Shown here: piece after piece, positions 1-64,000 of the stretch
Layout of the letters: the number at the start of each line of letters is the position of its first letter
How positions within the stretch are numbered: the first letter of the stretch is position 1
From: Candidatus Entotheonellaceae bacterium
Lineage (GTDB): Bacteria > Tectomicrobia > Entotheonellia > Entotheonellales > Entotheonellaceae
Assembly (NCBI GenBank): GCA_965238075.1
Contig: OZ250173.1
Coordinates: forward strand, 32,001 to 96,000
Length of the DNA stretch: 64,000 bases
Direction of reading: 5' to 3'
Translations under genes and position numbers: made by a program
Notes under the pieces: generated by a model
The model's input: the letters and a program-made list of their open reading frames with translations, nothing else
Database searches by the model: none
Told to the model about the DNA's origin: nothing

Positions 1-85
1 CATGGAGGATCATTTCCTCACCAGTTGCCGGATGGAATACATGTTCTGGGACATGGCCTATAATCTTGAGTCCTGGCCGGTGTGA
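1..85 (+). CDS. tenA: 3' end of a TenA/thiaminase II family protein (partial)
   Basis: Frame from nt 2 reads MEDHFLTSCRMEYMFWDMAYNLESWPV*, matching the TenA C-terminal E-x-x-FWDMAY...W-P-V pattern; not in the ORF track. Confidence 0.75.
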   Translation, partial: MEDHFLTSCRMEYMFWDMAYNLESWPV

Positions 86-133
86 CGGCGCGTCCGCTGG
101 CCAAGTCCGCTTACCTCCGCTTAGGGCCTTGCC

Positions 134-805
134 ATGCGACTTCTGGTTATCGAAGACGAACAGAAGGTGGCCAACTTCATCAAGCAGGGCTTGGAAGAGG
201 AAGGCTACGCGGTGGACCACGCCGCCGACGGCGCCAGCGGCTTGCAGATGGCGCTGGAGGGGTTGCACGACGTCATCGTGTTGGACGTCATGCTGCCGAA
301 GCTCGATGGCTTGAGCGTTCTGCAACAATTGCGGCAGGAAACCATTACCACGCCGGTATTGCTGCTGACCGTGCGCGCCACCATTGAGGACAAGGTGCTG
401 GGGCTCGACGCCGGTGCCGACGACTATCTCACCAAGCCGTTTGCCTTCGAAGAATTCGTCGCCCGCGTGCGGGCTCTCCTGCGGCGCCGGGCTGAAACCA
501 CTCCGCCCATCCTGCAGGTCGCCGACCTGGCGCTCGACCCGGCGCGTCGCGTGGTGTCGCGGGGCGACCAGAAGATCGACCTGACCCCCCGCGAGTTCAC
601 CCTGCTCGACTATTTCATGCGCAATCCCGGTCGGGTGCTCACCCGCACCATGATCGCCAACCGCGTGTGGGACTACACCTTCGACTCCGCCACCAACGTC
701 ATCGACGTCTACGTCAATTACCTACGCAAGAAGATCGACACCGGGCACGACACCAAGCTGCTCCACACCGTGCGGGGTGTGGGCTACGTCATGAAAGTGC
801 CCTGA
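134..805 (+). CDS. OmpR-family response regulator (CusR/CopR/MprA-like)
   Basis: Receiver domain (IEDE, LDVMLP, GADDYLTKPF) plus winged helix (LTPREF, VIDVYVNYLRKK, TVRGVGY). Confidence 0.95.
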   Translation: MRLLVIEDEQKVANFIKQGLEEEGYAVDHAADGASGLQMALEGLHDVIVLDVMLPKLDGLSVLQQLRQETITTPVLLLTVRATIEDKVLGLDAGADDYLTKPFAFEEFVARVRALLRRRAETTPPILQVADLALDPARRVVSRGDQKIDLTPREFTLLDYFMRNPGRVLTRTMIANRVWDYTFDSATNVIDVYVNYLRKKIDTGHDTKLLHTVRGVGYVMKVP

Positions 806-808
806 GCC

Positions 809-2218
809 ATGCCGGCCTTCTCCATTCGCGCCCGCCTCACCCTGTGGTATTCCGCCCTGCTGACCGTCACCGTGCTCATTCTGGCCGGTGCCGCGTACGC
901 CCTGCTGTGGTACGGCAGCATGCAGGATATGGACGACGCCCTGCAAGGCGTGGCGCGGGCGCTGGAGCAACAAGCGCCACGGCGCGGCAGCCCGTTCGTG
1001 CCCGCGGACGTCGACGCGCTGTTCCGGCGCTTTTTCGGTTTTTCGCCCTGGGACCGCTACGTGCAGCACCGCGATCTTCTGAGCCCCCCTGACCCGCGTC
1101 GGCGGCGGGCACCTTCGGGCACGTTACCGCTCAGCGCCGAGGCGAGGCGCAACGCCGCCGCCGGGCGCGAGACGTACGAGACCGTGGAAGGCCTGGCGGA
1201 TTATCCGGTACGGGTGCTCACCAAACCAGTGCTTGCCGGGGGAAGGGTACGAAACGTCATCCAGGTAGGCATGTCGCAGGAGAATCTGTACGCCACGCGG
1301 CGCCGTTTTTTGTGGGTCATGGCGGCGGTGCTGCCGCTGGGCCTACTGCTGGCGGCCGGGGGCGGCTGGGCTCTGGCGCGCCGGGCGCTCGCCCCGGTTG
1401 AACACATGGTGGAGGCGGCGCGGCGCATTGGTGCCGAGCGTCTGGCCGAGCGACTTGAGGAAAGCGGTACCGGCGACGAGCTGGACCGCCTCTCCGGCGT
1501 GCTGAACGCCATGCTCGAACGCCTCGATCTGTCGTTTCGTCAGATGCGGCAGTTCAGCGCCGACGCCTCGCACGAACTACAAACGCCCCTTACCATTCTG
1601 CAGGGCGAGTTGGAGGTAGCCCTGCGCAGCCCGCGCACCCCGGAGGCGTATCGGGAGGCGATCCAGAGTGCGCTGCAAGAGATCGAGCGCATGGCCGTTT
1701 TGGTGGAGGGCCTGTTACTGCTGGCGCGCGCCGATGCCGGCATGCTGCGGCTGGACCTGAAGCCGATGGACGCGGCGCAGTTGCTTGCCGAGGTGTTCGA
1801 ACGCACACAGATTCTGGCGCAATCACGCTCCATCGCCCTCGACCTCGAAGCCCTTGAGCCGCACCTCGTTTTCGGCGACCGCGAGCGGCTGCGGCGCGTG
1901 TTGCTCAACCTGGTGGATAACGCCATCAAATACACCCCCGCCGGGGGCCGCGTCACCCTGTCGCTTCGGCAGCGCGACGGGCGTGTTTGCCTGTCGGTGC
2001 GCGACACCGGCATCGGCCTGTCGGAGGCTGAGCAGGAGCACATCTTCCAGCGCTTCCACCGCGCCGGTTCGGCCCGTGACCACGGCGCGCAAGGCTCCGG
2101 GCTGGGTCTGTGCATCGCCCGCTCCATTGTCGAGGCGCACGGCGGCACGCTTCAGGTTGTCAGCCGCCCCGCCGAAGGCAGTACCTTGACGGTGTGCCTG
2201 CCGTACTTGGCCGAATGA
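809..2218 (+). CDS. HAMP-domain sensor histidine kinase
   Basis: Two TM segments, H-box ADASHELQTPL, N-box NLVDNAIKY, G-boxes DTGIG and GSGLGL. Confidence 0.95.
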   Translation: MPAFSIRARLTLWYSALLTVTVLILAGAAYALLWYGSMQDMDDALQGVARALEQQAPRRGSPFVPADVDALFRRFFGFSPWDRYVQHRDLLSPPDPRRRRAPSGTLPLSAEARRNAAAGRETYETVEGLADYPVRVLTKPVLAGGRVRNVIQVGMSQENLYATRRRFLWVMAAVLPLGLLLAAGGGWALARRALAPVEHMVEAARRIGAERLAERLEESGTGDELDRLSGVLNAMLERLDLSFRQMRQFSADASHELQTPLTILQGELEVALRSPRTPEAYREAIQSALQEIERMAVLVEGLLLLARADAGMLRLDLKPMDAAQLLAEVFERTQILAQSRSIALDLEALEPHLVFGDRERLRRVLLNLVDNAIKYTPAGGRVTLSLRQRDGRVCLSVRDTGIGLSEAEQEHIFQRFHRAGSARDHGAQGSGLGLCIARSIVEAHGGTLQVVSRPAEGSTLTVCLPYLAE

Positions 2219-2250
2219 CCCCCGCTCGCCGCTGCGCTTCATTAGAAATT

Positions 2251-2299
2251 TCTAAGCCTTTTCTCATTCATTTCTCAACGCCCTCTCATTTGGTTTTCA
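2251..2299 (+). promoter_or_regulatory. Phased direct-repeat array (TCTCA-like x5, 11-bp period), probable OmpR-family operator
   Basis: tctaa 2251, tctca 2262, tctca 2273, tctca 2284, tttca 2295 in the intergenic region upstream of the protease. Confidence 0.7.
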
Positions 2300-2398
2300 C
2301 CCCGCGGTGTCATATTCCCCTCCATGGGCAACAGAACCGGCACGCCGGACCAACTGGGCTGGTTGGCCGCATCCAATGCTTTATCAACGGAGGTTGAT

Positions 2399-3922
2399 AT
2401 GTCATACCGAGTCTTTCTGAACAAACGGTTGGGAATCGGCGTTTTGGCCACGGCGCTGGTGATCTGTTTCCTGGGCGGCTTGGTGATTGCCAAGGAGATG
2501 CGCCGTATGCCGGCGGACGGCGACACAGCCGCGGCCGCCGCGCCGTCCATGCCGGCAGTCCCGGCGGTTCCCGGCTCCTTCGCCGAATTGGCGAGCGATT
2601 TGGGGCCGAGCGTGGTCAACATCAGGGTCACCAAGTCGGCTGACGGGGTGTCCTGGAACATGCCCGAATGGTTTGAGCACGGTCCGTTTGAACACTTCAA
2701 TCGTCGCTTCTTCGACGACCAGCATCGTCAGCGCCGGGAGCGTCATGATCGGCCCGGTCATTCCCAACGGCGTCGGCGCGGTGATTTTCGTCGGCAGGGC
2801 GCCGGCTCCGGCGTCATCATCAGCGCCGAAGGGCACATTCTCACCAATCATCACGTTGTCCAGCACACCGAGGACGTCAGGGTGACGCTGACCGATGGGC
2901 GCGAGTATGAAGCGCGGGTCGTCGGGCGTGATCCTAAGACCGATCTGGCGGTGCTGCAGGTGGACGCAGGCGAGCCGCTGCCGGTGGCGACGCTGGGCAA
3001 TTCCGACACCCTGCGGGTGGGCGATTGGGTCATGGCCATCGGCAATCCGTTCGGCCTGAGCCATACGGTGACGGCGGGCATCGTGAGTGGTAAGGGCCGC
3101 ATCATCGGCGCCGGCCCGTATGACGACTTCATCCAGACCGACGCATCGATCAACCCCGGCAACTCCGGGGGGCCGCTGTTCAACATGCACGGCGAGGTGG
3201 TCGGCATCAATACCGCCATGGTGCCGCACGGACGCGGCATCGGCTTTGCCATCCCCATCGACACCGCCAAGCCGTTGATTCCGCAGATGGTGGCGACCGG
3301 CAGCGTGACGCGCGGCTATCTCGGCGTCTCCATTCAGTCCATCACCCCGGATTTGGCGGAAGCCCTGAAGCTCGACGGAACCCAGGGCGCCCTGGTTGGC
3401 GAGGTGATGCCTGACAGCCCGGCGGCGCGGGCGGGCTTGCAGACTGGCGACGTCATTACGGCGTTTGACGGCAAGCCTGTTGCCACCTCGCAAGACCTGC
3501 CAGGCATGGTCGCCGAAACCCCGGTCGACCAGGACGTGACCGTCACCGTGCAGCGTCAGGGCGAGTCGCTTGACCTCGCGGTGACCGTCGGCAAGATGCA
3601 CGCCGAAACGGCCCAGGCGACCGATAGTCCGGAATCCGGCCGCGGCAATCTCGGCCTCCATTTACGAGACCGGCTGGCCGACTCCCGCGGCGATGACGAC
3701 CCTGCGCTCGCCAATGGCGTCTTGGTGACCCGCGTACAGCCGGGAAGCCCCGCGGCGGCGTCCGGTATTCGCGGCGGCGACGTCATCCTGCAGGTGGACC
3801 AGAAGCCCGTGGACTCCATCGCCGACGTGAAGCAGGTTCTGGCCGAGACGGACGAGGAATCGCCACTCGTTATGCTTGTCAAGCGTGGCGGGGGCAGCTT
3901 CTACGTCGTGCTTAAAGCGTAG
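2399..3922 (+). CDS. Do/DegQ (HtrA) family serine endoprotease with two PDZ domains
   Basis: LTNHHVV, DPKTDLAVL, INPGNSGGPL triad motifs; N-terminal hydrophobic segment; GGAGG RBS before ATG 2399. Confidence 0.95.
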   Translation: MSYRVFLNKRLGIGVLATALVICFLGGLVIAKEMRRMPADGDTAAAAAPSMPAVPAVPGSFAELASDLGPSVVNIRVTKSADGVSWNMPEWFEHGPFEHFNRRFFDDQHRQRRERHDRPGHSQRRRRGDFRRQGAGSGVIISAEGHILTNHHVVQHTEDVRVTLTDGREYEARVVGRDPKTDLAVLQVDAGEPLPVATLGNSDTLRVGDWVMAIGNPFGLSHTVTAGIVSGKGRIIGAGPYDDFIQTDASINPGNSGGPLFNMHGEVVGINTAMVPHGRGIGFAIPIDTAKPLIPQMVATGSVTRGYLGVSIQSITPDLAEALKLDGTQGALVGEVMPDSPAARAGLQTGDVITAFDGKPVATSQDLPGMVAETPVDQDVTVTVQRQGESLDLAVTVGKMHAETAQATDSPESGRGNLGLHLRDRLADSRGDDDPALANGVLVTRVQPGSPAAASGIRGGDVILQVDQKPVDSIADVKQVLAETDEESPLVMLVKRGGGSFYVVLKA

Positions 3923-3948
3923 CGGTCCCTGACCTCAGTGGTCGCTGG

Positions 3949-4008
3949 CCCCCTCCCTGCCCTTCCCGTTTCCTCCCTCCTCCGCGGGGAGGGTCAGGGA
4001 GAGGGGGA
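3949..4008. repeat. C-rich/G-rich imperfect palindromic intergenic element
   Basis: cccctccctgcccttccc...gggagggtcagggagagggg can fold into a hairpin after the protease stop. Confidence 0.5.
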
Positions 4009-4127
4009 ACTCCAGATGCCCTGTTACCCGGATTTTGCAGCCCTCGCCCCCGACCTGCCATACTGCGGCCGTGTGACGTCTCCCTCGGAACACGACCGCA
4101 CCCCGCCTTTGTAACGGAGCCTCGAAC

Positions 4128-4613
4128 ATGACATCTGCAAAAACGCTGTATCTGGCGAACCCCTATGGCTTCTCGTCCCAACAGCGCGAGGGACCTTTGG
4201 CAGCGCTTGTGACGGCGCTGGAAGCGCTGGGTGCCGAGGTCTGGGAGCCGTTCGCTCGCAACAACCAGATCGACCGCGCCAGCCCCGGCTGGGCCTACCG
4301 TATCGGACAGGCTGACCTGCGCGACGTGCGCGACGCCGACGGGCTGTTCGCAGTGGTCAACGGCTGCCCCCCGGACGAGGGCGTCATGGTGGAGTTGGGT
4401 ATGGCCATCGCCTGGGCAAAGCCGGTGTTTCTCTTCCGGGACGACTTCCGCCGTTGCACCGACAGCGAGACCTATCCCCTGAACCTGATGCTCTTCACCG
4501 GTCTCCCGCAATCGGGCTGGGAAGCCTACTGGTACGCTTCAATCGACGAGATCGCCGACCCCGGCAAGGCCCTGGCGCGGTGGTTGCGGGACGGCGTAAG
4601 GAATCCACGATGA
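4128..4613 (+). CDS. Nucleoside 2-deoxyribosyltransferase family protein
   Basis: LYLANPYGFS, DLRDVRDAD, DEGVMVELGMAIA, LNLML motifs. Confidence 0.85.
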   Translation: MTSAKTLYLANPYGFSSQQREGPLAALVTALEALGAEVWEPFARNNQIDRASPGWAYRIGQADLRDVRDADGLFAVVNGCPPDEGVMVELGMAIAWAKPVFLFRDDFRRCTDSETYPLNLMLFTGLPQSGWEAYWYASIDEIADPGKALARWLRDGVRNPR

Positions 4614-4849
4614 ACTGCATCCACTGTCGGGGGCGGATGCAGCGTTCGCAAGCGCCCTTTCCTGTCGATCGAAACGGCTATCCCTTGCTGTTCGATACAG
4701 TCCCGGCCCGGGTTTGTGACCAATGCGGTGAGGCGTACTTCGAGAAACGCGCGGTGGACTTAATGCAAAGCGCCATCAAGGGACTGGACCAGCAGGATCG
4801 GCAGCTTGCTGCGGTGCCTGAGGCGACTTGCGGTTGCCAATCTCCGTGA
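4610..4849 (+). CDS. YgiT-type zinc-finger protein
   Basis: MNCIHC...VPARVCDQCGEAYF; ATGA overlap with the upstream stop. Confidence 0.75.
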   Translation: MNCIHCRGRMQRSQAPFPVDRNGYPLLFDTVPARVCDQCGEAYFEKRAVDLMQSAIKGLDQQDRQLAAVPEATCGCQSP

Positions 4850-5069
4850 CAGCGTTATTCACAGCCGCAAGGATACGATGGGCGGTACGCGTGTTTTCAA
4901 GGGAACCCGCGTTGTCGTAAAGAACCTGTTCGATTACTTGGCATCCGGGTACAGCCTGGATGTTTTCTTGGACGACTTTCCGTCGGTAAGCCGCGAGCAG
5001 GCAGTGAGGGCGCTTGAAATGGCCAAAGAGTCTTTGGAAAGCCACGCTCATGAGAGTGCTTCTCCATGA
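4806..5069 (+). CDS. DUF433 antitoxin-like protein (start uncertain)
   Basis: MGGTRVFKGTRVVVKNLFDYLASGYSLDVFLDDFPSV is a typical DUF433 core. Confidence 0.8.
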   Translation: MLRCLRRLAVANLRDSVIHSRKDTMGGTRVFKGTRVVVKNLFDYLASGYSLDVFLDDFPSVSREQAVRALEMAKESLESHAHESASP

Positions 5070-5283
5070 GTCGGTTCCGTGGGCACTGAGGCACTATTTG
5101 CCCAACCACGAAGTGCGGACAGTCAAATATGTGGGATGGGACGGCAAAACCAATGGGGAACTCCTGGAACGGGCGAGGGGTGAGTTCGATTTGCTGATTA
5201 CCGTTGACCAGAGTGTTCCATAATTGCTACGTAACCTTGATTCCCTGAAACGCGGCCAGGTCGCCCTCATCGGAACGCCGTAA
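5050..5283 (+). pseudogene. Disrupted DUF5615 PIN-like toxin
   Basis: MRVLLHESVP...GWDGKTNGELL...FDLLITVDQSVP then TAA at 5221-5223, followed in frame by a C-terminal-like remnant LLRNLDSLKRGQV; the first acidic residue is His. Confidence 0.65.
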
Positions 5284-5335
5284 CGCGGCTGTCAAAAAGA
5301 GACAACCTAGAGGGGTCGGCCTGTTTTGGTCTCCC

Positions 5336-6982
5336 CTACCCCCTGTCCTCGAGCAGGCCCGTCACGGTGCCGTCCACGTGCAGGATGCGCAGTATCTGGA
5401 GGGCGGCGGGCACGATTGCCGCGTGCTGGTCCGCGTCCCGGCCGGCGCACAGTCGGTTGAGCACTTCGCCCACCGACGTGCGGCCATCGATCAGCGACAC
5501 CACCTGCGCCGCCAACGGGCTGCACGGCGTGCCTTCTGGGTAGCCGTCCGTTATCAGCACGTGACCCCACACGAATTCTCCCGCGCCGAGAACGGGTTTT
5601 CTCTTGATGGCTACGCCGGCGGCGAGGCGGGGAACCGCTGCCAGGAGTGTCTCGGATGCTCCCGGCTTTGTTAGTTGCGCCCGGCGCTCGGCGCGGGCCG
5701 ATTCCACGGCGCGGACGTTGCGGACGAACGGTTCCGGCGCCTCGCCCCTCTCCAGCACCACGCGCTCGTAGCCGCGCGGCGGTTGACCGGCGACCGCATG
5801 GATGAAGGCATGGCGCGGAGATAGCGATTCTTGGTCGCCCATCAGCCGCCGCGCTTCCCAGAAATACGACTCCGCCGTGCGGTTGCTGCTGTAAAAAAGT
5901 TGGGCCATGGTGCGGAAGTGGTTGTATTCCTTGCCGTACAATTCGGCATAGACCTGCCCCGCCGCCGCGGCCATGCCGGGGTCTTTGAGGGCGGTGCTCA
6001 CGTAGGCCGCGGCCAGCACGCCAGACATCAACGCCAGGTGCACGCCGGATGAAAACAGCGGGTCGATGAAGCACGCCGCATCGCCGACGAGGATGTAGCC
6101 GTCTCCCACCAGCCGTTCCGAGGTGTAGGACCAGTCCTTGACCACCTGCGGACCCGAAATCAGGTTGGCATTCTGCAGCATGCGGGCCGTGTGCGGTGCC
6201 TCGCCTACCTGATGCAGAAAAACCTCCCGTAAGTCACCCTTCGCCAAGCGTTCCTGCCCACTTTGGCTGTCGAGCACTGTGCCGACGCTCGTCCATCCGG
6301 TGTGCAGGGGAATCATCCACGACCAGCCGTGCGGATGCGCCTCAATGAAGATGTTGGTCTCGTCAGGAGCCGGCAGGCGGTCGGCGCCGGTCACGTAGCC
6401 GTAAACTGCCAGGTTGCGGAAGAAAGGATCCCAGCGCCGCAGTTGCAGGCGGCGTCCCAGCAGAGCAGCCTGGCCGCTGGCATCGACCACGAAGCGGGCG
6501 CGGGCAGTGCCGTCGTGCCCGGCGTCGCTGCGATAGCGCACGCCAGCGGCCCGGCCGTCCTCGTAAAGGACCTCGACGACCTGATGGCCCTCGCGTACCT
6601 CGACGCCGCACACACGGCTGTTTTCCAGGAGTAACTGATCGAAGACGGGCCGCCACACTTGGTAAGCGTGCGGGTTGTTCGGGTTGGCCTCGCGGAAGTA
6701 CCAGCTCCAGGGCTTATCGTCCTTGCCCCAGACCATGGTGGCGCCCCATTTGGGGAGGAATCCGGCCGCTTGCACGGCGGGTAGGACGCCCAGTTCTTCC
6801 AGGACGGGCAGGCTGGCAGGAAGGAGGGATTCGCCGACGTGGTGACGCGGAAAACGCTCGCGTTCGAGAAGCAGAACGCGCCAGCCCTTGCGGGCCAGCA
6901 TGGCGGCGGCGGTACTGCCGCCCGGGCCGCCGCCGATGACCACCACGTCGGCGTTGAGATCCGGTTGATTGGGGATCGTCAT
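5336..6982 (-). CDS. Flavin-dependent halogenase-like protein with C-terminal extension
   Basis: GGGPGG FAD motif, RHHVGESL, FLPKWG (catalytic Lys position), WSWMIP (WxWxIP), GDAACFIDPLFSSGV. Confidence 0.85.
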   Translation of the reverse strand: MTIPNQPDLNADVVVIGGGPGGSTAAAMLARKGWRVLLLERERFPRHHVGESLLPASLPVLEELGVLPAVQAAGFLPKWGATMVWGKDDKPWSWYFREANPNNPHAYQVWRPVFDQLLLENSRVCGVEVREGHQVVEVLYEDGRAAGVRYRSDAGHDGTARARFVVDASGQAALLGRRLQLRRWDPFFRNLAVYGYVTGADRLPAPDETNIFIEAHPHGWSWMIPLHTGWTSVGTVLDSQSGQERLAKGDLREVFLHQVGEAPHTARMLQNANLISGPQVVKDWSYTSERLVGDGYILVGDAACFIDPLFSSGVHLALMSGVLAAAYVSTALKDPGMAAAAGQVYAELYGKEYNHFRTMAQLFYSSNRTAESYFWEARRLMGDQESLSPRHAFIHAVAGQPPRGYERVVLERGEAPEPFVRNVRAVESARAERRAQLTKPGASETLLAAVPRLAAGVAIKRKPVLGAGEFVWGHVLITDGYPEGTPCSPLAAQVVSLIDGRTSVGEVLNRLCAGRDADQHAAIVPAALQILRILHVDGTVTGLLEDRG

Positions 6983-6998
6983 ACCCAGCGCGCCGAGA

Positions 6999-8303
6999 TC
7001 AATCGGCAACGTGCTCGGCAGCGCCCGGGGCGGCTTCGGCATGCGGGCTGTCCGCGGCGTCATCATTCGCCGCGAGCGGCTGACCGGTCGCCGGATCGAC
7101 CTCGAAGGGGCCCGGCAATTCCAGTTCCTTAGCGATTTCCTTGACCGCGGGGATGACTTCCTGCCCCATCAGCCGCAAGCTGCGCATGGCGTCGTCATGG
7201 TTCATGGCGCCGTCGCCGTCCCAGAAGAAAATGCTGCCGGGGCGCAGGTATTCCAGCACGTGGCGGATTTTGGGGATGACGGTCTTGGGGGTGCCGGAAA
7301 TCACCGTGTAATCCGCTATCTGCTGCTCATACGGCCGCCCCAAGGCACTGGCGAGGCCGCCGCGCGCCCGCGTCGCTACGGTTTGTGTCGGCAGTACGCG
7401 CTTGCGGGACGTGAGACCCGGCAGGTTGAGCAGCGCCGGGTTCACCGTCCCCTCGTTGCCGGCCAGGAACGGGTTGCTCGGCCCTTGCACGAACTTGCGG
7501 CCGGTCTGGTCCGCCAGTTCTTCGGTCTCGTCCACGTGCACCTTCCACAAGTAGCCGATGTTTTGCGGGCCGGACTGATAGCCCTCTTCGGCCGCGGTGT
7601 CGTGGTAGAGCTGGAACGCCTGCCGGGTGGGTTCGAGCTCGGTGGCCAGCATGATGTAGGGGATGCGCTGCTTGGCGGCCCACATGAGCGAATCGCGGCT
7701 CACCACGCCGGGCAGCCAGATTGGCGGGTGGGGCTTCTGATATGGTTTCACCCACGGGTTGACGTGGCGGTAATGAAAATGTTTGCCCTCCCAGCGGAAC
7801 GGGCCGGAGGTGGTCCACGCCTTGACGATGAAATCGTGCGCCTCTTGGAAGCGCTCCCAGTTGTAGTGCGGCGGGATGTTGTGCGACACGCTCTCCCGCC
7901 CGGTGCCGCGCACCCAGCCGGAGACCAGGCGCCCGCGCGAGATCATGTCGATCATGGCGAGTTGTTCCACCAGCCACATCGGGTCGTCCCACAGCGGCAG
8001 GATGTTGCCCAGCAGGACGATCTTGGCGCGGCTGGTCATGCGCGCCAGAATCGAGGCTTCCACGTTCATGGCGCCGCCCATGCAGAACGGCGTGCCGTGG
8101 TGTTCGTTGAGCATCAGGCCGTCGAAGCCCATCTCCTCGGCGTAGGTTTTCTCGTCGAGGTAGCGATTGTAAAGGTGGGCTCCCAGCTTGGGATCATAGA
8201 TGTCGTTGCTGACCGTGAGGTCCATGATGGGCTTGCCGGTGGCACCGAAATAGCCGGAGTCCGGGTCCTGGTAGGGGCGCTCGGTGAAGTACCCGATAAA
8301 CAT
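6999..8303 (-). CDS. LLM-class flavin-dependent oxidoreductase
   Basis: AEEMGFDGLMLNEHH, LAMIDMISRGRL, PYQKPHPPIW. Confidence 0.9.
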   Translation of the reverse strand: MFIGYFTERPYQDPDSGYFGATGKPIMDLTVSNDIYDPKLGAHLYNRYLDEKTYAEEMGFDGLMLNEHHGTPFCMGGAMNVEASILARMTSRAKIVLLGNILPLWDDPMWLVEQLAMIDMISRGRLVSGWVRGTGRESVSHNIPPHYNWERFQEAHDFIVKAWTTSGPFRWEGKHFHYRHVNPWVKPYQKPHPPIWLPGVVSRDSLMWAAKQRIPYIMLATELEPTRQAFQLYHDTAAEEGYQSGPQNIGYLWKVHVDETEELADQTGRKFVQGPSNPFLAGNEGTVNPALLNLPGLTSRKRVLPTQTVATRARGGLASALGRPYEQQIADYTVISGTPKTVIPKIRHVLEYLRPGSIFFWDGDGAMNHDDAMRSLRLMGQEVIPAVKEIAKELELPGPFEVDPATGQPLAANDDAADSPHAEAAPGAAEHVAD

Positions 8304-8380
8304 CGGTCGTTCTCCCTGTGGTTGCGGTACGGTTGAAAACGGCGGCTGCCGCGGGTTGGGCGGCGGGCCATGCGGGGGCA

Positions 8381-9752
8381 TTATAGCACTGCTGCTTCCC
8401 GGCCCCGGTGAGCGCTAGCGTCGGTACCGCGACGCCCCACGACGCGGACCTTGAACGACTTGTTCGGACTGGGGAACGGAATCATGACGGTCTTCAAAGT
8501 GTAATTGGCCGGGACGAGTTCAAGCTCAGCCTCGTGCAGGATAGTCGCCATCGTCACCGCAATCTGCACCTCGGCAAAGCCGCTGCCCAGGCAGCGATGC
8601 GCGCCCAGACCGAAGGGCGCATAGACCTCGGGTTGCCGGTGCTCGGCGCGCTCCGGGGTATAGCGGTCGATATCGAACCGATCTGGCTCTGGGAAGTGGT
8701 CGGGCAAGTAGTGGGGCACCGTGGTCGCGATCATCACGTTCTCGCCGGCGGGAATGCGGTAACCGGCGAACTCGAACGAATTGGTGACGGTGCGTATCAG
8801 CAGCGGTGCGACGGGATACATCCGCATCGTTTCCATGGCCGCGCGATGCGTTACGTCCATGTCGTGGAGGGCTTCCCTGGCCGGCGTGCCGTCGGCGAAA
8901 AGCCGGTCCGCCTCGGACTGCACCTGAGCCAACAATTCGGGATGCTTCAACAACGCGTAGAGCATGAATGCGCAGGTACCCGTTACCGTGTGGAGTGCCA
9001 CGAGGAAAGGCCCAAGCGCATTGATCCTCAGATCTGCTTCGGGAAGGAATTGCGGATCTGACTCGTGCAAATCCAGAATGTCGTCAATCAGGTCCCGGTT
9101 ATCGCCGTTGCGATTTCGATTCCCTCCCGTGTGCCGCGCCATGACCTCCAGGTACAACTCGTCCAACCGCTCGGACGCGCCGTCGAAACCGTCGAGACCA
9201 GAGGGCTGGACGGGCGATGAACCGGCTTGTTTGAAGCACGTAGACGAAATAGTCCAGATCGTCGATATAGGCGTGCGGTGAGACGCCGCCGACCAGTGTC
9301 CCGACTTGCCCGCCGGCGATGCGCTGGAGGGCGGGGATGACCGGCCAGGGCGTATTGAGCGGCCACTTGGCCATCTCCTGTCGGGCGATGGCGGCGAGGT
9401 CTGTCACGCGATCCGCCGCGTACTGCCTGGAATACCCCCGTTTCAACGTTTTGCGCAGCGTTGCATGGTCTGACCCGTCGCTGCTGATCACCGAGCGAGC
9501 GGCGCCGTACCGGGTGACGATCGCTGACCAAAATTCAAAGGAGCGGAAATGATTTGCGCCCTCGCGCATCAGGAACCGGTTTGCTTCCACGCCGGCCAGC
9601 ACCGTGAATCGCCGGTGCAGCATGCGGATGCCGAAGACCGGCCCCAGTTCTATGTACTGCGACGTGAGAAAACCGCGGATGTCCCTCGCCATACTCAAGG
9701 CGTTGCCGACGAACGGCAGGCCGCGCGCGATGGGCAGCGTCGAAGAAGCCAT
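8381..9752 (-). pseudogene. Cytochrome P450 split by a frameshift near 9180
   Basis: N-half (GLPFVGNAL, ELGPVFGIR) starts at ATG 9752 with RBS; C-half in another frame carries ETMR (ExxR) and PFGLGAHRCLG; one extra base in cga-cgg-c-gcg-tcc-gag would join them. Confidence 0.8.
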
Positions 9753-9941
9753 TCCCCCCTCCTTCCGCTTACGGGCCGGAAATTCAGACGGGCTATACGG
9801 AGGGGGATTATAACACCGTGGCCCCATGATCCCAGTGGCAGATGGCGCCGCGGAGCATTTGACCGCATGCTTTCCAGGTGTGACAATGCCGCCTTCACCC
9901 GACTGGTCGACGGCTTAATTTAGGAGCGAGGACAACCCACC

Positions 9942-10745
9942 ATGACGACACCTTCGGCGCCCTGGGGGGCGGACATGATTGAGGCCGGGGGCCTCAAGAT
10001 TGAGCTTGTGAAAGGCGGCAGCGGGCCGCCCCTGCTGGTGCTGCACGACGAGCTGGGGCATCCCGGCTGGTTGCGGTATCACGACGCCCTGGCTCGGCAT
10101 TACACCCTTTATCTGCCGTCGCATCCCGGCTTTGGACAATCCGAGCGCCCGGACTGGATCCTGACCATGCGGGATCTGGCCTGCTGGTACCTCGACGCGT
10201 TGGACGGGCTGGGGCTGCAGCAGGTGCCGGTCATCGGCGTCGGGCTGGGCGGCTGGTTGGCGGCAGAGATGGCGACTATGTGCCCGCGGCAGTTCGGCAA
10301 GCTGGTCCTGGTAGGTGCGCCGGGCATCAAGCCGCCGCACGGCGAGATCTACGATGTGTTCCTGGTGGTCGCCAGGGACTACCTGGCCGCCAGCTTCCAC
10401 GATGCCGCGAACTGCGCGGAGTACCAGGAATTGTACGGCGCCGACCCGACACCCGAACAGGTGGAGAACTGGGAAATGGCGCGTGAGATGGCCAGCCGGC
10501 TGAGTTGGCGGCCCTTCATGCACTCCCCGAGCCTGCCGTATCTGCTGCGCCGGCTGCGCGGGCTCCCTACCCTTCTGGCTTGGGGGCGGGAGGACGCTAT
10601 CGTGCCGTTGAGCGCCGCGGAGGTATATCAGGCGTCGATTCCAGGTGCGCAGTTGGCCGTTTTCGACCCATGCGGACATCACCCGGAAATCGAGCAGGCC
10701 GACGCCTTCGTGGAGCGGGTTGTGGCTTTTCTGGACAATGCCTGA
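9942..10745 (+). CDS. Alpha/beta hydrolase fold protein (nucleophile Ser absent)
   Basis: PLLVLHDELG, HPGFGQS, GVGLGG elbow, WGREDAIVP, CGHHPEIE. Confidence 0.85.
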   Translation: MTTPSAPWGADMIEAGGLKIELVKGGSGPPLLVLHDELGHPGWLRYHDALARHYTLYLPSHPGFGQSERPDWILTMRDLACWYLDALDGLGLQQVPVIGVGLGGWLAAEMATMCPRQFGKLVLVGAPGIKPPHGEIYDVFLVVARDYLAASFHDAANCAEYQELYGADPTPEQVENWEMAREMASRLSWRPFMHSPSLPYLLRRLRGLPTLLAWGREDAIVPLSAAEVYQASIPGAQLAVFDPCGHHPEIEQADAFVERVVAFLDNA

Positions 10746-11725
10746 TGCCGAACGTTTTGATTACCGCGCGGTATTTTGCCGTCGATCCCGAACCCCTCGA
10801 TTTGCTGCGGCGGAATGGGTGCTTCATCACCCACCCGGACATTGATTGGACCCTGGGCGACGCCAACGTGTCGCAAGCCCGCGCCATTGAGCTTCTGCAC
10901 GACGCGGATGGGGCGATTATTTCGTCGGTGCCCATTACCGCAGCGGTTCTCGACGCGGTGCCGCGGCTCAAGGTCATTGTCCTGCGCGGCGTGGGCTACG
11001 ACTCGGTGGACGTGCCCACTGCCACCGCGCGTGGTATTCCGGTGGCGGTGGCGCCGGGATTCACCGACAGCGTCGCCGATTACGTGTTTGGTTTGCTATT
11101 GGCGGTGGCGCGCCAGGTGGCGCAGGCGGATCGCGTGGTACGCGGCGGGCGCTGGGAGGTGCTGGTCAGCACCAACATCGCCGGCAAAACGCTGGGCATC
11201 ATCGGATTGGGGCGGATCGGCAAGGCGGTGGCGCGGCGTGCGCGAGGCTTCGACATGCCGATTCTGGCCACCGACGTGGTGCAGGACGAGGCATTCGCGG
11301 CGTCGCACGGCGTGCGGTACGTGACGCTGGAGGAGTTGCTGCGGCAGGCAGACATTGTGTCGATCAACGCCCCATTGCAGGGCGACACCCGTCATCTCAT
11401 CGACGCGCAAGCCCTCGCCTCAATGAAGCCGACGGCGTTTCTCATCAACACGGCGCGTGGCGACCTGGTCGATGAAGCCGCCCTGGCGGCAGCGTTGCGC
11501 GCTGGCCGCTTGGCCGGTGCCGGCCTCGACGTGTTTCACGACGAACCCCTGCAGGATAGCCCACTACGTGGCCTCGACAACGTTGTACTGTCCCCTCACC
11601 TCGCCGCTTACAGCCGGGAAGGCCTACGTGAAACCGGCGTTTTGGCGGCCCGCGCCGTCCTTGCCGTGCTGGCCGGCGGTCGCCCCGACGCGGCGCAATG
11701 GGTCAATCCCGAGGCGTCCGGTTAG
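10745..11725 (+). CDS. D-2-hydroxyacid / phosphoglycerate dehydrogenase family
   Basis: GVGYDSVD, GLGRIG, INTARG, GLDVFHDEP, SPHLA. Confidence 0.9.
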   Translation: MPNVLITARYFAVDPEPLDLLRRNGCFITHPDIDWTLGDANVSQARAIELLHDADGAIISSVPITAAVLDAVPRLKVIVLRGVGYDSVDVPTATARGIPVAVAPGFTDSVADYVFGLLLAVARQVAQADRVVRGGRWEVLVSTNIAGKTLGIIGLGRIGKAVARRARGFDMPILATDVVQDEAFAASHGVRYVTLEELLRQADIVSINAPLQGDTRHLIDAQALASMKPTAFLINTARGDLVDEAALAAALRAGRLAGAGLDVFHDEPLQDSPLRGLDNVVLSPHLAAYSREGLRETGVLAARAVLAVLAGGRPDAAQWVNPEASG

Positions 11726-11745
11726 CGCCATCTGACCTGAGGTCA

Positions 11746-13368
11746 TTATGGCATCGTGATCAAGCCGGGCTCGTACCGTTCGCACGGCTCCAATCCCATG
11801 AGTTGGATTACCGTATTGGCAACGTTCGCCAGCGTGCGGACCTGCCCTTGCCGCAGTTGGTAGTGATTGACCCCTGCTGGGTCGTACAGGTAGAACGGCA
11901 CCGGGCTCAGGCTGTGTGAGGTCTTGGGCGGCAGCGCGGCGTCAAGGGCTTCCCAGTCGGGCACTTGGCCGGACTTGACGTCGAACATCTCGTCGCAGTT
12001 GCCGTGGTCGGCGGTGATGAGCAATACGGTGTTGCTCGCCTCGGCCGCCCGGATCAGCCTGCCCAGCATCATGTCCAGCGTCGAGACGGCCACCACCGTC
12101 GCCGGCAAATCGCCGGTATGCCCTACCATATCTCCATTCGCCAAGTTGATACGGCCAACGTCGAAGCTGCCGCTGCGCATGCGCGCCACGGTGGCGTCGG
12201 TGATCTCCGCGGCTTTCATCCAGGGCCGTTGATCAAAACGGATGCCCTCGTCCGACGGAATTTCGAGGTATTCCTCGAGGGCGCGGTCAATGTAGCCCGA
12301 CCTGTTACCATTCCAGAAGTAAGTCACGTGCCCGAACTTCTGCGTTTCGCTGCAGGCGAACTGCCGCAGCTTGCGATTCACGAAGAACTCGCTCAGGGTG
12401 TGGTCGATCTCCGGCGGCGCCACGAGGTAGTGTTCGGGGATGGCGAGATCGCCGTCGTACAGCATCATACCGGCGTAGAAGGTGTTGGGACGGCGAACCC
12501 GATCAAAGTGCGAAAAGTCTGCGTCACAGAAGGCCTTTGACATCTCGATGGCGCGGTCGCCGCGGAAGTTGAAAAAGACGCCGCCGTCGCCGTCGTGAAT
12601 CGGCCCGACGGGTTGGCCGCCCTCGTCGGTGATGACGAACTCGGGCAGATACTGATCGCCCACGTCGGTGTCCTTGCGGAAGGCTTGCAGGGCCGCGGTG
12701 AGTGACGGGAAGCCCTGCCCTTCGCCCAGCACGTGCACCCGCCAGCCCCGTTGTACCATGCCCCAATCGGCCTCGTAACGATCCATCGTGATGCGCATGC
12801 GCCCACCCCCGGATGCGGCCAGCACGTCGAAATCGGGGCTGCGCAACTCGGCCATGGTTCGTTCCAAACGCTCCACGTAGGTCTCAGCTGACTTTTCGCC
12901 CACGTCACGGCCATCGAAGAGTATGTGCACCCGGACCCGCTTGACGCCGTCGGCTTTGGTCCGCGCCAGCATGGCGTACAAGTGCTGCTCATGCGAATGC
13001 ACGTTGCCGTCGGACAGCAGGCCGAGGAAGTGCAGCGTTCGGTCGTGCGAGCCGACGTAGGACAGCAAGTCGCGCCAGGTGCGGCCCGAAAAGATGCGTT
13101 CGGAAGCGATGGCCTGCCCGACCAGCGTGGCGCCCTGCGCAAAAACCCGCCCGGCGCCGAGGGCGCTGTGCCCCACCTCGCTGTTGCCGATGTCGTCGTC
13201 GCTCGGCAGGCCGACCGCGGTGCCGTGGGCTTGCAGCGTAGTATAGAGCCCGTGTTGCCTGAGCCAGTTCATGGCCGGCGTCCAGGCGAGCCGTACGGCG
13301 TTGCCGAATCGTTCCTCACGTACCCCAACGCCATCCATGACGACGACCAAAACCCGTCTATCGCTCAC
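11746..13368 (-). CDS. gpmI: 2,3-bisphosphoglycerate-independent phosphoglycerate mutase
   Basis: MDGVG, GNSEVGH, SDGNVHSH, FNFRGDR, ETQKFGHVTYF, DMVGHTG, TADHGN. Confidence 0.95.
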   Translation of the reverse strand: MSDRRVLVVVMDGVGVREERFGNAVRLAWTPAMNWLRQHGLYTTLQAHGTAVGLPSDDDIGNSEVGHSALGAGRVFAQGATLVGQAIASERIFSGRTWRDLLSYVGSHDRTLHFLGLLSDGNVHSHEQHLYAMLARTKADGVKRVRVHILFDGRDVGEKSAETYVERLERTMAELRSPDFDVLAASGGGRMRITMDRYEADWGMVQRGWRVHVLGEGQGFPSLTAALQAFRKDTDVGDQYLPEFVITDEGGQPVGPIHDGDGGVFFNFRGDRAIEMSKAFCDADFSHFDRVRRPNTFYAGMMLYDGDLAIPEHYLVAPPEIDHTLSEFFVNRKLRQFACSETQKFGHVTYFWNGNRSGYIDRALEEYLEIPSDEGIRFDQRPWMKAAEITDATVARMRSGSFDVGRINLANGDMVGHTGDLPATVVAVSTLDMMLGRLIRAAEASNTVLLITADHGNCDEMFDVKSGQVPDWEALDAALPPKTSHSLSPVPFYLYDPAGVNHYQLRQGQVRTLANVANTVIQLMGLEPCERYEPGLITMP

Positions 13369-13428
13369 GCGGTGTCCTTCAGTTGGAGGGAACTCTTTGC
13401 CAGGTTCCCATTGCAGGCTGTCACCAGA

Positions 13429-14853
13429 CTACAGCGTCCGCTGGAGGGCTGCTTGGGCAGCGAAGTAGCCGCTCATGCCGTGCACCCCGCCGCCCGGTGG
13501 CGTGGAGGCGGAACAGATAAACAGCCTTCTGTCCGGCGTTGCGTAGGGCGTCAGCCGTACGGCGGGTCGCGTGAAAAGCTGGTGCAAATCCTGCACGCCA
13601 CCGCTGATGTCGCCGCCCACATAATTGGAATTGTATTGTTCCAGCGCCGCGGGCGCCATGATGTGGCGAGCCAGCACACGTTCTTGGAACCCAGGGGCAA
13701 AGCGTTCGATCTGGCTTTCAATGTGTTCAGACATGTCAAACGTTGAGCCGTGCGGCACGTGGCAGTAGGCCCAGGCGGTATGCTGACCGGCAGGCGCGCG
13801 GGTGTCGTCGAACAGGCTTGCCTGGGCCAGAATCACGAACGGCCGTTCGCTGTGTTGACCGTTGAAGGCGGCCTGCTCGGCGTCGGCAATTTCGTGCAGC
13901 GTGCCTCCCAGATGGACGGTAGCGGCGCGCTGGCACACCTCGGCGCGCCACGGGATCGGGCCGTCGAGCGCCCAGTCCATCTTGAAGACGCCCGGACCGT
14001 AGCGATAGCGCTCCAGTTGTCGCCGATAATAATTTGGCAGGCGATGCCCGGCCAGTGGCAGCATCTGGCGCGGCGTCACGTCCAGGAGCACAACGCGACT
14101 CGGCGGCACGTCGTCCACGCAGGCAACCGGCGCGTTTGCTTGGATCTCCCCGCCCAGTGATGTCAGATACGACGCCATGGCGTCGGCTAGGCGTTGCGAG
14201 CCGCCGCGCACGAGCGGCCAGCCGACCGTGTGCCCCAGAATGCCCAGCACCAAGCCAAACGCCGCAGTGGGGCGTTTATCGAGCGGTAGAACGGCGTGTG
14301 CAGCCAGACCGGCGAAAAGTGCCTTCGCCGCGTGGCCGGCAAACTGAGCTTCCGCCAGGGTTTGCGCCGAACGCAGGCCGGGTAGGCCGAAACGGGCCAG
14401 TAGCAAGGGGTGCCGCGGTAAGCGCAAAGGGCCCAGTAGCATGTCCATTAGCGGTTCCCAGTGCCGCACCAGCGGGGCCATCAGATCCACATAGGCACTA
14501 CCGTCGGCACCCAAGGCGACGCTGGTCCCTTGCAAGGACCGTTCGAGCAGCAGCGCCGATCCGTCGTCCAGGGGATGCGCCAATGCGGCGTCCGGCTCGA
14601 CCCAGGTCGCGCCGTGGTCGGCGAGGGGCAGCGAACGGAAAAACGGCGATGCTTTGGCCAACGGGTGAATCGCTGCGCAGACGTCGTGTACGAATCCGGG
14701 CAGGGTCAACGGCTTCGAGCGTAGCCCGCCGCCGACCGTTTCAGCGGCTTCGAGAACCAGCACCGAGCAACCGGCCCGAGCCAGCGTGATTGCAGCGGCG
14801 AGGCCGTTCGGACCGGAGCCCACCACAACTGCGTCGTAATCCACAGACGGCAT
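13429..14853 (-). CDS. Phytoene-dehydrogenase-like NAD(P)/FAD oxidoreductase
   Basis: [31 protein letters not shown]. Confidence 0.9.
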
Positions 14854-15054
14854 CAGGCGCCTCGTTTTTCGCAGGTAACGGAATTAGAGGAAACCAGTGA
14901 CGATGGCACAACCTGGAGGTTGTCGATGCGTCGCCAAGGCCGCAACAGCGCACTTTCCGGTTGACTCCGAACGCTGCTGCAAGCAGGATGATTGCCTTCG
15001 AAAGTCAGTCTCATTTGATTGCTATGGAAATGGGCTGTCCAACACCCACAAAGC

Positions 15055-15151
15055 GTCATTCCGGGCTTGACCCGGAATCCAGGACCTTCGTTTGGGGTAG
15101 GCTTCTGGCCCTCCACAAAACCTTACGGACCCCGGCTTCCGCCGGGGTGAC
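15055..15151. repeat. Inverted pair of REP-like palindromes (GTCAyyCC...GGrrTCC family)
   Basis: gtcattccgggcttgacccggaatcca at 15055-15081 and an oppositely oriented copy at 15127-15151. Confidence 0.8.
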
Positions 15152-15237
15152 GGGGCCTGGTTCCATCACCGTTACGTGGCCTGCAGGCCAAAAGGATTCT
15201 AACGACAACGTGTTCCGCAAGAGCAGGAGTCCGTTTT

Positions 15238-16206
15238 ATGAAAGCTGTACGTGTCCACGAGTTTGGCGGCCCCGAGGCGATGAGCTACGATGAGGTTCCC
15301 ACCCCGTCGCCCGGCGAGGGCCAGGTGCTGGTGAAACTGGCGGCCAGCGGCCTGAATTACATCGATGTCTACCAGCGCACCGGCTCGTATCCCAATGCTC
15401 TGCCCTACACCCTCGGCCTGGAAGGCTCCGGCATCGTGGCAGGCGTGGGAGCCGGAGTCGCCACGTTCAAGGAAGGCGATCCGGTCACCTGGACTGGCGT
15501 GCCCGGCGCCTATGCCGAATATGCCGTGGTGCCCGAGCAGCGCCTGGTGCGCATGCCCGACGGGCTGGACGTCAAAGTGGGTGCGGCAGCCATGCTGCAG
15601 GGAATGACGGCGCACTATCTTGTCAAAACTACCTACCCTCTCAAGGCCGGTGACGCCTGTCTGGTGCATGCGGCGGCCGGCGGCGTCGGTCTGTTGCTGG
15701 TGCAGATGGCCAAGCAATGCGGCGCGCGGGTGTTCGGCACCGTCTCAACCGAGGAAAAGGCCGCTCTGGCGCGGGATGCCGGTGCCGACGGCGTGATCCT
15801 CTACACCGAGCAGGATTTTGAGGCCGAGGTGAAGCGCCTGACCGACGGCAAGGGCGTGCAGGTGGTTTACGACGCGGTAGGCAAAACGACGTTTGAAAAA
15901 AGCCTGAACTGTCTGGCGCCGCTGGGTTACATGGTCCTCTACGGGGCTTCCAGCGGGCCGGTGCCGCCGTTCGATGCCGCCGTTCTCGGCGCCAAGGGGT
16001 CATTGTTCCTCACTCGGCCCAGCCTGTTCCACCACATCCCCGACCGCGCCAGTCTCGAACAGCGTGCCGGCGACGTCCTCAACTGGGTCGCCGATGGTAG
16101 CCTCAAGCTGCGCATGGAGCACAACTTCGCCTTGTCCGAGGTGGCGGAAGCGCATCGCAGCCTGGAAGGACGAAAGACCACCGGCAAGGTGTTGTTGATT
16201 CCGTAG
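15238..16206 (+). CDS. qor: NADPH:quinone oxidoreductase (zeta-crystallin type)
   Basis: GLNYIDVYQRTG, HAAAGGVG, KGSLFLTRPSL, RKTTGKVLL. Confidence 0.9.
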   Translation: MKAVRVHEFGGPEAMSYDEVPTPSPGEGQVLVKLAASGLNYIDVYQRTGSYPNALPYTLGLEGSGIVAGVGAGVATFKEGDPVTWTGVPGAYAEYAVVPEQRLVRMPDGLDVKVGAAAMLQGMTAHYLVKTTYPLKAGDACLVHAAAGGVGLLLVQMAKQCGARVFGTVSTEEKAALARDAGADGVILYTEQDFEAEVKRLTDGKGVQVVYDAVGKTTFEKSLNCLAPLGYMVLYGASSGPVPPFDAAVLGAKGSLFLTRPSLFHHIPDRASLEQRAGDVLNWVADGSLKLRMEHNFALSEVAEAHRSLEGRKTTGKVLLIP

Positions 16207-16217
16207 TGCAGCGGAAT

Positions 16218-16247
16218 GTCGGATTATGCTTCGCTAACCCGACCTAC
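16218..16247 (-). repeat. GTAG-type REP element
   Basis: Minus strand GTAG-GTCGGGTTA-GCGAAGCA-TAATCCGAC: GTAG foot plus hairpin between convergent genes. Confidence 0.65.
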
Positions 16248-16294
16248 AGCTCCTAAAAGCGGGCGGGGACCGCAACGGCCCGCTCGCCTCAACC

Positions 16295-17812
16295 TCAGGC
16301 TTCGTGCCCCCAGCGCGACTTTACGGCTTCCCGGTCAACCTCATGGGCGTCCGTCCTCGGCAGCGCATCGGTAAACACGACCCACTTCGGTTTTTTGTAG
16401 CGGGCGATTCTGCCGGCCACGTGATCAATGACCTGATTGGCGCTCAGACCGCTATCGCTGCTCTCGATGACGGCCTTGATGGCCTCGCCCCACTGGGCAT
16501 CGGGCACGCCAAAAACGCACACCGCACTCACGCCCGGTATCTCCCTGATGACGGTCTCGACCTCGGCGGGATAGACGTTTTCCCCACCCGGCTTGATCAA
16601 TTCCTTCTCCGGCCTGCGGCCTACGTAATGTAAAAAACCGTCCCCGTCAAAGCGTCCCACGTCGCCGGTGTGATGCCAGCCGCCCCGAAAGGTGTAGTCG
16701 GTCTCTTCCTGCTGAGCATAATAACCCTGGAACACCACGAATCCGCGCGCCAGAATTTCGCCCGCCGTGCCGACCGGCACCTCGCGGTCGTATTCGTCAA
16801 CCAGCCGTACGCGGCATAGCGGCGCCACCCTGCCCGCGGCGCCCGGTCGTTCGACGGCGCGTTGCAGGGTGATGAAGCCGCTGGTTTCGGTCTGGCCATA
16901 GCCCGTCCAGAACTGCGCTTGGGTATTGGCCTGCAGGCGTCCGATGACCTCCGCCCCTTCGAGGCCGGCAACGTGTTTCAGGCTGGGCAGGCGGCTGTCG
17001 GCCGCCTCCGCGGCGTCCAGAATCGATCCGAGAACGGGGGGAAAACTGGTCAGATAGGTGACGTTGTGCGTGTCGATGAGCCGCACGGCCTGGGTGGCGT
17101 CGAAACGGGCCGTCAGCACGTTGGCGCCGCCGGCGTGCATGGTGGCGAGCGCCGCGCCCAAGGCGGCGATGTGAAACAGCGGCAGCGCCAGGAGATTGCA
17201 GTCGGACGCAGTGAGATCCATGCAAACCATGGTTTGCAGGTTGGCCGCCATCAGGTTGTTGTGCGTCAGCACGGCGCCGCGCGGAATCACATCCACCGCG
17301 GCGGTGGAGATCACCGCGAACGGGTCGTCGCCCGCGACCGGGCCGGGGGCTTCGTCGGGGCCGGAATCGGCGTAGAGTGTGTCGAAGGCGGCAAACGGGC
17401 CGGAGGGAATTGATCCAAAGGTATACCAGTGAGAAATGTCGGTGCTCGCTGGCCAATCCGCCACCGCCGGCTGCGTGGCGGCATCGACGACCATCATGCT
17501 CGGCTCGGCCCGCTCGACGATGCGGAGGACCTCATCTGCCGTCAGGCGCCAGTTGATCGGATAGGCCAGAATGCCCAGCTTGGCGCAGGCGCCGTAGAGG
17601 TCCAGGTAGCCGGGGTGGTTCTGTGCCAGAATGCAGATGCGCTCGCCTTTCCGGATCGGCAATGCCGCGAAGCCGCTCGCCAAGGCATCGACGCGGGCAA
17701 GAAATTCGCGGAAATTAACCTCGCCCTGTTCGTGAATAACCGCCGGCCGTCCGCCGGATTGTGCGGCGTTGCGCAGCAGCATGTCGTACAGCGTGAACGT
17801 CTGCACGGACAC
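16295..17812 (-). CDS. Acyl-CoA synthetase (AMP-binding) family
   Basis: LPLFHI, GYGQTE, HHTGDVG, IKPGGENVYPAEVE; GTG start with AAGGAG RBS. Confidence 0.88.
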   Translation of the reverse strand: MSVQTFTLYDMLLRNAAQSGGRPAVIHEQGEVNFREFLARVDALASGFAALPIRKGERICILAQNHPGYLDLYGACAKLGILAYPINWRLTADEVLRIVERAEPSMMVVDAATQPAVADWPASTDISHWYTFGSIPSGPFAAFDTLYADSGPDEAPGPVAGDDPFAVISTAAVDVIPRGAVLTHNNLMAANLQTMVCMDLTASDCNLLALPLFHIAALGAALATMHAGGANVLTARFDATQAVRLIDTHNVTYLTSFPPVLGSILDAAEAADSRLPSLKHVAGLEGAEVIGRLQANTQAQFWTGYGQTETSGFITLQRAVERPGAAGRVAPLCRVRLVDEYDREVPVGTAGEILARGFVVFQGYYAQQEETDYTFRGGWHHTGDVGRFDGDGFLHYVGRRPEKELIKPGGENVYPAEVETVIREIPGVSAVCVFGVPDAQWGEAIKAVIESSDSGLSANQVIDHVAGRIARYKKPKWVVFTDALPRTDAHEVDREAVKSRWGHEA

Positions 17813-17838
17813 GGGGTTCTCCTTCCTCGGCGTGGGGG

Positions 17839-18516
17839 CTACGCGGCAATCGGCGTGGTGACGAAAACGCGGAAATTGGCGCGTAGCGACGCTGTCTCTC
17901 GGATGGCGAAGCCTGCCTCGGCCAGCAGCCATTGCCAATCCTCGGTGGTGTACTTGTTGTGCACCGGGAAGAGGCGGAACCAGCGCCGCAGGCTGTCCTG
18001 CCGTTCTTCGCCCTCCCCTTCGACGCGCGAGTCGAGGTACTCGGTCAGCGGTGCGCGCACCCAATCGTTCAGGAAGAAAATGCCCTCCGGGGCGAGAAGC
18101 CGGCGGATTTCCGCCAGTATCGGCAGCGGCTCGTCCAGCAGGTGCAGGATGGCCGTCATGTTGATCAGGTGTACCGAGCCGTCGGCCAGTGGGACGGGCT
18201 GCGCGGTCAGGTCGTGCACCGCGAGAGTCGGTTTCGGACCCGCGTAGGTCACCTCCTCCTGCGCATAAGTGATCATGGCCGGCGTGAGGTCATATCCGTG
18301 CAAGGCGGAGCCGGGGAAACGCCGGCTGAGATCGCGGAGAAACAATCCTGGGCCGCAGCCAAGGTCCACAATGGTGGGCCGACCCGGCAGGTTTGGTGAC
18401 ACGTGCGTATCGAAATAGCTCCGGAAGGCCTCGTCGTGGCGCTCTGCGTGACTGTCAACCATGCGCTCGACGAATTCCGTATCCGATATGCCGCTGATGC
18501 TTTGATGGGTGGCCAT
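17839..18516 (-). CDS. Class I SAM-dependent methyltransferase
   Basis: VDLGCGPG motif I; RLLAPEG. Confidence 0.88.
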   Translation of the reverse strand: MATHQSISGISDTEFVERMVDSHAERHDEAFRSYFDTHVSPNLPGRPTIVDLGCGPGLFLRDLSRRFPGSALHGYDLTPAMITYAQEEVTYAGPKPTLAVHDLTAQPVPLADGSVHLINMTAILHLLDEPLPILAEIRRLLAPEGIFFLNDWVRAPLTEYLDSRVEGEGEERQDSLRRWFRLFPVHNKYTTEDWQWLLAEAGFAIRETASLRANFRVFVTTPIAA

Positions 18517-18640
18517 AGTCTCCTCGGCGATTCCTTCCTTTGGGGGCAAGCTGCACTATAATGACGCTGCTACTATACATGAGCAAAATGATCGACAACA
18601 GGGCTGGCGTGCGCCGACGGTGCCAGCGTGAGGACGACGG

Positions 18641-19654
18641 ATGGCACCCTTCCAACTCCAATCGCCTCTCGACATGCACCTGCACTTACGCGAGGGCGAC
18701 CTGCTGAGTCTCGTGGCGCCGCTGAGCGCCCGCCCCTTTGCCGGCGCGGTTATCATGCCCAACCTGGTGCCGCCTGTCGACAATGCGGCACGCCTCGATA
18801 GTTACCGCGCCGCTGTCGACGCGGCCGTTGGGGATGCAGCCTTCGAGCCCTACATGACGCTGTTCTTCCGCCCGTACACTGCGGACGAGCTTGAGGCGAT
18901 GCACTCGCGCATCATCGGCATCAAGCTCTATCCGGCCGGCGTCACCACCAACAGCGAGGCCGGTGTGCGGGCCTTGCAAGAGGCGGAACCGACGCTGACC
19001 TTGATGCAGGAGCTTGACATTCCCTTGTTGGTGCACGGTGAGAGCACGGGTTTCGTCATGGACCGCGAGGTGGAATTCATGCCAGTGTACGAACACTTGG
19101 CGCGAACCTTTCCACGCCTGCGTATCGTGATGGAACATATCACCACGCGGCAGGCCGTGGCGTTTCTCGACCGCTATGCCAAAGTCTTCGCCACCGTCAC
19201 GCTGCACCATCTCGTGCTGACGCTGGACGACGTGGCGGGCGGGCTATTGGCGCCGCACCTGTTTTGCAAACCCATCGCCAAACGACCGGACGACCGCGAC
19301 GCCTTGCTCGCTGCCGCGCTCAGCGCCCATCCCAAGCTGATGTTCGGCAGCGACTCGGCGCCGCATCCGCGGCACAGCAAGGAGTGCGCCGGCTGCGCCG
19401 CCGGGGTGTTCACGGCCCCGGTCGCGCTGCCGATGCTTGTGGAACTCTTCGACAAGCACGACGCTTTGGATAACCTGCAAGCCTTCGTTTCCGGGAACGC
19501 CCGGCGCATTTATTGTCTCACGCCGATGCCCAAGACGGTTTCTTTCCTTAAGGAAGCAACCACCATTCCGTCGCATTATGGGACGGTCGTGCCGTTCGGC
19601 GCCGGCAGGACCGTGGCATGGCGATTGCTTGCCGCTGGCCAACCGCCCGTTTGA
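18641..19654 (+). CDS. pyrC: Dihydroorotase (homodimeric type)
   Basis: [44 protein letters not shown]. Confidence 0.95.
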
Positions 19655-19680
19655 CACTGCTTTGATGTTAGTGGTATACA
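19651..19680 (+). promoter_or_regulatory. Putative sigma70 promoter
   Basis: TTGACA-18 nt-TATACA with TG extension, upstream of the DUF58 gene. Confidence 0.5.
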
Positions 19681-19793
19681 AAGGGCCTCGTGACAGGTCG
19701 TCTTTGACCCCTTGCCACCTTGTTATCCGAGCGTGAAGGTTCTCAACCCAGGCTCCCCACTGCAGCCCCCAAAAGAACGGTGCCGATTTTTCC

Positions 19794-20678
19794 ATGATTT
19801 CGTCGGAACTCTACCACCAAGTACGCCGCCTGCACATCCGCACAAACCGGCTGGTCAACGAAACATTTGGGGGCGAATACCTGAGCGCCTTCAAAGGGCA
19901 TGGCATGGAGTTTGCCGAGGTGCGCGAATATGCGCCTGGTGACGACGTGCGCAGCATTGATTGGAACGTCACGGCGCGGCGAGGCCATCCGTACATCAAG
20001 CGTTATGTGGAGGAGCGGGAGCTGACCGTCATGTTGCTGGTCGACCTCAGCGCCTCCGGGCAGTTCGGCAGCGTCAGTCGGTTGAAAATGGACATTGGTA
20101 CGGAGTTGTGTGCGGTGCTGGCGCTAAGCGCCATCACCAACAACGACCGCGTTGGGCTGTTGCTGTTCACGGATAAGATCGAAAAGTTCGTGCCGCCGCA
20201 GAAGGGCAAGCGCCACGGGATGCGGATCATGCGGGACCTGCTTTATTTTCAGCCACAACAGCGGCGCACGGACGTGGGGCTGGCGTTGGACTTTCTGCAT
20301 CACATCAGCCGGCGTCGCACGGTCAGTTTCCTGGTTTCCGACTTCATGACGTCGGGGTATGACATGCCCCTGCGCGTCGCGCACCGGCGCCACGACATGA
20401 TTCCGATCAGCATTACCGACCGCCGTGAGGCCAGCCTGCCGCAACTCGGTCTGGTCGCCCTGCAGGACCTTGAGACCGGTGAATATATGCTGGTTGACAC
20501 GGCCAGCGATGCGGTACGTGAAAACTACCAACGCCGCCGGGAAACCGAGGTCGAACAGCGCCAGCACTTGTTCAAGTCACTGCGCATCGATTCCATCGAG
20601 GTGAATACGGAGGAGCCCTATATTCGTCCCCTGCTGCGGTTCTTCCGGCAGCGGGAGCGGCGCGGCGCCAGGACCTAG
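19794..20678 (+). CDS. DUF58 family protein (MoxR-associated)
   Basis: KGHGMEFAEVREYAPGDDVRSIDWNVTAR, EERE, LVSDF. Confidence 0.92.
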   Translation: MISSELYHQVRRLHIRTNRLVNETFGGEYLSAFKGHGMEFAEVREYAPGDDVRSIDWNVTARRGHPYIKRYVEERELTVMLLVDLSASGQFGSVSRLKMDIGTELCAVLALSAITNNDRVGLLLFTDKIEKFVPPQKGKRHGMRIMRDLLYFQPQQRRTDVGLALDFLHHISRRRTVSFLVSDFMTSGYDMPLRVAHRRHDMIPISITDRREASLPQLGLVALQDLETGEYMLVDTASDAVRENYQRRRETEVEQRQHLFKSLRIDSIEVNTEEPYIRPLLRFFRQRERRGART

Positions 20679-20738
20679 GCGTAAAATGCCCTGAAAAGCC
20701 TTCGCTGTTCCCTGCCCCGCAATTGGAGCCTGCTCAAC

Positions 20739-21767
20739 ATGTATTTTGCCGCCATACCCTACACCTACTTGTTAGTCCTGATCCCCGTCGTACTGGCGTT
20801 GTACGTGTATGCCTTCGTCCGCAAGCGCCAGGCCCTGGCCACCTTTATGGACCCGTCGCTGATCTCGCGCCTTTTGCCTGGGCACAGCCGCAGACGGCAA
20901 TGGGTCAAGGCGCTGTGCATGGTTGGCGCCGTGGCCGCCCTGGTGGTGGCGCTGATGCAGCCGCAGTGGGGGATCGATTGGCAGGACATCCCGCGGCGCG
21001 GACGGGATCTCATCATTCTGCTGGACGTTTCGATCAGTATGAAAGCCCAGGACGTTTTGCCGAACCGTCTCGAACAGGCCAAGCAAGCGGTCAGGAAACT
21101 GGTGGAATACCTGCAGACAACGGGTGGGCACCGGCTGGGCTTGGTTGCCTTCGCCGGCAGGGCGAGTCTGCGATCCCCGATGACGTTGGACTATCCCTTT
21201 TTTCTCAAACGCCTCAAACAGGTGGGGCCGGAAACCGTCACGCGTGATGGTACGTCGATCGGCGCCGCCATCCGGCAGGTTCTTGAAGGCTTCAGCAAGA
21301 TCGAATACGAATATACTGACATCATCATTCTTACCGACGGCGAAGACCACAACAGCTTCCCCCTGGAAGCCGCCCGTCTGGCTGCAGCCAAGAAAATAAA
21401 CCTCTACACGGTCGGCATCGGCGACGCCAGTCAGGGTCACCTGGTGCCGATCAAGTGGACGGAAGAGGGTTTGCCCTACTTCGCCAAGTACAAGGGGCAG
21501 GCGGTACGTTCGCAGATGAACCAGAGCCTGCTGCTGGAAATGGCGCGGCTGACGGACGGCGCCTATCTGGCCGGCGGAACCCGCGAGGTGCCTCTCGATC
21601 GGCTCTACCGCGACGAGATCGCCGACAAGCCTCGGCGCAATATCGAGGTCTCCGAGCGCGAACACCTCATCCACCGCTATCACTGGTTTGTGTTGGCTGC
21701 CGTGCTGTTGCTTGCCGCCGACATGTTACTGCGCGAGCGGAAAATCCCCGTGGAGAGGCAGATATGA
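20739..21767 (+). CDS. VWA-domain membrane protein (BatB-like)
   Basis: MIDAS DVSISM, PNRL, LTDGEDH, terminal TM segments. Confidence 0.88.
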   Translation: MYFAAIPYTYLLVLIPVVLALYVYAFVRKRQALATFMDPSLISRLLPGHSRRRQWVKALCMVGAVAALVVALMQPQWGIDWQDIPRRGRDLIILLDVSISMKAQDVLPNRLEQAKQAVRKLVEYLQTTGGHRLGLVAFAGRASLRSPMTLDYPFFLKRLKQVGPETVTRDGTSIGAAIRQVLEGFSKIEYEYTDIIILTDGEDHNSFPLEAARLAAAKKINLYTVGIGDASQGHLVPIKWTEEGLPYFAKYKGQAVRSQMNQSLLLEMARLTDGAYLAGGTREVPLDRLYRDEIADKPRRNIEVSEREHLIHRYHWFVLAAVLLLAADMLLRERKIPVERQI

Positions 21768-22603
21768 GAGACAGAAAGGGACACATGACGAGTAAAGGCA
21801 TGCTGTTGGCGTTAGCAGTTCTGGTGCTGCTACCGCTTCATGTGCAGGCTGAATCGCCTTACAAGGCTGTGCAACGGGGCAACGAACTTTACGAGGTGGG
21901 TGAATACGACGCCGCAGGGCAGCATTATGCCAACGCCAGCGAGGCCCTCCCCGAGGCTGCCGAGATTTACTTCAACCAGGGAAACGTACTGTACAAGAAG
22001 CGCAAATTCCTCCAGGCCCTGGCGCATTACACGAATGCTTTGCAATCGGTTAACGGCGTTTTGGAAAGTCGCGTCAAGTACAATCTCGGTAACGTCGAGT
22101 ACCGCCGCGCCCTGATTGCGATGAGCACGCCGCAGGATTCCATGCTGCTGTTGCGGTCCGCTATCACCTACTACCGCGATAGCTTGGCGGTCGATCCGCA
22201 ACACCAAAACGCCCGCTACAATCTGGAGTTGGCGCATCGCCTGCTGCGCCAACTCTACGATGAATTACAAGAGGACCGGCGGGATAACCCCGATGACGGC
22301 CGTAATTCGGAACGGAAATCAGAAAAGGACGAGTCGAAGCAGCGGCAGTCTGAGCAACGCAACTCGCGGAAGGAAAGTAAGGAAGATGAGGGTCAGGCGG
22401 GCAGCGAGGCATCACGGAGCGTCATGGCCGACAGCGGTATGGAGGAGTCGCCAGAAGACATGGAAATGCCCGACGACCTGAGTCTGGAAGAAGCCGAAAT
22501 GAAACTAAACGAATTTCGTGATCGGACAAAAAAGATCGCGGAAATGCGCCAGGAATGGAAGAAGGCTCGCATGCGCGACGGCAAGGTGGAGAGATACTGG
22601 TAA
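21764..22603 (+). CDS. TPR protein (BatC/MxaK-like) with charged linker
   Basis: Signal-like N-terminus, YFNQGN / KYNLGN / ARYNLELA repeats, ends in VERYW. Confidence 0.8.
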   Translation: MRDRKGHMTSKGMLLALAVLVLLPLHVQAESPYKAVQRGNELYEVGEYDAAGQHYANASEALPEAAEIYFNQGNVLYKKRKFLQALAHYTNALQSVNGVLESRVKYNLGNVEYRRALIAMSTPQDSMLLLRSAITYYRDSLAVDPQHQNARYNLELAHRLLRQLYDELQEDRRDNPDDGRNSERKSEKDESKQRQSEQRNSRKESKEDEGQAGSEASRSVMADSGMEESPEDMEMPDDLSLEEAEMKLNEFRDRTKKIAEMRQEWKKARMRDGKVERYW

Positions 22604-22622
22604 TTCTGATTCTGCCGTAGTA

Positions 22623-22662
22623 AGGAAAAGGCGCCTACGCAGGGTTGTAGGCGCCTTTTCCT
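22623..22662. terminator. Intrinsic terminator-like hairpin
   Basis: aggaaaaggcgcctac...gtaggcgccttttcct inverted repeat. Confidence 0.7.
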
Positions 22663-22733
22663 CGTCATTGTTTCGGTGGGGCTGCCGATTTATCGACATC
22701 GTTCGTGCCCATTTACTTTGGGAGTTCATCATC

Positions 22734-23756
22734 ATGCGATTGGTCAATCCCCTGGCCCTGTTTCTATTGGTATTGGTGCCGCTGCTGCTGTACTTGCGTT
22801 ACCGGCGCCAGCAACCGGCGGTTATATCCTACCCGACGCTACAGGACCTGCGCCGGCTGCCGCGGTCGTTTGCGGTATGGCTGCACCGTGCGCTGCCGGT
22901 CCTGCGCGCGCTGGCGCTGATTTTGTGCGTTGTGGCTCTGGCCCGGCCGCAGTGGGGGTTCGAAACCACCGAGGTACGGCGCCAAGGCATCGCCATCGAC
23001 ATGGTCGTGGATATCTCCCGTAGCATGGCGGCGCAGGATTTGGAATTGGAGGGCGAGGAAAGGGACCGGCTGGAGGTGGTGAAGGAAGCGTTTCGTCAGT
23101 TTGTGCGGGGTGAAGGCGAAAGTGCCGGTGGGCGTGAGGGCGATCTGATTGGCATGGTGACGTTTGCGAAATACGCTGACGGTGTCAGTCCGCTGACGCT
23201 GGACCACGACATGCTGTTGTCGCTACTCGATCAGATCGAGATCGTCACCCAGCCGGAAGACAACGGCACCTCCATTGGCGAGGCGGTTGCCTTGGGGGTG
23301 GAACGCCTGCGTCAGAGCAAAACGACGAGCAAGGTGTTGATTCTGCTGACGGACGGCAGCAACAACGCGGGCCTTATGGAGCCTGTGGAAGCGGCCCAGA
23401 TTGCCAAGGCGCTGGGGATCAAGGTTTACACCATCGGAACCGGCAGGCACGGGACGGCCCCCGTGCCCATGCGGGCGCATGATGGCCGGAAAGTGATTCG
23501 TCGTATGCAGGTGTCGATCGACGAACGGACGCTCCGGCAGATTGCCCATCTCACCGGCGGGCAGTATTTTCGAGCCACGGACAGTGAAGCATTGAAGGAA
23601 ATTTATTCGGAGATCGACCGCCTGGAAAAGACCACCACGGTGGCGGAACACTACCAGCAATACATCGACTTCTTCCCCGCATTCCTGCTGTCCGGCCTGG
23701 GGCTCGTGCTGCTGGAAGCCGTGCTCGTCAACACCCGTTTGCGGACCGTTCCATAA
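22734..23756 (+). CDS. VWA-domain membrane protein (BatA/MxaC-like)
   Basis: ALARPQ, DISRSM, GTSIGEA, LLTDGSNN, TGGQYFRA, IDRLEK. Confidence 0.9.
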   Translation: MRLVNPLALFLLVLVPLLLYLRYRRQQPAVISYPTLQDLRRLPRSFAVWLHRALPVLRALALILCVVALARPQWGFETTEVRRQGIAIDMVVDISRSMAAQDLELEGEERDRLEVVKEAFRQFVRGEGESAGGREGDLIGMVTFAKYADGVSPLTLDHDMLLSLLDQIEIVTQPEDNGTSIGEAVALGVERLRQSKTTSKVLILLTDGSNNAGLMEPVEAAQIAKALGIKVYTIGTGRHGTAPVPMRAHDGRKVIRRMQVSIDERTLRQIAHLTGGQYFRATDSEALKEIYSEIDRLEKTTTVAEHYQQYIDFFPAFLLSGLGLVLLEAVLVNTRLRTVP

Positions 23757-23779
23757 TTCCCTAATCGATGGAAAGGTCT

Positions 23780-23805
23780 GTCACCCCGGCGCAGGCCGGG
23801 GTCCA
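23780..23805 (+). repeat. REP-like palindrome
   Basis: gtcaccccggcgcaggccggggtcca, near-identical to the reverse complement of 15127-15151. Confidence 0.75.
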
Positions 23806-23833
23806 GGGGTTTTGTGATGGCTGATGGCAGGTC

Positions 23834-23869
23834 ACGCCATTCCGGCATGCGCCGGAATGGCGTTTTTTT
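23834..23869 (+). terminator. Intrinsic terminator
   Basis: acgccattccggc-atgc-gccggaatggcgt followed by a T run. Confidence 0.8.
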
Positions 23870-24320
23870 ACTTGCGAAGGGTATTCAGCTCAAGGGCAAC
23901 ACCGGCAGTGCCGAGCGGTACCAGTCCCGGTGTGCTGGCAAACAACTCGCCGGGCACGACGGAGAGGACATCGCCGTCCTTGTCAGTGAAAGCCTGTACA
24001 ACGTAGGATTTCCACTTGCTGCGACCGGACATGTCGAAAGTCGGCGCGATACGGAATTCAACAGGCAGAGTGAACGTAAGCAAGATTGCATACTTTGCGT
24101 CAAGTTCGACGCCGTTTCCCGGATGGAACAGTTTGATAATCAGTCGGTCGGTGGGCGAGATGTGATGAGCGAGACCAGCGCGGATACGGATCGTTCCCTG
24201 GATCGTTTTCTTGGAATCATCAGCCGCCCAGGCGGCATTGAACAGCCATCCAACAAGCAGGCACACACCGCATACGAACCCGATTCCCGCCAATTGAGAC
24301 AGCCCTCGGTGGATCGTCAC
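23868..24320 (-). CDS. Exported hypothetical protein, weakly like the CcmI/CycH C-terminal Ig domain
   Basis: GTG start overlapping the upstream stop; signal peptide ending AWA; IQGTIRI...SPTDRLII...LPVEFRI. Confidence 0.55.
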   Translation of the reverse strand: MTIHRGLSQLAGIGFVCGVCLLVGWLFNAAWAADDSKKTIQGTIRIRAGLAHHISPTDRLIIKLFHPGNGVELDAKYAILLTFTLPVEFRIAPTFDMSGRSKWKSYVVQAFTDKDGDVLSVVPGELFASTPGLVPLGTAGVALELNTLRK

Positions 24321-24727
24321 TGAATGTAGATGTCCAAATTTCCGGCGCCCGTCCAGCCGGTGAACTGCACACGCGAAAAGCGGCGATGCACGGTGCTGAG
24401 GCGCTGGTAGAACTCTACCGTGAACGCCACTTGGATCTGGTCTCCCTCCTGCCCGAGCACCCGTACCCACGGGGCCATCATGTCTTCAAGTATTTTACCG
24501 TCGATATAGATGCACAGGTCCTCGCCGTTCTCGTTGCGCAGTTCCTTCCGTAATGCCTGAACGTCCTTGTCGGCGCGCTGCCCCGCCGCTGCTTGCCCGT
24601 AGGCTACCTGGCTGACGCAAACCCACGAGCCCCTGAGCAGCGTGTGCGGGCGGTCATCGTCGTGGTGGCCCTGGGCGACGCCCATCAGCAGGACGATAAG
24701 CAGCGTTGCGAGGCTTACGATATTCAT
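24317..24727 (-). CDS. Exported hypothetical protein
   Basis: Signal peptide, HHDDD segment, two Cys; co-directional with the cytochrome c gene. Confidence 0.6.
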   Translation of the reverse strand: MNIVSLATLLIVLLMGVAQGHHDDDRPHTLLRGSWVCVSQVAYGQAAAGQRADKDVQALRKELRNENGEDLCIYIDGKILEDMMAPWVRVLGQEGDQIQVAFTVEFYQRLSTVHRRFSRVQFTGWTGAGNLDIYIQ

Positions 24728-24762
24728 ACGAACCCCCACGGCCCACTCTTTTCTTGGCACGA

Positions 24763-25221
24763 TTAGTAGTCCTTCCAGATCGCCCCTTCCAGAGCGAGCG
24801 TTTCAAGATAGACGCCGATGTAGGAAATCTGTTCGGCATTCAGCACGCCGGCCCACGGCGGCATTTTCAACTTGGGTCTGCCGGCTATGACGATGGACAC
24901 GAACTGGCTGTAGCCGGCCCAGAAGCGGCGCAAGTCCTTGGCATAGCCGCCCCAGCGCGGCGAGCGGCCGTCGGCTTTCACCCCGTGGCACTGCACGCAC
25001 CAGGTAAAGTAGAGCTTGCCCCCTTTGAGGGCCGCGTCGCACTGCCCCGAGTAGGGATTTGACGACGGCACCGGATTTTCAGGGAACGTCAAGATGTTGG
25101 TTCCATCCGTGCACTCCTCGGCGGCCAGCGCATGGATGGGGCCGTGCACCACCAACAAGCTCATCACCACGACAACAGTGGCAAGAAACCGCACCCGAGT
25201 CATGCCCGAGTTGGTTATCAC
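24763..25221 (-). CDS. Monoheme c-type cytochrome
   Basis: Signal peptide, CVQCH, KMPPW distal Met. Confidence 0.9.
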   Translation of the reverse strand: MITNSGMTRVRFLATVVVVMSLLVVHGPIHALAAEECTDGTNILTFPENPVPSSNPYSGQCDAALKGGKLYFTWCVQCHGVKADGRSPRWGGYAKDLRRFWAGYSQFVSIVIAGRPKLKMPPWAGVLNAEQISYIGVYLETLALEGAIWKDY

Positions 25222-25270
25222 GGTTGTTTCTCCTTCCCTTACAGTCCACGAACATCTTGGCAGAAAGCAG

Positions 25271-25316
25271 AAAAAAACGGCGGGGCTGGAAAGCCTTGCG
25301 TTTCCAGCCCCGCCGT
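25271..25316 (-). terminator. Intrinsic terminator after the PQQ dehydrogenase
   Basis: acggcggggctggaaa...tttccagccccgccgt stem with a 7-T tail on the minus strand. Confidence 0.8.
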
Positions 25317-25329
25317 CGTCAGCCCGTGT

Positions 25330-27120
25330 TTACGGGAGCGCGAACGTGACGAGCGCTGCGGACGACTGATAGTTGACCATCTGGTCCCCGAACAGGGCCA
25401 GCACGGCGCCGGCAACGTAGGTACCATGGCCAACTACCATGGATACGTACTGCTTGCCGTCGGCGTCGTAGGAAATGATACCGCCGTTGTGGCCGGTACC
25501 GTTGTTGAAACGCCACAGGACGTCGCCGGTTTCGGCGTCCAACGCCTCTGCCCAACCGTCCATGGTGCCGTTAAACACCAGGCCGCTAGCGGTGGACATC
25601 AGCGCTGAGTGCGGAATGATGTCATAACGCTTGTCCCAGGTCAGCTCGGCCGTCACCGGGTTACGCGCCGTGATGCGTCCGTGCGCCTTTTCGCCAGGCG
25701 GATGCGTGCCCACCCATTCGGCAGCCATGAAGACCTGCGCGAACGGCTCGGTCACGCGGGTCTCGGTACCGAAGGAGATGGTGGTGCCGCCGCCCTCGGG
25801 GGCAACCGTCAGCCACATGCACCATTCGTTGACCACGCGATAGTGCAACCCGGTCTGCGGGTTGTACGTGCCGGCGTTCCAGCTATGGCCGCCATCGATA
25901 GCCGGGCAAACCAACGTGCGCTCGCCAGGCTTGGGCCACAGCATGTTCTCAAACTCGCCCGTTTCCAGATTGAAACCGCTCGTCCAATTTTGGCTCTTCT
26001 GGGCCGGGTACACGTTCACGGGCTTGCCGCTCTTGGGCTCGTGCACGTGGTTGAAACCGTTCTTGCCAGGGTGGAGAAGCAGGGTCTGGCCGTTGTCTTC
26101 GAACAGGACGTACTCGCCAGGAGAGGCGTCGTAGTCGTAGGGATCGCTCGGCGCTTCCTGAAAGTACCAATTCAGCTTGCCGGTATCCAGGTCCAAGGCG
26201 ATCGTGGAGGAGGTGTACAGGTTGTCACCCGGGCGCCAGCCGTTGGTGTTCGGGTCGCGGCACTGGTCACCGCAATAGTCGTAGTCAGGATCCGGATTGC
26301 TCGTGCCCATCAGGATCTGGTTGTTGGCGTAATCAACGGTGCCGGGCTGCCAGGAGCCGCCGCCGCCGTACTTCCACGAGTCACCGCCCCAGGTGGCGAG
26401 GGCTGCGGGGTCGCCGCGGCCCGTGGTGTAGAAGGTCCACTTCAAATCGCCATTCTGAGGATTGAGACCGAAGATGCGCCCCTCAATCGGATACTCGCCG
26501 CCGTTCTGACCGATGACGACCAGGTCGGAATTGACGAAGGTGGCGGAGCCGCTGAAGCCCGCGGTGTCCTTTTGAGAGTTGACCAGCTTGCGGTCCCACA
26601 TGATCTCGGCGGTGTTCTCGTCTATCGCCACCACGCGGCCATCGGCCAGGCCCATGTAGATACGACCGTCGCCAATGGAGGTGCCGCGGGAGTGAGCGAA
26701 AACGGAGCGCGCCACAACGGCCTCGTCCATCTCCGGTGTGAAGGCCCAGATGCGCTCACCCGTCGCGCCGTTGAGCTTCCAGATCGTGGACGGGTTGGCG
26801 GGGAGGTAAACATTGCCGCCGATGGCCAACGGCGTGCTGTGCAAGCCGCCATTACCGCTGCCGGTGGCGCCGCCGGGCAGGAAGATCCACGCCGGGCGGA
26901 GTTGGGACACGTTGTCCTTGGTGATCTGATCCAGCGGGCTGTGCCGCCAAGCCTTGTCGGTGGTGCGATGGTACGCGCACCAGTTCTCAGCCGGGCAGTT
27001 CCGGATGCTGTCAGCGCTCGTGCTGCCGTGGCTCATCGCCATCGCAGCCGGAGCCACAAACAGGCCGGCAATCGCCAGCAACACCAATGCCTTACCAAGT
27101 CTTTTCATTCCCTTGCACAT
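25330..27120 (-). CDS. Divergent PQQ-dependent dehydrogenase (methanol/ethanol superfamily)
   Basis: Signal peptide, SPLDQITKDNV, RPGDNLYTSS, DPYDYD, W-motif propeller repeats, DGKQYV. Confidence 0.92.
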   Translation of the reverse strand: MCKGMKRLGKALVLLAIAGLFVAPAAMAMSHGSTSADSIRNCPAENWCAYHRTTDKAWRHSPLDQITKDNVSQLRPAWIFLPGGATGSGNGGLHSTPLAIGGNVYLPANPSTIWKLNGATGERIWAFTPEMDEAVVARSVFAHSRGTSIGDGRIYMGLADGRVVAIDENTAEIMWDRKLVNSQKDTAGFSGSATFVNSDLVVIGQNGGEYPIEGRIFGLNPQNGDLKWTFYTTGRGDPAALATWGGDSWKYGGGGSWQPGTVDYANNQILMGTSNPDPDYDYCGDQCRDPNTNGWRPGDNLYTSSTIALDLDTGKLNWYFQEAPSDPYDYDASPGEYVLFEDNGQTLLLHPGKNGFNHVHEPKSGKPVNVYPAQKSQNWTSGFNLETGEFENMLWPKPGERTLVCPAIDGGHSWNAGTYNPQTGLHYRVVNEWCMWLTVAPEGGGTTISFGTETRVTEPFAQVFMAAEWVGTHPPGEKAHGRITARNPVTAELTWDKRYDIIPHSALMSTASGLVFNGTMDGWAEALDAETGDVLWRFNNGTGHNGGIISYDADGKQYVSMVVGHGTYVAGAVLALFGDQMVNYQSSAALVTFALP

Positions 27121-27550
27121 AATCTCTCCTTAGTGCAAATACCAAATCCATTTGTCGCCGAATTTCCTCCCCGTGCCGGAGAGGCGTCTCAACGATACTC
27201 GAATCCAATAGCCAAGCCCGACCTCAGTGTGAGTAGACTGCGGTTTATGTTTTGTCTATTGGACAGGTCGAACGTTTATAATCATCCCACCAGCCAACCG
27301 TGTCAAGCTCGTTTCCGCTTTGCCAGCCCAATCTGTGCGGTTGTTGTAATGTTAACCTCCGCGCCTATGGGCAAGTCACAGTTGTGGGATACAGGCAGTA
27401 GGCTATGATGTCCAATTGTCCCGACGCGATTCGTTCAGCCGGGTGCGTCCTTTATCTGGACCTATTGATCCGCAAGGAAAAGCCAAGCTACCCGCAACGG
27501 ATCTTCTGAGGATTATTCAACGCTGGTAGCCCTTTGAATGGATGTGAATT

Positions 27551-28798
27551 ATGAAAAGTGCAAAGATTATCTACGACATCATTTGGATGACAATCGCGAT
27601 TCTACTCGCCTCCTTCCTCACGGTCGTCTTTGATCTGCATGAGTGGCTTATTCAGTACACGCGCCCCTTCGAATCCTGGGAGCTCGATGAGACTCCCTTC
27701 TTCCTCTTTTTTGTGGCCCTGTCCTGTGCTTGGTTTGCCTATCGACGCTGCCGAGAATTGATCACGGAGATCGCCGAGCGCAGGCAGATCCAGAAGGCGC
27801 TCACGGACAGTGAAACCCGCTACCGTACCCTGGTAGAAGCCTCGGCTCAGGGCATTTATATATACCAGGAAGGCACCATACGGTTTGCAAACCGGGCGCT
27901 GGGCCGGCTGTTTGGCTGTGAAAGCGCCGAAGCGTTAATCGGGGAGCACGTGGAACAGCTCTACTCGCCTCATGAAGAGGCGCGTCTGACAGCCTACAAC
28001 ACTGCCGCTTTGGCGGGCCACGCCGAGCCGCGGCGTTACGAATGGCACGGCGTGCATCGGGACGGCGCCATGCTCTGGCTCGAAAGTCTTACGCTGCGCA
28101 TCACGTGGGACGGCGTCCCGGCCCTGATGGTTACGGTGCTGGACATTACGGAGCGTCGAGGCCAGGAACAGGAACGACGCAAGATCGCTTACGACATCCA
28201 CGACGGCATCGCGCAGTTGATGGTGGGCGCCCAGCACCATCTGGAGGCGTTCGATCACCTCTGGCGCGATGACGCTTCACTGGCCGAGGATCAGTTGGGC
28301 CGCGGCCGTGCTAAGCTCCGCCAGGCGATCGTCGAAACACGACGGCTGATGACTCAACTGCGCCCGGTCAGCCTCGAAACCCTGGGTTTGATTCCTGCCG
28401 TGCAGCAGTATCTGAACGAATTGGGCAAAGACGCTGGCTGGGAAATCGACTATCACGCTGAGGTCGCCGCCCTGAATCTCTCCCCGGACGGGGAAACCGC
28501 CCTTTTCCGCATTCTGCAAGAGGCGCTGACGAATGCCTGGAAGCATGCGCAGACGCCAAGGGTGCGTCTCAGCCTGCACACCGAAGGCGAAAAAGACGAT
28601 CTGCTGGTTGTATGTGTCCAAGATTGGGGAATAGGTTTCGAGCCCGCCCGGATCCACTCCGATGCCCAAGGGATCGGCCTTATGGGCATGCGTGAGCGCT
28701 CTCGACAACTGGGTGGGGTATGCAGCATCGAGAGTCGCCCCGGCCGCGGCACGACTGTGCGGCTGCGGATTCCCCTGCAGCATGGAGAAGCCACATGA
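27551..28798 (+). CDS. PAS-domain sensor histidine kinase (HisKA_3 type)
   Basis: Two TMs, PAS, IAYDIHDGIAQ, QEALTNAWKHA, DWGIGF, GLMGMRER. Confidence 0.92.
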   Translation: MKSAKIIYDIIWMTIAILLASFLTVVFDLHEWLIQYTRPFESWELDETPFFLFFVALSCAWFAYRRCRELITEIAERRQIQKALTDSETRYRTLVEASAQGIYIYQEGTIRFANRALGRLFGCESAEALIGEHVEQLYSPHEEARLTAYNTAALAGHAEPRRYEWHGVHRDGAMLWLESLTLRITWDGVPALMVTVLDITERRGQEQERRKIAYDIHDGIAQLMVGAQHHLEAFDHLWRDDASLAEDQLGRGRAKLRQAIVETRRLMTQLRPVSLETLGLIPAVQQYLNELGKDAGWEIDYHAEVAALNLSPDGETALFRILQEALTNAWKHAQTPRVRLSLHTEGEKDDLLVVCVQDWGIGFEPARIHSDAQGIGLMGMRERSRQLGGVCSIESRPGRGTTVRLRIPLQHGEAT

Positions 28799-29460
28799 GT
28801 CTGCGGGAACAGCGCCGCATTCAGGTCGTGATAGCCGACGATCACCCGGTGGTGCGGGAAGGCTTGCGGAGCGTCCTTTTGACGGCTGCGGACATGGAGG
28901 TTATCGGCGAGGCCGGTACGGGAGCGGAGGCGGTGGCGCAAGCGCAGGCGCTGCAGCCGGAGGTCATGCTGCTCGACATCCGCATGCCCGATGGGAATGG
29001 CCTGGCAGTCCTGAATCAGATCAAGGCGGTGTCGCCCGATACCAGCGTCATCATGGTGACCATGCACGACAATCCTGATTACATTTCCCGCGCCGTTGCA
29101 GCTGGTGCCGCCGGGTACGTTCTCAAGGAGGCAAATCGCCACGATCTCCTCACGGCAATTCGCACGGTGCTCAATCCATCGGCGGCGCCCACCCCTGTCC
29201 TGTTGAGCAAATCTCAACGGGTGCCGTTCAACGCCGCACAGACGGCGGCGCCGTCCGGCCCCACGTCGCTTAGCTCGGTCGAACGCGAATTGCTGTTGCT
29301 GCTAGCGGATGGGCTCAGCAATAAAGAAATCAGCTTGCAGTTGCGCTGCAGCTTGGGCACCGTCAAGAATTATCTCCAGCATATTTTCACCACCCTTCAG
29401 GTTTCAGACCGCACCCGCGCAGTTGTAGAAGCTATCCGCCTCGGGCTCATTGATCCGTGA
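28795..29460 (+). CDS. NarL/LuxR-family response regulator
   Basis: ADDHPVVREG, LDIRMP, GLSNKEI, TVKNY. Confidence 0.93.
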   Translation: MSLREQRRIQVVIADDHPVVREGLRSVLLTAADMEVIGEAGTGAEAVAQAQALQPEVMLLDIRMPDGNGLAVLNQIKAVSPDTSVIMVTMHDNPDYISRAVAAGAAGYVLKEANRHDLLTAIRTVLNPSAAPTPVLLSKSQRVPFNAAQTAAPSGPTSLSSVERELLLLLADGLSNKEISLQLRCSLGTVKNYLQHIFTTLQVSDRTRAVVEAIRLGLIDP

Positions 29461-29692
29461 GATTGTAGCCACCTGGCCACAACGTCTTGGCCAGACGGCT
29501 TCATTGCGGATTTGCGCCCTCTTTCGCCGTTGCCGATTTATCACAGACATGGGTATATGGTGATGCAGGAAGCCGCTTTAACTCTTGACTGCGCGCTTCG
29601 GGAAGGTCTGAGGAAATCGCTCAGATGCGGGCTGTGTGCTGATACCCTCAAATTCTCATTCCGGCGCAAATCCTTTGCGTTCGGGAAGCTAC

Positions 29693-29718
29693 TGGACTCC
29701 GGCTTCCATCGGAATGAC
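29693..29718 (-). repeat. REP-like palindrome (degenerate)
   Basis: tggactccggcttccatcggaatgac. Confidence 0.6.
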
Positions 29719-29810
29719 GGGAACAGGCAGTCCGCCGATACCGTCAGAGGTTGCGGACTTGGGCAGATTTATTCTGACCTTCCCCTAAAAACGGAGCACG
29801 TGGGCGAGCG

Positions 29811-30563
29811 ATGAGCGAACGTTTGACTGACATACGGGATGCGAACTTCGGGTACGGCCGCACAAGTGTCTTGCAAGGCGTGCAATTCTCCCTTGCGGCG
29901 GGAGATTTCGTCGGCCTTGTCGGGCCTAACGGCGCGGGCAAGACCACCTTGTTGCGCGGCTTGTTGGGCCTGATCAAACCGCAGCGTGGAGAGAGGCGGA
30001 TCAACCCCCCTGACGGCGCTGCCGACGTGGTATTCGGCTATGTGCCGCAGGAAAAGGCGGTTGATCCGTTTTTCCCGTTGTCGGTGCTCGACGTGGTGCT
30101 CATGGGGCGCTACCGGCTGCTCGGGCCGGGCCGGCGTCCGACGCTGGTGGATCGGCGTGCGGCACTGGCGTGTCTCGGCCACGTGCAACTTGAGCATCTT
30201 GCTGACGCGTCCTTTCAGGATTTGTCAGGCGGTCAGAAACAGCGGGTCCTTCTGGCCCGTGCTTTGGCCACCGAGCCGCACGTTCTGGTGCTCGATGAAC
30301 CAACCAGCGCCATGGACCTGGCAGCTGAAAAACGGCTCATGGCCGTGATTAGCGAGCAGCACGAGGCCCGAGGGCTGACGGTCATGCTGGCAACACACGA
30401 CTTGAACCTGATCGGTCGCTACGCTTCCAGAATTGCCCTTGTCGCGGGGGGGCGGGTTATCAGCGGCTCGCCAACGGAACTTTTGGAGACCCGGCAACTC
30501 AGTGAGGTATACGGCGTCGAGGTGCAGGTGCACGAAGTCCAGGGTCGGCGGTTAATCGTCTGA
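29811..30563 (+). CDS. Metal ABC transporter ATP-binding protein (ZnuC/MntA-like)
   Basis: GPNGAGKT, GYVPQ, LSGGQKQRV, LDEP, THDL. Confidence 0.93.
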   Translation: MSERLTDIRDANFGYGRTSVLQGVQFSLAAGDFVGLVGPNGAGKTTLLRGLLGLIKPQRGERRINPPDGAADVVFGYVPQEKAVDPFFPLSVLDVVLMGRYRLLGPGRRPTLVDRRAALACLGHVQLEHLADASFQDLSGGQKQRVLLARALATEPHVLVLDEPTSAMDLAAEKRLMAVISEQHEARGLTVMLATHDLNLIGRYASRIALVAGGRVISGSPTELLETRQLSEVYGVEVQVHEVQGRRLIV

Positions 30564-30583
30564 GGCTACGGAGAGTCAACGCC

Positions 30584-32713
30584 ATGTGGGAAATGCTTTC
30601 CTACCCCTTCTTCCAATCGGCGCTCATCGCCGGCACCTTGTCCGCGGCCATGTGTGCTCTGGTGGGGGTGTACGTCCTGCTCAAGCGCATCGTGTTCGTC
30701 GGCATTGCGCTGGCCCAGCTTGCTTCACTGGGTGTGGCGGTGGCTTTGCTTATCGACGTGCACCCGATGATCATGGCCCTGGTGACGACCTTGACGGGTG
30801 TGGCCTGTTTTGCATTGACCCGTACCGGCCAGCGCGTTCCGCAAGAGGGCGTGATCGGTGCCAGCTACGTGATGGCGGCGGCCCTCGGCATCATTTGCGT
30901 GGCCAAGAATCCCGTGGGCGAGGCGCGCAATCTGAAGGTGCTGTTCGGCAACATCCTGTCCGTTCACACGGGGGAGATGGTGGCCCTCGCCGTGCTTTTG
31001 GCGGTGCTGGCCATCGTACACGTGGTTTTCTACAAGGAGTTCCTGTTCGTATCTTTCGACCCGGAAACCGCCCAGGCTCAGGGAATCAACGTCCGCGGGT
31101 GGGACCTTCTGCTGTACCTCACCATCGGTCTGGCGATTGCGTTTTCCATTCACTCAATGGGAGTGTTACTCGTGTTTGCACTACTGCTTGTTCCAGCCAT
31201 GACGGCGCGCCTTGTGGCGCACAGGATGATGGCTTTGTTTGCCCTGGCCATTGCTTTCGGGGTTGTCGCAGTTCCGCTCGGTCTGTATCTGGCTGTGCGC
31301 ATCGACCTGCCGACCGGCACCGCGGTGGCCGGCACCTGCGTGGTGATGCTGTTGGCCGTCCTGACGGGTCGCGGTTTGTATCGCAGTGTTGGACGCTTGG
31401 CGTCGGGGGCGGCGGTGCTGATGCTGGTATTTAGCTTGGCAATACCGGGTTCCGTTTCCGCCCAGGAGACGGATGTTGAACAGCGTCTGCAGGAGTTGCA
31501 GCAGGAAATACAAGAGCTTCGTAACAGCCTGCGCGGCCAGCAGTTGCGGCTGCCGGGCGGCTTGCTGCTCAACCCGGAAATGCGCGTCGAAGGCAACTTC
31601 CAAGGCAATCGAGGCTGGGGCTTGCAACGAAACGCCGAGTACGAGGGTTTCCCCAACAACCGCTTCAATATCCGTGAGGTCGAACTCGGCTTCCGGGCCT
31701 CGGTGGACCCCTTCGCGGTTCTGGAAACGGTTATCAGCGCCCAGCGTCTGGTGGAAATCGAATTTGAGGACGGGGAAGAGGAATTGCCCCGCGAACTCGA
31801 TTCCGAAGTGGAATTCGAGGAGGCGCACCTGACCTTTGCGCGGCTGCCGCTGCGCTTGCGCGGCAAGCTGGGTCTCATGCGCACCAGCTTCGGTGAGTAC
31901 AACGACGATGACCCCGATGAGTTCCCGCAAATCGACCCGCCAAACGTTATCGTGCATCTCTATGGCGAGGAAGGCGAGGGCTGGAAGGAACCCGGCCTCA
32001 ACCTGAACTACCAGTTCGCCAGCCCGTTTTCCGAACGCATGACGCACGTCATCTGGTTTGGGCTCTACAGCGGCGAAAATGGGACTGCCTTTCACGGCGG
32101 GCAGCTTGACAAGCCGGTTTGGTTCACGCGGGCTGAGTTGTTCTACGAAGTGGCGCCGCGGGCAGGTCTGGAACTCGGCCTCAGTTTTGCTGCCGGGAAG
32201 CGCTTCGAATGCTTTGAACCTGGTGCACCCTTGGAATGTTTTGAGGGCGATGACGGCGCCGAAATGCTCGCCGGGGAATTCGATACCATGCTCATGAACG
32301 TCCACTTCGAGTTCGATTGGCGGCCGCCGTTGTACAGCTTGGAGCACAGTTTCGGCTTCTTGAGCGAAATTTTTTATTCCAGCGTGGAGCGCACGGACGG
32401 CACGCTGAATCAGTGGGGTGGTTACGCACTGTTTCAGTACGGCATCAATGCCAATTTGGCCCTTGGCGCCCGTCTCGACGTGGCTGAATGCCCCGGATTT
32501 TCTTCGTCGTTGTGCGTCGTCATGGAGAGCGACACACCCATCGAGGACCGCTCCGAGTGGGCCTTCTCACCCATCCTCACCTACAACCCGAGCCCCTTTC
32601 TGACCCTGCGGGCGCAATACAAGCACACGCAGCGAAATTACGCCGAGGATTCCCAAGAAATCCTCCTCCAGGCCCTGTTCATCATCGGCTACGAGCGTTC
32701 GGAACCGTTCTAG
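30584..32713 (+). CDS. Fusion: metal ABC permease (ZnuB-like, about aa 1-265) + signal-peptide-like linker + acidic outer-membrane porin-like domain
   Basis: LVGVYVLLKR, LFGNILSV, SFDPETAQAQG, GVLLVFALLLVPA; then SVSA-QE, coiled coil, EVELGFRASVDPF, amphipathic strands, C-terminal Phe; no internal stop. Confidence 0.85.
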   Translation: MWEMLSYPFFQSALIAGTLSAAMCALVGVYVLLKRIVFVGIALAQLASLGVAVALLIDVHPMIMALVTTLTGVACFALTRTGQRVPQEGVIGASYVMAAALGIICVAKNPVGEARNLKVLFGNILSVHTGEMVALAVLLAVLAIVHVVFYKEFLFVSFDPETAQAQGINVRGWDLLLYLTIGLAIAFSIHSMGVLLVFALLLVPAMTARLVAHRMMALFALAIAFGVVAVPLGLYLAVRIDLPTGTAVAGTCVVMLLAVLTGRGLYRSVGRLASGAAVLMLVFSLAIPGSVSAQETDVEQRLQELQQEIQELRNSLRGQQLRLPGGLLLNPEMRVEGNFQGNRGWGLQRNAEYEGFPNNRFNIREVELGFRASVDPFAVLETVISAQRLVEIEFEDGEEELPRELDSEVEFEEAHLTFARLPLRLRGKLGLMRTSFGEYNDDDPDEFPQIDPPNVIVHLYGEEGEGWKEPGLNLNYQFASPFSERMTHVIWFGLYSGENGTAFHGGQLDKPVWFTRAELFYEVAPRAGLELGLSFAAGKRFECFEPGAPLECFEGDDGAEMLAGEFDTMLMNVHFEFDWRPPLYSLEHSFGFLSEIFYSSVERTDGTLNQWGGYALFQYGINANLALGARLDVAECPGFSSSLCVVMESDTPIEDRSEWAFSPILTYNPSPFLTLRAQYKHTQRNYAEDSQEILLQALFIIGYERSEPF

Positions 32714-32725
32714 GAGGAAGTACCA

Positions 32726-33688
32726 GTGACCAGGTTTTCTGTAACTCTACGTTCGGCAGTGTTGGGGGTTCTGACCCTGGCATTCGTGTTGACCTCCGGC
32801 GGTTGGGCCGCTGAGCACGGACAGTCCGCGTTCCTGGTTGGGAGCACCACCGACTTTACCGCCATTGCCAAGGAGATCGGTGGGGATCGGGTGCAGGTCT
32901 ACGCGCCGCTGCCCGGGTACCAGGAGCCCGAGCTGTACATCGAAGAGGTGTTTCCGTCCTGGATCATCCAGGCGTCGCGGGCGGACGGCTATATCCGCAT
33001 CGGGCTTTTCGCCGACGTATGGGCGGATATCTTGGTTATCGATGCGCGCAATCCGCTCATCTATCCCGGCGCGCCCGGACACGTGGACGCCTCGCAAGGC
33101 ATCCACGTGCTGGAAGTCCCGACCGGCCCGCTGGACCGCTCCCGTGGCGAGATTCACCTGCAAGGCAACCCGCATTACCTGCTGGACCCGCTGAACGCCA
33201 AGATCGTTGCGGACAGCATCCTGCGGGCGCTGGTGGCTATGTCGCCCGAGGAGGCGGATTTCTTCACGGCCAACACCGAGGACTTCAAGCGCCGCATCGA
33301 CGAGGCCATGGAGCGCTGGCAGGACATGGCCGCGCCCTTGCGGGGCAAGAAGCTGGCGGCTTATCACCGCACCTGGACCTACCTGTTGCGGCGTTTCGGC
33401 CTGGATATCGTGGGTTACGTGGAGCCCAAGCCCGGCATTGCGCCGTCGCCGCTGGAAATCCGCAATCTGGTCAGGGCGATGGTGCGGGACAACGTTCGCC
33501 TGATCATCCACGCGCCGGTCTATCACCCGCGCACGCCGCGCGCCGTGGCTCGTCAGGTATTGGGTCGGATAGGCGAGCCCGTCACGGTGCTGAAGCTACC
33601 GGCGCACGTCGGCGGGGTGCCCGAAGCGGACAGTTATTTTGCCCTCTTCGATTACATCTTGACGACGTTGAACGAGGTCCTCAATTGA
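32726..33688 (+). CDS. Metal ABC transporter substrate-binding protein (ZnuA/TroA-like)
   Basis: IAKEIGGDRV, GNPHYLLDP, YHRTWTY, EPKPGIAPS; the usual DPH motif reads EPE. Confidence 0.9.
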   Translation: MTRFSVTLRSAVLGVLTLAFVLTSGGWAAEHGQSAFLVGSTTDFTAIAKEIGGDRVQVYAPLPGYQEPELYIEEVFPSWIIQASRADGYIRIGLFADVWADILVIDARNPLIYPGAPGHVDASQGIHVLEVPTGPLDRSRGEIHLQGNPHYLLDPLNAKIVADSILRALVAMSPEEADFFTANTEDFKRRIDEAMERWQDMAAPLRGKKLAAYHRTWTYLLRRFGLDIVGYVEPKPGIAPSPLEIRNLVRAMVRDNVRLIIHAPVYHPRTPRAVARQVLGRIGEPVTVLKLPAHVGGVPEADSYFALFDYILTTLNEVLN

Positions 33689-33774
33689 GGTAGGCTTGCC
33701 GCCGGCTGATCGACGAGGGTTCCTGTCGATCAGCCGGTCTACCATTATTTCAACCAACATTAGGAAGGCTAAAC

Positions 33775-34587
33775 ATGCGTATCACCGGACGGAGTCTCGT
33801 GCCGCTGGGCGCAGTCATCATGCTGCTGTTCTGCGCCGCCACGGCTGCCGCGCTCGAGGTCCGGCTCATCTATGTGGGCAGCACCGACGAGGCGGCATGG
33901 TTCGGCGTCTTGCAGGGTCAGCATGAGGCCAACATCCAGGGGCGTTTTCTCGACCAGACCTATACCGTGGAAGCGATGACGCCGGAGGCGTTGTCACAGG
34001 CGAATCAGCAAGCCGCTGCGATAATCGCAGCGGGCGACGCATCAGCGGCACAAAGCCTGAGCGAGGCGATGCCCGGCGTCGCCGTGTTTAACGTGACGGC
34101 TGACGACGACGCCCTGCGCCAGGCTTGCACCGCGAATCTGTTGCACGTTCCACCCAGCAACGCCATGAAGGCAGATGCGGTGGCGCAGTGGCTGCAGAAG
34201 AACCCCGACGCCAGCGTGGAGGCGCGTGCCTGGCATCCCAAATTCGTCAAGTATGCTGCTCGTGACCTGAACAAGCGCTTCCTGAAGGTTCAGGGCGTTG
34301 CGATGAACGACGACGCTTGGGCCGGCTGGGCTGCAGTGCGTATGGTCGCCGAGGCCGTCATACGGACGCAGTCGACGGACCCTTCTGCCCTGCTTTCCTT
34401 CGTGAAGACTGAGATTGCCTTCGACGGGCAAAAGGGCATCTCCCATACCTTCCGTGATACCGGTCAACTGCGGCAGCGGCTCCTCATTGTTGACGACGCT
34501 GGCAAGCTGACCGGCGAAGCCCCGGTGCGGGGTGTGGCCGACACGACGGACCTCGACAGTCTCGGCATACCCTCGTGCCAGCGGTGA
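33775..34587 (+). CDS. PQQ-ADH-system ABC substrate-binding-like protein (LutA/PedA1-like, short)
   Basis: EANIQGRFL, DDALR..C..NLLH..PS..MKADAVAQW, LNKRF, WAAVRMVAEAV, DGQKG, FR..GQLRQ. Confidence 0.75.
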   Translation: MRITGRSLVPLGAVIMLLFCAATAAALEVRLIYVGSTDEAAWFGVLQGQHEANIQGRFLDQTYTVEAMTPEALSQANQQAAAIIAAGDASAAQSLSEAMPGVAVFNVTADDDALRQACTANLLHVPPSNAMKADAVAQWLQKNPDASVEARAWHPKFVKYAARDLNKRFLKVQGVAMNDDAWAGWAAVRMVAEAVIRTQSTDPSALLSFVKTEIAFDGQKGISHTFRDTGQLRQRLLIVDDAGKLTGEAPVRGVADTTDLDSLGIPSCQR

Positions 34588-34606
34588 AGGTTTCCCGGTT
34601 GGCAAG

Positions 34607-34686
34607 AGCCTGCCCTGGCCCCCGGATTAGGTCCGGGGCAGGCTTCGATCCGGGGTCAGTGGATTCCGGGTCAAGCCCGGAATGAC
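34607..34686 (-). repeat. Composite REP-like element
   Basis: 34660-34686 is the exact reverse complement of 15055-15081, preceded by a cccggattaggtccggggcaggcttc unit. Confidence 0.8.
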
Positions 34687-34746
34687 GATGACGGTTTTAC
34701 TGGCCACCAACCGCTACTGACTAATCACTACTTTCACGGGAAGGAC

Positions 34747-35712
34747 ATGACGTTTATGCGACCGATAGCTTTTGCAATGCTCGTGTTTCTCATCCTGGCC
34801 GTCGGGACTGCTGCAGCTGAGCCGACTTACCGCGTTTTTGTCACCAATGAGCGCGACGATTCCGTGTCGGTCATTGATAGCCGCACCAACGAGGTAGAGG
34901 CCACCATCGACGTTGGCGACCGCCCGCGTGGTATTGGCTTTTCTCCTGACCGGGCTTACGTTTATGTGGCGCTCGGCGAGGAAAACGCCATCGGCGTCAT
35001 CGATGCGCGCACCCTCGAGGTTGTCAAGAAGGTATCCGCGGGTTCCGACCCCGAGGCATTCGCCGTGCACCCGAACGGCAACATCTACCTGTCCAATGAA
35101 GACGCGAACCTCGCCACGGTCCTCAATCCGGTCTCTGGAGACATTCTGGCCGAAATCCCAGTCGGCATCGAGCCCGAAGGCGTGGGGGTGTCGCCGGACG
35201 GCTCACGGGTCATGGTGACCAGCGAGAGCACCTTCATGGTGCACGTCATTGCCGTGCCGGAGCACGAGGTAGTGGCCAACGTGTTAGTGGGTGCTCGCCC
35301 GCGAGAGGTGACGTTTTCGACAGATGGCAAATGGGCCTATGTGACCAGCGAGATCAGCGGCCAGGTGAGCAAGATCGACGTGGCGGCCAATGCCGTAGTG
35401 CTGCAGGTGCGGCTGGACGTTCCCAAGGCCAAGCCCAAGGGCGTAGTGGTCAGCCCGGATCAGAGAACCCTGTACGTCTCCACTGGCAGTGGCAACATGA
35501 TTGCGGCGTTGAACGCCGATACGCTTGAGCTGCTGGGCACCGTCAAGGTTGGCAAGCGGGTCTGGGGTATCGCACTGTCGCGGGACGGCTCCCGCCTGTA
35601 CACCTGCAATGGTGTCGATGACACGGTGTCAGTCGTGGATACCGCCAGCCTGACCGTCGTTGCCACCATTCAGGTAGGTACGGCGCCCTGGGGTGTGGTC
35701 ATTGATGATTGA
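34747..35712 (+). CDS. PQQ-catabolism-associated YVTN beta-propeller protein (LutB/PedA2-like)
   Basis: VFVTNE, VGDRPRG, GSDPEAF, VGIEPEG, VGKRVWG, VGTAPWGV repeats. Confidence 0.88.
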   Translation: MTFMRPIAFAMLVFLILAVGTAAAEPTYRVFVTNERDDSVSVIDSRTNEVEATIDVGDRPRGIGFSPDRAYVYVALGEENAIGVIDARTLEVVKKVSAGSDPEAFAVHPNGNIYLSNEDANLATVLNPVSGDILAEIPVGIEPEGVGVSPDGSRVMVTSESTFMVHVIAVPEHEVVANVLVGARPREVTFSTDGKWAYVTSEISGQVSKIDVAANAVVLQVRLDVPKAKPKGVVVSPDQRTLYVSTGSGNMIAALNADTLELLGTVKVGKRVWGIALSRDGSRLYTCNGVDDTVSVVDTASLTVVATIQVGTAPWGVVIDD

Positions 35713-35731
35713 TTGAAGGGTTCCTTGGCCC

Positions 35732-35786
35732 AAACAAAAGCGGGGCAGCAGAGGAGGGATGACTCTGCTGCCCCGCTTCTGTGTTT
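35732..35786. terminator. Bidirectional terminator
   Basis: aagcggggcagcagag...ctctgctgccccgctt between convergent genes. Confidence 0.75.
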
Positions 35787-35798
35787 ATGGCCCGACGA

Positions 35799-36257
35799 TT
35801 AAGAACTGTCGTGACGGGCGATCTTGGCCCGCAGCTCCTCGGCCAGGGTGGCGTCAAGTTCCTCCAGGATCACCAGATGTGACCTGGCCTCCGACACCTT
35901 GCCAACCGTCAACAGGGCTTCGCCCATGTACTCATGCGCCTCCGCCAAGTCCGGCTGCAGGTCGAGGGCCTTCCGGTACAGCTCGATGGCGCGTTCGAAC
36001 TGGCCCATGCGGCGGAACGAGTAGGCCATGTTCGTGTAGGCCATGGCATGGGTCGGGTCCGCGGCAATCACCTTCTCGAAAGCCTCGACGGCCTGGCGAA
36101 ATTTGCCAGCCTTAAGGAGGTCGTAACCCGTTTCGTAGTCCGTCGGCTGAGCCTGGGGCGCCAGCGCGCTGCCCTCGGTCATGCCCTCATCGGCAAGGGT
36201 CAATCCCGGGACCACGAGCAGAAAACCACACATCAGCGCAAGCCCTATCTGCCGCAT
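35799..36257 (-). CDS. Exported TPR protein
   Basis: Signal peptide; AYTNMAYSFR, YRKAL, AHEYMGEA. Confidence 0.85.
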   Translation of the reverse strand: MRQIGLALMCGFLLVVPGLTLADEGMTEGSALAPQAQPTDYETGYDLLKAGKFRQAVEAFEKVIAADPTHAMAYTNMAYSFRRMGQFERAIELYRKALDLQPDLAEAHEYMGEALLTVGKVSEARSHLVILEELDATLAEELRAKIARHDSS

Positions 36258-36285
36258 GGATTTGCCTCCTCTTTTCCAAACTCCG

Positions 36286-37446
36286 TTAGGATCTATCCTC
36301 GCTCCAGGGCGGCGTGTACGAAACGCCGTATTGCGACATCAACTCGGAAACCTGCTGTTCTGCCGCCAGTTCGCTGAGAACGCCATTGAGGATTTCACGC
36401 AGGTCATAGTCATTCTTGCGCACCCCAATGGCGACGTTCCACAGCAGGTTCGGGTCTGATACATACCCATCCACCGGCTTTACGGTGCTATCGGGGCGGT
36501 TTTTGAGCCACCAATCCATTTCCAGTGCGGGCACCAGGGCCACCTCCATATCCCCCTTCTGCACGGCCTGCAGGGCGTCGTGGCTGGATGCAAACGGTCT
36601 GCAGGCGTAACCTGATTGGAGAAGGACCTTTTCCGCCTGTGACTTTAGCGGCACCGCCGTCGTCCTGTCGGCCAACTCCATCACGTCCTGCACCTCGGAT
36701 GCCTGCTCGCCGCGTACCAAGGTATAGCCGGTACCGAAATAGGGCTCCGTCAGGATAACACGGTCGATGGCCTCTTGTTGAACCGGCACGCCCATGAACA
36801 TATCGCAGCGTTTCTGGACCAGCGAGAGGCTCAGGGCGCCCAGCACGCCGCCGCGCCGCGACGTGGCCCAGAAATACTGTGTCTTCAGCCCCATGCGGCC
36901 AGCGATTTCCTCGGCGAGCGCAATGTCAAAGCCGCCTGGCGAACTCTTGTCGGAGGCGGGCAACTGATTCGGCATGGCACAAACCGTGAGGACCCCCTTC
37001 TCTCTGGCTTCGTAGAGAGCGCCCTTATATTCGGTGCGCAGGTAGGCAATGATGGACCAGATGTTCATGGGTTGAACACGGGCGCCAAAAGCCCCCATCG
37101 GCGTGCCCGGGCGGCCGGCGACGATGGTTGCAAAAATGTCGGTATCCGATCCGCCCCAGGTCCAGACTCCATCCTGCAGATTGGGCCCCTTGGCGCCCTT
37201 GCCGCGGGTGCCGTGGCAGATGGAGCAATAACGGTGGAACAGGTTGTATCCTTTTTTGATCGCTTCCGGGTGGCCGTGTAGGGGGTTGGTAATATCCTGC
37301 GCCTGAACGGACGCGGGTGTGGACAAGAACAGTCCAAGCATCCCCGCGCAAAGCAGAACGCCCAAGCTCCCCGCGGTGAGACCCCAACGCATGATCATGG
37401 ATGCCAGATGCCCCGGCCATCTCTTTCCAGAAACCCGCTGCCTCAT
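36286..37446 (-). CDS. Cytochrome c + MxaJ/XoxJ-like substrate-binding domain fusion
   Basis: CSICH and GRPGTPM, then LTVCA...NQLP...RCDMFMGVP...TEPYF...IGVRKND. Confidence 0.8.
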   Translation of the reverse strand: MRQRVSGKRWPGHLASMIMRWGLTAGSLGVLLCAGMLGLFLSTPASVQAQDITNPLHGHPEAIKKGYNLFHRYCSICHGTRGKGAKGPNLQDGVWTWGGSDTDIFATIVAGRPGTPMGAFGARVQPMNIWSIIAYLRTEYKGALYEAREKGVLTVCAMPNQLPASDKSSPGGFDIALAEEIAGRMGLKTQYFWATSRRGGVLGALSLSLVQKRCDMFMGVPVQQEAIDRVILTEPYFGTGYTLVRGEQASEVQDVMELADRTTAVPLKSQAEKVLLQSGYACRPFASSHDALQAVQKGDMEVALVPALEMDWWLKNRPDSTVKPVDGYVSDPNLLWNVAIGVRKNDYDLREILNGVLSELAAEQQVSELMSQYGVSYTPPWSEDRS

Positions 37447-37577
37447 ATCCAGACTCCCTCCTGTGTACGTGGTCTTCGACGTTCCCGACTGTGGCATGTT
37501 GGCTCTGCCAAGGTTCCCCTGCGAGCCAGCGCCTTTTACAGGAGTCGGCCAAGGGTGTCAAGAGCCGACGCCGCGCG

Positions 37578-38180
37578 TCAGATCGTGCGTTTGAAGCCAA
37601 CTTTGCCGATGAACTTCCCTGCCACCATCAGAACGCCGTTGACCGTCTTGAGCGGCAGGATGGGAAGGCGCTTGGGCGTCGGCCCGCCGACCACCCTCGC
37701 CATGTTCGTCGGGTCATATTCCGAGTAGTGGCACGGGCACTTGACGGTTCGCGTCGCTTTCATCCACAGAGCCACCGGACAACCGGCATGCGTGCAGACT
37801 GCGGAATAAGCGACAATGCCGTCCGCCGAATGGGGTTGCGTGGACCCCGCGATTTCTTCGGGCTTGAAGCGCACTAGCATCACTTTGTTGAGGCGCGAGC
37901 CGTTACGCACCACCTTGTTGACCGGCTCGAACGGGTAAGCAAACACCTGGGGCCCGCCCAGCGGGATGTCCTCGGGCTTGACGACTTCACCCATGTTGTC
38001 GCCCTGCGCGAAAACAAACTGATCGTTCTCCTGCGGACGCATTTTCCGGGGCTCCTTGCTGCGCGCCGCGGCCAGTTTCCAGCCGCTCAAAGCAAATCCT
38101 GCACCCATCAGCATTTTCAGCAGTATCCGGCGTTCGAACAGTCGTTTTACCCATAAGCCGGTTCGGCGTATTTCTGCCAC
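37578..38180 (-). CDS. Rieske 2Fe-2S protein with Tat-like signal
   Basis: CTHAGC, CPCHYS, GPTPKRLP; ERRILLK N-terminus; GTG start with GAGGAG. Confidence 0.9.
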   Translation of the reverse strand: MAEIRRTGLWVKRLFERRILLKMLMGAGFALSGWKLAAARSKEPRKMRPQENDQFVFAQGDNMGEVVKPEDIPLGGPQVFAYPFEPVNKVVRNGSRLNKVMLVRFKPEEIAGSTQPHSADGIVAYSAVCTHAGCPVALWMKATRTVKCPCHYSEYDPTNMARVVGGPTPKRLPILPLKTVNGVLMVAGKFIGKVGFKRTI

Positions 38181-38353
38181 GCGTGACTCCTCGACATTGT
38201 GTAGTTTAAGGTGACACCTTGAACAAGGCCCTCTGGCGCCACCAAAGGCGGCCCGAAACGCCATGGCTACAACAAACGAGCAATGACTGTCAAGACCAAA
38301 GTCCGCATGAAGGGAGACGTTTGGGGGCGTGTTTTAGCAACCCCATATTGCAT

Positions 38354-38382
38354 TTGACTCTACCTAAAACCATCCCTATGCT
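38354..38382 (+). promoter_or_regulatory. Putative sigma70 promoter
   Basis: TTGACT-17 nt-TATGCT. Confidence 0.55.
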
Positions 38383-38489
38383 ACGCTCCGCCAAAGGCGC
38401 TCGAAGCGCGATGGCTACTGTTGTTCCTGAGGCGATGTCATACGTTCTGCGTCTCACGATCCATGACACGGCAAGGAGGATGGCAGGTT

Positions 38490-39812
38490 ATGGAGTTCAA
38501 TATATTCGAGCATTTCAAAGGTATGGGCATCACGTCCAATGGGCCCACGAATCACTACGAGCAAGGGGCAAATTACTTCTCCAGCGGGCATCTCGGCGCT
38601 CGCGTTCGCGATCGGCTCGATAGCTTCGCGGAGCGGGTCAACATGCCGCGCCGCAGTTTCATGAAGACGGTCTGCGGCTTTACGGGCGCGATGCTGGCGG
38701 TGAACCAGGCGACCGGCATGCGCTTCTTTGACGTTTCCGAGGCCGAGGCCGTGGAACAAGCGGCGGCGCACGAGAAGAACGCGCTGCTGAAATCCCACCT
38801 CAACTACGTCGTCGACCAGCACACGCACATCTGCTGGCGCCGGGACGGCTTTGTGGCCGGCGTGAACACCTCCGAAAAGGGTATGTGGTTCGTCAATCTC
38901 CTGGACGGGCTGGGCAAGGCCATGGGCCTGGAGAAGGGCATCCAGGACATGACCGTGGAGAATTACGGCAAGCTCATCCTTGAAGAGAGCGACACCACGG
39001 TTGGCATCTTCAACCCGTTCGGCTTCCGCGAGGACTACGGCGGCCAGGATATGATCCCCATCGAGGAACAGGTAGAGGTTCGCAACCGCTGGCCCAACCG
39101 CACCATCATGATGGGCGGCGGCCTGACGCCCAACCAGGGACTGGAATTCACCCTCGACCGGCTGCAGATGTTCGTCGAGGACTACCAGATCTCCGGCCTC
39201 AAGCTCTACACGTTTGATTCCACCCCGCAACGCGGCTGGTGGTTCGACGATGTGAAGCTGGCCTATCCGATCTGGGAAAAGTGCCGTGAACTCGGGATCA
39301 AAAACATCGGCTGCCACAAGGGTATCCCCTTCGGGCAATTCATGGCGCGCTACGCCCACGCCGAGGATTTCGATGCCGTCGCCGATGATTTCACGGACAT
39401 GAACTGGATCGCGTTCCACTCCGCGTGGCCCTATCACGGCGAGTTGGCCGCGCTGAAGTCTTTCAAGCCGCAGCGCAACAATCTGTTCTGCGAACTGGGA
39501 TCGACGTTCGCGGCGACCGTCACCAGCCGTCCGCTGGACTGCGCTCACGTGCTCGGAACCCTGCTGCGCGACCTCGGTTCTGATGCCGTGCTGTGGGGCA
39601 CCGACTCCGTGCTGTGGGGCAACCCGCAGTGGCAGATCGAGGCCTTCCGGCGCTTCCGTATCCCCGATGAGTTGGTCGAAGGGTACGGTTACCCGCAGTT
39701 GACGGATGAGCTCAAGGCCAAGGTGTTGGGCACCAACGCCGCGCGCTTGTGGGGGCTCGAGACCGCTTCTAACACGCCTCCGGCCGAACCGTCCAGGATC
39801 GTAGCCGCGTAG
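38490..39812 (+). CDS. Amidohydrolase-2 family protein with internal Tat-like motif
   Basis: RRSFMK, DQHTH, GLKLY, CHKG, FHSAWP, LWGTDS, GNPQWQI. Confidence 0.85.
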   Translation: MEFNIFEHFKGMGITSNGPTNHYEQGANYFSSGHLGARVRDRLDSFAERVNMPRRSFMKTVCGFTGAMLAVNQATGMRFFDVSEAEAVEQAAAHEKNALLKSHLNYVVDQHTHICWRRDGFVAGVNTSEKGMWFVNLLDGLGKAMGLEKGIQDMTVENYGKLILEESDTTVGIFNPFGFREDYGGQDMIPIEEQVEVRNRWPNRTIMMGGGLTPNQGLEFTLDRLQMFVEDYQISGLKLYTFDSTPQRGWWFDDVKLAYPIWEKCRELGIKNIGCHKGIPFGQFMARYAHAEDFDAVADDFTDMNWIAFHSAWPYHGELAALKSFKPQRNNLFCELGSTFAATVTSRPLDCAHVLGTLLRDLGSDAVLWGTDSVLWGNPQWQIEAFRRFRIPDELVEGYGYPQLTDELKAKVLGTNAARLWGLETASNTPPAEPSRIVAA

Positions 39813-39884
39813 GACAAACCGGGCCAGGGATGTTGGAACACGCATCCCTGGCCTTTGCTTTGGCCTTTCGGCAGGAGTCCGGAT

Positions 39885-40172
39885 ATGCCTGTCTATGAAT
39901 ACGAATGCAGTCCGTGCTTGGTCATCTATCAAGTGTTGCAAGGGATGAACGACGAGCCTTTGCAGACGTGTCAGAAGTGTTCCGGCTCCGTGCGGCGCGT
40001 CATGTCGGCGGCAAATCTGAACACGCGCAACTACTCCAGCCCAACCGAGGCGAAGTACGCCAAGATGAGCCACACCGAGGAAATGGCGCGCGAGAAGGAA
40101 TTGCAGCGCGACTACGAAACCGTCTGGTTGCCGCCGCAGGTGAAGCACGATCCTTGGGATCACGATCACTAA
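39885..40172 (+). CDS. FmdB-family zinc-ribbon protein
   Basis: MPVYEYECSPC...CQKC...RRVMS. Confidence 0.85.
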   Translation: MPVYEYECSPCLVIYQVLQGMNDEPLQTCQKCSGSVRRVMSAANLNTRNYSSPTEAKYAKMSHTEEMAREKELQRDYETVWLPPQVKHDPWDHDH

Positions 40173-40202
40173 GTCCATCCACATACGAAGGAGTTACGGT
40201 TC

Positions 40203-40574
40203 ATGGTACGCTTGGGCACCACCATCGCTCGCTGGAATGCAGGATATGTCGCGCTGGTGCTGTTCATGGGCTATGGTCTGTTCGGTTTGTCGTCAATGGT
40301 TGATGCCCAGGAATGCGGCAAGGTGCACGAGGTTATCGTGACGCACATATTTACGCCGAAGGATTTGGTCCTGGAGGCGGGCGACTGCGTGCGGTTCGTC
40401 AACATTCACGAGATCGAGCACAGCGCCGTTGCCAGAACGCGGACGTTCAACACCGGCACGCTGATGCCGAGGAGCAGTTCGCTGATTCGGTTCGACAAGC
40501 CGGGCGAGTTGCCCTACGTGTGCGGTTTGCATCCGCCGATGATTGGAACCATTACTGTCAAGTCGAAGCCGTAA
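40203..40574 (+). CDS. Cupredoxin (amicyanin/plastocyanin-like)
   Basis: FTPKDL, EHS, YVCGLHPPMIGTI type-1 Cu ligands. Confidence 0.88.
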   Translation: MVRLGTTIARWNAGYVALVLFMGYGLFGLSSMVDAQECGKVHEVIVTHIFTPKDLVLEAGDCVRFVNIHEIEHSAVARTRTFNTGTLMPRSSSLIRFDKPGELPYVCGLHPPMIGTITVKSKP

Positions 40575-40731
40575 CCGGCCTCCCGCCCCCTGCACGTGCC
40601 GGCACGTTTTTCCCGCCATCGAAGCCGGCACCGTATTTTTCTTGACTCGCCAATCTAAAGGGTGTTACCAACGCAAGCCTTGGTATGACAGCTTTTCACA
40701 ATCCAATGGCAACTGATAAAGGAGGGGTTCC

Positions 40732-42510
40732 ATGATCAGGCGCTCGCTATGGATCGCTGTTGCATTGATGTTGGTTGTGCCCTTTGGGGCGCAGGCAAAC
40801 GACGAACTTCTGGCTCTGCAGGATGACGCCGGGCAGTGGACCTTACCCGGCAAAAACTATTCCGCTAACCGCTACAGCACTCTCAACCAGATCACCAGTC
40901 GTAACGTCAAGAACCTGAAAGCCTCGTGGACGTTTTCGCTTGGCGTGCTGCGTGGGCAGGAAGGCGCCCCGCTGGTGGTCGGCACGACGATGTACGTGCA
41001 CACCGGGTTTCCCAACAACGTCTACGCGCTGGACTTGACCCGGGACGGCGCGCCCATCAAATGGGCCTATAAGCCCAACCAGAACCCCAACGTGCCCGCG
41101 GTAGCGTGTTGCGATACGGTGTACCGCGGCTTGGCCTATGCCGAGGGGAAGATCTTCCTGGCGCAATTGGACACCAACGTCGTTGCCTTGGACGCCGCGA
41201 CTGGCAGAGAAATCTGGAAGGTCACGCAGGGCGACCCGGCTCAGGGCATGACCATTACCGCCGCGCCGCTGGTTATCAAGGATAAGGTCATCACCGGTAT
41301 CAGCGGCGGTGAGTTCGGTGTGCGTGGCTTTGTAACCGCAAACAACATCAACACCGGTGAGCAGGTCTGGCGCGCCTACAGCGCCGGGCCGGATGCGGAC
41401 GTGCTGATCGGCGATGATTTCAGCTCGCCCTACGCCAGTCATCAGGGTGCCGACCTCGGCGTCAACACCTGGAAGGGTGATGAGTGGACCCGCGGTGGCG
41501 GTACCACCTGGGGCTGGTACACCTACGATCCCGAGCTCGACCTGTTGTACTACAGCACCGGCAACCCGGGGGCGTGGAATCCCACCCAGCGCCCCGGCGA
41601 CAACAAATGGTCGATGACCGTCTTCGCGCGTAATCCGGACACCGGCATGGCGCGTTGGGCCTACCAGATGACGCCGCACGACGAGTGGGATTACGACGGC
41701 GTCAACGAGAACATCCTGGCCGACCTGCCCATGAACGGGCAGACGCGCAAGGTGCTGGTGCACTTTGATCGCAACGGCTTCGGGTACACGATTGACCGGG
41801 CGACCGGCGAGGTGCTCGTGGCCGAGAAGTTCGGCGCTGTCAACTGGGCGACCGGCGTTGACCTGGAAACCGGCGTGCCCGTTCGGGTAGCCGAAAAAGG
41901 CACCCAGGCGGGCCGCAACAGCAAGGACATCTGTCCGGCGGCCATCGGCACCAAGGACCAGCAACCCGCTGCCTTCTCGCCGAAGACCGGCCTGTTCTAC
42001 GTTCCCACCAACAACATCTGTATGGATTACGAGGGCGTGCCGGTGAAGTACCAGGCCGGGCAGTGGTACGTCGGCGCGATCGTGCGCATGTATCCCGGAC
42101 CGGGCGGTAACCGCGGCGAGTTCATCGCCTGGGATGCCACCACCGGTGAGAAGAAGTGGGGCATCAAGGAAAACCTGGCTGCATACGGCGGCGCGCTGGT
42201 GACGGCCGGTGACGTTGTCTTCTACGGCACCATGGAAGGTTGGCTGAAAGCGGTGCACGCCAAGACCGGCAGGCTGTTGTGGCGGTTCAAGACGGGCTCC
42301 GGCATTATCGCCAATCCGATGACCTATCTGGCGCCCGACGGCAAGCAATACGTAGCCGTCATTTCGGGCGTTGGCGGCTGGGCTGGCGTCGCCGTGGCCC
42401 TGGACATCGGCCCCGAGGATCCCACCGCAGGGCTGGGCGCTCTCGGCGCCTTTGGCGATGCGGGGATGCACAGTACCAAGGGAGCCATGTTGTATGTCTT
42501 CGGACTTTAA
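40732..42510 (+). CDS. xoxF: Lanthanide-type PQQ methanol/ethanol dehydrogenase (XoxF-like)
   Basis: VACCD vicinal Cys, SGGEFGVRG, TGNPG, RPGDNKW, WDYDGVNE (extra Asp where Ca-type MxaF has Ala); no mxaI nearby. Confidence 0.9.
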   Translation: MIRRSLWIAVALMLVVPFGAQANDELLALQDDAGQWTLPGKNYSANRYSTLNQITSRNVKNLKASWTFSLGVLRGQEGAPLVVGTTMYVHTGFPNNVYALDLTRDGAPIKWAYKPNQNPNVPAVACCDTVYRGLAYAEGKIFLAQLDTNVVALDAATGREIWKVTQGDPAQGMTITAAPLVIKDKVITGISGGEFGVRGFVTANNINTGEQVWRAYSAGPDADVLIGDDFSSPYASHQGADLGVNTWKGDEWTRGGGTTWGWYTYDPELDLLYYSTGNPGAWNPTQRPGDNKWSMTVFARNPDTGMARWAYQMTPHDEWDYDGVNENILADLPMNGQTRKVLVHFDRNGFGYTIDRATGEVLVAEKFGAVNWATGVDLETGVPVRVAEKGTQAGRNSKDICPAAIGTKDQQPAAFSPKTGLFYVPTNNICMDYEGVPVKYQAGQWYVGAIVRMYPGPGGNRGEFIAWDATTGEKKWGIKENLAAYGGALVTAGDVVFYGTMEGWLKAVHAKTGRLLWRFKTGSGIIANPMTYLAPDGKQYVAVISGVGGWAGVAVALDIGPEDPTAGLGALGAFGDAGMHSTKGAMLYVFGL

Positions 42511-42615
42511 TCGGCTGTAGGCCGCCGTCCGACGGCGGCAGGGGGATGTCGTGATGGCAGCCCTCTGTCGCCGGGCGGCCAAAGACCTTGGCGGATAGCA
42601 CGGGCAGGAGTCTTC

Positions 42616-43431
42616 ATGCATCGGCGAAAGCTTCTGTGGCTGATAGTGCTTGGGGTGATGACCGGTGCGGCCGTTGTCGGCGCACAGAGTGCGGAGCTAG
42701 AGGTTCTGCGCGTCTGTGCAGACCCGGATAACCTGCCGTTTTCGAATCGGCAAGAGGAAGGCTACGAAAACCGCATCGCTGCCTTGGCGGCGCAGGAGCT
42801 GGGCATTCCGCTGAGTTACACCTGGTGGCCGCAACGGCGCGGCTTCCTGCGTGGCACACTGAACGCCAGGCGTTGCGACGTTGTTATCGGCATGCCGACT
42901 GGGCACCCGCTGGTGCTGACAACGAGTGCTTATTATTCGTCGCCTTACGTCATTGTATCCCGGCGCCAGGACGGCCGGCAGATCGTTTCCCTCGATGACT
43001 CCCTCCTGAAGCAGCTTCGTATTGGGGTTTACCGAAACTCTCCGATTGACTTTGTACTCGGCCGCCGCGGCATTGTTGGGAACGTCATCGGTTACAGCAC
43101 GTTCTATGACGGCCGGACGAACTACCCGGGTAAAATTATCGAAGGGGTCGCCGCCGGGCGCATTGACGTGGCCATCGTATGGGGGCCAGCAGCCGGGTAC
43201 TTTGTCGGACAGCAGTCCGAGACGCTGAAGCTGGTGCCCATTGAAGTCCCGCGATTGCAGGGGAGAGATGAAGGCGAGCCCGAGGTGTTCGCCATGTCGA
43301 TGGGAGTCAGAAAGACCGACGAGCAGCTTCACGCCGTCCTGGAAACCGTGCTCAACGCCAAGAGCGTCGAGGTCAGGCGTATTTTGCAACGCTACGATGT
43401 ACCGCTGGATGCCCAGGCGCGGCGCCAATGA
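42616..43431 (+). CDS. xoxJ: MxaJ/XoxJ-family periplasmic binding protein
   Basis: LRVCADPDNLPFSN, WWPQRRGF, WGPAAGYF, MGVRK. Confidence 0.88.
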   Translation: MHRRKLLWLIVLGVMTGAAVVGAQSAELEVLRVCADPDNLPFSNRQEEGYENRIAALAAQELGIPLSYTWWPQRRGFLRGTLNARRCDVVIGMPTGHPLVLTTSAYYSSPYVIVSRRQDGRQIVSLDDSLLKQLRIGVYRNSPIDFVLGRRGIVGNVIGYSTFYDGRTNYPGKIIEGVAAGRIDVAIVWGPAAGYFVGQQSETLKLVPIEVPRLQGRDEGEPEVFAMSMGVRKTDEQLHAVLETVLNAKSVEVRRILQRYDVPLDAQARRQ

Positions 43432-43463
43432 CGGGTAGCATCTCGAGAACGTGAAGACAGGGA

Positions 43464-43895
43464 GTGAACATGCTGCAGCGATCCTCGATTTGTAGGCGGA
43501 ACCATGTCTCATACCGCCGTTTCCTCTTCCCTGTCATCCTGTCAATGGTTCTGTTCATTTTGTTGGGTGCCTTTCAGGGCATTCCGGAAGGCGAGGCCCA
43601 GGACGCTGCGCAGGTGTCGGAGGTCGTGATGAACGGTTGGCGCTGGTTTCACGTCTACTGTTTCCGCTGTCACGGCATGGACGCCGTCGGAAGCCAGATC
43701 GCGCCCAATTTGCGGGAATCCATCAAGGTTCTGCCGTACGACGAGTTCATCAAGGTCATTCGCGAGGGCAGACCCGAAAAAGCCATGCAGGCGTGGAACG
43801 TGTTGCTCGACGCATCGCAAATGGAAGACATCTACAAATACGTGATGGAGCGCAGCACCGGACGTTTGAAACCCGGCAGGCCCGACGAGCAATGA
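43464..43895 (+). CDS. Cytochrome c (probable XoxG-role electron acceptor)
   Basis: CFRCH, AMQAW; third gene of the F-J-G arrangement. Confidence 0.85.
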   Translation: MNMLQRSSICRRNHVSYRRFLFPVILSMVLFILLGAFQGIPEGEAQDAAQVSEVVMNGWRWFHVYCFRCHGMDAVGSQIAPNLRESIKVLPYDEFIKVIREGRPEKAMQAWNVLLDASQMEDIYKYVMERSTGRLKPGRPDEQ

Positions 43896-44401
43896 CGGGC
43901 ATGATTCCTGCCTTCAAACCGCTCATGATAGCCGCGGGGTTCCTCGTTCAAGTCTGTTTGACCCTGTGTGTCTGGGCAGACAGCCCTGGGACGCCGGTCA
44001 CGTTCGCAGTGCTGGAATTCTCGCTCAACCTCGACATTGCCAACCCGGACGACACCACCTACGACCGTTTGCCCGCCCAATTGGCCAGCCAAAGCCTGCG
44101 CCGTCTGGCTTCTCAGAGTGAACACTATGCGCTTGTCGATAGCCGTGGGGTGGTTTCCGATTCGCCCTGCGCTGACACTGACTGTGCCCTGGACATTGGC
44201 AAGGCCCTAGGGGTGCAGCGTGTCGTTTGGGGACGGGTCACGAAGGTCAGCGCCCTCATCTGGTTTGTGTCCGCGCAGCTTGTCGACGTCCCGACCGCAA
44301 CGATTCGGCATGCCGAGACCCTGCAATTCAGAGGCAACATGAGGGACGTCGTGCCTCGTCTGGCGGCGATTCTGTGGCGCCGCATGCATGAAGGCGATTG
44401 A
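43892..44401 (+). CDS. DUF3280/DUF2380-like exported protein
   Basis: CADTDCA..IGKALG...VWGRVTKVSALI. Confidence 0.7.
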   Translation: MTGMIPAFKPLMIAAGFLVQVCLTLCVWADSPGTPVTFAVLEFSLNLDIANPDDTTYDRLPAQLASQSLRRLASQSEHYALVDSRGVVSDSPCADTDCALDIGKALGVQRVVWGRVTKVSALIWFVSAQLVDVPTATIRHAETLQFRGNMRDVVPRLAAILWRRMHEGD

Positions 44402-44439
44402 ATGCCTTCTTCCGTGCAATAAGCCGGTACGGCGGCCTG

Positions 44440-44468
44440 TTGACACGATTTTGAGCCGCCGTTAGTAT
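44440..44468 (+). promoter_or_regulatory. Putative sigma70 promoter of pqqBCDE
   Basis: TTGACA-17 nt-TAGTAT. Confidence 0.65.
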
Positions 44469-44540
44469 TTGCGCGGCCCGGCACCCGGCTCCTGCAATGG
44501 CATGCGCCCATACACATCACGATTGGTTTACGGAGGAATG

Positions 44541-45455
44541 ATGCGGATACACGTCCTTGGATCGGCCGCTGGCGGCGGATTCCCGCAATGGAACTGCAAC
44601 TGCTCGAATTGCAGCCGGTTGCGCCAGGGGAATATCAAAGCCACGGCCCGTACGCAGTCCTCCATCGCCGTCAGCAGCGGCGGCGTCAGTTGGGTGCTCT
44701 TCAACGCCTCCCCTGACATCCGCACCCAGTTGGAGGCTTTCCCGGCCATGCAGCCAGCCCGAGCCCTGCGCGACACGGGTATCGTCGGCATCGTCCTCAT
44801 CGACAGCCAGATCGACCATACGACCGGGCTGCTGGTGTTGCGCGAAGGCCAGCCGCTCGACATCTACTGCACCGACATGGTGCACCAGGACCTCACCACC
44901 GGACACCCACTTTTCAACGTGTTGGGCCATTACTGCGGCGTCAACTGGCACTCGGTGCCATTGGAAGCCGGCGCCCACTTCACGATCGATGGCGTCGAGG
45001 ACCTACGCTTTACCGCAGTGCCCCTGAGCAGCAAAGCGCCGCCCTATTCTCCGCATCGCCACGACCCGCATATTGGCGACAACATCAGCGTGCGTGTGGA
45101 AGACCTGCGCAGCGGCAAAATGCTCTACTACGCGCCCGGCCTGGGCAAGATCGAGCCACATATCCTTCCCTATATGGAGGAAGCGGATTGCCTGATGGTG
45201 GACGGAACCTTCTGGCGCGACGACGAAATGGTGGTTGCCGGCTTGGGCAAAAAACTCGCCAGTGACATGGGGCACCTGCCGCAATCGGGCGACGACGGCA
45301 TGTTGAGTGTCCTCGCTTCGTTGCAGCGCCCGCGCAAAATTCTGATTCACATCAACAATTCGAATCCGATACTTGACGAGGAGTCCCCGGAGCGCGCCAT
45401 TGTCGACAAGGCGGGCGTTGAAGTTGCCTGCGATGGGATGGACATTACCCTGTAA
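44541..45455 (+). CDS. pqqB: PQQ biosynthesis protein B
   Basis: [36 protein letters not shown]. Confidence 0.96.
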
Positions 45456-45483
45456 ACGTGCCACGAAACGAAGGAGTTCCGGT

Positions 45484-46230
45484 ATGTGTGCTTCCGAATT
45501 GGCCCCCTGGAGTCGTGAGGAATTTCACGAGAAGCTGAAGGAGAAGGGAACCTCGTACCATGTCTACCATCCCTTCCAGGTCATGATGACCGAGGGCAAG
45601 CTGACTCGTTCGCAGATGCAGGGCTGGGTGGCCAACCGGTTTTATTATCAAAAGAATATCCCGTTGAAAGACGCCGCGGTCATGGCCAATTGCCCGGACC
45701 GGGAGGTGCGGCGTGAGTGGATTCTGCGCATGCTCGATCAGGACGGCACGGAAGGCGACGCGGGGGGCATCGAAGCGTGGCTGCGGCTGGGCGTCGCTTG
45801 TGGCTTGACGCGCGAGGAAGTCCTTAGTGAGGAGCACGTCCTGCCAGGCGTGCGCTTCGCGGTTGACGCCTACCGCAACTTTGCCCGTTCGCGCCCTTGG
45901 CAGGAGGCGGTGTGCTCGTCCCTTACGGAGCTTTTCGCTCCGGACGCGCACGCTTCGCGCATCGAGTCGTTTCCCAAGCATTATCCATGGATCGGCCCGG
46001 AGGGGCTGGACTATTTCCGCATGCGCTTGAGCGAGGCGCGCCGGGACGTGCAGCACGGCCTCCGTATTACCCTGGATTATTTCAAGACCCGCGCGCAGCA
46101 GGAGCGCGCCCTGGATATTCTGGAATTCAAGCTCGACGTGTTGTGGACGATGCTGGACGCCATGTACATGGCTTATATTTCCCAAGAAACCCTGCCGCCG
46201 CACAAGAAATACGCCCTGGTCGAACGTTGA
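45484..46230 (+). CDS. pqqC: PQQ synthase
   Basis: [31 protein letters not shown]. Confidence 0.96.
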
Positions 46231-46256
46231 GGCGCGGCAATGGGAAGGAGGCCAAA

Positions 46257-46550
46257 ATGGCAGAACCAGCGGCCCTGAAAGCGGACGACATCATCAGTAT
46301 CACGCGCCACTTTCGCCTGCAGTGGGAAGAGGCGCAGCAGGCCCACGTGTTATTGTATCCCGAGGGCATGGTGACCCTCAACGGACCGGCCGCAGAAATC
46401 CTGACCCGTTGCCAGGAGGCCAAATCCGTCACTCAAGTGGTCGAGGAACTGCAACAGGCATTTCCACAAGACGACATCGCCGCGGACGTGCGCGAGTTTC
46501 TGGAGGACGCTTATGACAACGGCTGGATCTGCATCGAACGGGCAGACTAA
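46257..46550 (+). CDS. pqqD: PQQ peptide chaperone
   Basis: [24 protein letters not shown]. Confidence 0.94.
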
Positions 46551-47652
46551 CCCCCTGTGGCTGCTGGCGGAATTGACCTACCGCTGCCCGCTGCAATGCC
46601 TTTATTGCTCCAACCCCATAGACTACGCCAAGTATCAGAACGAGTTGACCACCGAGGAATGGATACGGGTGCTTCAGGAAGGCCGCGCCATGGGCGCCAC
46701 GCAGCTCGGCTTCTCGGGCGGTGAGCCTCTGGTTCGCAAGGACCTCGTTGACTTGGCGCGCGAAGCCAGACGGCTGGGCTATTATTCCAACCTGATCACC
46801 TCCGGCATCGGCATGGACGAGCCCCGTATCGCGGCCCTGAAGGAAGCCGGACTGGACCACATCCAGTTGAGCTTCCAGGCCAATACACCGGAAGTGAACG
46901 ACTACATCGGCGGCGCCAAGACTTTTGAACGCAAGCTGGCCATGGCTCGACTGATCAAGCACTACGATTACCCGATGGTGATGAACGTTGTGTTACATCG
47001 GCAGAATATCGATCAGACCGAGCAAATCCTGCAACTGGCCGAGGAGTTGGAGGCTGATTACATCGAGTTGGCCAACACCCAGTATTACGGCTGGGCGAAG
47101 GTCAACCGTTCTCAACTGTTGCCGACCCGCGATCAGGTGGAGCGCGCCGAAGCCATCGCCCACGACTACCAGGAACGCTTCAAGGGGCGCATGAAGGTCT
47201 ACTACGTCGTGCCCGATTACTTCGAGGACCGTCCCAAACCGTGCATGGCCGGTTGGGGTTCCGTGTTCTTGAACGTGGCGCCCGACGGCACTGCCCTGCC
47301 CTGCCACGCGGCCCATCAATTGCCGGGCCTGGATTTCCCCAACGTGCGCGATGCGAGCCTGCATTGGATCTGGCACGAATCCCCGGCCTTCAATGCCTTT
47401 CGGGGCGAGGACTGGATGAAGGAGCCCTGCCGCACCTGCCCGGAGCGCACCAAGGACTTTGGCGGTTGCCGCTGCCAGGCCTACATGCTGACGGGCGATG
47501 CGGCCAATGCAGACCCGGTTTGCAGCCTGTCGCCGCAACACGACATCGTGCTCAAGGCCATCGACGAGGACCAGGTCGTTCCGGCTGCCGATCAACTCCC
47601 CATGTTCCGCAGCAACAAGAATTCGCGGCAGTTTGTCGAAGCTGGCGCCTAG
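46513..47652 (+). CDS. pqqE: PqqA peptide cyclase (radical SAM/SPASM)
   Basis: [31 protein letters not shown]. Confidence 0.96.
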
Positions 47653-47686
47653 CGGCCGCCAGACCCCGCGACGGCACCTAACTCGC

Positions 47687-48646
47687 ATGCAGGTCGACGC
47701 CTTGTCGCAGTCCAACGTCCCATTCGCCATCCAGACGAACAATCTGAGCAAGGTATACGGCGGGCTGCAAGCAGTTAATTGCCTGCAGCTTGCCATACCC
47801 GCGGGCCAATTCTTCGGCTTGCTTGGCCCCAACGGGTCCGGCAAAACCACGACCATTCACATGTTGACGACCTTGGCGCGTCCCACGGCGGGACAGGCGA
47901 GTGTGGCTGGGCACGACGTCCTCAGGGAGAGCGTCGCGGTGCGCCGAGAGGTTGGCCTGGTCTTTCAGGAGTCGGCGCTGGACCGCACGCTGACGGTTGA
48001 CGAAAACCTGCGTTTTGCCGGCATGCTACGCAATCTGTCCCGTGCCACCATTCGCCAGCGCAGCGACGAGCTGCTTGAACTGTTCAACCTGCGCGAACGG
48101 CGCCACATGAAGGTCGCGACCCTCTCCGGCGGTATGCGGCGGGCGCTCGATATTGCCCGCGGCGTGCTGCACCGCCCTCGTGTCTTGTTTCTTGACGAGC
48201 CCACGCTGGGGCTGGACGTTCCCAGCCGGCGCGGTATCTGGCGCTTTATCGAACAGTTGCGCCGCGAGGAAGTCATGACCGTTTTTCTCACCACGCACTA
48301 CCTCGAAGAGGCTGAAACCTGTGACCAGGTCGCCTTCCTGGCCTCGGGCAGGATCATCGGCGCCGGCCCGCCCGAAACCCTGGTCCGTCAATTCGGTCAT
48401 TACGTATTGGAAATTGACGGTACCGACCTTGATATGGTCGCTGCGCTGCTGTCACCACGGCTCGGCCCCTGTCTCAGGGAAGGCGGGACCGCGAGTTTTC
48501 GCGTCCTTGACGAACAGTTTTCGTTTGTTGAACTGCAGGCGGAGCTGAACGACGGCGTGCAGGCCGTGCGCTGGCGTCGGCCCAACCTCAACGACGTGTT
48601 CCTTTGGGTAAACGATCCGGCCCTGAGCGTGGGACTGGACCTATGA
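47687..48646 (+). CDS. ABC transporter ATP-binding protein (ABC-2 type; LutE/PedB-like)
   Basis: GPNGSGKT, VFQESALD, LSGG, LDEPT, TTHY. Confidence 0.88.
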   Translation: MQVDALSQSNVPFAIQTNNLSKVYGGLQAVNCLQLAIPAGQFFGLLGPNGSGKTTTIHMLTTLARPTAGQASVAGHDVLRESVAVRREVGLVFQESALDRTLTVDENLRFAGMLRNLSRATIRQRSDELLELFNLRERRHMKVATLSGGMRRALDIARGVLHRPRVLFLDEPTLGLDVPSRRGIWRFIEQLRREEVMTVFLTTHYLEEAETCDQVAFLASGRIIGAGPPETLVRQFGHYVLEIDGTDLDMVAALLSPRLGPCLREGGTASFRVLDEQFSFVELQAELNDGVQAVRWRRPNLNDVFLWVNDPALSVGLDL

Positions 48647-49437
48647 TGTGGCGACCGGTGTGGGCTTTGATCGAACGCGAAATAATGCGCATGGTGCGCC
48701 AGCGCGGCCGTCTGGTGAGCGCCCTGGTACGGCCGCTCATCTGGCTGCTGGTCATCGGCGCGGGGTTCGGCACCCTGTTGGGCGACGAGGCGTCCGGTGG
48801 CTATCAGCGCTTCCTGTCGCCTGGGCTGCTCGGCATGGTGATGCTGTTTGCGGCGATGCTGGTTTCGCTGTCCGTGGTATACGACAAAGAATTCGGCATC
48901 ATGCGCCTGCTGATCATTTCCCCCCTGCCCCACTACTGGGTGGTCATTGCCAAGACGATCAGTGGCATGGTCGTAGCCGTCGTGCAGGCTGGCGCCTTCG
49001 CCGTTCTGCTGGCCCTGATGGGATACATTGGGGGCGGCGTGTCGCTGCCGCTGCTGGTGCTCGGCCTGTTTGCCACGGCCCTGGCCTGCGCCAGCATGGG
49101 CATGCTGATCGCGGTGTGGAGTTCCACCCTGGACAACTTCGCGGTCATCATGAACTTCGTCATCTTTCCCGTGTTTTTCCTGAGCGGCGCCCTGTATCCG
49201 GTGCAGCAGTTGCCGGACATTTTAAAAATTGTCGCCGCCATCAATCCGTTCACCTACGGGGTTGACCTGCTCAAGCACGCCCTCGTCAGCGGCCTTGCCC
49301 CACCCCTCGGTCCCGACTTCCCGGTAGCTGTAGACATCACGGTTCTGCTGGGTTTCGCCGTCGTCGCCGTCTTTGTGGCCTGCCTTCGTTTTTCCCACGA
49401 ATCCGCCGCTGGCCTGCTGGACTTTCTGCGCGGCTAA
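48643..49437 (+). CDS. ABC-2 permease of PQQ alcohol dehydrogenase systems (LutF/PedC-like)
   Basis: QRGRLVSALVRPLIWL, SVVYDKEFG, NFAVIMNFVIFPVFFLSGALYP. Confidence 0.88.
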   Translation: MMWRPVWALIEREIMRMVRQRGRLVSALVRPLIWLLVIGAGFGTLLGDEASGGYQRFLSPGLLGMVMLFAAMLVSLSVVYDKEFGIMRLLIISPLPHYWVVIAKTISGMVVAVVQAGAFAVLLALMGYIGGGVSLPLLVLGLFATALACASMGMLIAVWSSTLDNFAVIMNFVIFPVFFLSGALYPVQQLPDILKIVAAINPFTYGVDLLKHALVSGLAPPLGPDFPVAVDITVLLGFAVVAVFVACLRFSHESAAGLLDFLRG

Positions 49438-49707
49438 TTCTGTTATAGCCCAACGGCACGGAACCTCGTCGCGTTGTTGTGCCAACTTGTTGGCGCGTGG
49501 TACGCTGTCGCCGTGATGGTGGTGCTCGTATCTAGCTAGGGCATTTTCTCCAGAGGTTTAACGAGTGTACGCCGCAATAGAGATGCCAGCCGTTCCGGAT
49601 TGTCCGCAATCGGAGCCCGTTCAGGTGGCGATCCAAACCCCATGTGCCTGGGCCATAACGTTCTCTGGACGTCTATAAGGCATTTGAATCTCTACAGGGA
49701 GGCTCAC

Positions 49708-50841
49708 ATGCAACATTCACTGAGACATCATCCCGTAAGAACCCTGATCGCCGCCGCTGTCACCATCCTGTTGAGCGTTTCCGCCTCAGCGTTCGCACAG
49801 GGCGGTTTACCTGGATTTGAGGTCGGCCAACAGGCCGAAGTCGAAGGTCTTCCACGGGTCATGCAGGAACTCGTCGCGCCGCCGTTTCTACCGCAGCACG
49901 ACCAGGTTGCCAAGGGGGGAGCGAAAATTGTCGAGGTTACGCTGGACGTCGTCGAAAAAGAGATGGAGATTGCGCCAGGGGTTTTTGTCCAGGCCATGAC
50001 CTTCAATGGCACGAATCCGGGGCCGATCATCGTCGTCCACGAGGGCGATTACGTCGAATTGACGCTCCGCAACCCCAAATCCAATACGATGCCCCATAAC
50101 ATCGATTTCCACGCCTCGACCGGCGCGATGGGGGGTGGGGCGCTCACGCTTGTCGGGCCTGGACAGCAGGTGAAATTGCGTTGGAAAGCGACCAAGGCCG
50201 GGACGTTCATCTACCACTGCGCGCCCGGTGGCGCGATGATTCCCTATCACGTTGTGGCGGGGATGAACGGGGCTGTTATGGTATTGCCGCGGGACGGTCT
50301 GACAAACGCCGAAGGTGAGTCGGTGCGCTATGACCGCGCTTATTATATCGGCGAGCAGGATTTCTACATTCCCAGAGACGGGGAGGGTAATTTCAAGCGT
50401 TACGCCAACCCGATGGCGGCGTTGAACGACACGATAGAATCCATGAAAACACTTCTTCCCACCCATATCACCTTCAACGGTAAAGTCGGCGGGCTCACCG
50501 GCGACCATGCCATGAAGGCGTCCGTAGGCGAGAGCGTGCTGTTTATCCATTCTCAGGCCAATCGTGATTCGCGGGTTCACATTATCGGCGGGCACGGTGA
50601 TCTGGTATGGCATGGCGGCTCATTCAGTGACGCGCCGGACACGAATCGGGAGACCTGGCCCGTGTTTGGCGGCGAGGCCGCTGCCGCGCTGTACACCTTC
50701 CGTCAGCCTGGCATTTATGCCTACGTCAACCACAACCTGATCGAAGCCGTTCTGCTTGGCGCAGTGGGTCATATTTCAGTGGATGGCCAATGGAACAATG
50801 ACCTGATGGAGCAAGTGGCGGCGCCGCATGCAATCGAGTAA
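49708..50841 (+). CDS. nirK: Copper-containing nitrite reductase
   Basis: HNIDFH, YHCAP...[23 protein letters not shown]; signal peptide. Confidence 0.95.
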
Positions 50842-50969
50842 GCCGTCTTTCGGGGAAGCCGTAAGGCTGACACTCTGTTACAATGGTGTCGTTTGCAAGC
50901 CCCCACTGGGCTTGGAAGCCGAAGCGCTTCATGACCGCAACACCGAATGTCCGCAAAGGAGGTAGAACA

Positions 50970-51539
50970 ATGTCCAAACGCAAACGAGCAGGGCGTGCCT
51001 GGGTATGGCTCGGTCTGCTTTCGGCAACCCTTTTGGCGCTGCATCCCATGCACGCGGATGCGGCAGAAGGGCTGGCCCTTCCCCAGGGTATGCAGGCTCC
51101 GAGTCAACCCGCAACCCTTCCCGCCTTCGAGCTACCCGATCCCGGTGGCAACATCGTTCGTGCCGCCGACCTGCAAGGCAAGGTCGTGGTCGTACGGTTC
51201 TGGGCCACTTGGTGAGGGATCTGTCGCAGCGAGATGCCCTCCGTGCAGAGGGTACACGAAGCCTTCCCGAATGAAGATGTCGCCGTGGTTGCCATCTCCC
51301 TTGATGGCGGCGGTGTCCCGACGGTGCAGTCCTACCTGGCCAGACACGAGTACACCTTTCCCACGCCGGTCGATCAGAAGATGACGGTGGCCCGTGCGCT
51401 CGGCGCCCGGAGCGTTCCCTATACGCTTGTGATCAACCGCCAGGGCGTCGTCGTTGCCAGTGCCTCCGGACCTTTCGATTTAGACGGCGGCCCATTCCGG
51501 CAGTACCTTGCCGACCTGGCGGCCCAGCCGCGTAGCTAA
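50970..51539 (+). CDS. TlpA/ResA-like thioredoxin, probable selenoprotein (UxxC)
   Basis: FWATW-TGA(51213-51215)-GIC-RSEMP; the frame continues into ORF 51234..51539. Confidence 0.85.
51214..51242 (+). promoter_or_regulatory. Candidate SECIS hairpin
   Basis: GAGGG-ATC-tg-TCG-cag-CGA-GAT-g-CCCTC directly at the UGA. Confidence 0.45.
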
Positions 51540-51559
51540 CGTCATACAAGGAGATTCTT

Positions 51560-52135
51560 ATGCAGGCAATCCAACGACCCGGGCGGTTTGTAGCCGCCCT
51601 GCTGTTGGCGGCGGTGCTGGTCTGTGGCGGCCTTAGCTCTGCCTCGGCCCTCCAGGTCGGGGACAAGGCGCCCGACTTCGCCCTGGCCGCGACTACCGCC
51701 GATGAGGTGAAGCTATCCGACTTTATCGGCAAGAAGCACGTGGTCATATTCTTCTACGTGGGCGCCTTCACCGGCGTTTGAACGCAGGAAGCGCTGGCCT
51801 TCCAACTTGACTTGCCCAAGTTCGAGGCCGCCAATGCCCAGGTACTGGGTATCAGCGTCGATTTCAACGATGCCAACAAAGCATGGGCCGAAAAGCTCGG
51901 TCTCACCTATCCGCTCCTTAGCGACATGTTCCGCGGCATGTCGAAGGTCTATGGCACCCTTTTCGATGACCCTGCCCTGCTGGAACAGGAGGGCTTCGGG
52001 CCGGTCATTTACCGGCGTAACCAGCGGGCTTTCATGATCATCGACAAGGAAGGCGTGGTGCGTTACAACAAGATCACGCCGCCTCTGGAACTCGTTCCCA
52101 ACGATGAACTTCTGGCGGTACTCAAGGGCCTGTAG
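51560..52135 (+). CDS. Peroxiredoxin (AhpE/BCP-like), probable selenoprotein (TxxU)
   Basis: VGDKAPDF...GAFTGV-TGA(51779-51781)-TQE; in-frame continuation VLGISVD, YPLLSD, RAFMIID. Confidence 0.85.
51787..51829 (+). promoter_or_regulatory. Candidate SECIS hairpin(s)
   Basis: GGAAG..CTTCC (51787-51803) or GGCCTTC-C-AACTTG..CAAGTT-C-GAGGCC (51796-51829) just after the UGA. Confidence 0.45.
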
Positions 52136-52208
52136 CGGCCTTGAATGACGCCATCCTCTTCCGTCCGGGGTTGGCAGGAACGGCTCGCGCCAGCCCCGGC
52201 GGTTGGAT

Positions 52209-53141
52209 TTACGCAGGGCGATGAAAGACCGGTAAGACATTCTCGATGTAAGCCTCAAACGCCTCCCAATCAATGGGCGCACGGAAGGCGATGTTCAATC
52301 CCTCAGCGCCCGCATCCATATACTCTCCGATACGATCAATGACTTCCTGCGCCGTGCCGGTAAGTGCGCCCTGACGGCGGTCGGGGGTCATTTTTTCCAG
52401 CCTTTCCCCTGCCCTTCTGGCGCCGGCCTCGTCGGCAGCCATGAGGAAATGCAAATTGACACTGCGTGAAATACCGGCGGGGTCCCGTCCAAGCCTGTCG
52501 CAGGCCAGCTCCAACTGTTCCATCCGTTCCCGGAATTCTGCCGGCGACACGTAAGGCAGGTTGAACCCGTCGGCATATTGTGCGGCCATGCGCGGCGTGC
52601 GTTTGGGCCCGCGGCCACCGATCCAGATGGGCAACTTGCCGTTAACGGGCTTGGGGCCACACACAGCGCCCTGCACGTTATAGTATTTCCCCGTGAAATT
52701 GGTCACCGGCTCTTCGAACAACGACTTGATAATCTGGACCGCTTCTTCCATCTGGTCCAGCCGCTCCTTGAGCGGCGGAAAGCCGTAGCCGAACTCGCGA
52801 AATTCTTCCTCGAACCAACCCCCGCCCAGGCCCAGCTCGCAGCGCCCGCCGCTGATGTGATCGACCGTAATGGCTGCCTTCGCCAACAGGCCCGGATTGC
52901 GAAACAACGTGCAGAACACCAGGCAACCGACCCGCGCCCGGGACGTCACAGCCGCCAACGTTGCCATGGCGGCGACGGCCTCGAAGCAGGTGTTTTCCCG
53001 ACGCTCGAGCGGGTTGGCATAGAAGTGATCCCACACGGAAATCCAATGAAATCCGGCTTCGTCGGCCTGTTTCCACAGGCGCTTCAGGTCGTCCATGGGC
53101 AAGTCCTGCGGTCCTGCGTGCACGCCCAGCTTGATGCTCAT
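52209..53141 (-). CDS. LLM-class (F420-type) oxidoreductase
   Basis: VWDHF, RNPGLLAK, DHISGGR, GGGWFEEE, IWIGGRG. Confidence 0.9.
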   Translation of the reverse strand: MSIKLGVHAGPQDLPMDDLKRLWKQADEAGFHWISVWDHFYANPLERRENTCFEAVAAMATLAAVTSRARVGCLVFCTLFRNPGLLAKAAITVDHISGGRCELGLGGGWFEEEFREFGYGFPPLKERLDQMEEAVQIIKSLFEEPVTNFTGKYYNVQGAVCGPKPVNGKLPIWIGGRGPKRTPRMAAQYADGFNLPYVSPAEFRERMEQLELACDRLGRDPAGISRSVNLHFLMAADEAGARRAGERLEKMTPDRRQGALTGTAQEVIDRIGEYMDAGAEGLNIAFRAPIDWEAFEAYIENVLPVFHRPA

Positions 53142-53371
53142 TTTGCTGCTCCTTTTGCATAGGCCCTGTGGGGAGGTGCTTGGACTTTGATTAGGTTGCG
53201 GTGCATGAGGCGGCGCAGTATAGCATGGGGTTTTTTGGGCTTGCGCCCGTTTGCAAAATGCCGGCTTCCTACCTATTCTGGGCACTTGTCGGCCAATATG
53301 TTCCGCGGCCAACGCAACCGGCGGTAAGCATCCCGCCACGAGAAAACGAAGCCTGAATCGGGGAGGTATGG

Positions 53372-54373
53372 GTGGCAACGTTCAAAGTCGTTACAGGGAA
53401 GATGTCGGGGTTCTTGGCGGATCTCGGCGGGGCGAATTATGAGATGGAGCGCGAGGCCCTTGAACCCATCGGTGCGGAAATCATCGTTTTGGATGCCTCG
53501 GACGAGGACGCCTTCATCGCGCAAGCCAAGGACGCGGACGCCATCATCGGCCGCGGCGTGCGCCTGACGCCGAAAATTCTGGCGGCGCTGCAGAAATGTA
53601 AGGTCATCGCGGGTTCAGGCGTCGGTTTCGACTACGTGGACGTTCCGGCCGCCACGCGGGCGGGCATTGTCGTCACCAACGTGCCGGACGTGTTCATCGA
53701 AGAAGTCGCCGACCATGCCATGACGCTGCTGCTTGGTTGTTGGCGGCGCCTCATCACGCAGGACCGTATCGTGCGTGAGGGCCGTTGGGGCGAAGGCCGT
53801 GAGGAGCTATCCAAGCACGCGCGCCTGCAGGGACAGACCCTCGGTTTCGTCTCCTTCGGCAATATCCCGCGCTTGATCACCAAGCGCGCCAAGGCGTTCG
53901 GCCTGCAAGTTATCGCCTTCGACCCTTTCATTCACGAGCACGTCATGCAGCAATACGAGGTCGGCGTCACGGGCAGTCTGCAAGAGTTGTTGCAAGCCTC
54001 CGACTTTGTTTCTATGCACGTGCCGTTGTCCCCCACCACCCAGGCCATGTTCACGGAGCCGCATTTCCGCGCCATGAAGCCGACGGCGATTTTCATCAAC
54101 ACCGGTCGAGGTCCGACGGTAGACGAAAAGGCCCTGATCAAGGCGCTTCAGGAAGGGTGGATTGCCGGAGCCGGCCTTGACGTGTTCGAACAAGAGCCTG
54201 TGAGCACCGATAACCCGCTGCTCAAAATGGACAACGTCATCGTGTCGGCGCATGTGGCTTCCGCCTCCTCGCGCATGATGCCCGAGGCGCGTCGGCGGGC
54301 CGGGCGTGAGATCGCCGCCGTCCTTCAGGGGCGTCGGCCCCTCTCCCCGATCAATCCGCAGGTGCTGACATAG
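53372..54373 (+). CDS. D-2-hydroxyacid dehydrogenase (CtBP-like)
   Basis: GVGFD, NVPD..EEVADH, INTGRG, GLDVFEQEP. Confidence 0.9.
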   Translation: MATFKVVTGKMSGFLADLGGANYEMEREALEPIGAEIIVLDASDEDAFIAQAKDADAIIGRGVRLTPKILAALQKCKVIAGSGVGFDYVDVPAATRAGIVVTNVPDVFIEEVADHAMTLLLGCWRRLITQDRIVREGRWGEGREELSKHARLQGQTLGFVSFGNIPRLITKRAKAFGLQVIAFDPFIHEHVMQQYEVGVTGSLQELLQASDFVSMHVPLSPTTQAMFTEPHFRAMKPTAIFINTGRGPTVDEKALIKALQEGWIAGAGLDVFEQEPVSTDNPLLKMDNVIVSAHVASASSRMMPEARRRAGREIAAVLQGRRPLSPINPQVLT

Positions 54374-54384
54374 GCGTGTAAACT

Positions 54385-55023
54385 TTAAGACGTTGGTTCA
54401 TTCAGCGTTGCCGCGATGCGGGCCGTCACGACCTCTGGAGCGGTGTCGCCGTCGATGCGCCTCAGCAGACCCTGCTGACTGTAGAACGGAATGATGGGTA
54501 TCGTTTCGGCGTGGTACTTTTCCAGGCGGGGTACGCAGGCCGCCTCGGTGTCGTCCCTGCGCTGCACGATGCGATCGGCAATGTCGGCTGGCGGTGGCCT
54601 GAACTGGACGTGGTAGATGTCGCCAGTCTCAGGGTCCATGCGCCGGCCGGTGACGCGCTCCAGAATGCGGCTATCCGGCACCTCGATCAGCACCACGGCG
54701 TCAAGGGTCACACCGACCTTTTGCAAATCGACCGCCAGCGCCTCGGCCTGTAGCCGGGTGCGTGGAAAGCCGTCCAGTATGAAACCTTTCGCACAATCCG
54801 GCTGCGCCGTGCGCTCAACGATCATCGCAATGACCAATTCGTCGGGCACAAGCTGGCCGGCCTTCATGAAGCCGTCCGCCTGCTTGCCCAGCGCCGTGCC
54901 GGCGACCACCGCGGCGCGCAGCATGTCGCCGCTCGAAATGTGCGGAATCTGAAATCGTTCCACCAGGTATTCGGCTTGGGTTCCCTTGCCCGCTCCTGGC
55001 GGACCGATCAGGATCAAACGCAT
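54385..55023 (-). CDS. adk: Adenylate kinase
   Basis: GPPGAGKGT, SSGDMLR, LDGFPR. Confidence 0.95.
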   Translation of the reverse strand: MRLILIGPPGAGKGTQAEYLVERFQIPHISSGDMLRAAVVAGTALGKQADGFMKAGQLVPDELVIAMIVERTAQPDCAKGFILDGFPRTRLQAEALAVDLQKVGVTLDAVVLIEVPDSRILERVTGRRMDPETGDIYHVQFRPPPADIADRIVQRRDDTEAACVPRLEKYHAETIPIIPFYSQQGLLRRIDGDTAPEVVTARIAATLNEPTS

Positions 55024-55275
55024 GTCGTATGCTCACTATCAGTTGGCTGTTTAAGGTGGGTGAAGGACTTGCTAACGGGAGCCGGAACGGTTGCAATCCG
55101 CTGCCACGCCGCCCCAATATACATAGGGGCTCGCTGCCTTGCTAGACCTGTGGATTGCAAAGCGTGTAGAATTGCTTTACCTCAAGCCGATTCCCGAGGG
55201 CATGGCGGCGCGGTTCAGAACTGGTCTCGATAACCTGACCGGGCAGATTAACATCTCACGCGTAAGGAGAGCGTT

Positions 55276-56424
55276 TTGCAGTACAACCTTATTTCCGGCG
55301 ACAACCATATTGACTTGACGTACTGTCCACGCGATTTGTGGTCGGCCGATGCGCCGGCCAAGTGGAGACTGCTCGTTCCGCGGGTGGAGGAACTGGATGA
55401 CGGCCTGCACTGGTTTGTGGAAGGCCAGGATAAGGGCATGTGGAACGGTGTCGGACCCGGTTTTCTGAAATACCAGAAGGGCATGTTTGCCCGCATCGAC
55501 ACCATGAAGGACCTCGGTTTCGAGTGGGGGCACGACCGGAGCGCCAGCCCGCGCCCGACCACCCCTGAACTGAGAATCGAAGACCTCGACCGTGACGGCG
55601 TTGATGCCGAAATCGTGTACGGCTGCCTGTTGGTCAATGATCTCATTCCCGACGGCGACCGCCGCGCCTGGGCATACCGGCGGTACAACGACTGGGTAGC
55701 GGATTTCGCCAAACGCTCCGACCCGAATCGCGTCTTCCCACTGGCCGTTATTCCGAACAATGATCCGCAGGAAGGTGCGGCAGAAATCCGCCGTTGCGCC
55801 AAGATGGGCCTCAAGGGCGGCGACTTGCCCGTCAAGCGGATGAGCGTGCCCCTGTGGCATCACGATTGGTACCACGTATGGGAAGCCGCTGCCGAGTGCA
55901 ACTTCCCCATCTCCTTCCACTCCACTGGCTTCAAGGGTCTGCGGGCGCCTGACACGCCGGGGATGGAGGAGGAATACGCGGTCGAATGGCGCCTGTTGCG
56001 CTCGGCGCTGTTCCAGTTGGACGGTATGGAAGTCCTCGTGTCCCTTATTATTTCCGGGGCCTGCGAGAAGTACCCCAACCTCAAGTTCATCCTCGGCGAG
56101 TCCGGCGTCACCTGGATACCGTACGTCTTGGATCGCCTGGATACCGAGTATGAAGACCGCGCCCGCGAGCTGGGCTTCTCGATGAAACCGAGCGATTACT
56201 TCCGGCGCAATGGCTTCACCACTTACCAGCAGGACCAGTTCATCTCGACGATCATCCCGCTGGTGGGCGAGGACAACATCATCTGGGGCGCGGACTACCC
56301 GCATCCGGATTGCATCTGGCCTGATTCACGGCACCACCTTGAGGTCAACCTCAGCGACGTGTCGGCCAGCGTGCAGCGCAAGATCACCTGCGAAAACGTG
56401 GTCAAGTTGTACGATCTCGCGTAA
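55276..56424 (+). CDS. Amidohydrolase-2 family protein
   Basis: SGDNH, YNDWVADF, SFH, GESG, WGADYPH. Confidence 0.9.
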   Translation: MQYNLISGDNHIDLTYCPRDLWSADAPAKWRLLVPRVEELDDGLHWFVEGQDKGMWNGVGPGFLKYQKGMFARIDTMKDLGFEWGHDRSASPRPTTPELRIEDLDRDGVDAEIVYGCLLVNDLIPDGDRRAWAYRRYNDWVADFAKRSDPNRVFPLAVIPNNDPQEGAAEIRRCAKMGLKGGDLPVKRMSVPLWHHDWYHVWEAAAECNFPISFHSTGFKGLRAPDTPGMEEEYAVEWRLLRSALFQLDGMEVLVSLIISGACEKYPNLKFILGESGVTWIPYVLDRLDTEYEDRARELGFSMKPSDYFRRNGFTTYQQDQFISTIIPLVGEDNIIWGADYPHPDCIWPDSRHHLEVNLSDVSASVQRKITCENVVKLYDLA

Positions 56425-56477
56425 GGAAGCTGCCGAGTCCGAGCGTCCGTACCTTGAATGACAACTGCCCAGGGGTG

Positions 56478-57482
56478 CTAGCCTCTGGGCAGTTGGTGCC
56501 TTGGATTGGGGTGGGCGAGGACGTCTTTGTTCACCAGATTCTCGGGCATCTTGCCTTGCAAGACCGCGGCCACTTCCCCTGCCGCGCGTTCCTCCAGTTC
56601 CAGCACCGCTTCTTCCGAGAAAAACGCCACGTGCGGCGTAATGATGGCATTCTCCATGCCTAGCAACGGGTGGTCCGGCGCCGGGTGCGCATCGACCAGC
56701 ACGTCAAGTCCAGCCCCTCCGATGCGGTTGTTGTTCAGCGCGTCGTACAGAGCGTCCTCGTCGATCAACGGGCCGCGCGCGCAATTGATCAGGAAAGCGG
56801 TCGGCTTCATGAGGCCGAGTTCCGCGGGCCCGATCAGATTGCGCGTCTCGGGGATCAGTGGTGAGTGCAGGGTCACGAAGTCCGATTCCTTCAGCAGCGT
56901 TGGCATATCCACCATTTTGCCGCCCAGTTTCTCCACTGTTTCGGCGGGCACGAACGGGTCACAGGCCAGGACCTCAAGCCCAAACGCCAATGCTTTCCTG
57001 CACACCGCCTGGCCGATTCGGCCAAACCCGACGATGCCGAGCTTCTTGCCGCGCAGCCTCATGATCGGCATGGTCAGAGACAGGCTGCTCCAGCCGGAGG
57101 TTTTGACCAGCCGGTCGAAATACGCAATGCGCCGGTTCCAGGTCATCAGCAGCCCCATGACGTGGTCGGAGACCTCCTCGACGCAGTAGTCCGGCACGTA
57201 AGTGACCGCCATGCCCAATTCCGTTGCCGTGTTCACCGCGATGTTGTCCACCCCGACGCCATAGCGCCCGACCACGACACATTTCTCCGCCGCCCGCAGG
57301 ACGGTTTCGGTAACCTGCGCGAAGCACGTCAGAATGCCGTCAACGTCCCTCGCAAATTCTGCAAGGGTGGCCTCGCTGCCGTCCGGCGCCACCACGAGTT
57401 CGGCGCCGATCTGCGCCAGCACCGCCTTCTCTGGCTCCACAGAGGGCCACACATAATCCGTCACCAGCACTTTGTAAGCCAT
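56478..57482 (-). CDS. D-2-hydroxyacid dehydrogenase (CtBP-like)
   Basis: RYGVGVDNI, VPDYCVEEVSDH, GFGRIG, TPHVAF. Confidence 0.92.
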   Translation of the reverse strand: MAYKVLVTDYVWPSVEPEKAVLAQIGAELVVAPDGSEATLAEFARDVDGILTCFAQVTETVLRAAEKCVVVGRYGVGVDNIAVNTATELGMAVTYVPDYCVEEVSDHVMGLLMTWNRRIAYFDRLVKTSGWSSLSLTMPIMRLRGKKLGIVGFGRIGQAVCRKALAFGLEVLACDPFVPAETVEKLGGKMVDMPTLLKESDFVTLHSPLIPETRNLIGPAELGLMKPTAFLINCARGPLIDEDALYDALNNNRIGGAGLDVLVDAHPAPDHPLLGMENAIITPHVAFFSEEAVLELEERAAGEVAAVLQGKMPENLVNKDVLAHPNPRHQLPRG

Positions 57483-57523
57483 GGATTTTTCCTCAGTTCA
57501 AATGCTCCTTGGAATTGTTACTG

Positions 57524-58003
57524 CTATTCGGTACCGCAAAGGTCTTTGTTCCGGAGCAGCTTCTTGTGTGTAGAGGTGAAATTCTTGTTAGGGTTCCTTT
57601 TCACGTCGGTTGAATAAACCCTGCCCGGCGGACCATCGATGAATTTCTGATTTCGGAAATCATCCATCAGATCCCTATCGTTGGAGTACAATAGCCGCGC
57701 TCCACTAACGAAGGCCAAGGCGATAACATGAGGATCGTCCGACTTGGCTGTCGACTCGATCTCGATTTGCTCTGTTTTTCTATCAACTTCGTTTTTGTCT
57801 ATTGTTCTCATTTTCCCGGCCTGCTGGACCTGCATTGCCCACTGTCTGAAATCGGAATGCCTTTCGAGTTCCTCCAACAACTTGCCACCAACCACTAGCC
57901 GCCCACTCCCTTTGTTGAGCCAAGCAAAAAACCGCTCTCCTGCTGGCGGTAAACTGGGGCCGAATACCTCGTGGATGACGTTTGCGTCGACAATCGCGCA
58001 CAT
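57524..58003 (-). CDS. PIN-domain protein
   Basis: IVDANV, LEEL, SDDPHVIALA, LYSNDRDL acidic PIN set. Confidence 0.75.
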   Translation of the reverse strand: MCAIVDANVIHEVFGPSLPPAGERFFAWLNKGSGRLVVGGKLLEELERHSDFRQWAMQVQQAGKMRTIDKNEVDRKTEQIEIESTAKSDDPHVIALAFVSGARLLYSNDRDLMDDFRNQKFIDGPPGRVYSTDVKRNPNKNFTSTHKKLLRNKDLCGTE

Positions 58004-58006
58004 TCT

Positions 58007-59389
58007 TCAGGTCCTTATAGATTGTCTCTTCCATAGTGACCTCGCCGTTTCTTCCAGGAAAAAACTTCGATAGCCATCGGGGGCGCCTAAGATGTTTCCT
58101 TCTTCGTCGATTCGGAGCGAGTGAATACGAACGTCCAGATCGCCACGTTCAAAGAAGAGAATGGATACGTCATCGGGCTTCAACCCGGTCGTACCGTCGC
58201 GGACGTCCATCCGTATCCGGTCGAGCAAATGGTCGCTATGGGTTTCGACAATCAACTGGCGGTCTGGGCTGGCAACCTGACAGAACAGGGTTCCAAGAGC
58301 TGCCTGCGCGCTCGGATGAAGATGTACCTCCGGCTGCTGTAGCAGGAACATTGATGGGGCGTCTGGTCGCAGCAATTCGGTTATCAACGGCAGAACCTGG
58401 CTGACACCGTATCCCATGTCGATGAGGTTGCGCTGTGGTCCTCTCAAACGCTTTCCGAATCTTCTGACTTGTAGTTGGAAGGGTTCACTTTCTCTGTTAC
58501 CGAGCGGACGGATGGATATTTCATCAAAGAGACCCGCCGCCTTTCCGAATTCCTCCAGTTGTTTTTTGAGAGCCCCCCACACCTTCTTGTTTTGGAAAAA
58601 CATATTGGCAAGAAACATGGGAACATATTCGCCTTCCGGGTCAGGTATGGAACGTGATGGATCATAAGTTCGACGCGGTTTCGAGCGGACAGGCGCGCTT
58701 GCGAAAGACAACGTTCTGAAAGACCGGAATCCGGAGAACATGAGCCTTCTGCCCATTTCTTCGTCCTCGGAACTAAGCGGGGGGGAGCCCGAAAGCGGTA
58801 CGAATTCCGAAAGTCCTGCCCGCTGAGCCTCCGAAAACAATAGCCTTGGGGCAAAATACATCATAAATGACCGGCCCACGTCGGTCTCGAAATCAAACGT
58901 GCCACTGACGTCGACAGGTAGTTTCCTCCTCTCCCAACTCCCCCTGGAGGTCCCAAAACGAAGGATGAAAGGCTGACCCGATTCAAAATGTTCGTCAGTC
59001 CAGATGTCCCCCATTGCTTGTTGTCTTCTAATCGGGGTCGGCGTCGTTCCCATTTTTCCAAACGTGACACTAAAATGGCGTGGAATGTTCTCCGCGGAGT
59101 CATCTCCCAGATTCGGTTCCATAACGCTAAAACCTGCTTTGAAAGTGTCAGCCCTGCCGCCTTTAGTGCCTCGGTGATGGGCGATTTCGTCGAAGCTTCC
59201 CAAATCATAAGGATCTTCCTTAAAATCTGGATTCCGAAAGTCGATAGCGATGTCTAGAAGAGCTTTAATCATGGCGAGAAACGACGTTTTGCCAGTGCTG
59301 TTTTCCCCCACAAGCAGAGTCAAGGGCGCTAGGCGAGCAGTCTGCTCATCGCGGAAGCATCGGAAGTTTTCGAGGATGATTTCGTACAT
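58007..59389 (-). CDS. ABC-type (AAA_15/AAA_21-like) ATPase with DUF3696-like tail
   Basis: LENFRCF, GENSTGKT, MGYGVSQ, QQPEVHLHP, VETHSDHL. Confidence 0.88.
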   Translation of the reverse strand: MYEIILENFRCFRDEQTARLAPLTLLVGENSTGKTSFLAMIKALLDIAIDFRNPDFKEDPYDLGSFDEIAHHRGTKGGRADTFKAGFSVMEPNLGDDSAENIPRHFSVTFGKMGTTPTPIRRQQAMGDIWTDEHFESGQPFILRFGTSRGSWERRKLPVDVSGTFDFETDVGRSFMMYFAPRLLFSEAQRAGLSEFVPLSGSPPLSSEDEEMGRRLMFSGFRSFRTLSFASAPVRSKPRRTYDPSRSIPDPEGEYVPMFLANMFFQNKKVWGALKKQLEEFGKAAGLFDEISIRPLGNRESEPFQLQVRRFGKRLRGPQRNLIDMGYGVSQVLPLITELLRPDAPSMFLLQQPEVHLHPSAQAALGTLFCQVASPDRQLIVETHSDHLLDRIRMDVRDGTTGLKPDDVSILFFERGDLDVRIHSLRIDEEGNILGAPDGYRSFFLEETARSLWKRQSIRT

Positions 59390-59545
59390 GTCAGTAAACC
59401 CTCCATGACCGCGGTACAGCGAGCACGGCACGTAGCAGGCACTTTCCCCAAACGCATGCGAACACAGAGTCCCATATGCGGACGAGTCACACGAAGTACG
59501 AGCTACTATTTCCACAGTCCAAAGAGTTTGGGGCCCCAATGGGCT

Positions 59546-61171
59546 TTACAGGCCAAGTGGTTCGCCCATAGGATTGAACATACAGCCCTCGACAAAGATG
59601 TCGAAGAAATCCGGAGTGGTTTCCAACTCGATGTGTTCGATCTGAGGCGCCAGGGCTTCCATGCGTTGCCGCAGGTCGCTGTTACTCAGCATAAGGGTCG
59701 CGCCTTCCAGGGAGGCGTTACCGACTTTGGCGATGCGTTCGGTGGGCATGTTGGCGATGAAGCCAATGTCGATGGCATTCTCGACGTTGATGTAGTTGGC
59801 GAAGCCACCGGCCAGATACAGCTTTCGGATCTCGCCCAGCGGCACCCCGTAGCGCCGCAGCGCGATGTACTGACCCGAGAAGTTGGCCGACTTGGCCTGC
59901 GCCAGGGCGCTGATGTCGGCGCGCGACAACGACATGCCGCTGTCCGGCACGAAGACGAAGGCCTGCTCACCACTCTCGTAAACGCCGAGTTCGTTCATTT
60001 TGCCGCTGCGCCGCAGTTCTGCCAGCAGGTCGACGAGGCCGGAGCCGCAGATACCCTGAGCCGGCGTCCCGCCGATCGTCTTGCAGGTGACACCGTCGTC
60101 GCCGATGGTCACGGACTCGACGGCGCCGTTGTAACCGGGCATGCCGTACGTTACCTCCCCGCCCTCGAAGGCCGGACCCGCCGGGCACGACGCCGCGATC
60201 ATACGGTGACGGTTACCGACAACGACTTCCGTATTGGTCCCGACGTCCACCAGCAGAACAACGTCGTCTTCCTGGTCCAGACCCACGGCGAGCAGATCGG
60301 CCGCTACGTCGGCGCCGACGTGTGAGCTGATGAGCGGTCCGCCGTAGACGTTGGCACGTGGAAAAATTCGTAGCCCCAACTCCTTGGCTTTGACGTTCAG
60401 CGCGGTGGTCGCCCGCTGACCCGCCAGCATTTCCAGTTCGGTAACGGACTTGTAGGGTTTCTCGCCGATCGGCTGGACGTCGAATCCGAAGAACAGGTCC
60501 CGCATGGTGGCATTGCCGACGATGACCATCTCGTATATTCGCCGCGCTCGCACCTTGAGGCGCCGGCACATATCCCTTATCTCAAAGTTGATGCCGGACA
60601 AAATGGCCTGTTGCAGCTCACCCCGGAACGGCCCGCCGTCGTAGGATATGCGGTGCATGATATCGCTGCCGCCAAAGCGTTGCGGGTTTTCGAACGAGCC
60701 TGTGTACAGGATGTCGCCGCTTTCCAGGTCGACCAGATTCAGCGCGACCGTCGTGGTGCCGAGGTCCACCGCTAACCCGCAAATCTGACCCCGGTAGTCG
60801 TCGAGGCGCTCGGCACCGAAATACACGCCGTCGTCCCTGCGAATGGACAACGGCGCCAGCGGCACTTGGCGCCGGATACCATGCGTCAGAATCTTCGGTT
60901 GGCGCCGCAACACGGCAAATTCGATATCGGCATCGGGCTCGGCGATCAAGGCTTGGCAGGCAAGGCGGTACGGCTGGCGCAGGAAGCTTTCCGCCTGGGT
61001 CGGGGAATTGAGCGCTGGCATGCCGCGTTTGATTTCGACAATGCACTCGTGGCACTGACCGGTTCTGCCGCACGAGGTGGGCACGCGGACTTTCAAGGTG
61101 TCGGCGTAGTCGAAAACGGACTTGCCGGCAACGGCATCGAGCCGGTGGGAGTCGTGATACATGGGTGCCAT
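59546..61171 (-). CDS. ASKHA-type reductive activator of corrinoid proteins (RACo-like) with 2Fe-2S domain
   Basis: CGRTGQCHEC...RLACQ, DLGTTT, DVGTNTE, AGPAFEG, GICGSG, LAGGF. Confidence 0.9.
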   Translation of the reverse strand: MAPMYHDSHRLDAVAGKSVFDYADTLKVRVPTSCGRTGQCHECIVEIKRGMPALNSPTQAESFLRQPYRLACQALIAEPDADIEFAVLRRQPKILTHGIRRQVPLAPLSIRRDDGVYFGAERLDDYRGQICGLAVDLGTTTVALNLVDLESGDILYTGSFENPQRFGGSDIMHRISYDGGPFRGELQQAILSGINFEIRDMCRRLKVRARRIYEMVIVGNATMRDLFFGFDVQPIGEKPYKSVTELEMLAGQRATTALNVKAKELGLRIFPRANVYGGPLISSHVGADVAADLLAVGLDQEDDVVLLVDVGTNTEVVVGNRHRMIAASCPAGPAFEGGEVTYGMPGYNGAVESVTIGDDGVTCKTIGGTPAQGICGSGLVDLLAELRRSGKMNELGVYESGEQAFVFVPDSGMSLSRADISALAQAKSANFSGQYIALRRYGVPLGEIRKLYLAGGFANYINVENAIDIGFIANMPTERIAKVGNASLEGATLMLSNSDLRQRMEALAPQIEHIELETTPDFFDIFVEGCMFNPMGEPLGL

Positions 61172-61213
61172 GCAGGCGTCTTCCTATGGAAGGTCTGTTA
61201 AGTCCGCCTGCAC

Positions 61214-61264
61214 GTCATGCCGGGTTTGACCCTGGACCAAGGCCGGGACAGGCTTCGCCATCCA
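61214..61264 (+). repeat. REP-like element interrupted by a second short unit
   Basis: gtcatgccgggtttgaccc + tggaccaaggccgggacaggcttc + gccatcca. Confidence 0.55.
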
Positions 61265-61363
61265 GCCCTGATCGGTATCACTGGAATCCGGCTGGCGCCG
61301 GGATGGCGGTTTGGGGGTAGTGGGGCAGGACATTTTCATGGTATGGGGTGATTCAGACTTTGC

Positions 61364-61606
61364 CTACGTTTCCCAGGCACTCCGGTAGTCGAGTTTGTCA
61401 TCGCTCAGGCAGATGAACAGTTCGCCTTTTGCGACGCTGCGGTCTTGGTTGCGGCAGCCGAAGCCGGCGGTGCAGCGGTCCTCGGCGTTCTTGTATGGGC
61501 AGCGCCAGGTTGACACCTCGCTGGCAGTGTTCGACATGTCCCGGAAGATCGCTTCCAGACGGGCCAGGCTCGCGCGGTACTGCGCTTTGTCTATCTGCTG
61601 TGTCAT
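61364..61606 (-). CDS. Small four-Cys hypothetical protein
   Basis: GGAG RBS; RCPYKNAEDRCTAGFGC...ICLSDD. Confidence 0.65.
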   Translation of the reverse strand: MTQQIDKAQYRASLARLEAIFRDMSNTASEVSTWRCPYKNAEDRCTAGFGCRNQDRSVAKGELFICLSDDKLDYRSAWET

Positions 61607-61628
61607 GGCGTTCTCCGACCGGGGCTGT

Positions 61629-62378
61629 CTATGAAGCTTCCGGCATGGCCCCTTCGGCGATGAATGCCTTGGCGAGATCGACGCACGCAATGGCGTTGCC
61701 GCCGTAGGCGTCGGCCCCCATGTCGTCGGCGAATTCCTGCGTCAGCGGCGCGCCGCCCAGCATGATTTTCACCGTGTCGCGGAGCCCTGCTTCCTCGAAA
61801 GCCTCGATCGTCTTGCCCATATTCGGCATGGTGGTGGTCAGCAACGCCGACATGCCGAGGATTTCGGCGCCGTGCTCCATGACGGCATCGATGAACTCAT
61901 CGGGTTTGGTGTCCACTCCCAGGTCGTGAACCACAAATCCGGAGCCGCGCAGCATCATGATGCAGAGATTCTTGCCGATGTCGTGCAGGTCACCCTTGAC
62001 CGTGCCCATGATGATCGTGCCCATCGGCTCGATGCCCGACGCCGACAGGATTGGCTCCAGATGGGTCATGCCGGCCTTCATGGCGCGCGCCGCCACCAGC
62101 ACCTCGGGCACAAAGATGATGTTGTCGCGGAATTTGATGCCCACGATGGCCATCCCGGCAATGAGGCCATCGTCCAGGATGGTGTTGGCTTGGAACCCAT
62201 CGTCCAGCGCCTGCTTGGTCAGCCGGTTTACCTCGTTGTGCTTACCGGTGATCAGGTTGTAGGCGATGTCGTGCATGATGGGGGCCGATTTCTCGAACAG
62301 GCTCTGGATGTGATTGATTTCTGCCGGCTTGGCGACGTGGGCGAATTCCTTCTCCAAGCCTTGGTTATGTATCTGCAT
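61629..62378 (-). CDS. Corrinoid (B12-binding) protein of a methyltransferase system
   Basis: FVPEV, GTVKGDLHDIGKNL, MSALLTTT, GGAP. Confidence 0.93.
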   Translation of the reverse strand: MQIHNQGLEKEFAHVAKPAEINHIQSLFEKSAPIMHDIAYNLITGKHNEVNRLTKQALDDGFQANTILDDGLIAGMAIVGIKFRDNIIFVPEVLVAARAMKAGMTHLEPILSASGIEPMGTIIMGTVKGDLHDIGKNLCIMMLRGSGFVVHDLGVDTKPDEFIDAVMEHGAEILGMSALLTTTMPNMGKTIEAFEEAGLRDTVKIMLGGAPLTQEFADDMGADAYGGNAIACVDLAKAFIAEGAMPEAS

Positions 62379-62473
62379 GCCTCATGCTCCTTGGCGCAAA
62401 TCCCACCTTGGGGTGTATAGGAACCGACGCGGCGATTGTATCAGGGGGAACGTTGGCGTTCTACCCGGCGTCC

Positions 62474-63511
62474 TCAGGCAGCGTGCTCATGCGTCCAATC
62501 CCGCACGGCCTTCGGGATCTCCAGCAGGTTTTCCAGCTTGGTGGCCAGGGGGATGGCGCACTCGGGGGCAATCAGGTTTACCCCGGCGTCCAGGCAGCGA
62601 TAGACCTCCTGGCGCACCTCCTCGGGTCCGCGGGCGTAAAGCGTTTCGGGATTGTTGATGTTGCCCACCAGGGCGATGCGGCCATCGACGATGTCCATCG
62701 CCTGCTGCGGGTCGTTCTTGGAATCGAAGTGAAAGGCCGCCATGCCGGTGCGGGCGATGTAGTCCATGCGATCCAGGGTGTTGCCGCAGATGTGCAGGAT
62801 CAGCGGTACTTTCAGGCGCTCGACCATTTCCTGGTGAAGCTCCAGCAGGAAGCGTTCGTAATACTCACCGCTTACCAAGTCGCCGGTGGCGTGATCGGGA
62901 AAGGTCAGCGCGTCGGCACCGGCTTCGATTTGCGCCTCCCCGAACAGCACCGATATTTCTTTCAACTTGTGCAGGCAGAGCATGGTCGCGTCCGGATCGT
63001 CAACGGTCATCAGCAAAAAATGCTCGACTCCAAACACGTGGTAGGCCAGCGTCCACGGCCCCATGGTCTTGCCGATGATGGCCACCTCGTCGCCGAATTC
63101 CTGCTTGAGCATGCGAAGTGATCCCGTGATGGCGACGTTGTCACGGTGGTTCAGAAATCCGGCGGGCACGCGAATGTCGTCCAGACCCTTCCAGACGGGA
63201 TTGCTCATGCGCACGGTGGGCCAGTTGTCCTTCTCCTCCCACTGCATCTCGCAACCAAGGGCCGACGACTCCTGGATGATGGTGAAATACGGCATGATGG
63301 AGTCGAAGCCCAGCTCCGTGTAACCGGTGGCCGCCAGGCGAGCCGCCAGTTCCGGGTCGCGGCACGCTTCGGGAAACGGCGCGTCCATCATGTCCATCAA
63401 CTCCACCGTCGCCACATTGGTGGGATTGGAAACCGGCGTGCGGTCAACGGGTTTACCGTTCAGGGCGTTCATCACCCGCTCACGGGGAGTCATGGTCTCT
63501 TGGAATGGCAT
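62474..63511 (-). CDS. MtaA/CmuA-family methyltransferase (UroD fold)
   Basis: TPRERV, GPWTLA, LHICG, GNI, APECAIP. Confidence 0.9.
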   Translation of the reverse strand: MPFQETMTPRERVMNALNGKPVDRTPVSNPTNVATVELMDMMDAPFPEACRDPELAARLAATGYTELGFDSIMPYFTIIQESSALGCEMQWEEKDNWPTVRMSNPVWKGLDDIRVPAGFLNHRDNVAITGSLRMLKQEFGDEVAIIGKTMGPWTLAYHVFGVEHFLLMTVDDPDATMLCLHKLKEISVLFGEAQIEAGADALTFPDHATGDLVSGEYYERFLLELHQEMVERLKVPLILHICGNTLDRMDYIARTGMAAFHFDSKNDPQQAMDIVDGRIALVGNINNPETLYARGPEEVRQEVYRCLDAGVNLIAPECAIPLATKLENLLEIPKAVRDWTHEHAA

Positions 63512-63556
63512 GTCGGCGCCTCCTCTGGGCAGGGAATCGAGTGCGGGAAAAAGTAA

Positions 63557-64000
63557 CTACGTGGCCGAAAAGCCAAGAGTTCCGGTGGTCATCTGGCCGC
63601 GCAGGGCCTCGGCGGCCATCATGCCCTCAACGCTGGATATGTTACGGGAATACGGCAACAGCAACCGGGCCAACTCGTCGTGGCGTGCGCCGCAGGGGAA
63701 CATGACCTGCGTGTCGCTGACCTTGTTCATCCCGCCGTAGCGCATGAAACCGGCGACCACCATGCGCAGCCGCACCATCGGGTTCGGCGCCTCGCCCTCA
63801 CCGGAAACCCCGTACAGCCACTTGCCGTCCTGCTCCTCACCGGCAATCTTGAGCAGCAGCGGCGATTTCGAGTCCTTGATCGACATCTCGCCCTGCGGCG
63901 GCGCGAAATCCGGCGCCTTGCCAACCGCCTGGTTGAGCAAGAACCTGACCGGCCTGATGTGCAACTGGCCGCATGACGGTATGGCCTGGTTGTAGGTGCT
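63557..64000 (-). CDS. Hypothetical protein (5' end outside the window)
   Basis: Frame is open to the window edge and co-directional with the methyltransferase cluster. Confidence 0.55.
   Translation of the reverse strand, partial: STYNQAIPSCGQLHIRPVRFLLNQAVGKAPDFAPPQGEMSIKDSKSPLLLKIAGEEQDGKWLYGVSGEGEAPNPMVRLRMVVAGFMRYGGMNKVSDTQVMFPCGARHDELARLLLPYSRNISSVEGMMAAEALRGQMTTGTLGFSAT

What the first reader, a model, noticed from the sequence alone, without database searches (positions are those of the whole stretch)
29811..33688. Candidate new lanthanide-uptake system: Zn-type ABC importer plus porin with His ligands replaced by carboxylates
Seen: a ZnuC-like ATPase, a permease-porin fusion and a ZnuA-like binding protein sit between two PQQ dehydrogenase genes that both carry D-x-D, directly upstream of LutA/PedA1- and LutB/PedA2-like genes. 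The binding protein reads GYQEPE (E at 32930-32932) where cluster A-I proteins have (D/E)PH. The porin reads FGEYN-DD-D-P-D (from 31889), ends G-Y-E-R-S-E-P-F and has a very acidic loop (EIEFEDGEEELPRELDSE). From my recollection of this porin family, the matching motifs are N-x-x-H-x-H and G-A-H-G-A-H-P-F, so about five His positions are Asp/Glu. Established: Ln3+ prefers carboxylate oxygen donors, and characterised Ln uptake uses a TonB receptor (LutH) or PedA1A2BC. No TonB receptor is present in this window. Inference: a transition-metal importer adapted for Ln3+ or another hard cation.
Basis: partly seen in the sequence, partly recalled or inferred. Interest (0 to 1): 0.92.

Follow-up and report, generated by a model that had tools for sequence, protein, structure and literature searches.

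The report
Zinc-type importer rebuilt for hard cations
A zinc-type metal uptake system with its own outer-membrane channel has swapped its conserved histidines for acidic residues in several parts at once and sits among lanthanide-type alcohol dehydrogenase genes, so it may be a new route for taking up rare-earth metals, though manganese or iron uptake is not excluded.

Summary
Window 29811-33688 encodes an ABC ATPase, an ABC-3 permease fused to a 16-stranded porin, and a ZnuA-family binding protein. They lie upstream of PedA1-/PedA2-like genes and between two D-x-D PQQ dehydrogenases.

In 122 related porins, positions 443/445/704/707 are H122, H94, H121 and H88. In the 102-member clade of this protein they are D100, D/E99, E102 and D/E76. 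This clade is a single branch nested inside the His-type family.

The change is coordinated. All 21 of 21 acidic porins have a neighbouring binding protein with QEPE in place of D-x-H. The permease also loses conserved His residues. Sister genomes carry both system types, so the substrates probably differ.

Acidic-type systems occur almost only in genomes with PQQ dehydrogenases (18 of 19). All 10 such enzymes in this genome are the lanthanide type. However, only 4-5 of 21 loci sit next to PQQ or C1 genes.

The binding protein keeps three invariant His. This genome shows no other recognised Mn importer.

Verdict: a specificity-switched variant of a Zn-type importer. Cargo odds are about 0.4 for Ln3+ and about 0.33 for Mn/Fe.

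The parts
29811..30563 (+). ABC transporter ATPase (ZnuC/AztA/MntA-like)
   Evidence: PF00005 at 95 bits. NCBIfam hits AztA (177 bits) and MntA (177 bits) are both under their cut-offs. Conserved directly upstream of the permease in acidic-type loci.
30584..31375 (+). ABC-3 (ZnuB/AztB-type) permease domain of the fusion protein, residues 1-264
   Evidence: PF00950 at 163 bits over residues 6-259. It is the only ABC-3 permease in the 3.35-Mb genome. Against 20 His-type permeases, the 15 acidic-type ones have Y30 for H, R115 for H, E113 for A and A114 for E.
31376..31462 (+). Internal signal-peptide-like segment (residues 265-293, ...RSVGRLASGAAVLMLVFSLAIPGSVSA|QE) joining permease and porin
   Evidence: Read from the sequence: a positive n-region, a hydrophobic core and a VSA|Q site. 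In-frame TTG265, TTG272, GTG278 and ATG280 could also serve as internal starts. Cleavage or internal initiation is inferred, not shown.
31484..32713 (+). Outer-membrane porin domain (residues 301-709): N-terminal helix plus 16-stranded barrel
   Evidence: AlphaFold2 model with pLDDT 89.8 and pTM 0.87, showing 16 strands. Best Foldseek hit is OprP 2o4v, TM 0.56. The Atlas finds Porin_O_P-like clusters. No Pfam or NCBIfam family matches.
31754..31807 (+). Acidic loop EIEFEDGEEELPRELDSE (residues 391-408), between strands 3 and 4
   Evidence: Its length varies within the clade. RNA-library contigs differ by about 55 nt elsewhere in the barrel, at 32248-32250.
31889..31921 (+). FGEYNDDDPDE motif (F436-E446) in the long loop between strands 5 and 6 (the L3-like constriction loop)
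   Evidence: Position 443 is D in 100 of 102 acidic-type proteins and H in 122 of 122 His-type. Position 445 is D56/E43 against H94. Position 438 is E in 102 of 102 against K/R. Position 441 is D98 against R/T. Loop assignment comes from the model.
32687..32710 (+). C-terminal tail GYERSEPF (residues 702-709) after the last strand
   Evidence: Position 704 is E in 102 of 102 against H in 121 of 122. Position 707 is D51/E25/G22 against H88/E33. The tail is not a strand in the model.
32726..33688 (+). ZnuA-family (cluster A-I) substrate-binding protein with Glu at the first ligand position (E69, 32930-32932) and a two-residue EE insertion
   Evidence: PF01297 at 128 bits. Aligned to Synechocystis ZnuA 2ov1/1pq4. 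In the 120 closest clusters, E67 and E69 are 120/120, and H144, H150 and H214 are invariant. All 21 of 21 SBPs beside acidic porins have QEPE.
33775..34587 (+). PedA1/LutA-like periplasmic protein (divergent, short)
   Evidence: TIGR03863 at 137 bits, far under the 413 cut-off, in two stretches; no Pfam hit. The only copy in the genome.
34747..35712 (+). PedA2/LutB-like YVTN beta-propeller
   Evidence: TIGR03866 at 317 bits, over the 287 cut-off. [quoted passage not shown] The AztD model matches only at E = 8e-4.
27551..29460 (+). Two-component system directly upstream: PAS/HisKA_3 histidine kinase (27551-28798) and NarL/LuxR-type regulator (28720-29460)
   Evidence: A two-component system, NarL-type or sigma-54 type, also lies beside the acidic-type system in L031, L035, L036, L061, L063, L085, L086, L088 and L090.
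25330..27120 (-). Divergent PQQ dehydrogenase with D-Y-D
   Evidence: PF01011 at 202 bits; TIGR03075 at 348 bits, under the 480 cut-off. D-Y-D at residues 329-331.
40732..42510 (+). XoxF-type PQQ methanol/ethanol dehydrogenase with D-Y-D
   Evidence: TIGR03075 at 704 bits. Motif HDEWDYDG.
47498..49437 (+). PedB/PedC-like ABC-2 transporter (ATPase 47498-48646, permease 48604-49437) after pqqBCDE. This is a possible alternative partner for PedA1/PedA2.
   Evidence: TIGR03864 at 215 bits (cut-off 302) and TIGR03861 at 175 bits (cut-off 241).

Best explanation
This is a derived, specificity-switched version of a porin-linked Zn-type (cluster A-I, ABC-3) metal importer. Its most likely cargo is a hard, highly charged cation, and I favour Ln3+ feeding the cell's lanthanide-type PQQ dehydrogenases.

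Proposed path:
1. The ion crosses the outer membrane through an OprP-fold, probably trimeric, 16-stranded porin. The constriction loop (E438, D441-D443, D445, E446), the C-terminal tail (E704, E707) and the barrel wall (E336, E576, D578) form a carboxylate filter where relatives have a His cluster.
2. In the periplasm the ion is taken by a ZnuA-type protein whose first ligand His is Glu (E69), flanked by E67, E73 and E74.
3. The ABC-3 permease and ATPase import it into the cytoplasm.

The permease and porin are made as one ORF joined by a signal-peptide-like segment. The porin is presumably released by signal peptidase or made from an internal start. An adjacent two-component system presumably controls expression.

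Shown: the fold, the residue switches, their co-variation, the single origin, coexistence with His-type systems, and the association with PQQ-ADH genomes. Inferred: the cargo, the clustering of the carboxylates in space, processing of the fusion, regulation, and any role of PedA1/PedA2.

The confidence given (0.42) is for the Ln3+ cargo. That the system is a specificity-switched, non-Zn derivative I hold at about 0.85.
For: Porin alignment: H443 is 122/122 and H704 is 121/122 in His-type porins, against D100/102 and E102/102 in the acidic clade. Further clade-specific carboxylates are E438 (102/102), D441 (98), E576 (96), D578 (92) and E336 (102/102).

Tree: the acidic clade is one branch with SH-like support 100, nested among His-type rows. 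I sampled 35 of the acidic-type and 54 of the His-type proteins of 380 aa or more.

Structure: the model places the D-cluster in the strand-5/6 loop and the tail after strand 16. The fold is OprP-like.

Co-variation: 21 of 21 acidic porins have a QEPE SBP next door. 14 of 14 evaluated His-type porins have a D-x-H SBP. Six further His-type loci were not resolved by my pattern. The permease also changes: H30 to Y and H115 to R, with E113 gained (15 acidic-type against 20 His-type).

Coexistence: G001, G002, G004 and G005 of the same genus carry both system types.

Genome-level link to PQQ-ADH (TIGR03075):
- Tectimicrobiota: acidic-positive 8/8, acidic-negative 5/9.
- Phylum of G065: 9/88 have PQQ-ADH, and the single acidic-positive genome is one of them.
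- Phylum of G064: 2/9, and the single acidic-positive genome is one of them.
- Phylum of G062: 94/251, against 8/9 acidic-positive. This is 7/8 without the unpublished G375.
- 44 unrelated genomes: 0/44, including 5 His-type carriers.

Local links: the PedA1/PedA2/XoxF synteny in the window's genus; L062 inside an FhcD/FhcC/Mch/MptN H4MPT C1 island; L068 and L069 beside MoxJ-like genes. None of 23 His-type loci has a PQQ-ADH, MoxJ or PedA1 neighbour.

Demand: all 10 of 10 PQQ-ADH paralogues of this genome carry D-x-D.

Expression: RNA-library contigs from two studies cover the locus. One 7.8-kb contig spans 29400-34688. This is weak evidence, because contigs do not prove transcription.
Against: - No cluster A-I system is known to carry anything but Zn, Mn or Fe (abstract listing of PMC7731109).
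- The SBP keeps invariant H144, H150 and H214. E69 + H150 + H214 plus carboxylates is the same 2N + O donor mix as Mn/Fe sites. From recall, known Ln sites are all-oxygen.
- 16 of 21 acidic-type loci or lineages with at least 2 kb of flank have no PQQ or C1 neighbour.
- The L063 propeller (243 bits, under the 287 cut-off) is ambiguous, because similar YVTN propellers lie near 4 of 23 His-type loci.
- This genome has no other ABC-3 or ZnuA system and no NRAMP. This could therefore be its ordinary Mn importer.
- A PedB/PedC-like pair lies 12 kb downstream, so PedA1/PedA2 need not work with this importer.
- Two TonB receptors exist elsewhere in the genome.
- The genome-level counts involve related genomes and taxa that are rich in PQQ-ADH anyway. 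G372 is acidic-positive without a PQQ-ADH match at my threshold.
Confidence: 0.42

Rival explanations
1. It is the Mn2+ (or Fe2+) member of the usual Zn/Mn pair of cluster A-I importers. In this reading the His-type system takes Zn and the acidic type takes Mn/Fe, with a matching cation-selective outer-membrane channel. The neighbourhood of PQQ genes would be incidental.
For: - The donor set E69 + H150 + H214 plus carboxylates equals the 2 His + 2 carboxylate set of Mn/Fe binding proteins. PsaA, MntC and YfeA are among the PDB relatives; their ligand sets are recalled.
- G000 has no NRAMP, no second ABC-3 or ZnuA system, and no FeoB over its cut-off.
- Sister genomes hold one system of each type, like many bacteria with Znu plus Mnt.
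- 16 of 21 loci have no PQQ or C1 neighbour.
- All characterised cluster A-I systems carry Zn, Mn or Fe (abstract listing of PMC7731109).
Against: - Genome-level restriction to PQQ-ADH genomes is 18 of 19, against backgrounds of 0 to 37% outside Tectimicrobiota.
- There are four independent local links to PQQ or C1 genes, against 0 of 23 for His-type loci.
- There is no anticorrelation with NRAMP. In the phylum of G062, acidic-positive genomes have NRAMP in 5/9 cases against 140/251 overall.
- From recall, characterised Mn/Fe proteins keep the first His; here it is Glu in 120/120.
- Eight to ten conserved carboxylates in the pore is a lot for a divalent ion (inference).
Confidence: 0.33
2. It imports another hard cation, such as Ca2+, Mg2+ or a trivalent ion like Al3+/Fe3+, or it serves metal sensing or detoxification rather than supplying a cofactor.
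For: Carboxylate filters favour any hard cation (established chemistry). Ca2+ is the cofactor of non-Ln PQQ dehydrogenases, which would also explain a link to PQQ genomes. A dedicated two-component system lies beside most loci.
Against: All 10 of 10 PQQ-ADHs here are the D-x-D (Ln) type, so no Ca-type enzyme needs supplying. The organism's relatives are labelled as sponge or marine MAGs, where Ca and Mg are abundant, so a high-affinity ABC importer would be odd (inference). No precedent was found.
Confidence: 0.12
3. It is still a Zn2+ importer, and the residue changes are neutral drift or adaptation to another Zn species.
For: The best named NCBIfam hits are Azt/Znu types. H144, H150 and H214 are kept. 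G000 lacks the His-type system.
Against: - Positions invariant for His in 121-122 of 122 relatives are invariantly acidic in 100-102 of 102 members.
- The same switch occurs in the SBP and permease.
- Four sister genomes keep both systems.
- G000 has a ZIP transporter for Zn.
Confidence: 0.05

Closest known systems
ZnuABC / AztABCD zinc importers (cluster A-I SBP, ABC-3 permease)
   Same: Same three-component core: PF00005 ATPase, PF00950 permease and PF01297 SBP. The second and third ligand His are kept. AztABCD also has a periplasmic beta-propeller partner, AztD (abstracts of PMC6689063 and PMC7463823 in the listing). Here a beta-propeller gene also follows.
   Different: The first ligand His is Glu, with an EE insertion. 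Conserved permease His residues are lost. A dedicated porin is fused to the permease. All NCBIfam Azt/Znu models score far under their cut-offs. The propeller is the PedA2 type, not AztD (E = 8e-4 only).
Unnamed His-type porin family encoded beside Znu-like genes (C-terminus G-x-H-x-x-H-x-F/Y)
   Same: Homologous 16-stranded barrel: 474 representative clusters at E <= 1e-3. Same position next to SBP and permease genes (9 of 10 and 12 of 13 loci).
   Different: The four conserved His are acidic here. Extra carboxylates are present. 84 of 102 acidic-type proteins are fused to the permease, against 0 of 126 His-type. I found no description of either type in Pfam or NCBIfam or in the listing.
PedA1A2BC (Pseudomonas putida) and LutH/LutAEF (Methylorubrum extorquens) lanthanide uptake
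   Same: Same genomic company (PedA1-like, PedA2-like, XoxF-type dehydrogenases, pqq genes), and the presumed task would be the same. The known systems are described in the title and abstract of PMC6839425 and in passages of PMC11845868.
   Different: Those systems use a TonB-dependent receptor and/or an ABC-2-type transporter with a LivK-like SBP. This one uses a passive porin, an ABC-3 permease and a ZnuA-type SBP. Function here is untested.
OprP/OprO ion-specific porins
   Same: Best structural matches (TM 0.56). Same principle of a charged ladder that selects an ion. That OprP uses an arginine ladder for phosphate comes from the entry title of 2o4v.
   Different: Opposite charge: carboxylates for cations. 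No PF07396 match. An N-terminal helix is present. About 10% sequence identity.
MntABC/PsaABC/SitABCD Mn/Fe importers
   Same: Same superfamily and a mixed His/carboxylate donor set. They are PDB relatives at E 1e-5 to 1e-8.
   Different: From recall, those keep the first His and place the carboxylates at ligand positions 3 and 4. None has a dedicated fused porin.

Membership tests
Cluster A-I metal ABC importer (Znu/Azt/Mnt type) | ABC-3 family permease | tested here: met
   PF00950 at 163.5 bits (cut-off 20.1), residues 6-259.
Cluster A-I metal ABC importer (Znu/Azt/Mnt type) | ZnuA/TroA-fold substrate-binding protein | tested here: met
   PF01297 at 128 bits (cut-off 29). PDB relatives include ZnuA, MntC and PsaA.
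Cluster A-I metal ABC importer (Znu/Azt/Mnt type) | His at the first metal-ligand position ((D/E)-P-H motif) | tested here: not met
   E69 aligns with the His of 'NDPH' in 2ov1/1pq4. It is Glu in 120 of 120 closest clusters.
Cluster A-I metal ABC importer (Znu/Azt/Mnt type) | His at the second (NPH) and third (xH) ligand positions | tested here: met
   H150 and H214 are invariant.
ZnuABC / AztABC equivalogs (NCBIfam) | Score over the curated cut-off | tested here: not met
   AztA 177 against 220; AztB 132 against 280; AztC 57 against 350; ZnuA 51 against 268.
AztABCD | AztD-type beta-propeller metallochaperone | tested here: not met
   The NF038015 match of the propeller at 34747-35712 is E = 8e-4, 18 bits against a cut-off of 400. 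No AztD chain is among its PDB hits.
PedA1A2BC / Lut lanthanide uptake | PedA2-type beta-propeller (TIGR03866) | tested here: met
   317 bits against a cut-off of 287.
PedA1A2BC / Lut lanthanide uptake | PedA1/LutA-type binding protein (TIGR03863) | tested here: not met
   137 bits against a cut-off of 413; 270 aa against a 347-position model.
PedA1A2BC / Lut lanthanide uptake | ABC-2 type PedB ATPase and PedC permease | tested here: inconclusive
   The importer under study is ABC-3, not ABC-2. A PedB/PedC-like pair lies at 47498-49437, but under its cut-offs (215 against 302; 175 against 241).
PedA1A2BC / Lut lanthanide uptake | TonB-dependent receptor (LutH type) in the cluster | tested here: not met
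   There are two Plug-domain genes in the genome, and both lie outside the window.
PedA1A2BC / Lut lanthanide uptake | Lanthanide binding or transport | not testable with these tools
   This needs ITC, ICP-MS or genetics.
Phosphate-selective porin O/P (PF07396) | Pfam match | tested here: not met
   No PF07396 hit at E <= 1. There is only fold similarity (TM 0.56) and feature similarity.
His-type Znu-linked porin family (unnamed) | His at positions 443 and 704 (L3 loop N-x-x-H-x-H and C-terminal G-x-H-x-x-H-x-F) | tested here: not met
   The window protein has D443, D445, E704 and E707. His-type porins have H 122/122 and H 121/122 at 443 and 704.
Lanthanide-type PQQ dehydrogenases (neighbouring genes) | Extra Asp two residues after the catalytic Asp (D-x-D) | tested here: met
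   Present in both neighbours and in all 10 of 10 paralogues in the genome. That D-x-D marks Ln dependence is recalled knowledge.

The most novel reading that the evidence does not exclude
This is the first TonB-independent, chelator-independent lanthanide uptake pathway. A porin with a carboxylate ladder, a ZnuA-type Ln3+ binding protein and an ABC-3 importer evolved once from a Zn system by coordinated His-to-carboxylate replacement in all three metal-handling parts. In some lineages it is joined by a PedA2-type propeller acting as a periplasmic metallochaperone, analogous to AztD. It would be spread across Tectimicrobiota, the phylum of G062 (source names suggest Methylomirabilota/Rokubacteria) and SAR324.
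Probability: 0.35. Interest if true: 0.9.

Novelty: new variant of a known kind. Interest (0 to 1): 0.72.

Why it matters
Known lanthanide uptake depends on TonB receptors with metallophores, or on the PedA1A2BC and Lut ABC systems. How the many XoxF-rich uncultured lineages obtain lanthanides is open (passages of PMC11845868, and PMC10875860).

If this cargo is Ln3+, the system gives three things:
- a simple three-protein route that can be expressed and assayed;
- a natural example of how a Zn site is converted to a hard-cation site in a channel, a binding protein and a permease at once;
- candidate proteins for rare-earth capture.

Even if the cargo is Mn or Fe, two things appear undescribed: a large family of Znu-linked porins with a His filter, and a derived clade in which an inner-membrane permease is fused to an outer-membrane porin.

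Tried and rejected
- Complex prediction of the mature SBP with the PedA2-like propeller gave 'no answer' (score 0.01). It counts neither for nor against binding.
- The AztD analogy for the propeller is not supported by sequence.
- The promoter/terminator scan of 29300-36300 found nothing above shuffles.
- Pfam and NCBIfam give no family for the barrel.
- The search of earlier findings returned nothing by place, sequence or words.
- The maximum-likelihood tree did not finish in time. A FastTree run replaced it.
- The idea that the acidic system replaces NRAMP was tested and not borne out: 5/9 against 140/251.
- The idea that PedA1/PedA2 have no ABC-2 partner was rejected after I found the PedB/PedC-like pair.
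- SBP hits of 42-47% identity in the phylum of G062 were first suspected to be the acidic type, but they are His-type by motif.
- RNA-library contigs cover the locus but cannot prove transcription, strand or operon structure. Parts without cover in X17 and X18 say nothing.
- Paper searches found no description of a Znu-type or porin-based lanthanide route, judged from listings only: 'lanthanide'+'ZnuA' (7 papers), 'Entotheonella'+'lanthanide' (2), 'lanthanide uptake'+'porin'+'ABC transporter' (4), and zinc/porin/Zur regulon terms (34).

Full report
OBSERVATION. An ABC ATPase lies at 29811-30563. A 709-aa ORF at 30584-32713 has an ABC-3 permease domain (PF00950, residues 6-259) followed by about 410 residues with no Pfam family. 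A ZnuA-family binding protein lies at 32726-33688 (PF01297).

Downstream on the same strand are two more genes. One is a short PedA1-like protein (TIGR03863, 137 bits, far under the 413 cut-off). The other is a true PedA2-type YVTN propeller (TIGR03866, 317 bits, over the 287 cut-off).

PQQ dehydrogenases with D-Y-D lie at 25330-27120 (-) and 40732-42510 (+). All quoted residues and coordinates check out: E69 at 32930-32932, FGEYNDDDPDE from 31889, the ending GYERSEPF, and the acidic loop at residues 391-408. The genome is one 3.35-Mb contig. Record titles of near-identical loci call it an uncultured Candidatus Entotheonella / Tectimicrobiota MAG.

THE PORIN AND ITS FAMILY. Searches with the barrel domain gave 107 word-index hits and 474 representative clusters at E <= 1e-3. 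In a MAFFT alignment of 239 sequences, I sorted them by C-terminal motif. 122 fell into a 'His type' (G-x-H-x-x-H-x-F/Y), 102 into an 'acidic type' (G-[YF]-E-R-P-x-x-F), and 15 were left unclassified.

In window numbering, His type against acidic type:
- 443: H122/122 against D100/102
- 445: H94 against D56+E43
- 704: H121/122 against E102/102
- 707: H88/E33 against D51/E25/G22

The acidic clade also fixes E438 (102/102, K/R in the others), D441 (98), E446 (101), E336 (102), E576 (96) and D578 (92). It has H574 where the others have D107.

A FastTree of 35 acidic and 54 His-type barrels (every third and every second sequence of 380 aa or more) puts all acidic rows on one side of a branch. SH-like support is 100, and the branch is nested among His-type rows. 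The root is only a midpoint, and the groups were defined by a motif that is part of the alignment.

The AlphaFold2 model (pLDDT 89.8, pTM 0.87) has an N-terminal helix and 16 strands. The D-cluster lies in the long loop between strands 5 and 6, which is the position of the constriction loop in classical porins. The last seven residues follow strand 16 and are not a strand. The best solved matches are OprP and OprO (TM 0.56). The Atlas points to Porin_O_P-like clusters. Pfam and NCBIfam have no family for it. I could not read coordinates, so the spatial clustering of the carboxylates is inferred from topology only.

THE FUSION. Between the permease and the barrel lies ...RSVGRLASGAAVLMLVFSLAIPGSVSA|QE. 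It reads like a Sec signal peptide and contains possible in-frame starts. 84 of 102 acidic-type proteins are 650 aa or longer, meaning fused. None of 126 His-type proteins is. In some acidic loci the porin is a separate gene (L031, L035, L036, L063). Release of the porin by signal peptidase or by internal initiation is inference.

THE BINDING PROTEIN AND PERMEASE CHANGE IN STEP. E69 aligns with the first ligand His of Synechocystis ZnuA, and the NPH and xH histidines are kept. In the 120 closest clusters, E67 and E69 are 120/120, E73 is 109, E74 is 116, and H144, H150 and H214 are invariant.

Every acidic porin with a readable neighbour has a QEPE(L/I) binding protein: 6 of 6, 6 of 6 and 9 of 9, or 21 of 21 in all. 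His-type porins also sit beside ZnuA-like, permease and ATPase genes (9 of 10 loci; 12 of 13). Their binding proteins have D-x-H in 14 of 14 evaluated. Six more were not resolved by my pattern.

I compared 15 acidic-type and 20 His-type permeases. His type against acidic type:
- position 30: H16/20 against Y14/15
- position 115: H16/20 against R15/15
- position 114: E18/20 against A14/15
- position 113: A12/20 against E15/15
- positions 24 and 111: H12 and H11 of 20 in the His type, against C14 and V10 of 15 in the acidic type

COEXISTENCE. Four of five sister genomes (G001, G002, G004, G005) carry both an acidic and a His-type system. The window's genome has only the acidic one: one ABC-3 permease, one ZnuA-like protein and one porin of this family.

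LINK TO PQQ DEHYDROGENASES, GENOME LEVEL (TIGR03075; the E-value thresholds I set differ between calls):
- Tectimicrobiota (17 genomes): acidic-positive 8 of 8, acidic-negative 5 of 9.
- 44 unrelated genomes: 0 of 44, including 5 His-type carriers.
- Phylum of G065 (titled SAR324): 9 of 88. The one acidic-positive genome is among them. None of 6 genomes with lower-identity ZnuA-like hits is.
- Phylum of G064: 2 of 9, including the one acidic-positive genome.
- Phylum of G062: 94 of 251. Acidic-positive genomes (SBP identity 56% or more, confirmed by motif in 7 of 7 fetched loci) score 8 of 9, or 7 of 8 without the unpublished G375. G372 has none at E <= 1e-130.
- G063 carries an acidic porin on L034 and also has a PQQ-ADH.

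These genomes are related to one another, so the counts overstate independence.

LINK, LOCUS LEVEL. The full synteny is kept in five genomes of the window's genus, which counts as one lineage. Elsewhere, L062 lies inside an H4MPT C1 island with FhcD, FhcC, Mch, MptN and beta-RFAP synthase, all over their cut-offs except MptN and beta-RFAP. L068 and L069 are followed by MoxJ-like genes (TIGR03871 is the best hit, under its cut-off). L063 is followed by a YVTN propeller (TIGR03866, 243 bits, under 287).

Sixteen further loci or lineages with at least 2 kb of flank show no such neighbour: L031/L032, L033, L034, L035, L036, L059, L061, L065, L072 and L085-L091. That makes 4 clear cases plus 1 ambiguous out of 21. 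Among 23 His-type loci, none has a PQQ-ADH, MoxJ or PedA1 neighbour. Four have a YVTN propeller (142-194 bits), which is why L063 is ambiguous.

A two-component system lies beside the acidic system in most loci. It is NarL-type in the window, L061, L085, L086 and L090. It is the sigma-54 type in L031, L035, L036, L063 and L088.

DEMAND. All 10 of 10 PQQ-ADH paralogues of this genome carry D-x-D. So do 10 of 12 best hits examined in other acidic-positive genomes. That D-x-D marks lanthanide dependence is recalled knowledge.

AGAINST THE LANTHANIDE READING.
- The binding protein keeps three invariant His. With E69, this gives the 2N + O donor mix typical of Mn/Fe sites.
- Characterised cluster A-I systems carry Zn, Mn or Fe (abstract listing of PMC7731109).
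- This genome has no NRAMP, no FeoB over its cut-off and no second ABC-3 system, though it has a ZIP gene. The system could therefore be its ordinary Mn importer.
- NRAMP shows no anticorrelation with the acidic system, at 5 of 9 against 140 of 251. This neither helps nor hurts much.
- A PedB/PedC-like ABC-2 pair follows pqqBCDE at 44469-49437, so PedA1/PedA2 have another possible partner.
- Two TonB receptors exist elsewhere in the genome.

EXPRESSION. The stretch, or near-identical sequence, is held by runs of nine studies, eight of the runs on record as RNA. In RNA-library contigs, one 7778-nt contig (X7) covers 29400-34688. Cover breaks at a repeat at 34647-34689, and PedA2 lies on the next contig. 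Two runs of a second study cover parts of the locus. Contigs show presence in an RNA library. They do not show transcription or an operon.

LITERATURE. Known Ln uptake uses LutH (TonB receptor) with LutAEF, and PedA1A2BC (passages of PMC11845868; title and abstract of PMC6839425). A survey of XoxF3 neighbourhoods mentions NRAMP, YncE-type propellers and TonB receptors, but no Znu-type system in the passages I saw (PMC10875860). My searches listed no paper on a Znu-type or porin-based Ln route or on the His-type porin family. I judged these by titles and abstract starts only, and supplements were closed.

VERDICT. It is well supported (about 0.85) that this is a single-origin, specificity-switched derivative of a porin-linked Zn-type importer and that it does not carry Zn. 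The cargo is open. My odds are about 0.42 for Ln3+, 0.33 for Mn/Fe, 0.12 for another hard cation and 0.05 for Zn, with the remainder unknown. It is a new variant of a known kind, it is easy to test at the bench, and it is of high interest if the cargo proves to be a lanthanide.

Noticed in passing
window 34588-34746 (core 34647-34689): The PedA1-PedA2 intergenic region holds palindromic REP-like repeats. The core has at least 49 further copies across the genome. RNA-library contigs break there, with many loose ends and a depth spike.
   Followed up: partly
window 44469-50841: This stretch holds pqqB, pqqC, presumably pqqD in the 46230-46513 gap, and pqqE. A PedB/PedC-like ABC-2 transporter and a copper nitrite reductase (NirK, TIGR02376 at 474 bits) follow.
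   Followed up: partly
window 36286-37497 (-): A single ORF fuses a c-type cytochrome domain (cytochrome c-L/cbb3-like) to a MoxJ-like periplasmic binding domain. A paralogue lies beside another PQQ-ADH at about 2.82 Mb.
   Followed up: no
genome G000, ten loci: All ten PQQ dehydrogenase paralogues carry D-x-D and none looks Ca-type. Five of them score under the TIGR03075 cut-off.
   Followed up: partly
loci L037-L046 and L073-L084: A large family of porins has an invariant His in the constriction loop and a G-x-H-x-x-H-x-F/Y C-terminus. They are encoded beside ZnuA-like genes and have no Pfam or NCBIfam model (474 representative clusters). This is a candidate zinc porin family that I found no description of.
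   Followed up: partly
G000 against G001, G002, G004, G005: The window's genome lacks the His-type porin/Znu-like system that four sister genomes keep. G003, in 290 contigs, also shows none.
   Followed up: partly
protein P0384: This 554-aa protein joins a PedA2-type propeller to a PF13458 periplasmic binding domain. It is a natural PedA1-PedA2 fusion, which argues that those two proteins work together.
   Followed up: no
window 32248-32250: RNA-library contigs of two runs carry about 55 extra letters here, inside the barrel. This fits the length variation of an acidic Asp/Glu-rich loop within the clade.
   Followed up: no
L035 65-2984 and L081 11797-14269: A second, ordinary Znu-like set (SBP with D-S-H, ATPase, permease) lies a few kb from the porin-linked system in these loci.
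   Followed up: no

Follow-up and report, generated by a model that had tools for sequence, protein, structure and literature searches.

How can one polypeptide supply a permease to the inner membrane and a porin to the outer membrane? The question is raised by a 709-codon open reading frame in a 64,000-nucleotide stretch of DNA (the window) from a sponge-associated Entotheonella-like bacterium, in which an ABC-3 permease of the ZnuB/PsaC type runs in frame into a predicted beta-barrel. A sequence-only reading of the window had proposed that the protein is either cleaved by signal peptidase I (SPase I) or stays tethered across the periplasm. From sequence comparison we propose, with a probability of about 70%, that SPase I cuts the chain after Ala293, yielding a ten-helix permease of ~31 kDa and an acidic porin of ~47.5 kDa.

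A permease and a porin domain in one open frame

The frame is open from ATG to TAG, just as the sequence-only reading had described it, and carries GGAGAG 8 nt upstream of its ATG. It is flanked by the genes of a ZnuC-like ATPase and of a ZnuA-family binding protein, the latter with AGGAGG upstream of its GTG start (Table 1). This transporter operon sits within a PQQ-dehydrogenase island. Examination of the junction (31350-31470) for a stop or an indel revealed substitutions only in the spanning contigs of all four runs; X1 is near-identical to the window and may be its source, X3 represents a separate metagenome, and the two RNA libraries, X7 and X13, give contigs that can neither prove transcription nor reveal internal starts. 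An assembly or sequencing artefact is ruled out, as the frame is kept in the contigs of four runs and in five independent genomes, and the permease-porin fusion is genuine. The fused frame is the sole ABC-3 permease in the 3.35-Mb genome, and its porin domain has one match there, with no second copy. Both halves are under purifying selection in five of five comparisons (dN/dS 0.06-0.11 for the permease and 0.14-0.22 for the barrel).

Table 1. Coordinates of the fused gene, its parts and its operon neighbours in the window.
Feature	Residues	Position	Strand	Basis
ABC transporter ATPase (ZnuC-like), first gene of the operon		29811..30563	+	Pfam ABC_tran E 6.5e-27; syntenic in L002-L008
Fused ORF, 709 aa: permease, internal signal peptide, coiled coil, porin barrel		30584..32713	+	open frame ATG-TAG
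ABC-3 (ZnuB/PsaC-type) permease domain, read as nine transmembrane helices	6-259	30599..31360	+	PF00950
n-region RGLYRSVGR: three Arg, no acidic residue, predicted cytoplasmic	263-271	31370..31396	+	
h-region LASGAAVLMLVFSLAI, tenth hydrophobic segment, predicted in-to-out orientation	272-287	31397..31444	+	hydropathy
c-region PGSVSA, predicted SPase I site after Ala293	288-293	31445..31462	+	-3 Val, -1 Ala, Pro/Gly at -6/-5
Predicted periplasmic helix (coiled-coil-like)	295-322	31466..31549	+	AF2 helix 2-29 of C-domain
Predicted 16-strand beta-barrel porin domain, then tail SEPF ending in Phe709	332-702	31577..32689	+	
ZnuA-family periplasmic metal-binding protein, own signal peptide, last gene of the operon		32726..33688	+	PF01297 E 5.7e-37

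The N-terminal helices, which had been called ZnuB-like, match PF00950 over the whole permease domain with 163.5 bits (cut-off 20.1; E 8.9e-48) and align to residues 11-259 of PsaC (7kyp) and residues 9-251 of 260 of Escherichia coli ZnuB (9oko), the alignment stopping near residue 257 of the fused protein. According to the structure reports, nine transmembrane helices make up PsaC and ZnuB, and a coupling helix lies in the cytosol after TM5. Permeases of this type have a cytoplasmic C-terminus. A hydropathy scan and the charge rule, read along the alignment to both structures, gave hydropathy peaks and a charge distribution for the permease that agree with this layout. The operon resembles the cluster A-I importers ZnuABC, PsaABC and AztABCD in its order of ATPase, permease and binding protein, in an ABC-3 permease aligned over ~250 residues and in the ZnuA fold of its binding protein, for which Synechocystis ZnuA is the closest relative of solved structure (E 1.3e-15). 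In contrast to these systems, the operon includes a porin gene joined to that of the permease, and the permease lies below all NCBIfam equivalog cut-offs (AztB 132 bits vs 280, ZnuB 77 vs 284, SloB 95 vs 460). The metal-binding residues depart from these importers as well. The metal site of PsaC includes Asp46 and His50 according to its report (PMC8346216); this pair is absent from the permease, where the aligned residues are Ile41 and Gln45, and the binding protein carries E-P-E where its first His (DPH) is expected.

For the C-terminal half, AlphaFold2 with a 38-sequence alignment predicted a helix followed by 16 beta strands (mean pLDDT 86.9, pTM 0.83), in agreement with the short coiled coil and the beta-rich domain ending in Phe that had been noticed before. 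In the model the strands form a closed antiparallel barrel similar to solved porins. The beta-signal of the BAM complex is a C-terminal aromatic residue; the chain ends in ...GYERSEPF, the family consensus ends in PF, and a BamA gene (655 bits) is present in the same genome. The barrel is strongly acidic (71 D+E vs 32 K+R, pI 4.4). Porins of the matched fold are trimers. The protein is probably a cation-selective porin of the outer membrane, and probably trimeric by analogy with the matched structures.

Searching the C-domain profile against PDB sequences returned coiled-coil noise only (best E 0.012), NCBIfam gave no match at E <= 0.1, and Pfam BBP2 (PF07642, OmpL-like putative porin-2) none at E <= 0.01. 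BBP2 was found at E <= 0.01 in five of 36 relatives, one of them above the cut-off, and the distant C-domain relatives P0065 and the L009 protein score 26.6 and 30.4 bits against a cut-off of 26.2. L009 is a cyanobacterial homologue with no ABC transporter nearby, indicating that not all members of the porin family are linked to a metal importer. Identity to the phosphate-specific porins OprP and OprO of Pseudomonas aeruginosa is 12%, and Porin_O_P is not among the Pfam matches listed; moreover, OprP and OprO are arginine-lined anion channels according to the title of a structure entry, whereas this barrel is acidic. DcaP of Acinetobacter baumannii and OmpM1 of Veillonella parvula are likewise porins with an N-terminal periplasmic coiled coil, but the protein of the window has neither an SLH domain nor sequence similarity to them, and its helix is short (28 residues) and variable or absent in relatives, where heptad-like helices of greater length and Pro-rich spacers occupy the same place.

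A predicted internal signal peptide, compared across fused and split relatives

The segment that joins the two halves has the layout of a Sec/SPase I signal peptide: a basic n-region, an h-region of ~16 residues (about 7-16 expected), a helix breaker and small residues at -3 and -1. It departs from an ordinary signal peptide by its position, as it spans residues 263-293 and follows nine helices instead of standing at the N-terminus. Its h-region reaches a Kyte-Doolittle 19-residue peak of 1.96 at 269-287 and lies past the C-terminus of the solved ZnuB and PsaC chains. The strings quoted earlier for the n-region, the c-region and the start of the downstream part (QETDVEQR, directly after Ala293) were all found in place, with Ala293 encoded by GCC at 31460-31462. 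We assessed the segment and its topology by hydropathy, the charge rule and comparative tallies, and the predicted topology would place the cleavage site at the periplasmic face. Two SPase I genes (122 and 109 bits) are present in the same genome.

An n-h-c segment was found at the same position in all 96 fused relatives examined, which exceeds chance. Its n-region equivalent carries one to five K/R in the 96 sequences and lacks D/E in 83 of the 86 distinct junctions listed. SPase I sites follow the -3/-1 rule, as stated in PMC9360617. With a rule-based site finder, which demands small residues at -3 and -1 and favours Ala, so that this tally is partly built in, -1 was Ala in 94 of the 96 sequences, with barrel identity down to ~35%, and -3 was A in 61, V in 28, T in 4 and G in 3. 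Gln occupies +1 in 78 of these sequences, Pro or Gly is found at -4 to -6 in 90, and -2 is unconstrained (14 residue types); the sequences share kinship, and these counts are not independent events. The strict cleavage motif was present at 81 of 87 junctions vs 80 of 655 further hydrophobic segments taken from these proteins as controls.

Both fused and split homologues occur, a point that the sequence-only reading had left to be checked. The same in-frame fusion was found at five of eight related genome loci, and PF00950 is carried by 12 of 48 near-length and 81 of 81 longer database relatives. In Candidatus Entotheonella palauensis (L007) the genes are split, with a znuB stop at 4773 and a porin start ~26 nt further on, and the porin begins with MDRQGPAAMIILILAICLIASNGAWA-Q. 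In TSY1 (L008) the permease and porin genes are set apart by two regulator genes. Both porins start with an ordinary N-terminal signal peptide where the fused chain has its internal segment. Fused and split forms align at ...A-x-A|Q, with the coiled coil next. At the level of sequence, this supports reading the internal segment as a signal peptide that has been retained, homologous by position to the one with which the split orthologues begin. Fused and split states interconverted at least five times on a 39-row tree, at least four of them forced by starred branches, where the 'split' labels of metagenome proteins are gene calls and the DNA-level check covers L007 and L008; such repeated interconversion is expected if both states give the same mature products. 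The fused form is kept down to ~35% identity in at least 99 sequence clusters, which come from Tectomicrobia, Methylomirabilia and Rokubacteria-type genomes.

Cleavage weighed against other readings

Conservation of the n- and h-regions is also expected of an uncleaved export anchor, and hence the pattern of the c-region alone separates cleavage from a tether. Were the segment a signal anchor, the chain would stay intact, with the permease in the inner membrane, the barrel in or near the outer membrane and the helix linking the two. The helix does follow the hydrophobic segment, and there are ABC importers whose binding domain is fused to the permease via an extra, uncleaved helix (OpuA/GlnPQ type). 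An anchor, however, needs no SPase I pattern, yet this pattern is kept in the c-region while -2 is free, and the h-region is only ~16 residues long before Pro-Gly. The linker from the hydrophobic segment to the start of the barrel varies between 29 and 136 residues (median 47, 95 sequences) and P0028 has no coiled coil, both of which speak against a tether. In the window the linker of ~38 residues, 28 of them helical, would reach ~8 nm, less than the usual width of the periplasm. In split orthologues the porin functions as a free protein, and permease dimers do not match porin trimers in number. We therefore consider a permanent tether unlikely. Of the two fates proposed by the sequence-only reading, comparative evidence (c-region, homology, topology, SPase I and BamA genes) favours cleavage and disfavours the tether; the added idea that cleavage fixes stoichiometry is unsupported, given that the solved ZnuB and PsaC permeases are dimers according to their reports and porins of the matched fold are trimers. 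None of the findings named beforehand as refuting the processed polyprotein turned up: the junction has neither stop nor indel, the internal ATG lacks conservation even in near relatives, and the C-domain is predicted to form a barrel.

A porin translated separately from an internal start, leaving the long product as a permease with a useless tail, appears quite improbable. In-frame TTG (31397), GTG (31415) and ATG (31421) do occur at codons 272, 278 and 280, the ATG having been named beforehand as a possible refuter of processing, and the G-run at 31405-31409 might serve as a weak Shine-Dalgarno sequence. Conservation is lacking for every one of these candidates in the five closest genomes with the fusion: the ATG is CTG in L003, the TTG is CTG or GTG in L004-L006, and the G-run reads GCC GGA ACT in L004 and GCA GGA ACT in L005. 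Moreover, the segment has no Met in distant fused forms, a product from codon 278 or 280 would have only half of the h-region and no basic n-region, and the genuine starts of the operon carry GGAGAG or AGGAGG upstream. Ribosomes on the permease part would in any case meet no stop codon and go on to make the fusion. Even less credible is a neutral or decaying fusion, a tolerated read-through whose porin part is misrouted or degraded and has no function. Recurrent fusion and fission could reflect selective indifference, and source annotations recognise the permease alone; but the low dN/dS of the barrel in all five comparisons, the high-confidence prediction of its fold, its retention in fused form across distant clusters and the single copy of the porin in the genome argue against this.

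A possible route to two membranes

In the cleavage reading the gene would encode a natural two-membrane polyprotein, for which we infer the topology, the cleavage, the destinations of the products, their oligomeric state and the transported ion. It may have arisen when the region between a znuB-type gene and a downstream porin gene was lost, from the stop codon across the intergenic spacer to the first few codons, so that the complete Sec signal peptide of the porin now lies inside one chain. The permease would insert co-translationally with its nine helices, ending in the cytoplasm at the Arg-rich loop 263-271, and segment 272-287 would then enter the Sec translocon N-in/C-out and start export of the next 416 residues. 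After the cut by SPase I, what was the signal peptide would remain on the permease (residues 1-293, 30.6 kDa) as its tenth and C-terminal helix, and the permease would work with the two proteins encoded by the flanking genes, the ZnuC-like ATPase and the ZnuA-like binding protein. The released acidic protein (294-709, 47.5 kDa) would be passed to the BAM complex and would fold into the 16-strand porin, with its short helix in the periplasm.

FbcH is reportedly built in the same way, from a polytopic inner-membrane protein, an internal signal peptide and an exported protein, in one chain that is resolved into two after export. The fused gene shares this arrangement in one ORF with FbcH. The second product of FbcH stays anchored in the inner membrane in the same complex, whereas here it is a predicted outer-membrane beta-barrel, and the first product here is, unlike in FbcH, an ABC importer permease. 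Our search of the full-text literature, with subscription journals largely outside it, found no description of a permease-porin fusion or of such a fusion through an internal signal peptide.

Whether the fusion is adaptive is a more speculative matter. Synthesis of both parts at a single Sec translocon might link the two membranes in space and so build an uptake route across them for an unusual cation, with the segment that was once a signal peptide serving as a functional tenth helix and some chains perhaps staying uncleaved as a transient inter-membrane tether, a proposal to which we give little weight. An unusual substrate is suggested by the permease without the Asp/His Mn/Zn site, by the Glu in place of the first His in the binding protein and by the PQQ-dehydrogenase island, with the island hinting at Ca2+ or a lanthanide.

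Should cleavage occur as proposed, the chain would represent a natural bacterial polyprotein whose halves reside in different membranes, and in which a signal peptide is kept as an extra helix on the upstream protein instead of being discarded. It would also offer a system to study SPase I at internal sites after a polytopic domain, BAM delivery of a barrel released late from a membrane-protein nascent chain, and whether co-synthesis couples the outer- and inner-membrane steps of metal uptake. The acidic porin together with the atypical sites of the permease and the binding protein marks an uncharacterised metal-uptake subfamily in sponge symbionts. The members of the clusters that retain the fusion are named, where named, only 'metal/zinc/iron-chelate ABC transporter permease', and thus a whole porin is invisible in the annotation of those genomes.

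Reality and spread of the permease-porin fusion

The sequence-only reading had described a single uninterrupted frame, and the 709-codon open frame at 30584..32713 (+) was verified, as were all the strings quoted at its junction (see the table). A Pfam ABC-3 domain (E 8.9e-48) covers residues 6-259, and the ORF is the sole ABC-3 permease of its genome, in which its porin part is also present in single copy. Twenty of the 24 listed sequencing runs contain the stretch or part of it, and we compared four. X1 carries the whole stretch with zero differences and may be the window's own source; X3, from a separate metagenome study, and the RNA libraries X7 and X13 span the junction (31350-31470) with substitutions only, so that the stop or indel sought there was not seen in any of the four runs. 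The sole indel in the compared runs, after 32247 in X3, inserts 9 nt and keeps the frame. Eight loci came from a scan of a genome collection, and in five of these, from Tectimicrobiota or uncultured Ca. Entotheonella (L002-L006), the permease match adjoins the porin match in a single frame; as to whether homologues are fused or split, these five share the fusion, and those of Ca. E. palauensis (L007) and TSY1 (L008) are split. A protein search with the C-terminal 416 residues returned 48 near-length matches, 12 with a precomputed ABC-3 domain, and 81 longer ones (729-783 aa), all with this domain. Named source organisms of fused relatives are Methylomirabilales, Methylomirabilia, Rokubacteria and one MAG labelled Anaerolineae. 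The fusion is thus no artefact but real, conserved and widespread. Where the source names the fused relatives, they are labelled only as metal, zinc or iron-chelate ABC permeases; the fusion has been overlooked by current annotation, and full-text literature searches turned up no account of a permease fused to a porin.

Features of the fused ORF and its surroundings (window coordinates unless marked as residues)
Feature	Position	Strand	Remarks
PedF-like cytochrome c	24763-25221	-	
PQQ methanol/ethanol-family dehydrogenase	25330-27120	-	quinoprotein island
Histidine kinase with LuxR-type regulator	27551-29460		
ZnuC-like ATPase gene	29811-30563		upstream neighbour; stop 20 nt before fused ORF
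Fused permease-porin ORF	30584..32713	+	open frame, 709 codons; GGAGAG 8 nt 5' of ATG
Basic loop	residues 263-271		RGLYRSVGR
Hydrophobic segment	residues 272-287		LASGAAVLMLVFSLAI
Predicted c-region	residues 288-293		PGSVSA; Ala293 at 31460-31462, then QETDVEQR
ZnuA-family binding-protein gene	32726-33688		12 nt downstream of fused ORF; GTG start with AGGAGG before
PQQ-system binding protein	33775-34587		
YVTN propeller	34747-35712		
Fused periplasmic protein	36286-37497	-	cytochrome c(L)-like domain (residues 69-162) + MoxJ-like binding-protein domain (residues 169-392)
PQQ methanol/ethanol-family dehydrogenase	40732-42510	+	704 bits

The C-terminal barrel

Neither Pfam (E <= 0.01) nor NCBIfam names the C-terminal part, and a profile run against PDB sequences yielded coiled-coil noise only. 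AlphaFold2 with a 38-row alignment modelled it at mean pLDDT 86.9 and pTM 0.83 as a helix (2-29) followed by 16 strands, and Foldseek matched this model to the porins OmpM1, OprP, chitoporin, OprB and DcaP (E ~1e-11 to 1e-10), bearing out the beta-rich domain that had been read from the sequence. DcaP and OmpM1, porins with an N-terminal coiled coil, have the same architecture as the predicted mature C-terminal product. The Pfam BBP2 cut-off was exceeded by one of 36 scanned distant relatives and by the protein of L009 (2988-5981), a distant cyanobacterial family member that adjoins an ammonium transporter and an OprB-family porin, with no metal importer. Since the domain is very acidic (71 D+E against 32 K+R, pI 4.4) and related barrels are similarly so (median net charge -36.5, n=134), a cation-selective channel would be a natural guess. 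One barrel loop (32190-32270, ...ECFEGDDGAEM...) holds a hypervariable acidic insert, which in relatives (P0010-P0017, P0004, P0015) runs to 10-60 residues of Asp/Asn/Gly/Glu; the X3 insertion agrees with three extra Asp in P0003.

Predicted cleavage and origin of the junction

Solved PsaC and ZnuB are both dimers and have nine helices each, with the coupling helix after TM5 cytosolic, according to PMC8346216 and PMC12236471. The alignment of the window permease to them reaches about residue 257, and ZnuB stops 9 residues further. A hydropathy scan found the expected permease segments and one extra, at 269-287, preceded by a loop with three Arg and zero acidic residues. From this loop and the nine-helix topology, the extra segment would cross from inside to outside and expose PGSVSA to the periplasm. 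Genes for SPase I and BamA are present in the same genome.

Among 99 fused sequences considered, 96 have a DLPTG-type anchor, and all 96 carry a candidate cleavage site. Position -1 is Ala in 94 and position -3 is A in 61, V in 28, T in 4 and G in 3, tallies partly built in as the finder demands small residues at both. Independent of the finder rule are Gln at +1 (78/96) and Pro/Gly at -4 to -6 (90/96), and the contrast with position -2, where 14 residue types occur, is likewise not built in. A strict site motif was found at 81 of 87 junctions; elsewhere in these proteins it occurs in 80 of 655 hydrophobic segments. The frequent Gln at +1 suggests a pyroglutamate N-terminus, of the kind reported for Bacteroidetes SPase I substrates (PMC5837995).

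Most likely the fused protein is a precursor that SPase I cleaves. That permease and barrel instead stay one chain, tethered across the periplasm, is improbable, as the stretch between the hydrophobic segment and the first barrel motif varies in length from 29 to 136 residues (median 47, 95 sequences) and P0028 lacks the coiled coil, which disfavours a structural tether. Still less probable is translation of the porin from an ATG, GTG or TTG at codons 272-280: these codons, among them the ATG at 31421 (codon 280) named as a possible independent start, and the preceding G-run are unconserved even in the five closest genomes, and with no stop codon the fusion protein would be produced regardless. 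We consider a decaying fusion very unlikely, given dN/dS of 0.06-0.11 in the permease and 0.14-0.22 in the barrel in all five comparisons, and decay is also opposed by the lack of a second ABC-3 permease or porin copy in the genome. As a probable SPase I precursor, the permease-porin fusion adds a new version to the rare theme of one gene yielding two membrane proteins. The nearest known precedent is the cytochrome b-c1 precursor FbcH of Bradyrhizobium, both products of which remain at the inner membrane; in ABC-importer fusions of binding domain and permease, the extra helix stays uncleaved.

In Ca. E. palauensis, znuB ends ...TARGLYRLTRRQGAFRLL-stop at 4773 and the porin ORF starts about 26 nt past this stop in a different frame; the signal peptide at its N-terminus (...ASNGAWA|QT...) is canonical. 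In Ca. Entotheonella sp. TSY1 (1622-4456), znuB and the porin gene lie ~3 kb apart, with two genes between them, one for a histidine kinase and one for a response regulator of the sigma-54 type. In fused forms the ZnuB tail (..RGLYR..) is preserved and leads directly into a segment that aligns with the split porin's signal peptide and A-x-A|Q site, and by this alignment we identify the internal segment as the porin's own signal peptide. The fusion would have arisen by loss of the stop and spacer between the two genes, capturing that peptide. A barrel tree of 39 hand-picked domains (17 fused, 17 split, 5 unlabelled; the split state DNA-verified for L007 and L008 only), which holds P0050 but none of the other 80 longer matches and leaves out most of the 478 family members, requires at least five changes between fused and split, four of which well-supported branches make unavoidable; the Entotheonella clade with split genes is nested within fused lineages. 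Synonymous divergence of 30584-32710 from L005 and L006 is 0.74-0.99 in the barrel, 3-4 times the 0.21-0.26 of the permease, with a step near the junction; neighbouring genes lie at 0.2 to 0.65. Recombination may have swapped the porin half.

Substrate hints and neighbourhood

Where PsaC has its metal-site residues Asp46 and His50, the aligned window permease (30704-30718) has Ile41 and Gln45. In the window binding protein, E-P-E stands opposite the DPH that holds the first metal-binding His in Synechocystis ZnuA, whereas the other two His are retained. Because of these replacements, the substrate may be other than Zn or Mn. The transporter operon sits within a quinoprotein island (24763-29460 and 33775-42510), whose minus-strand dehydrogenase contains ...DPYDYDAS...; a D-Y-D motif marks lanthanide-dependent enzymes.
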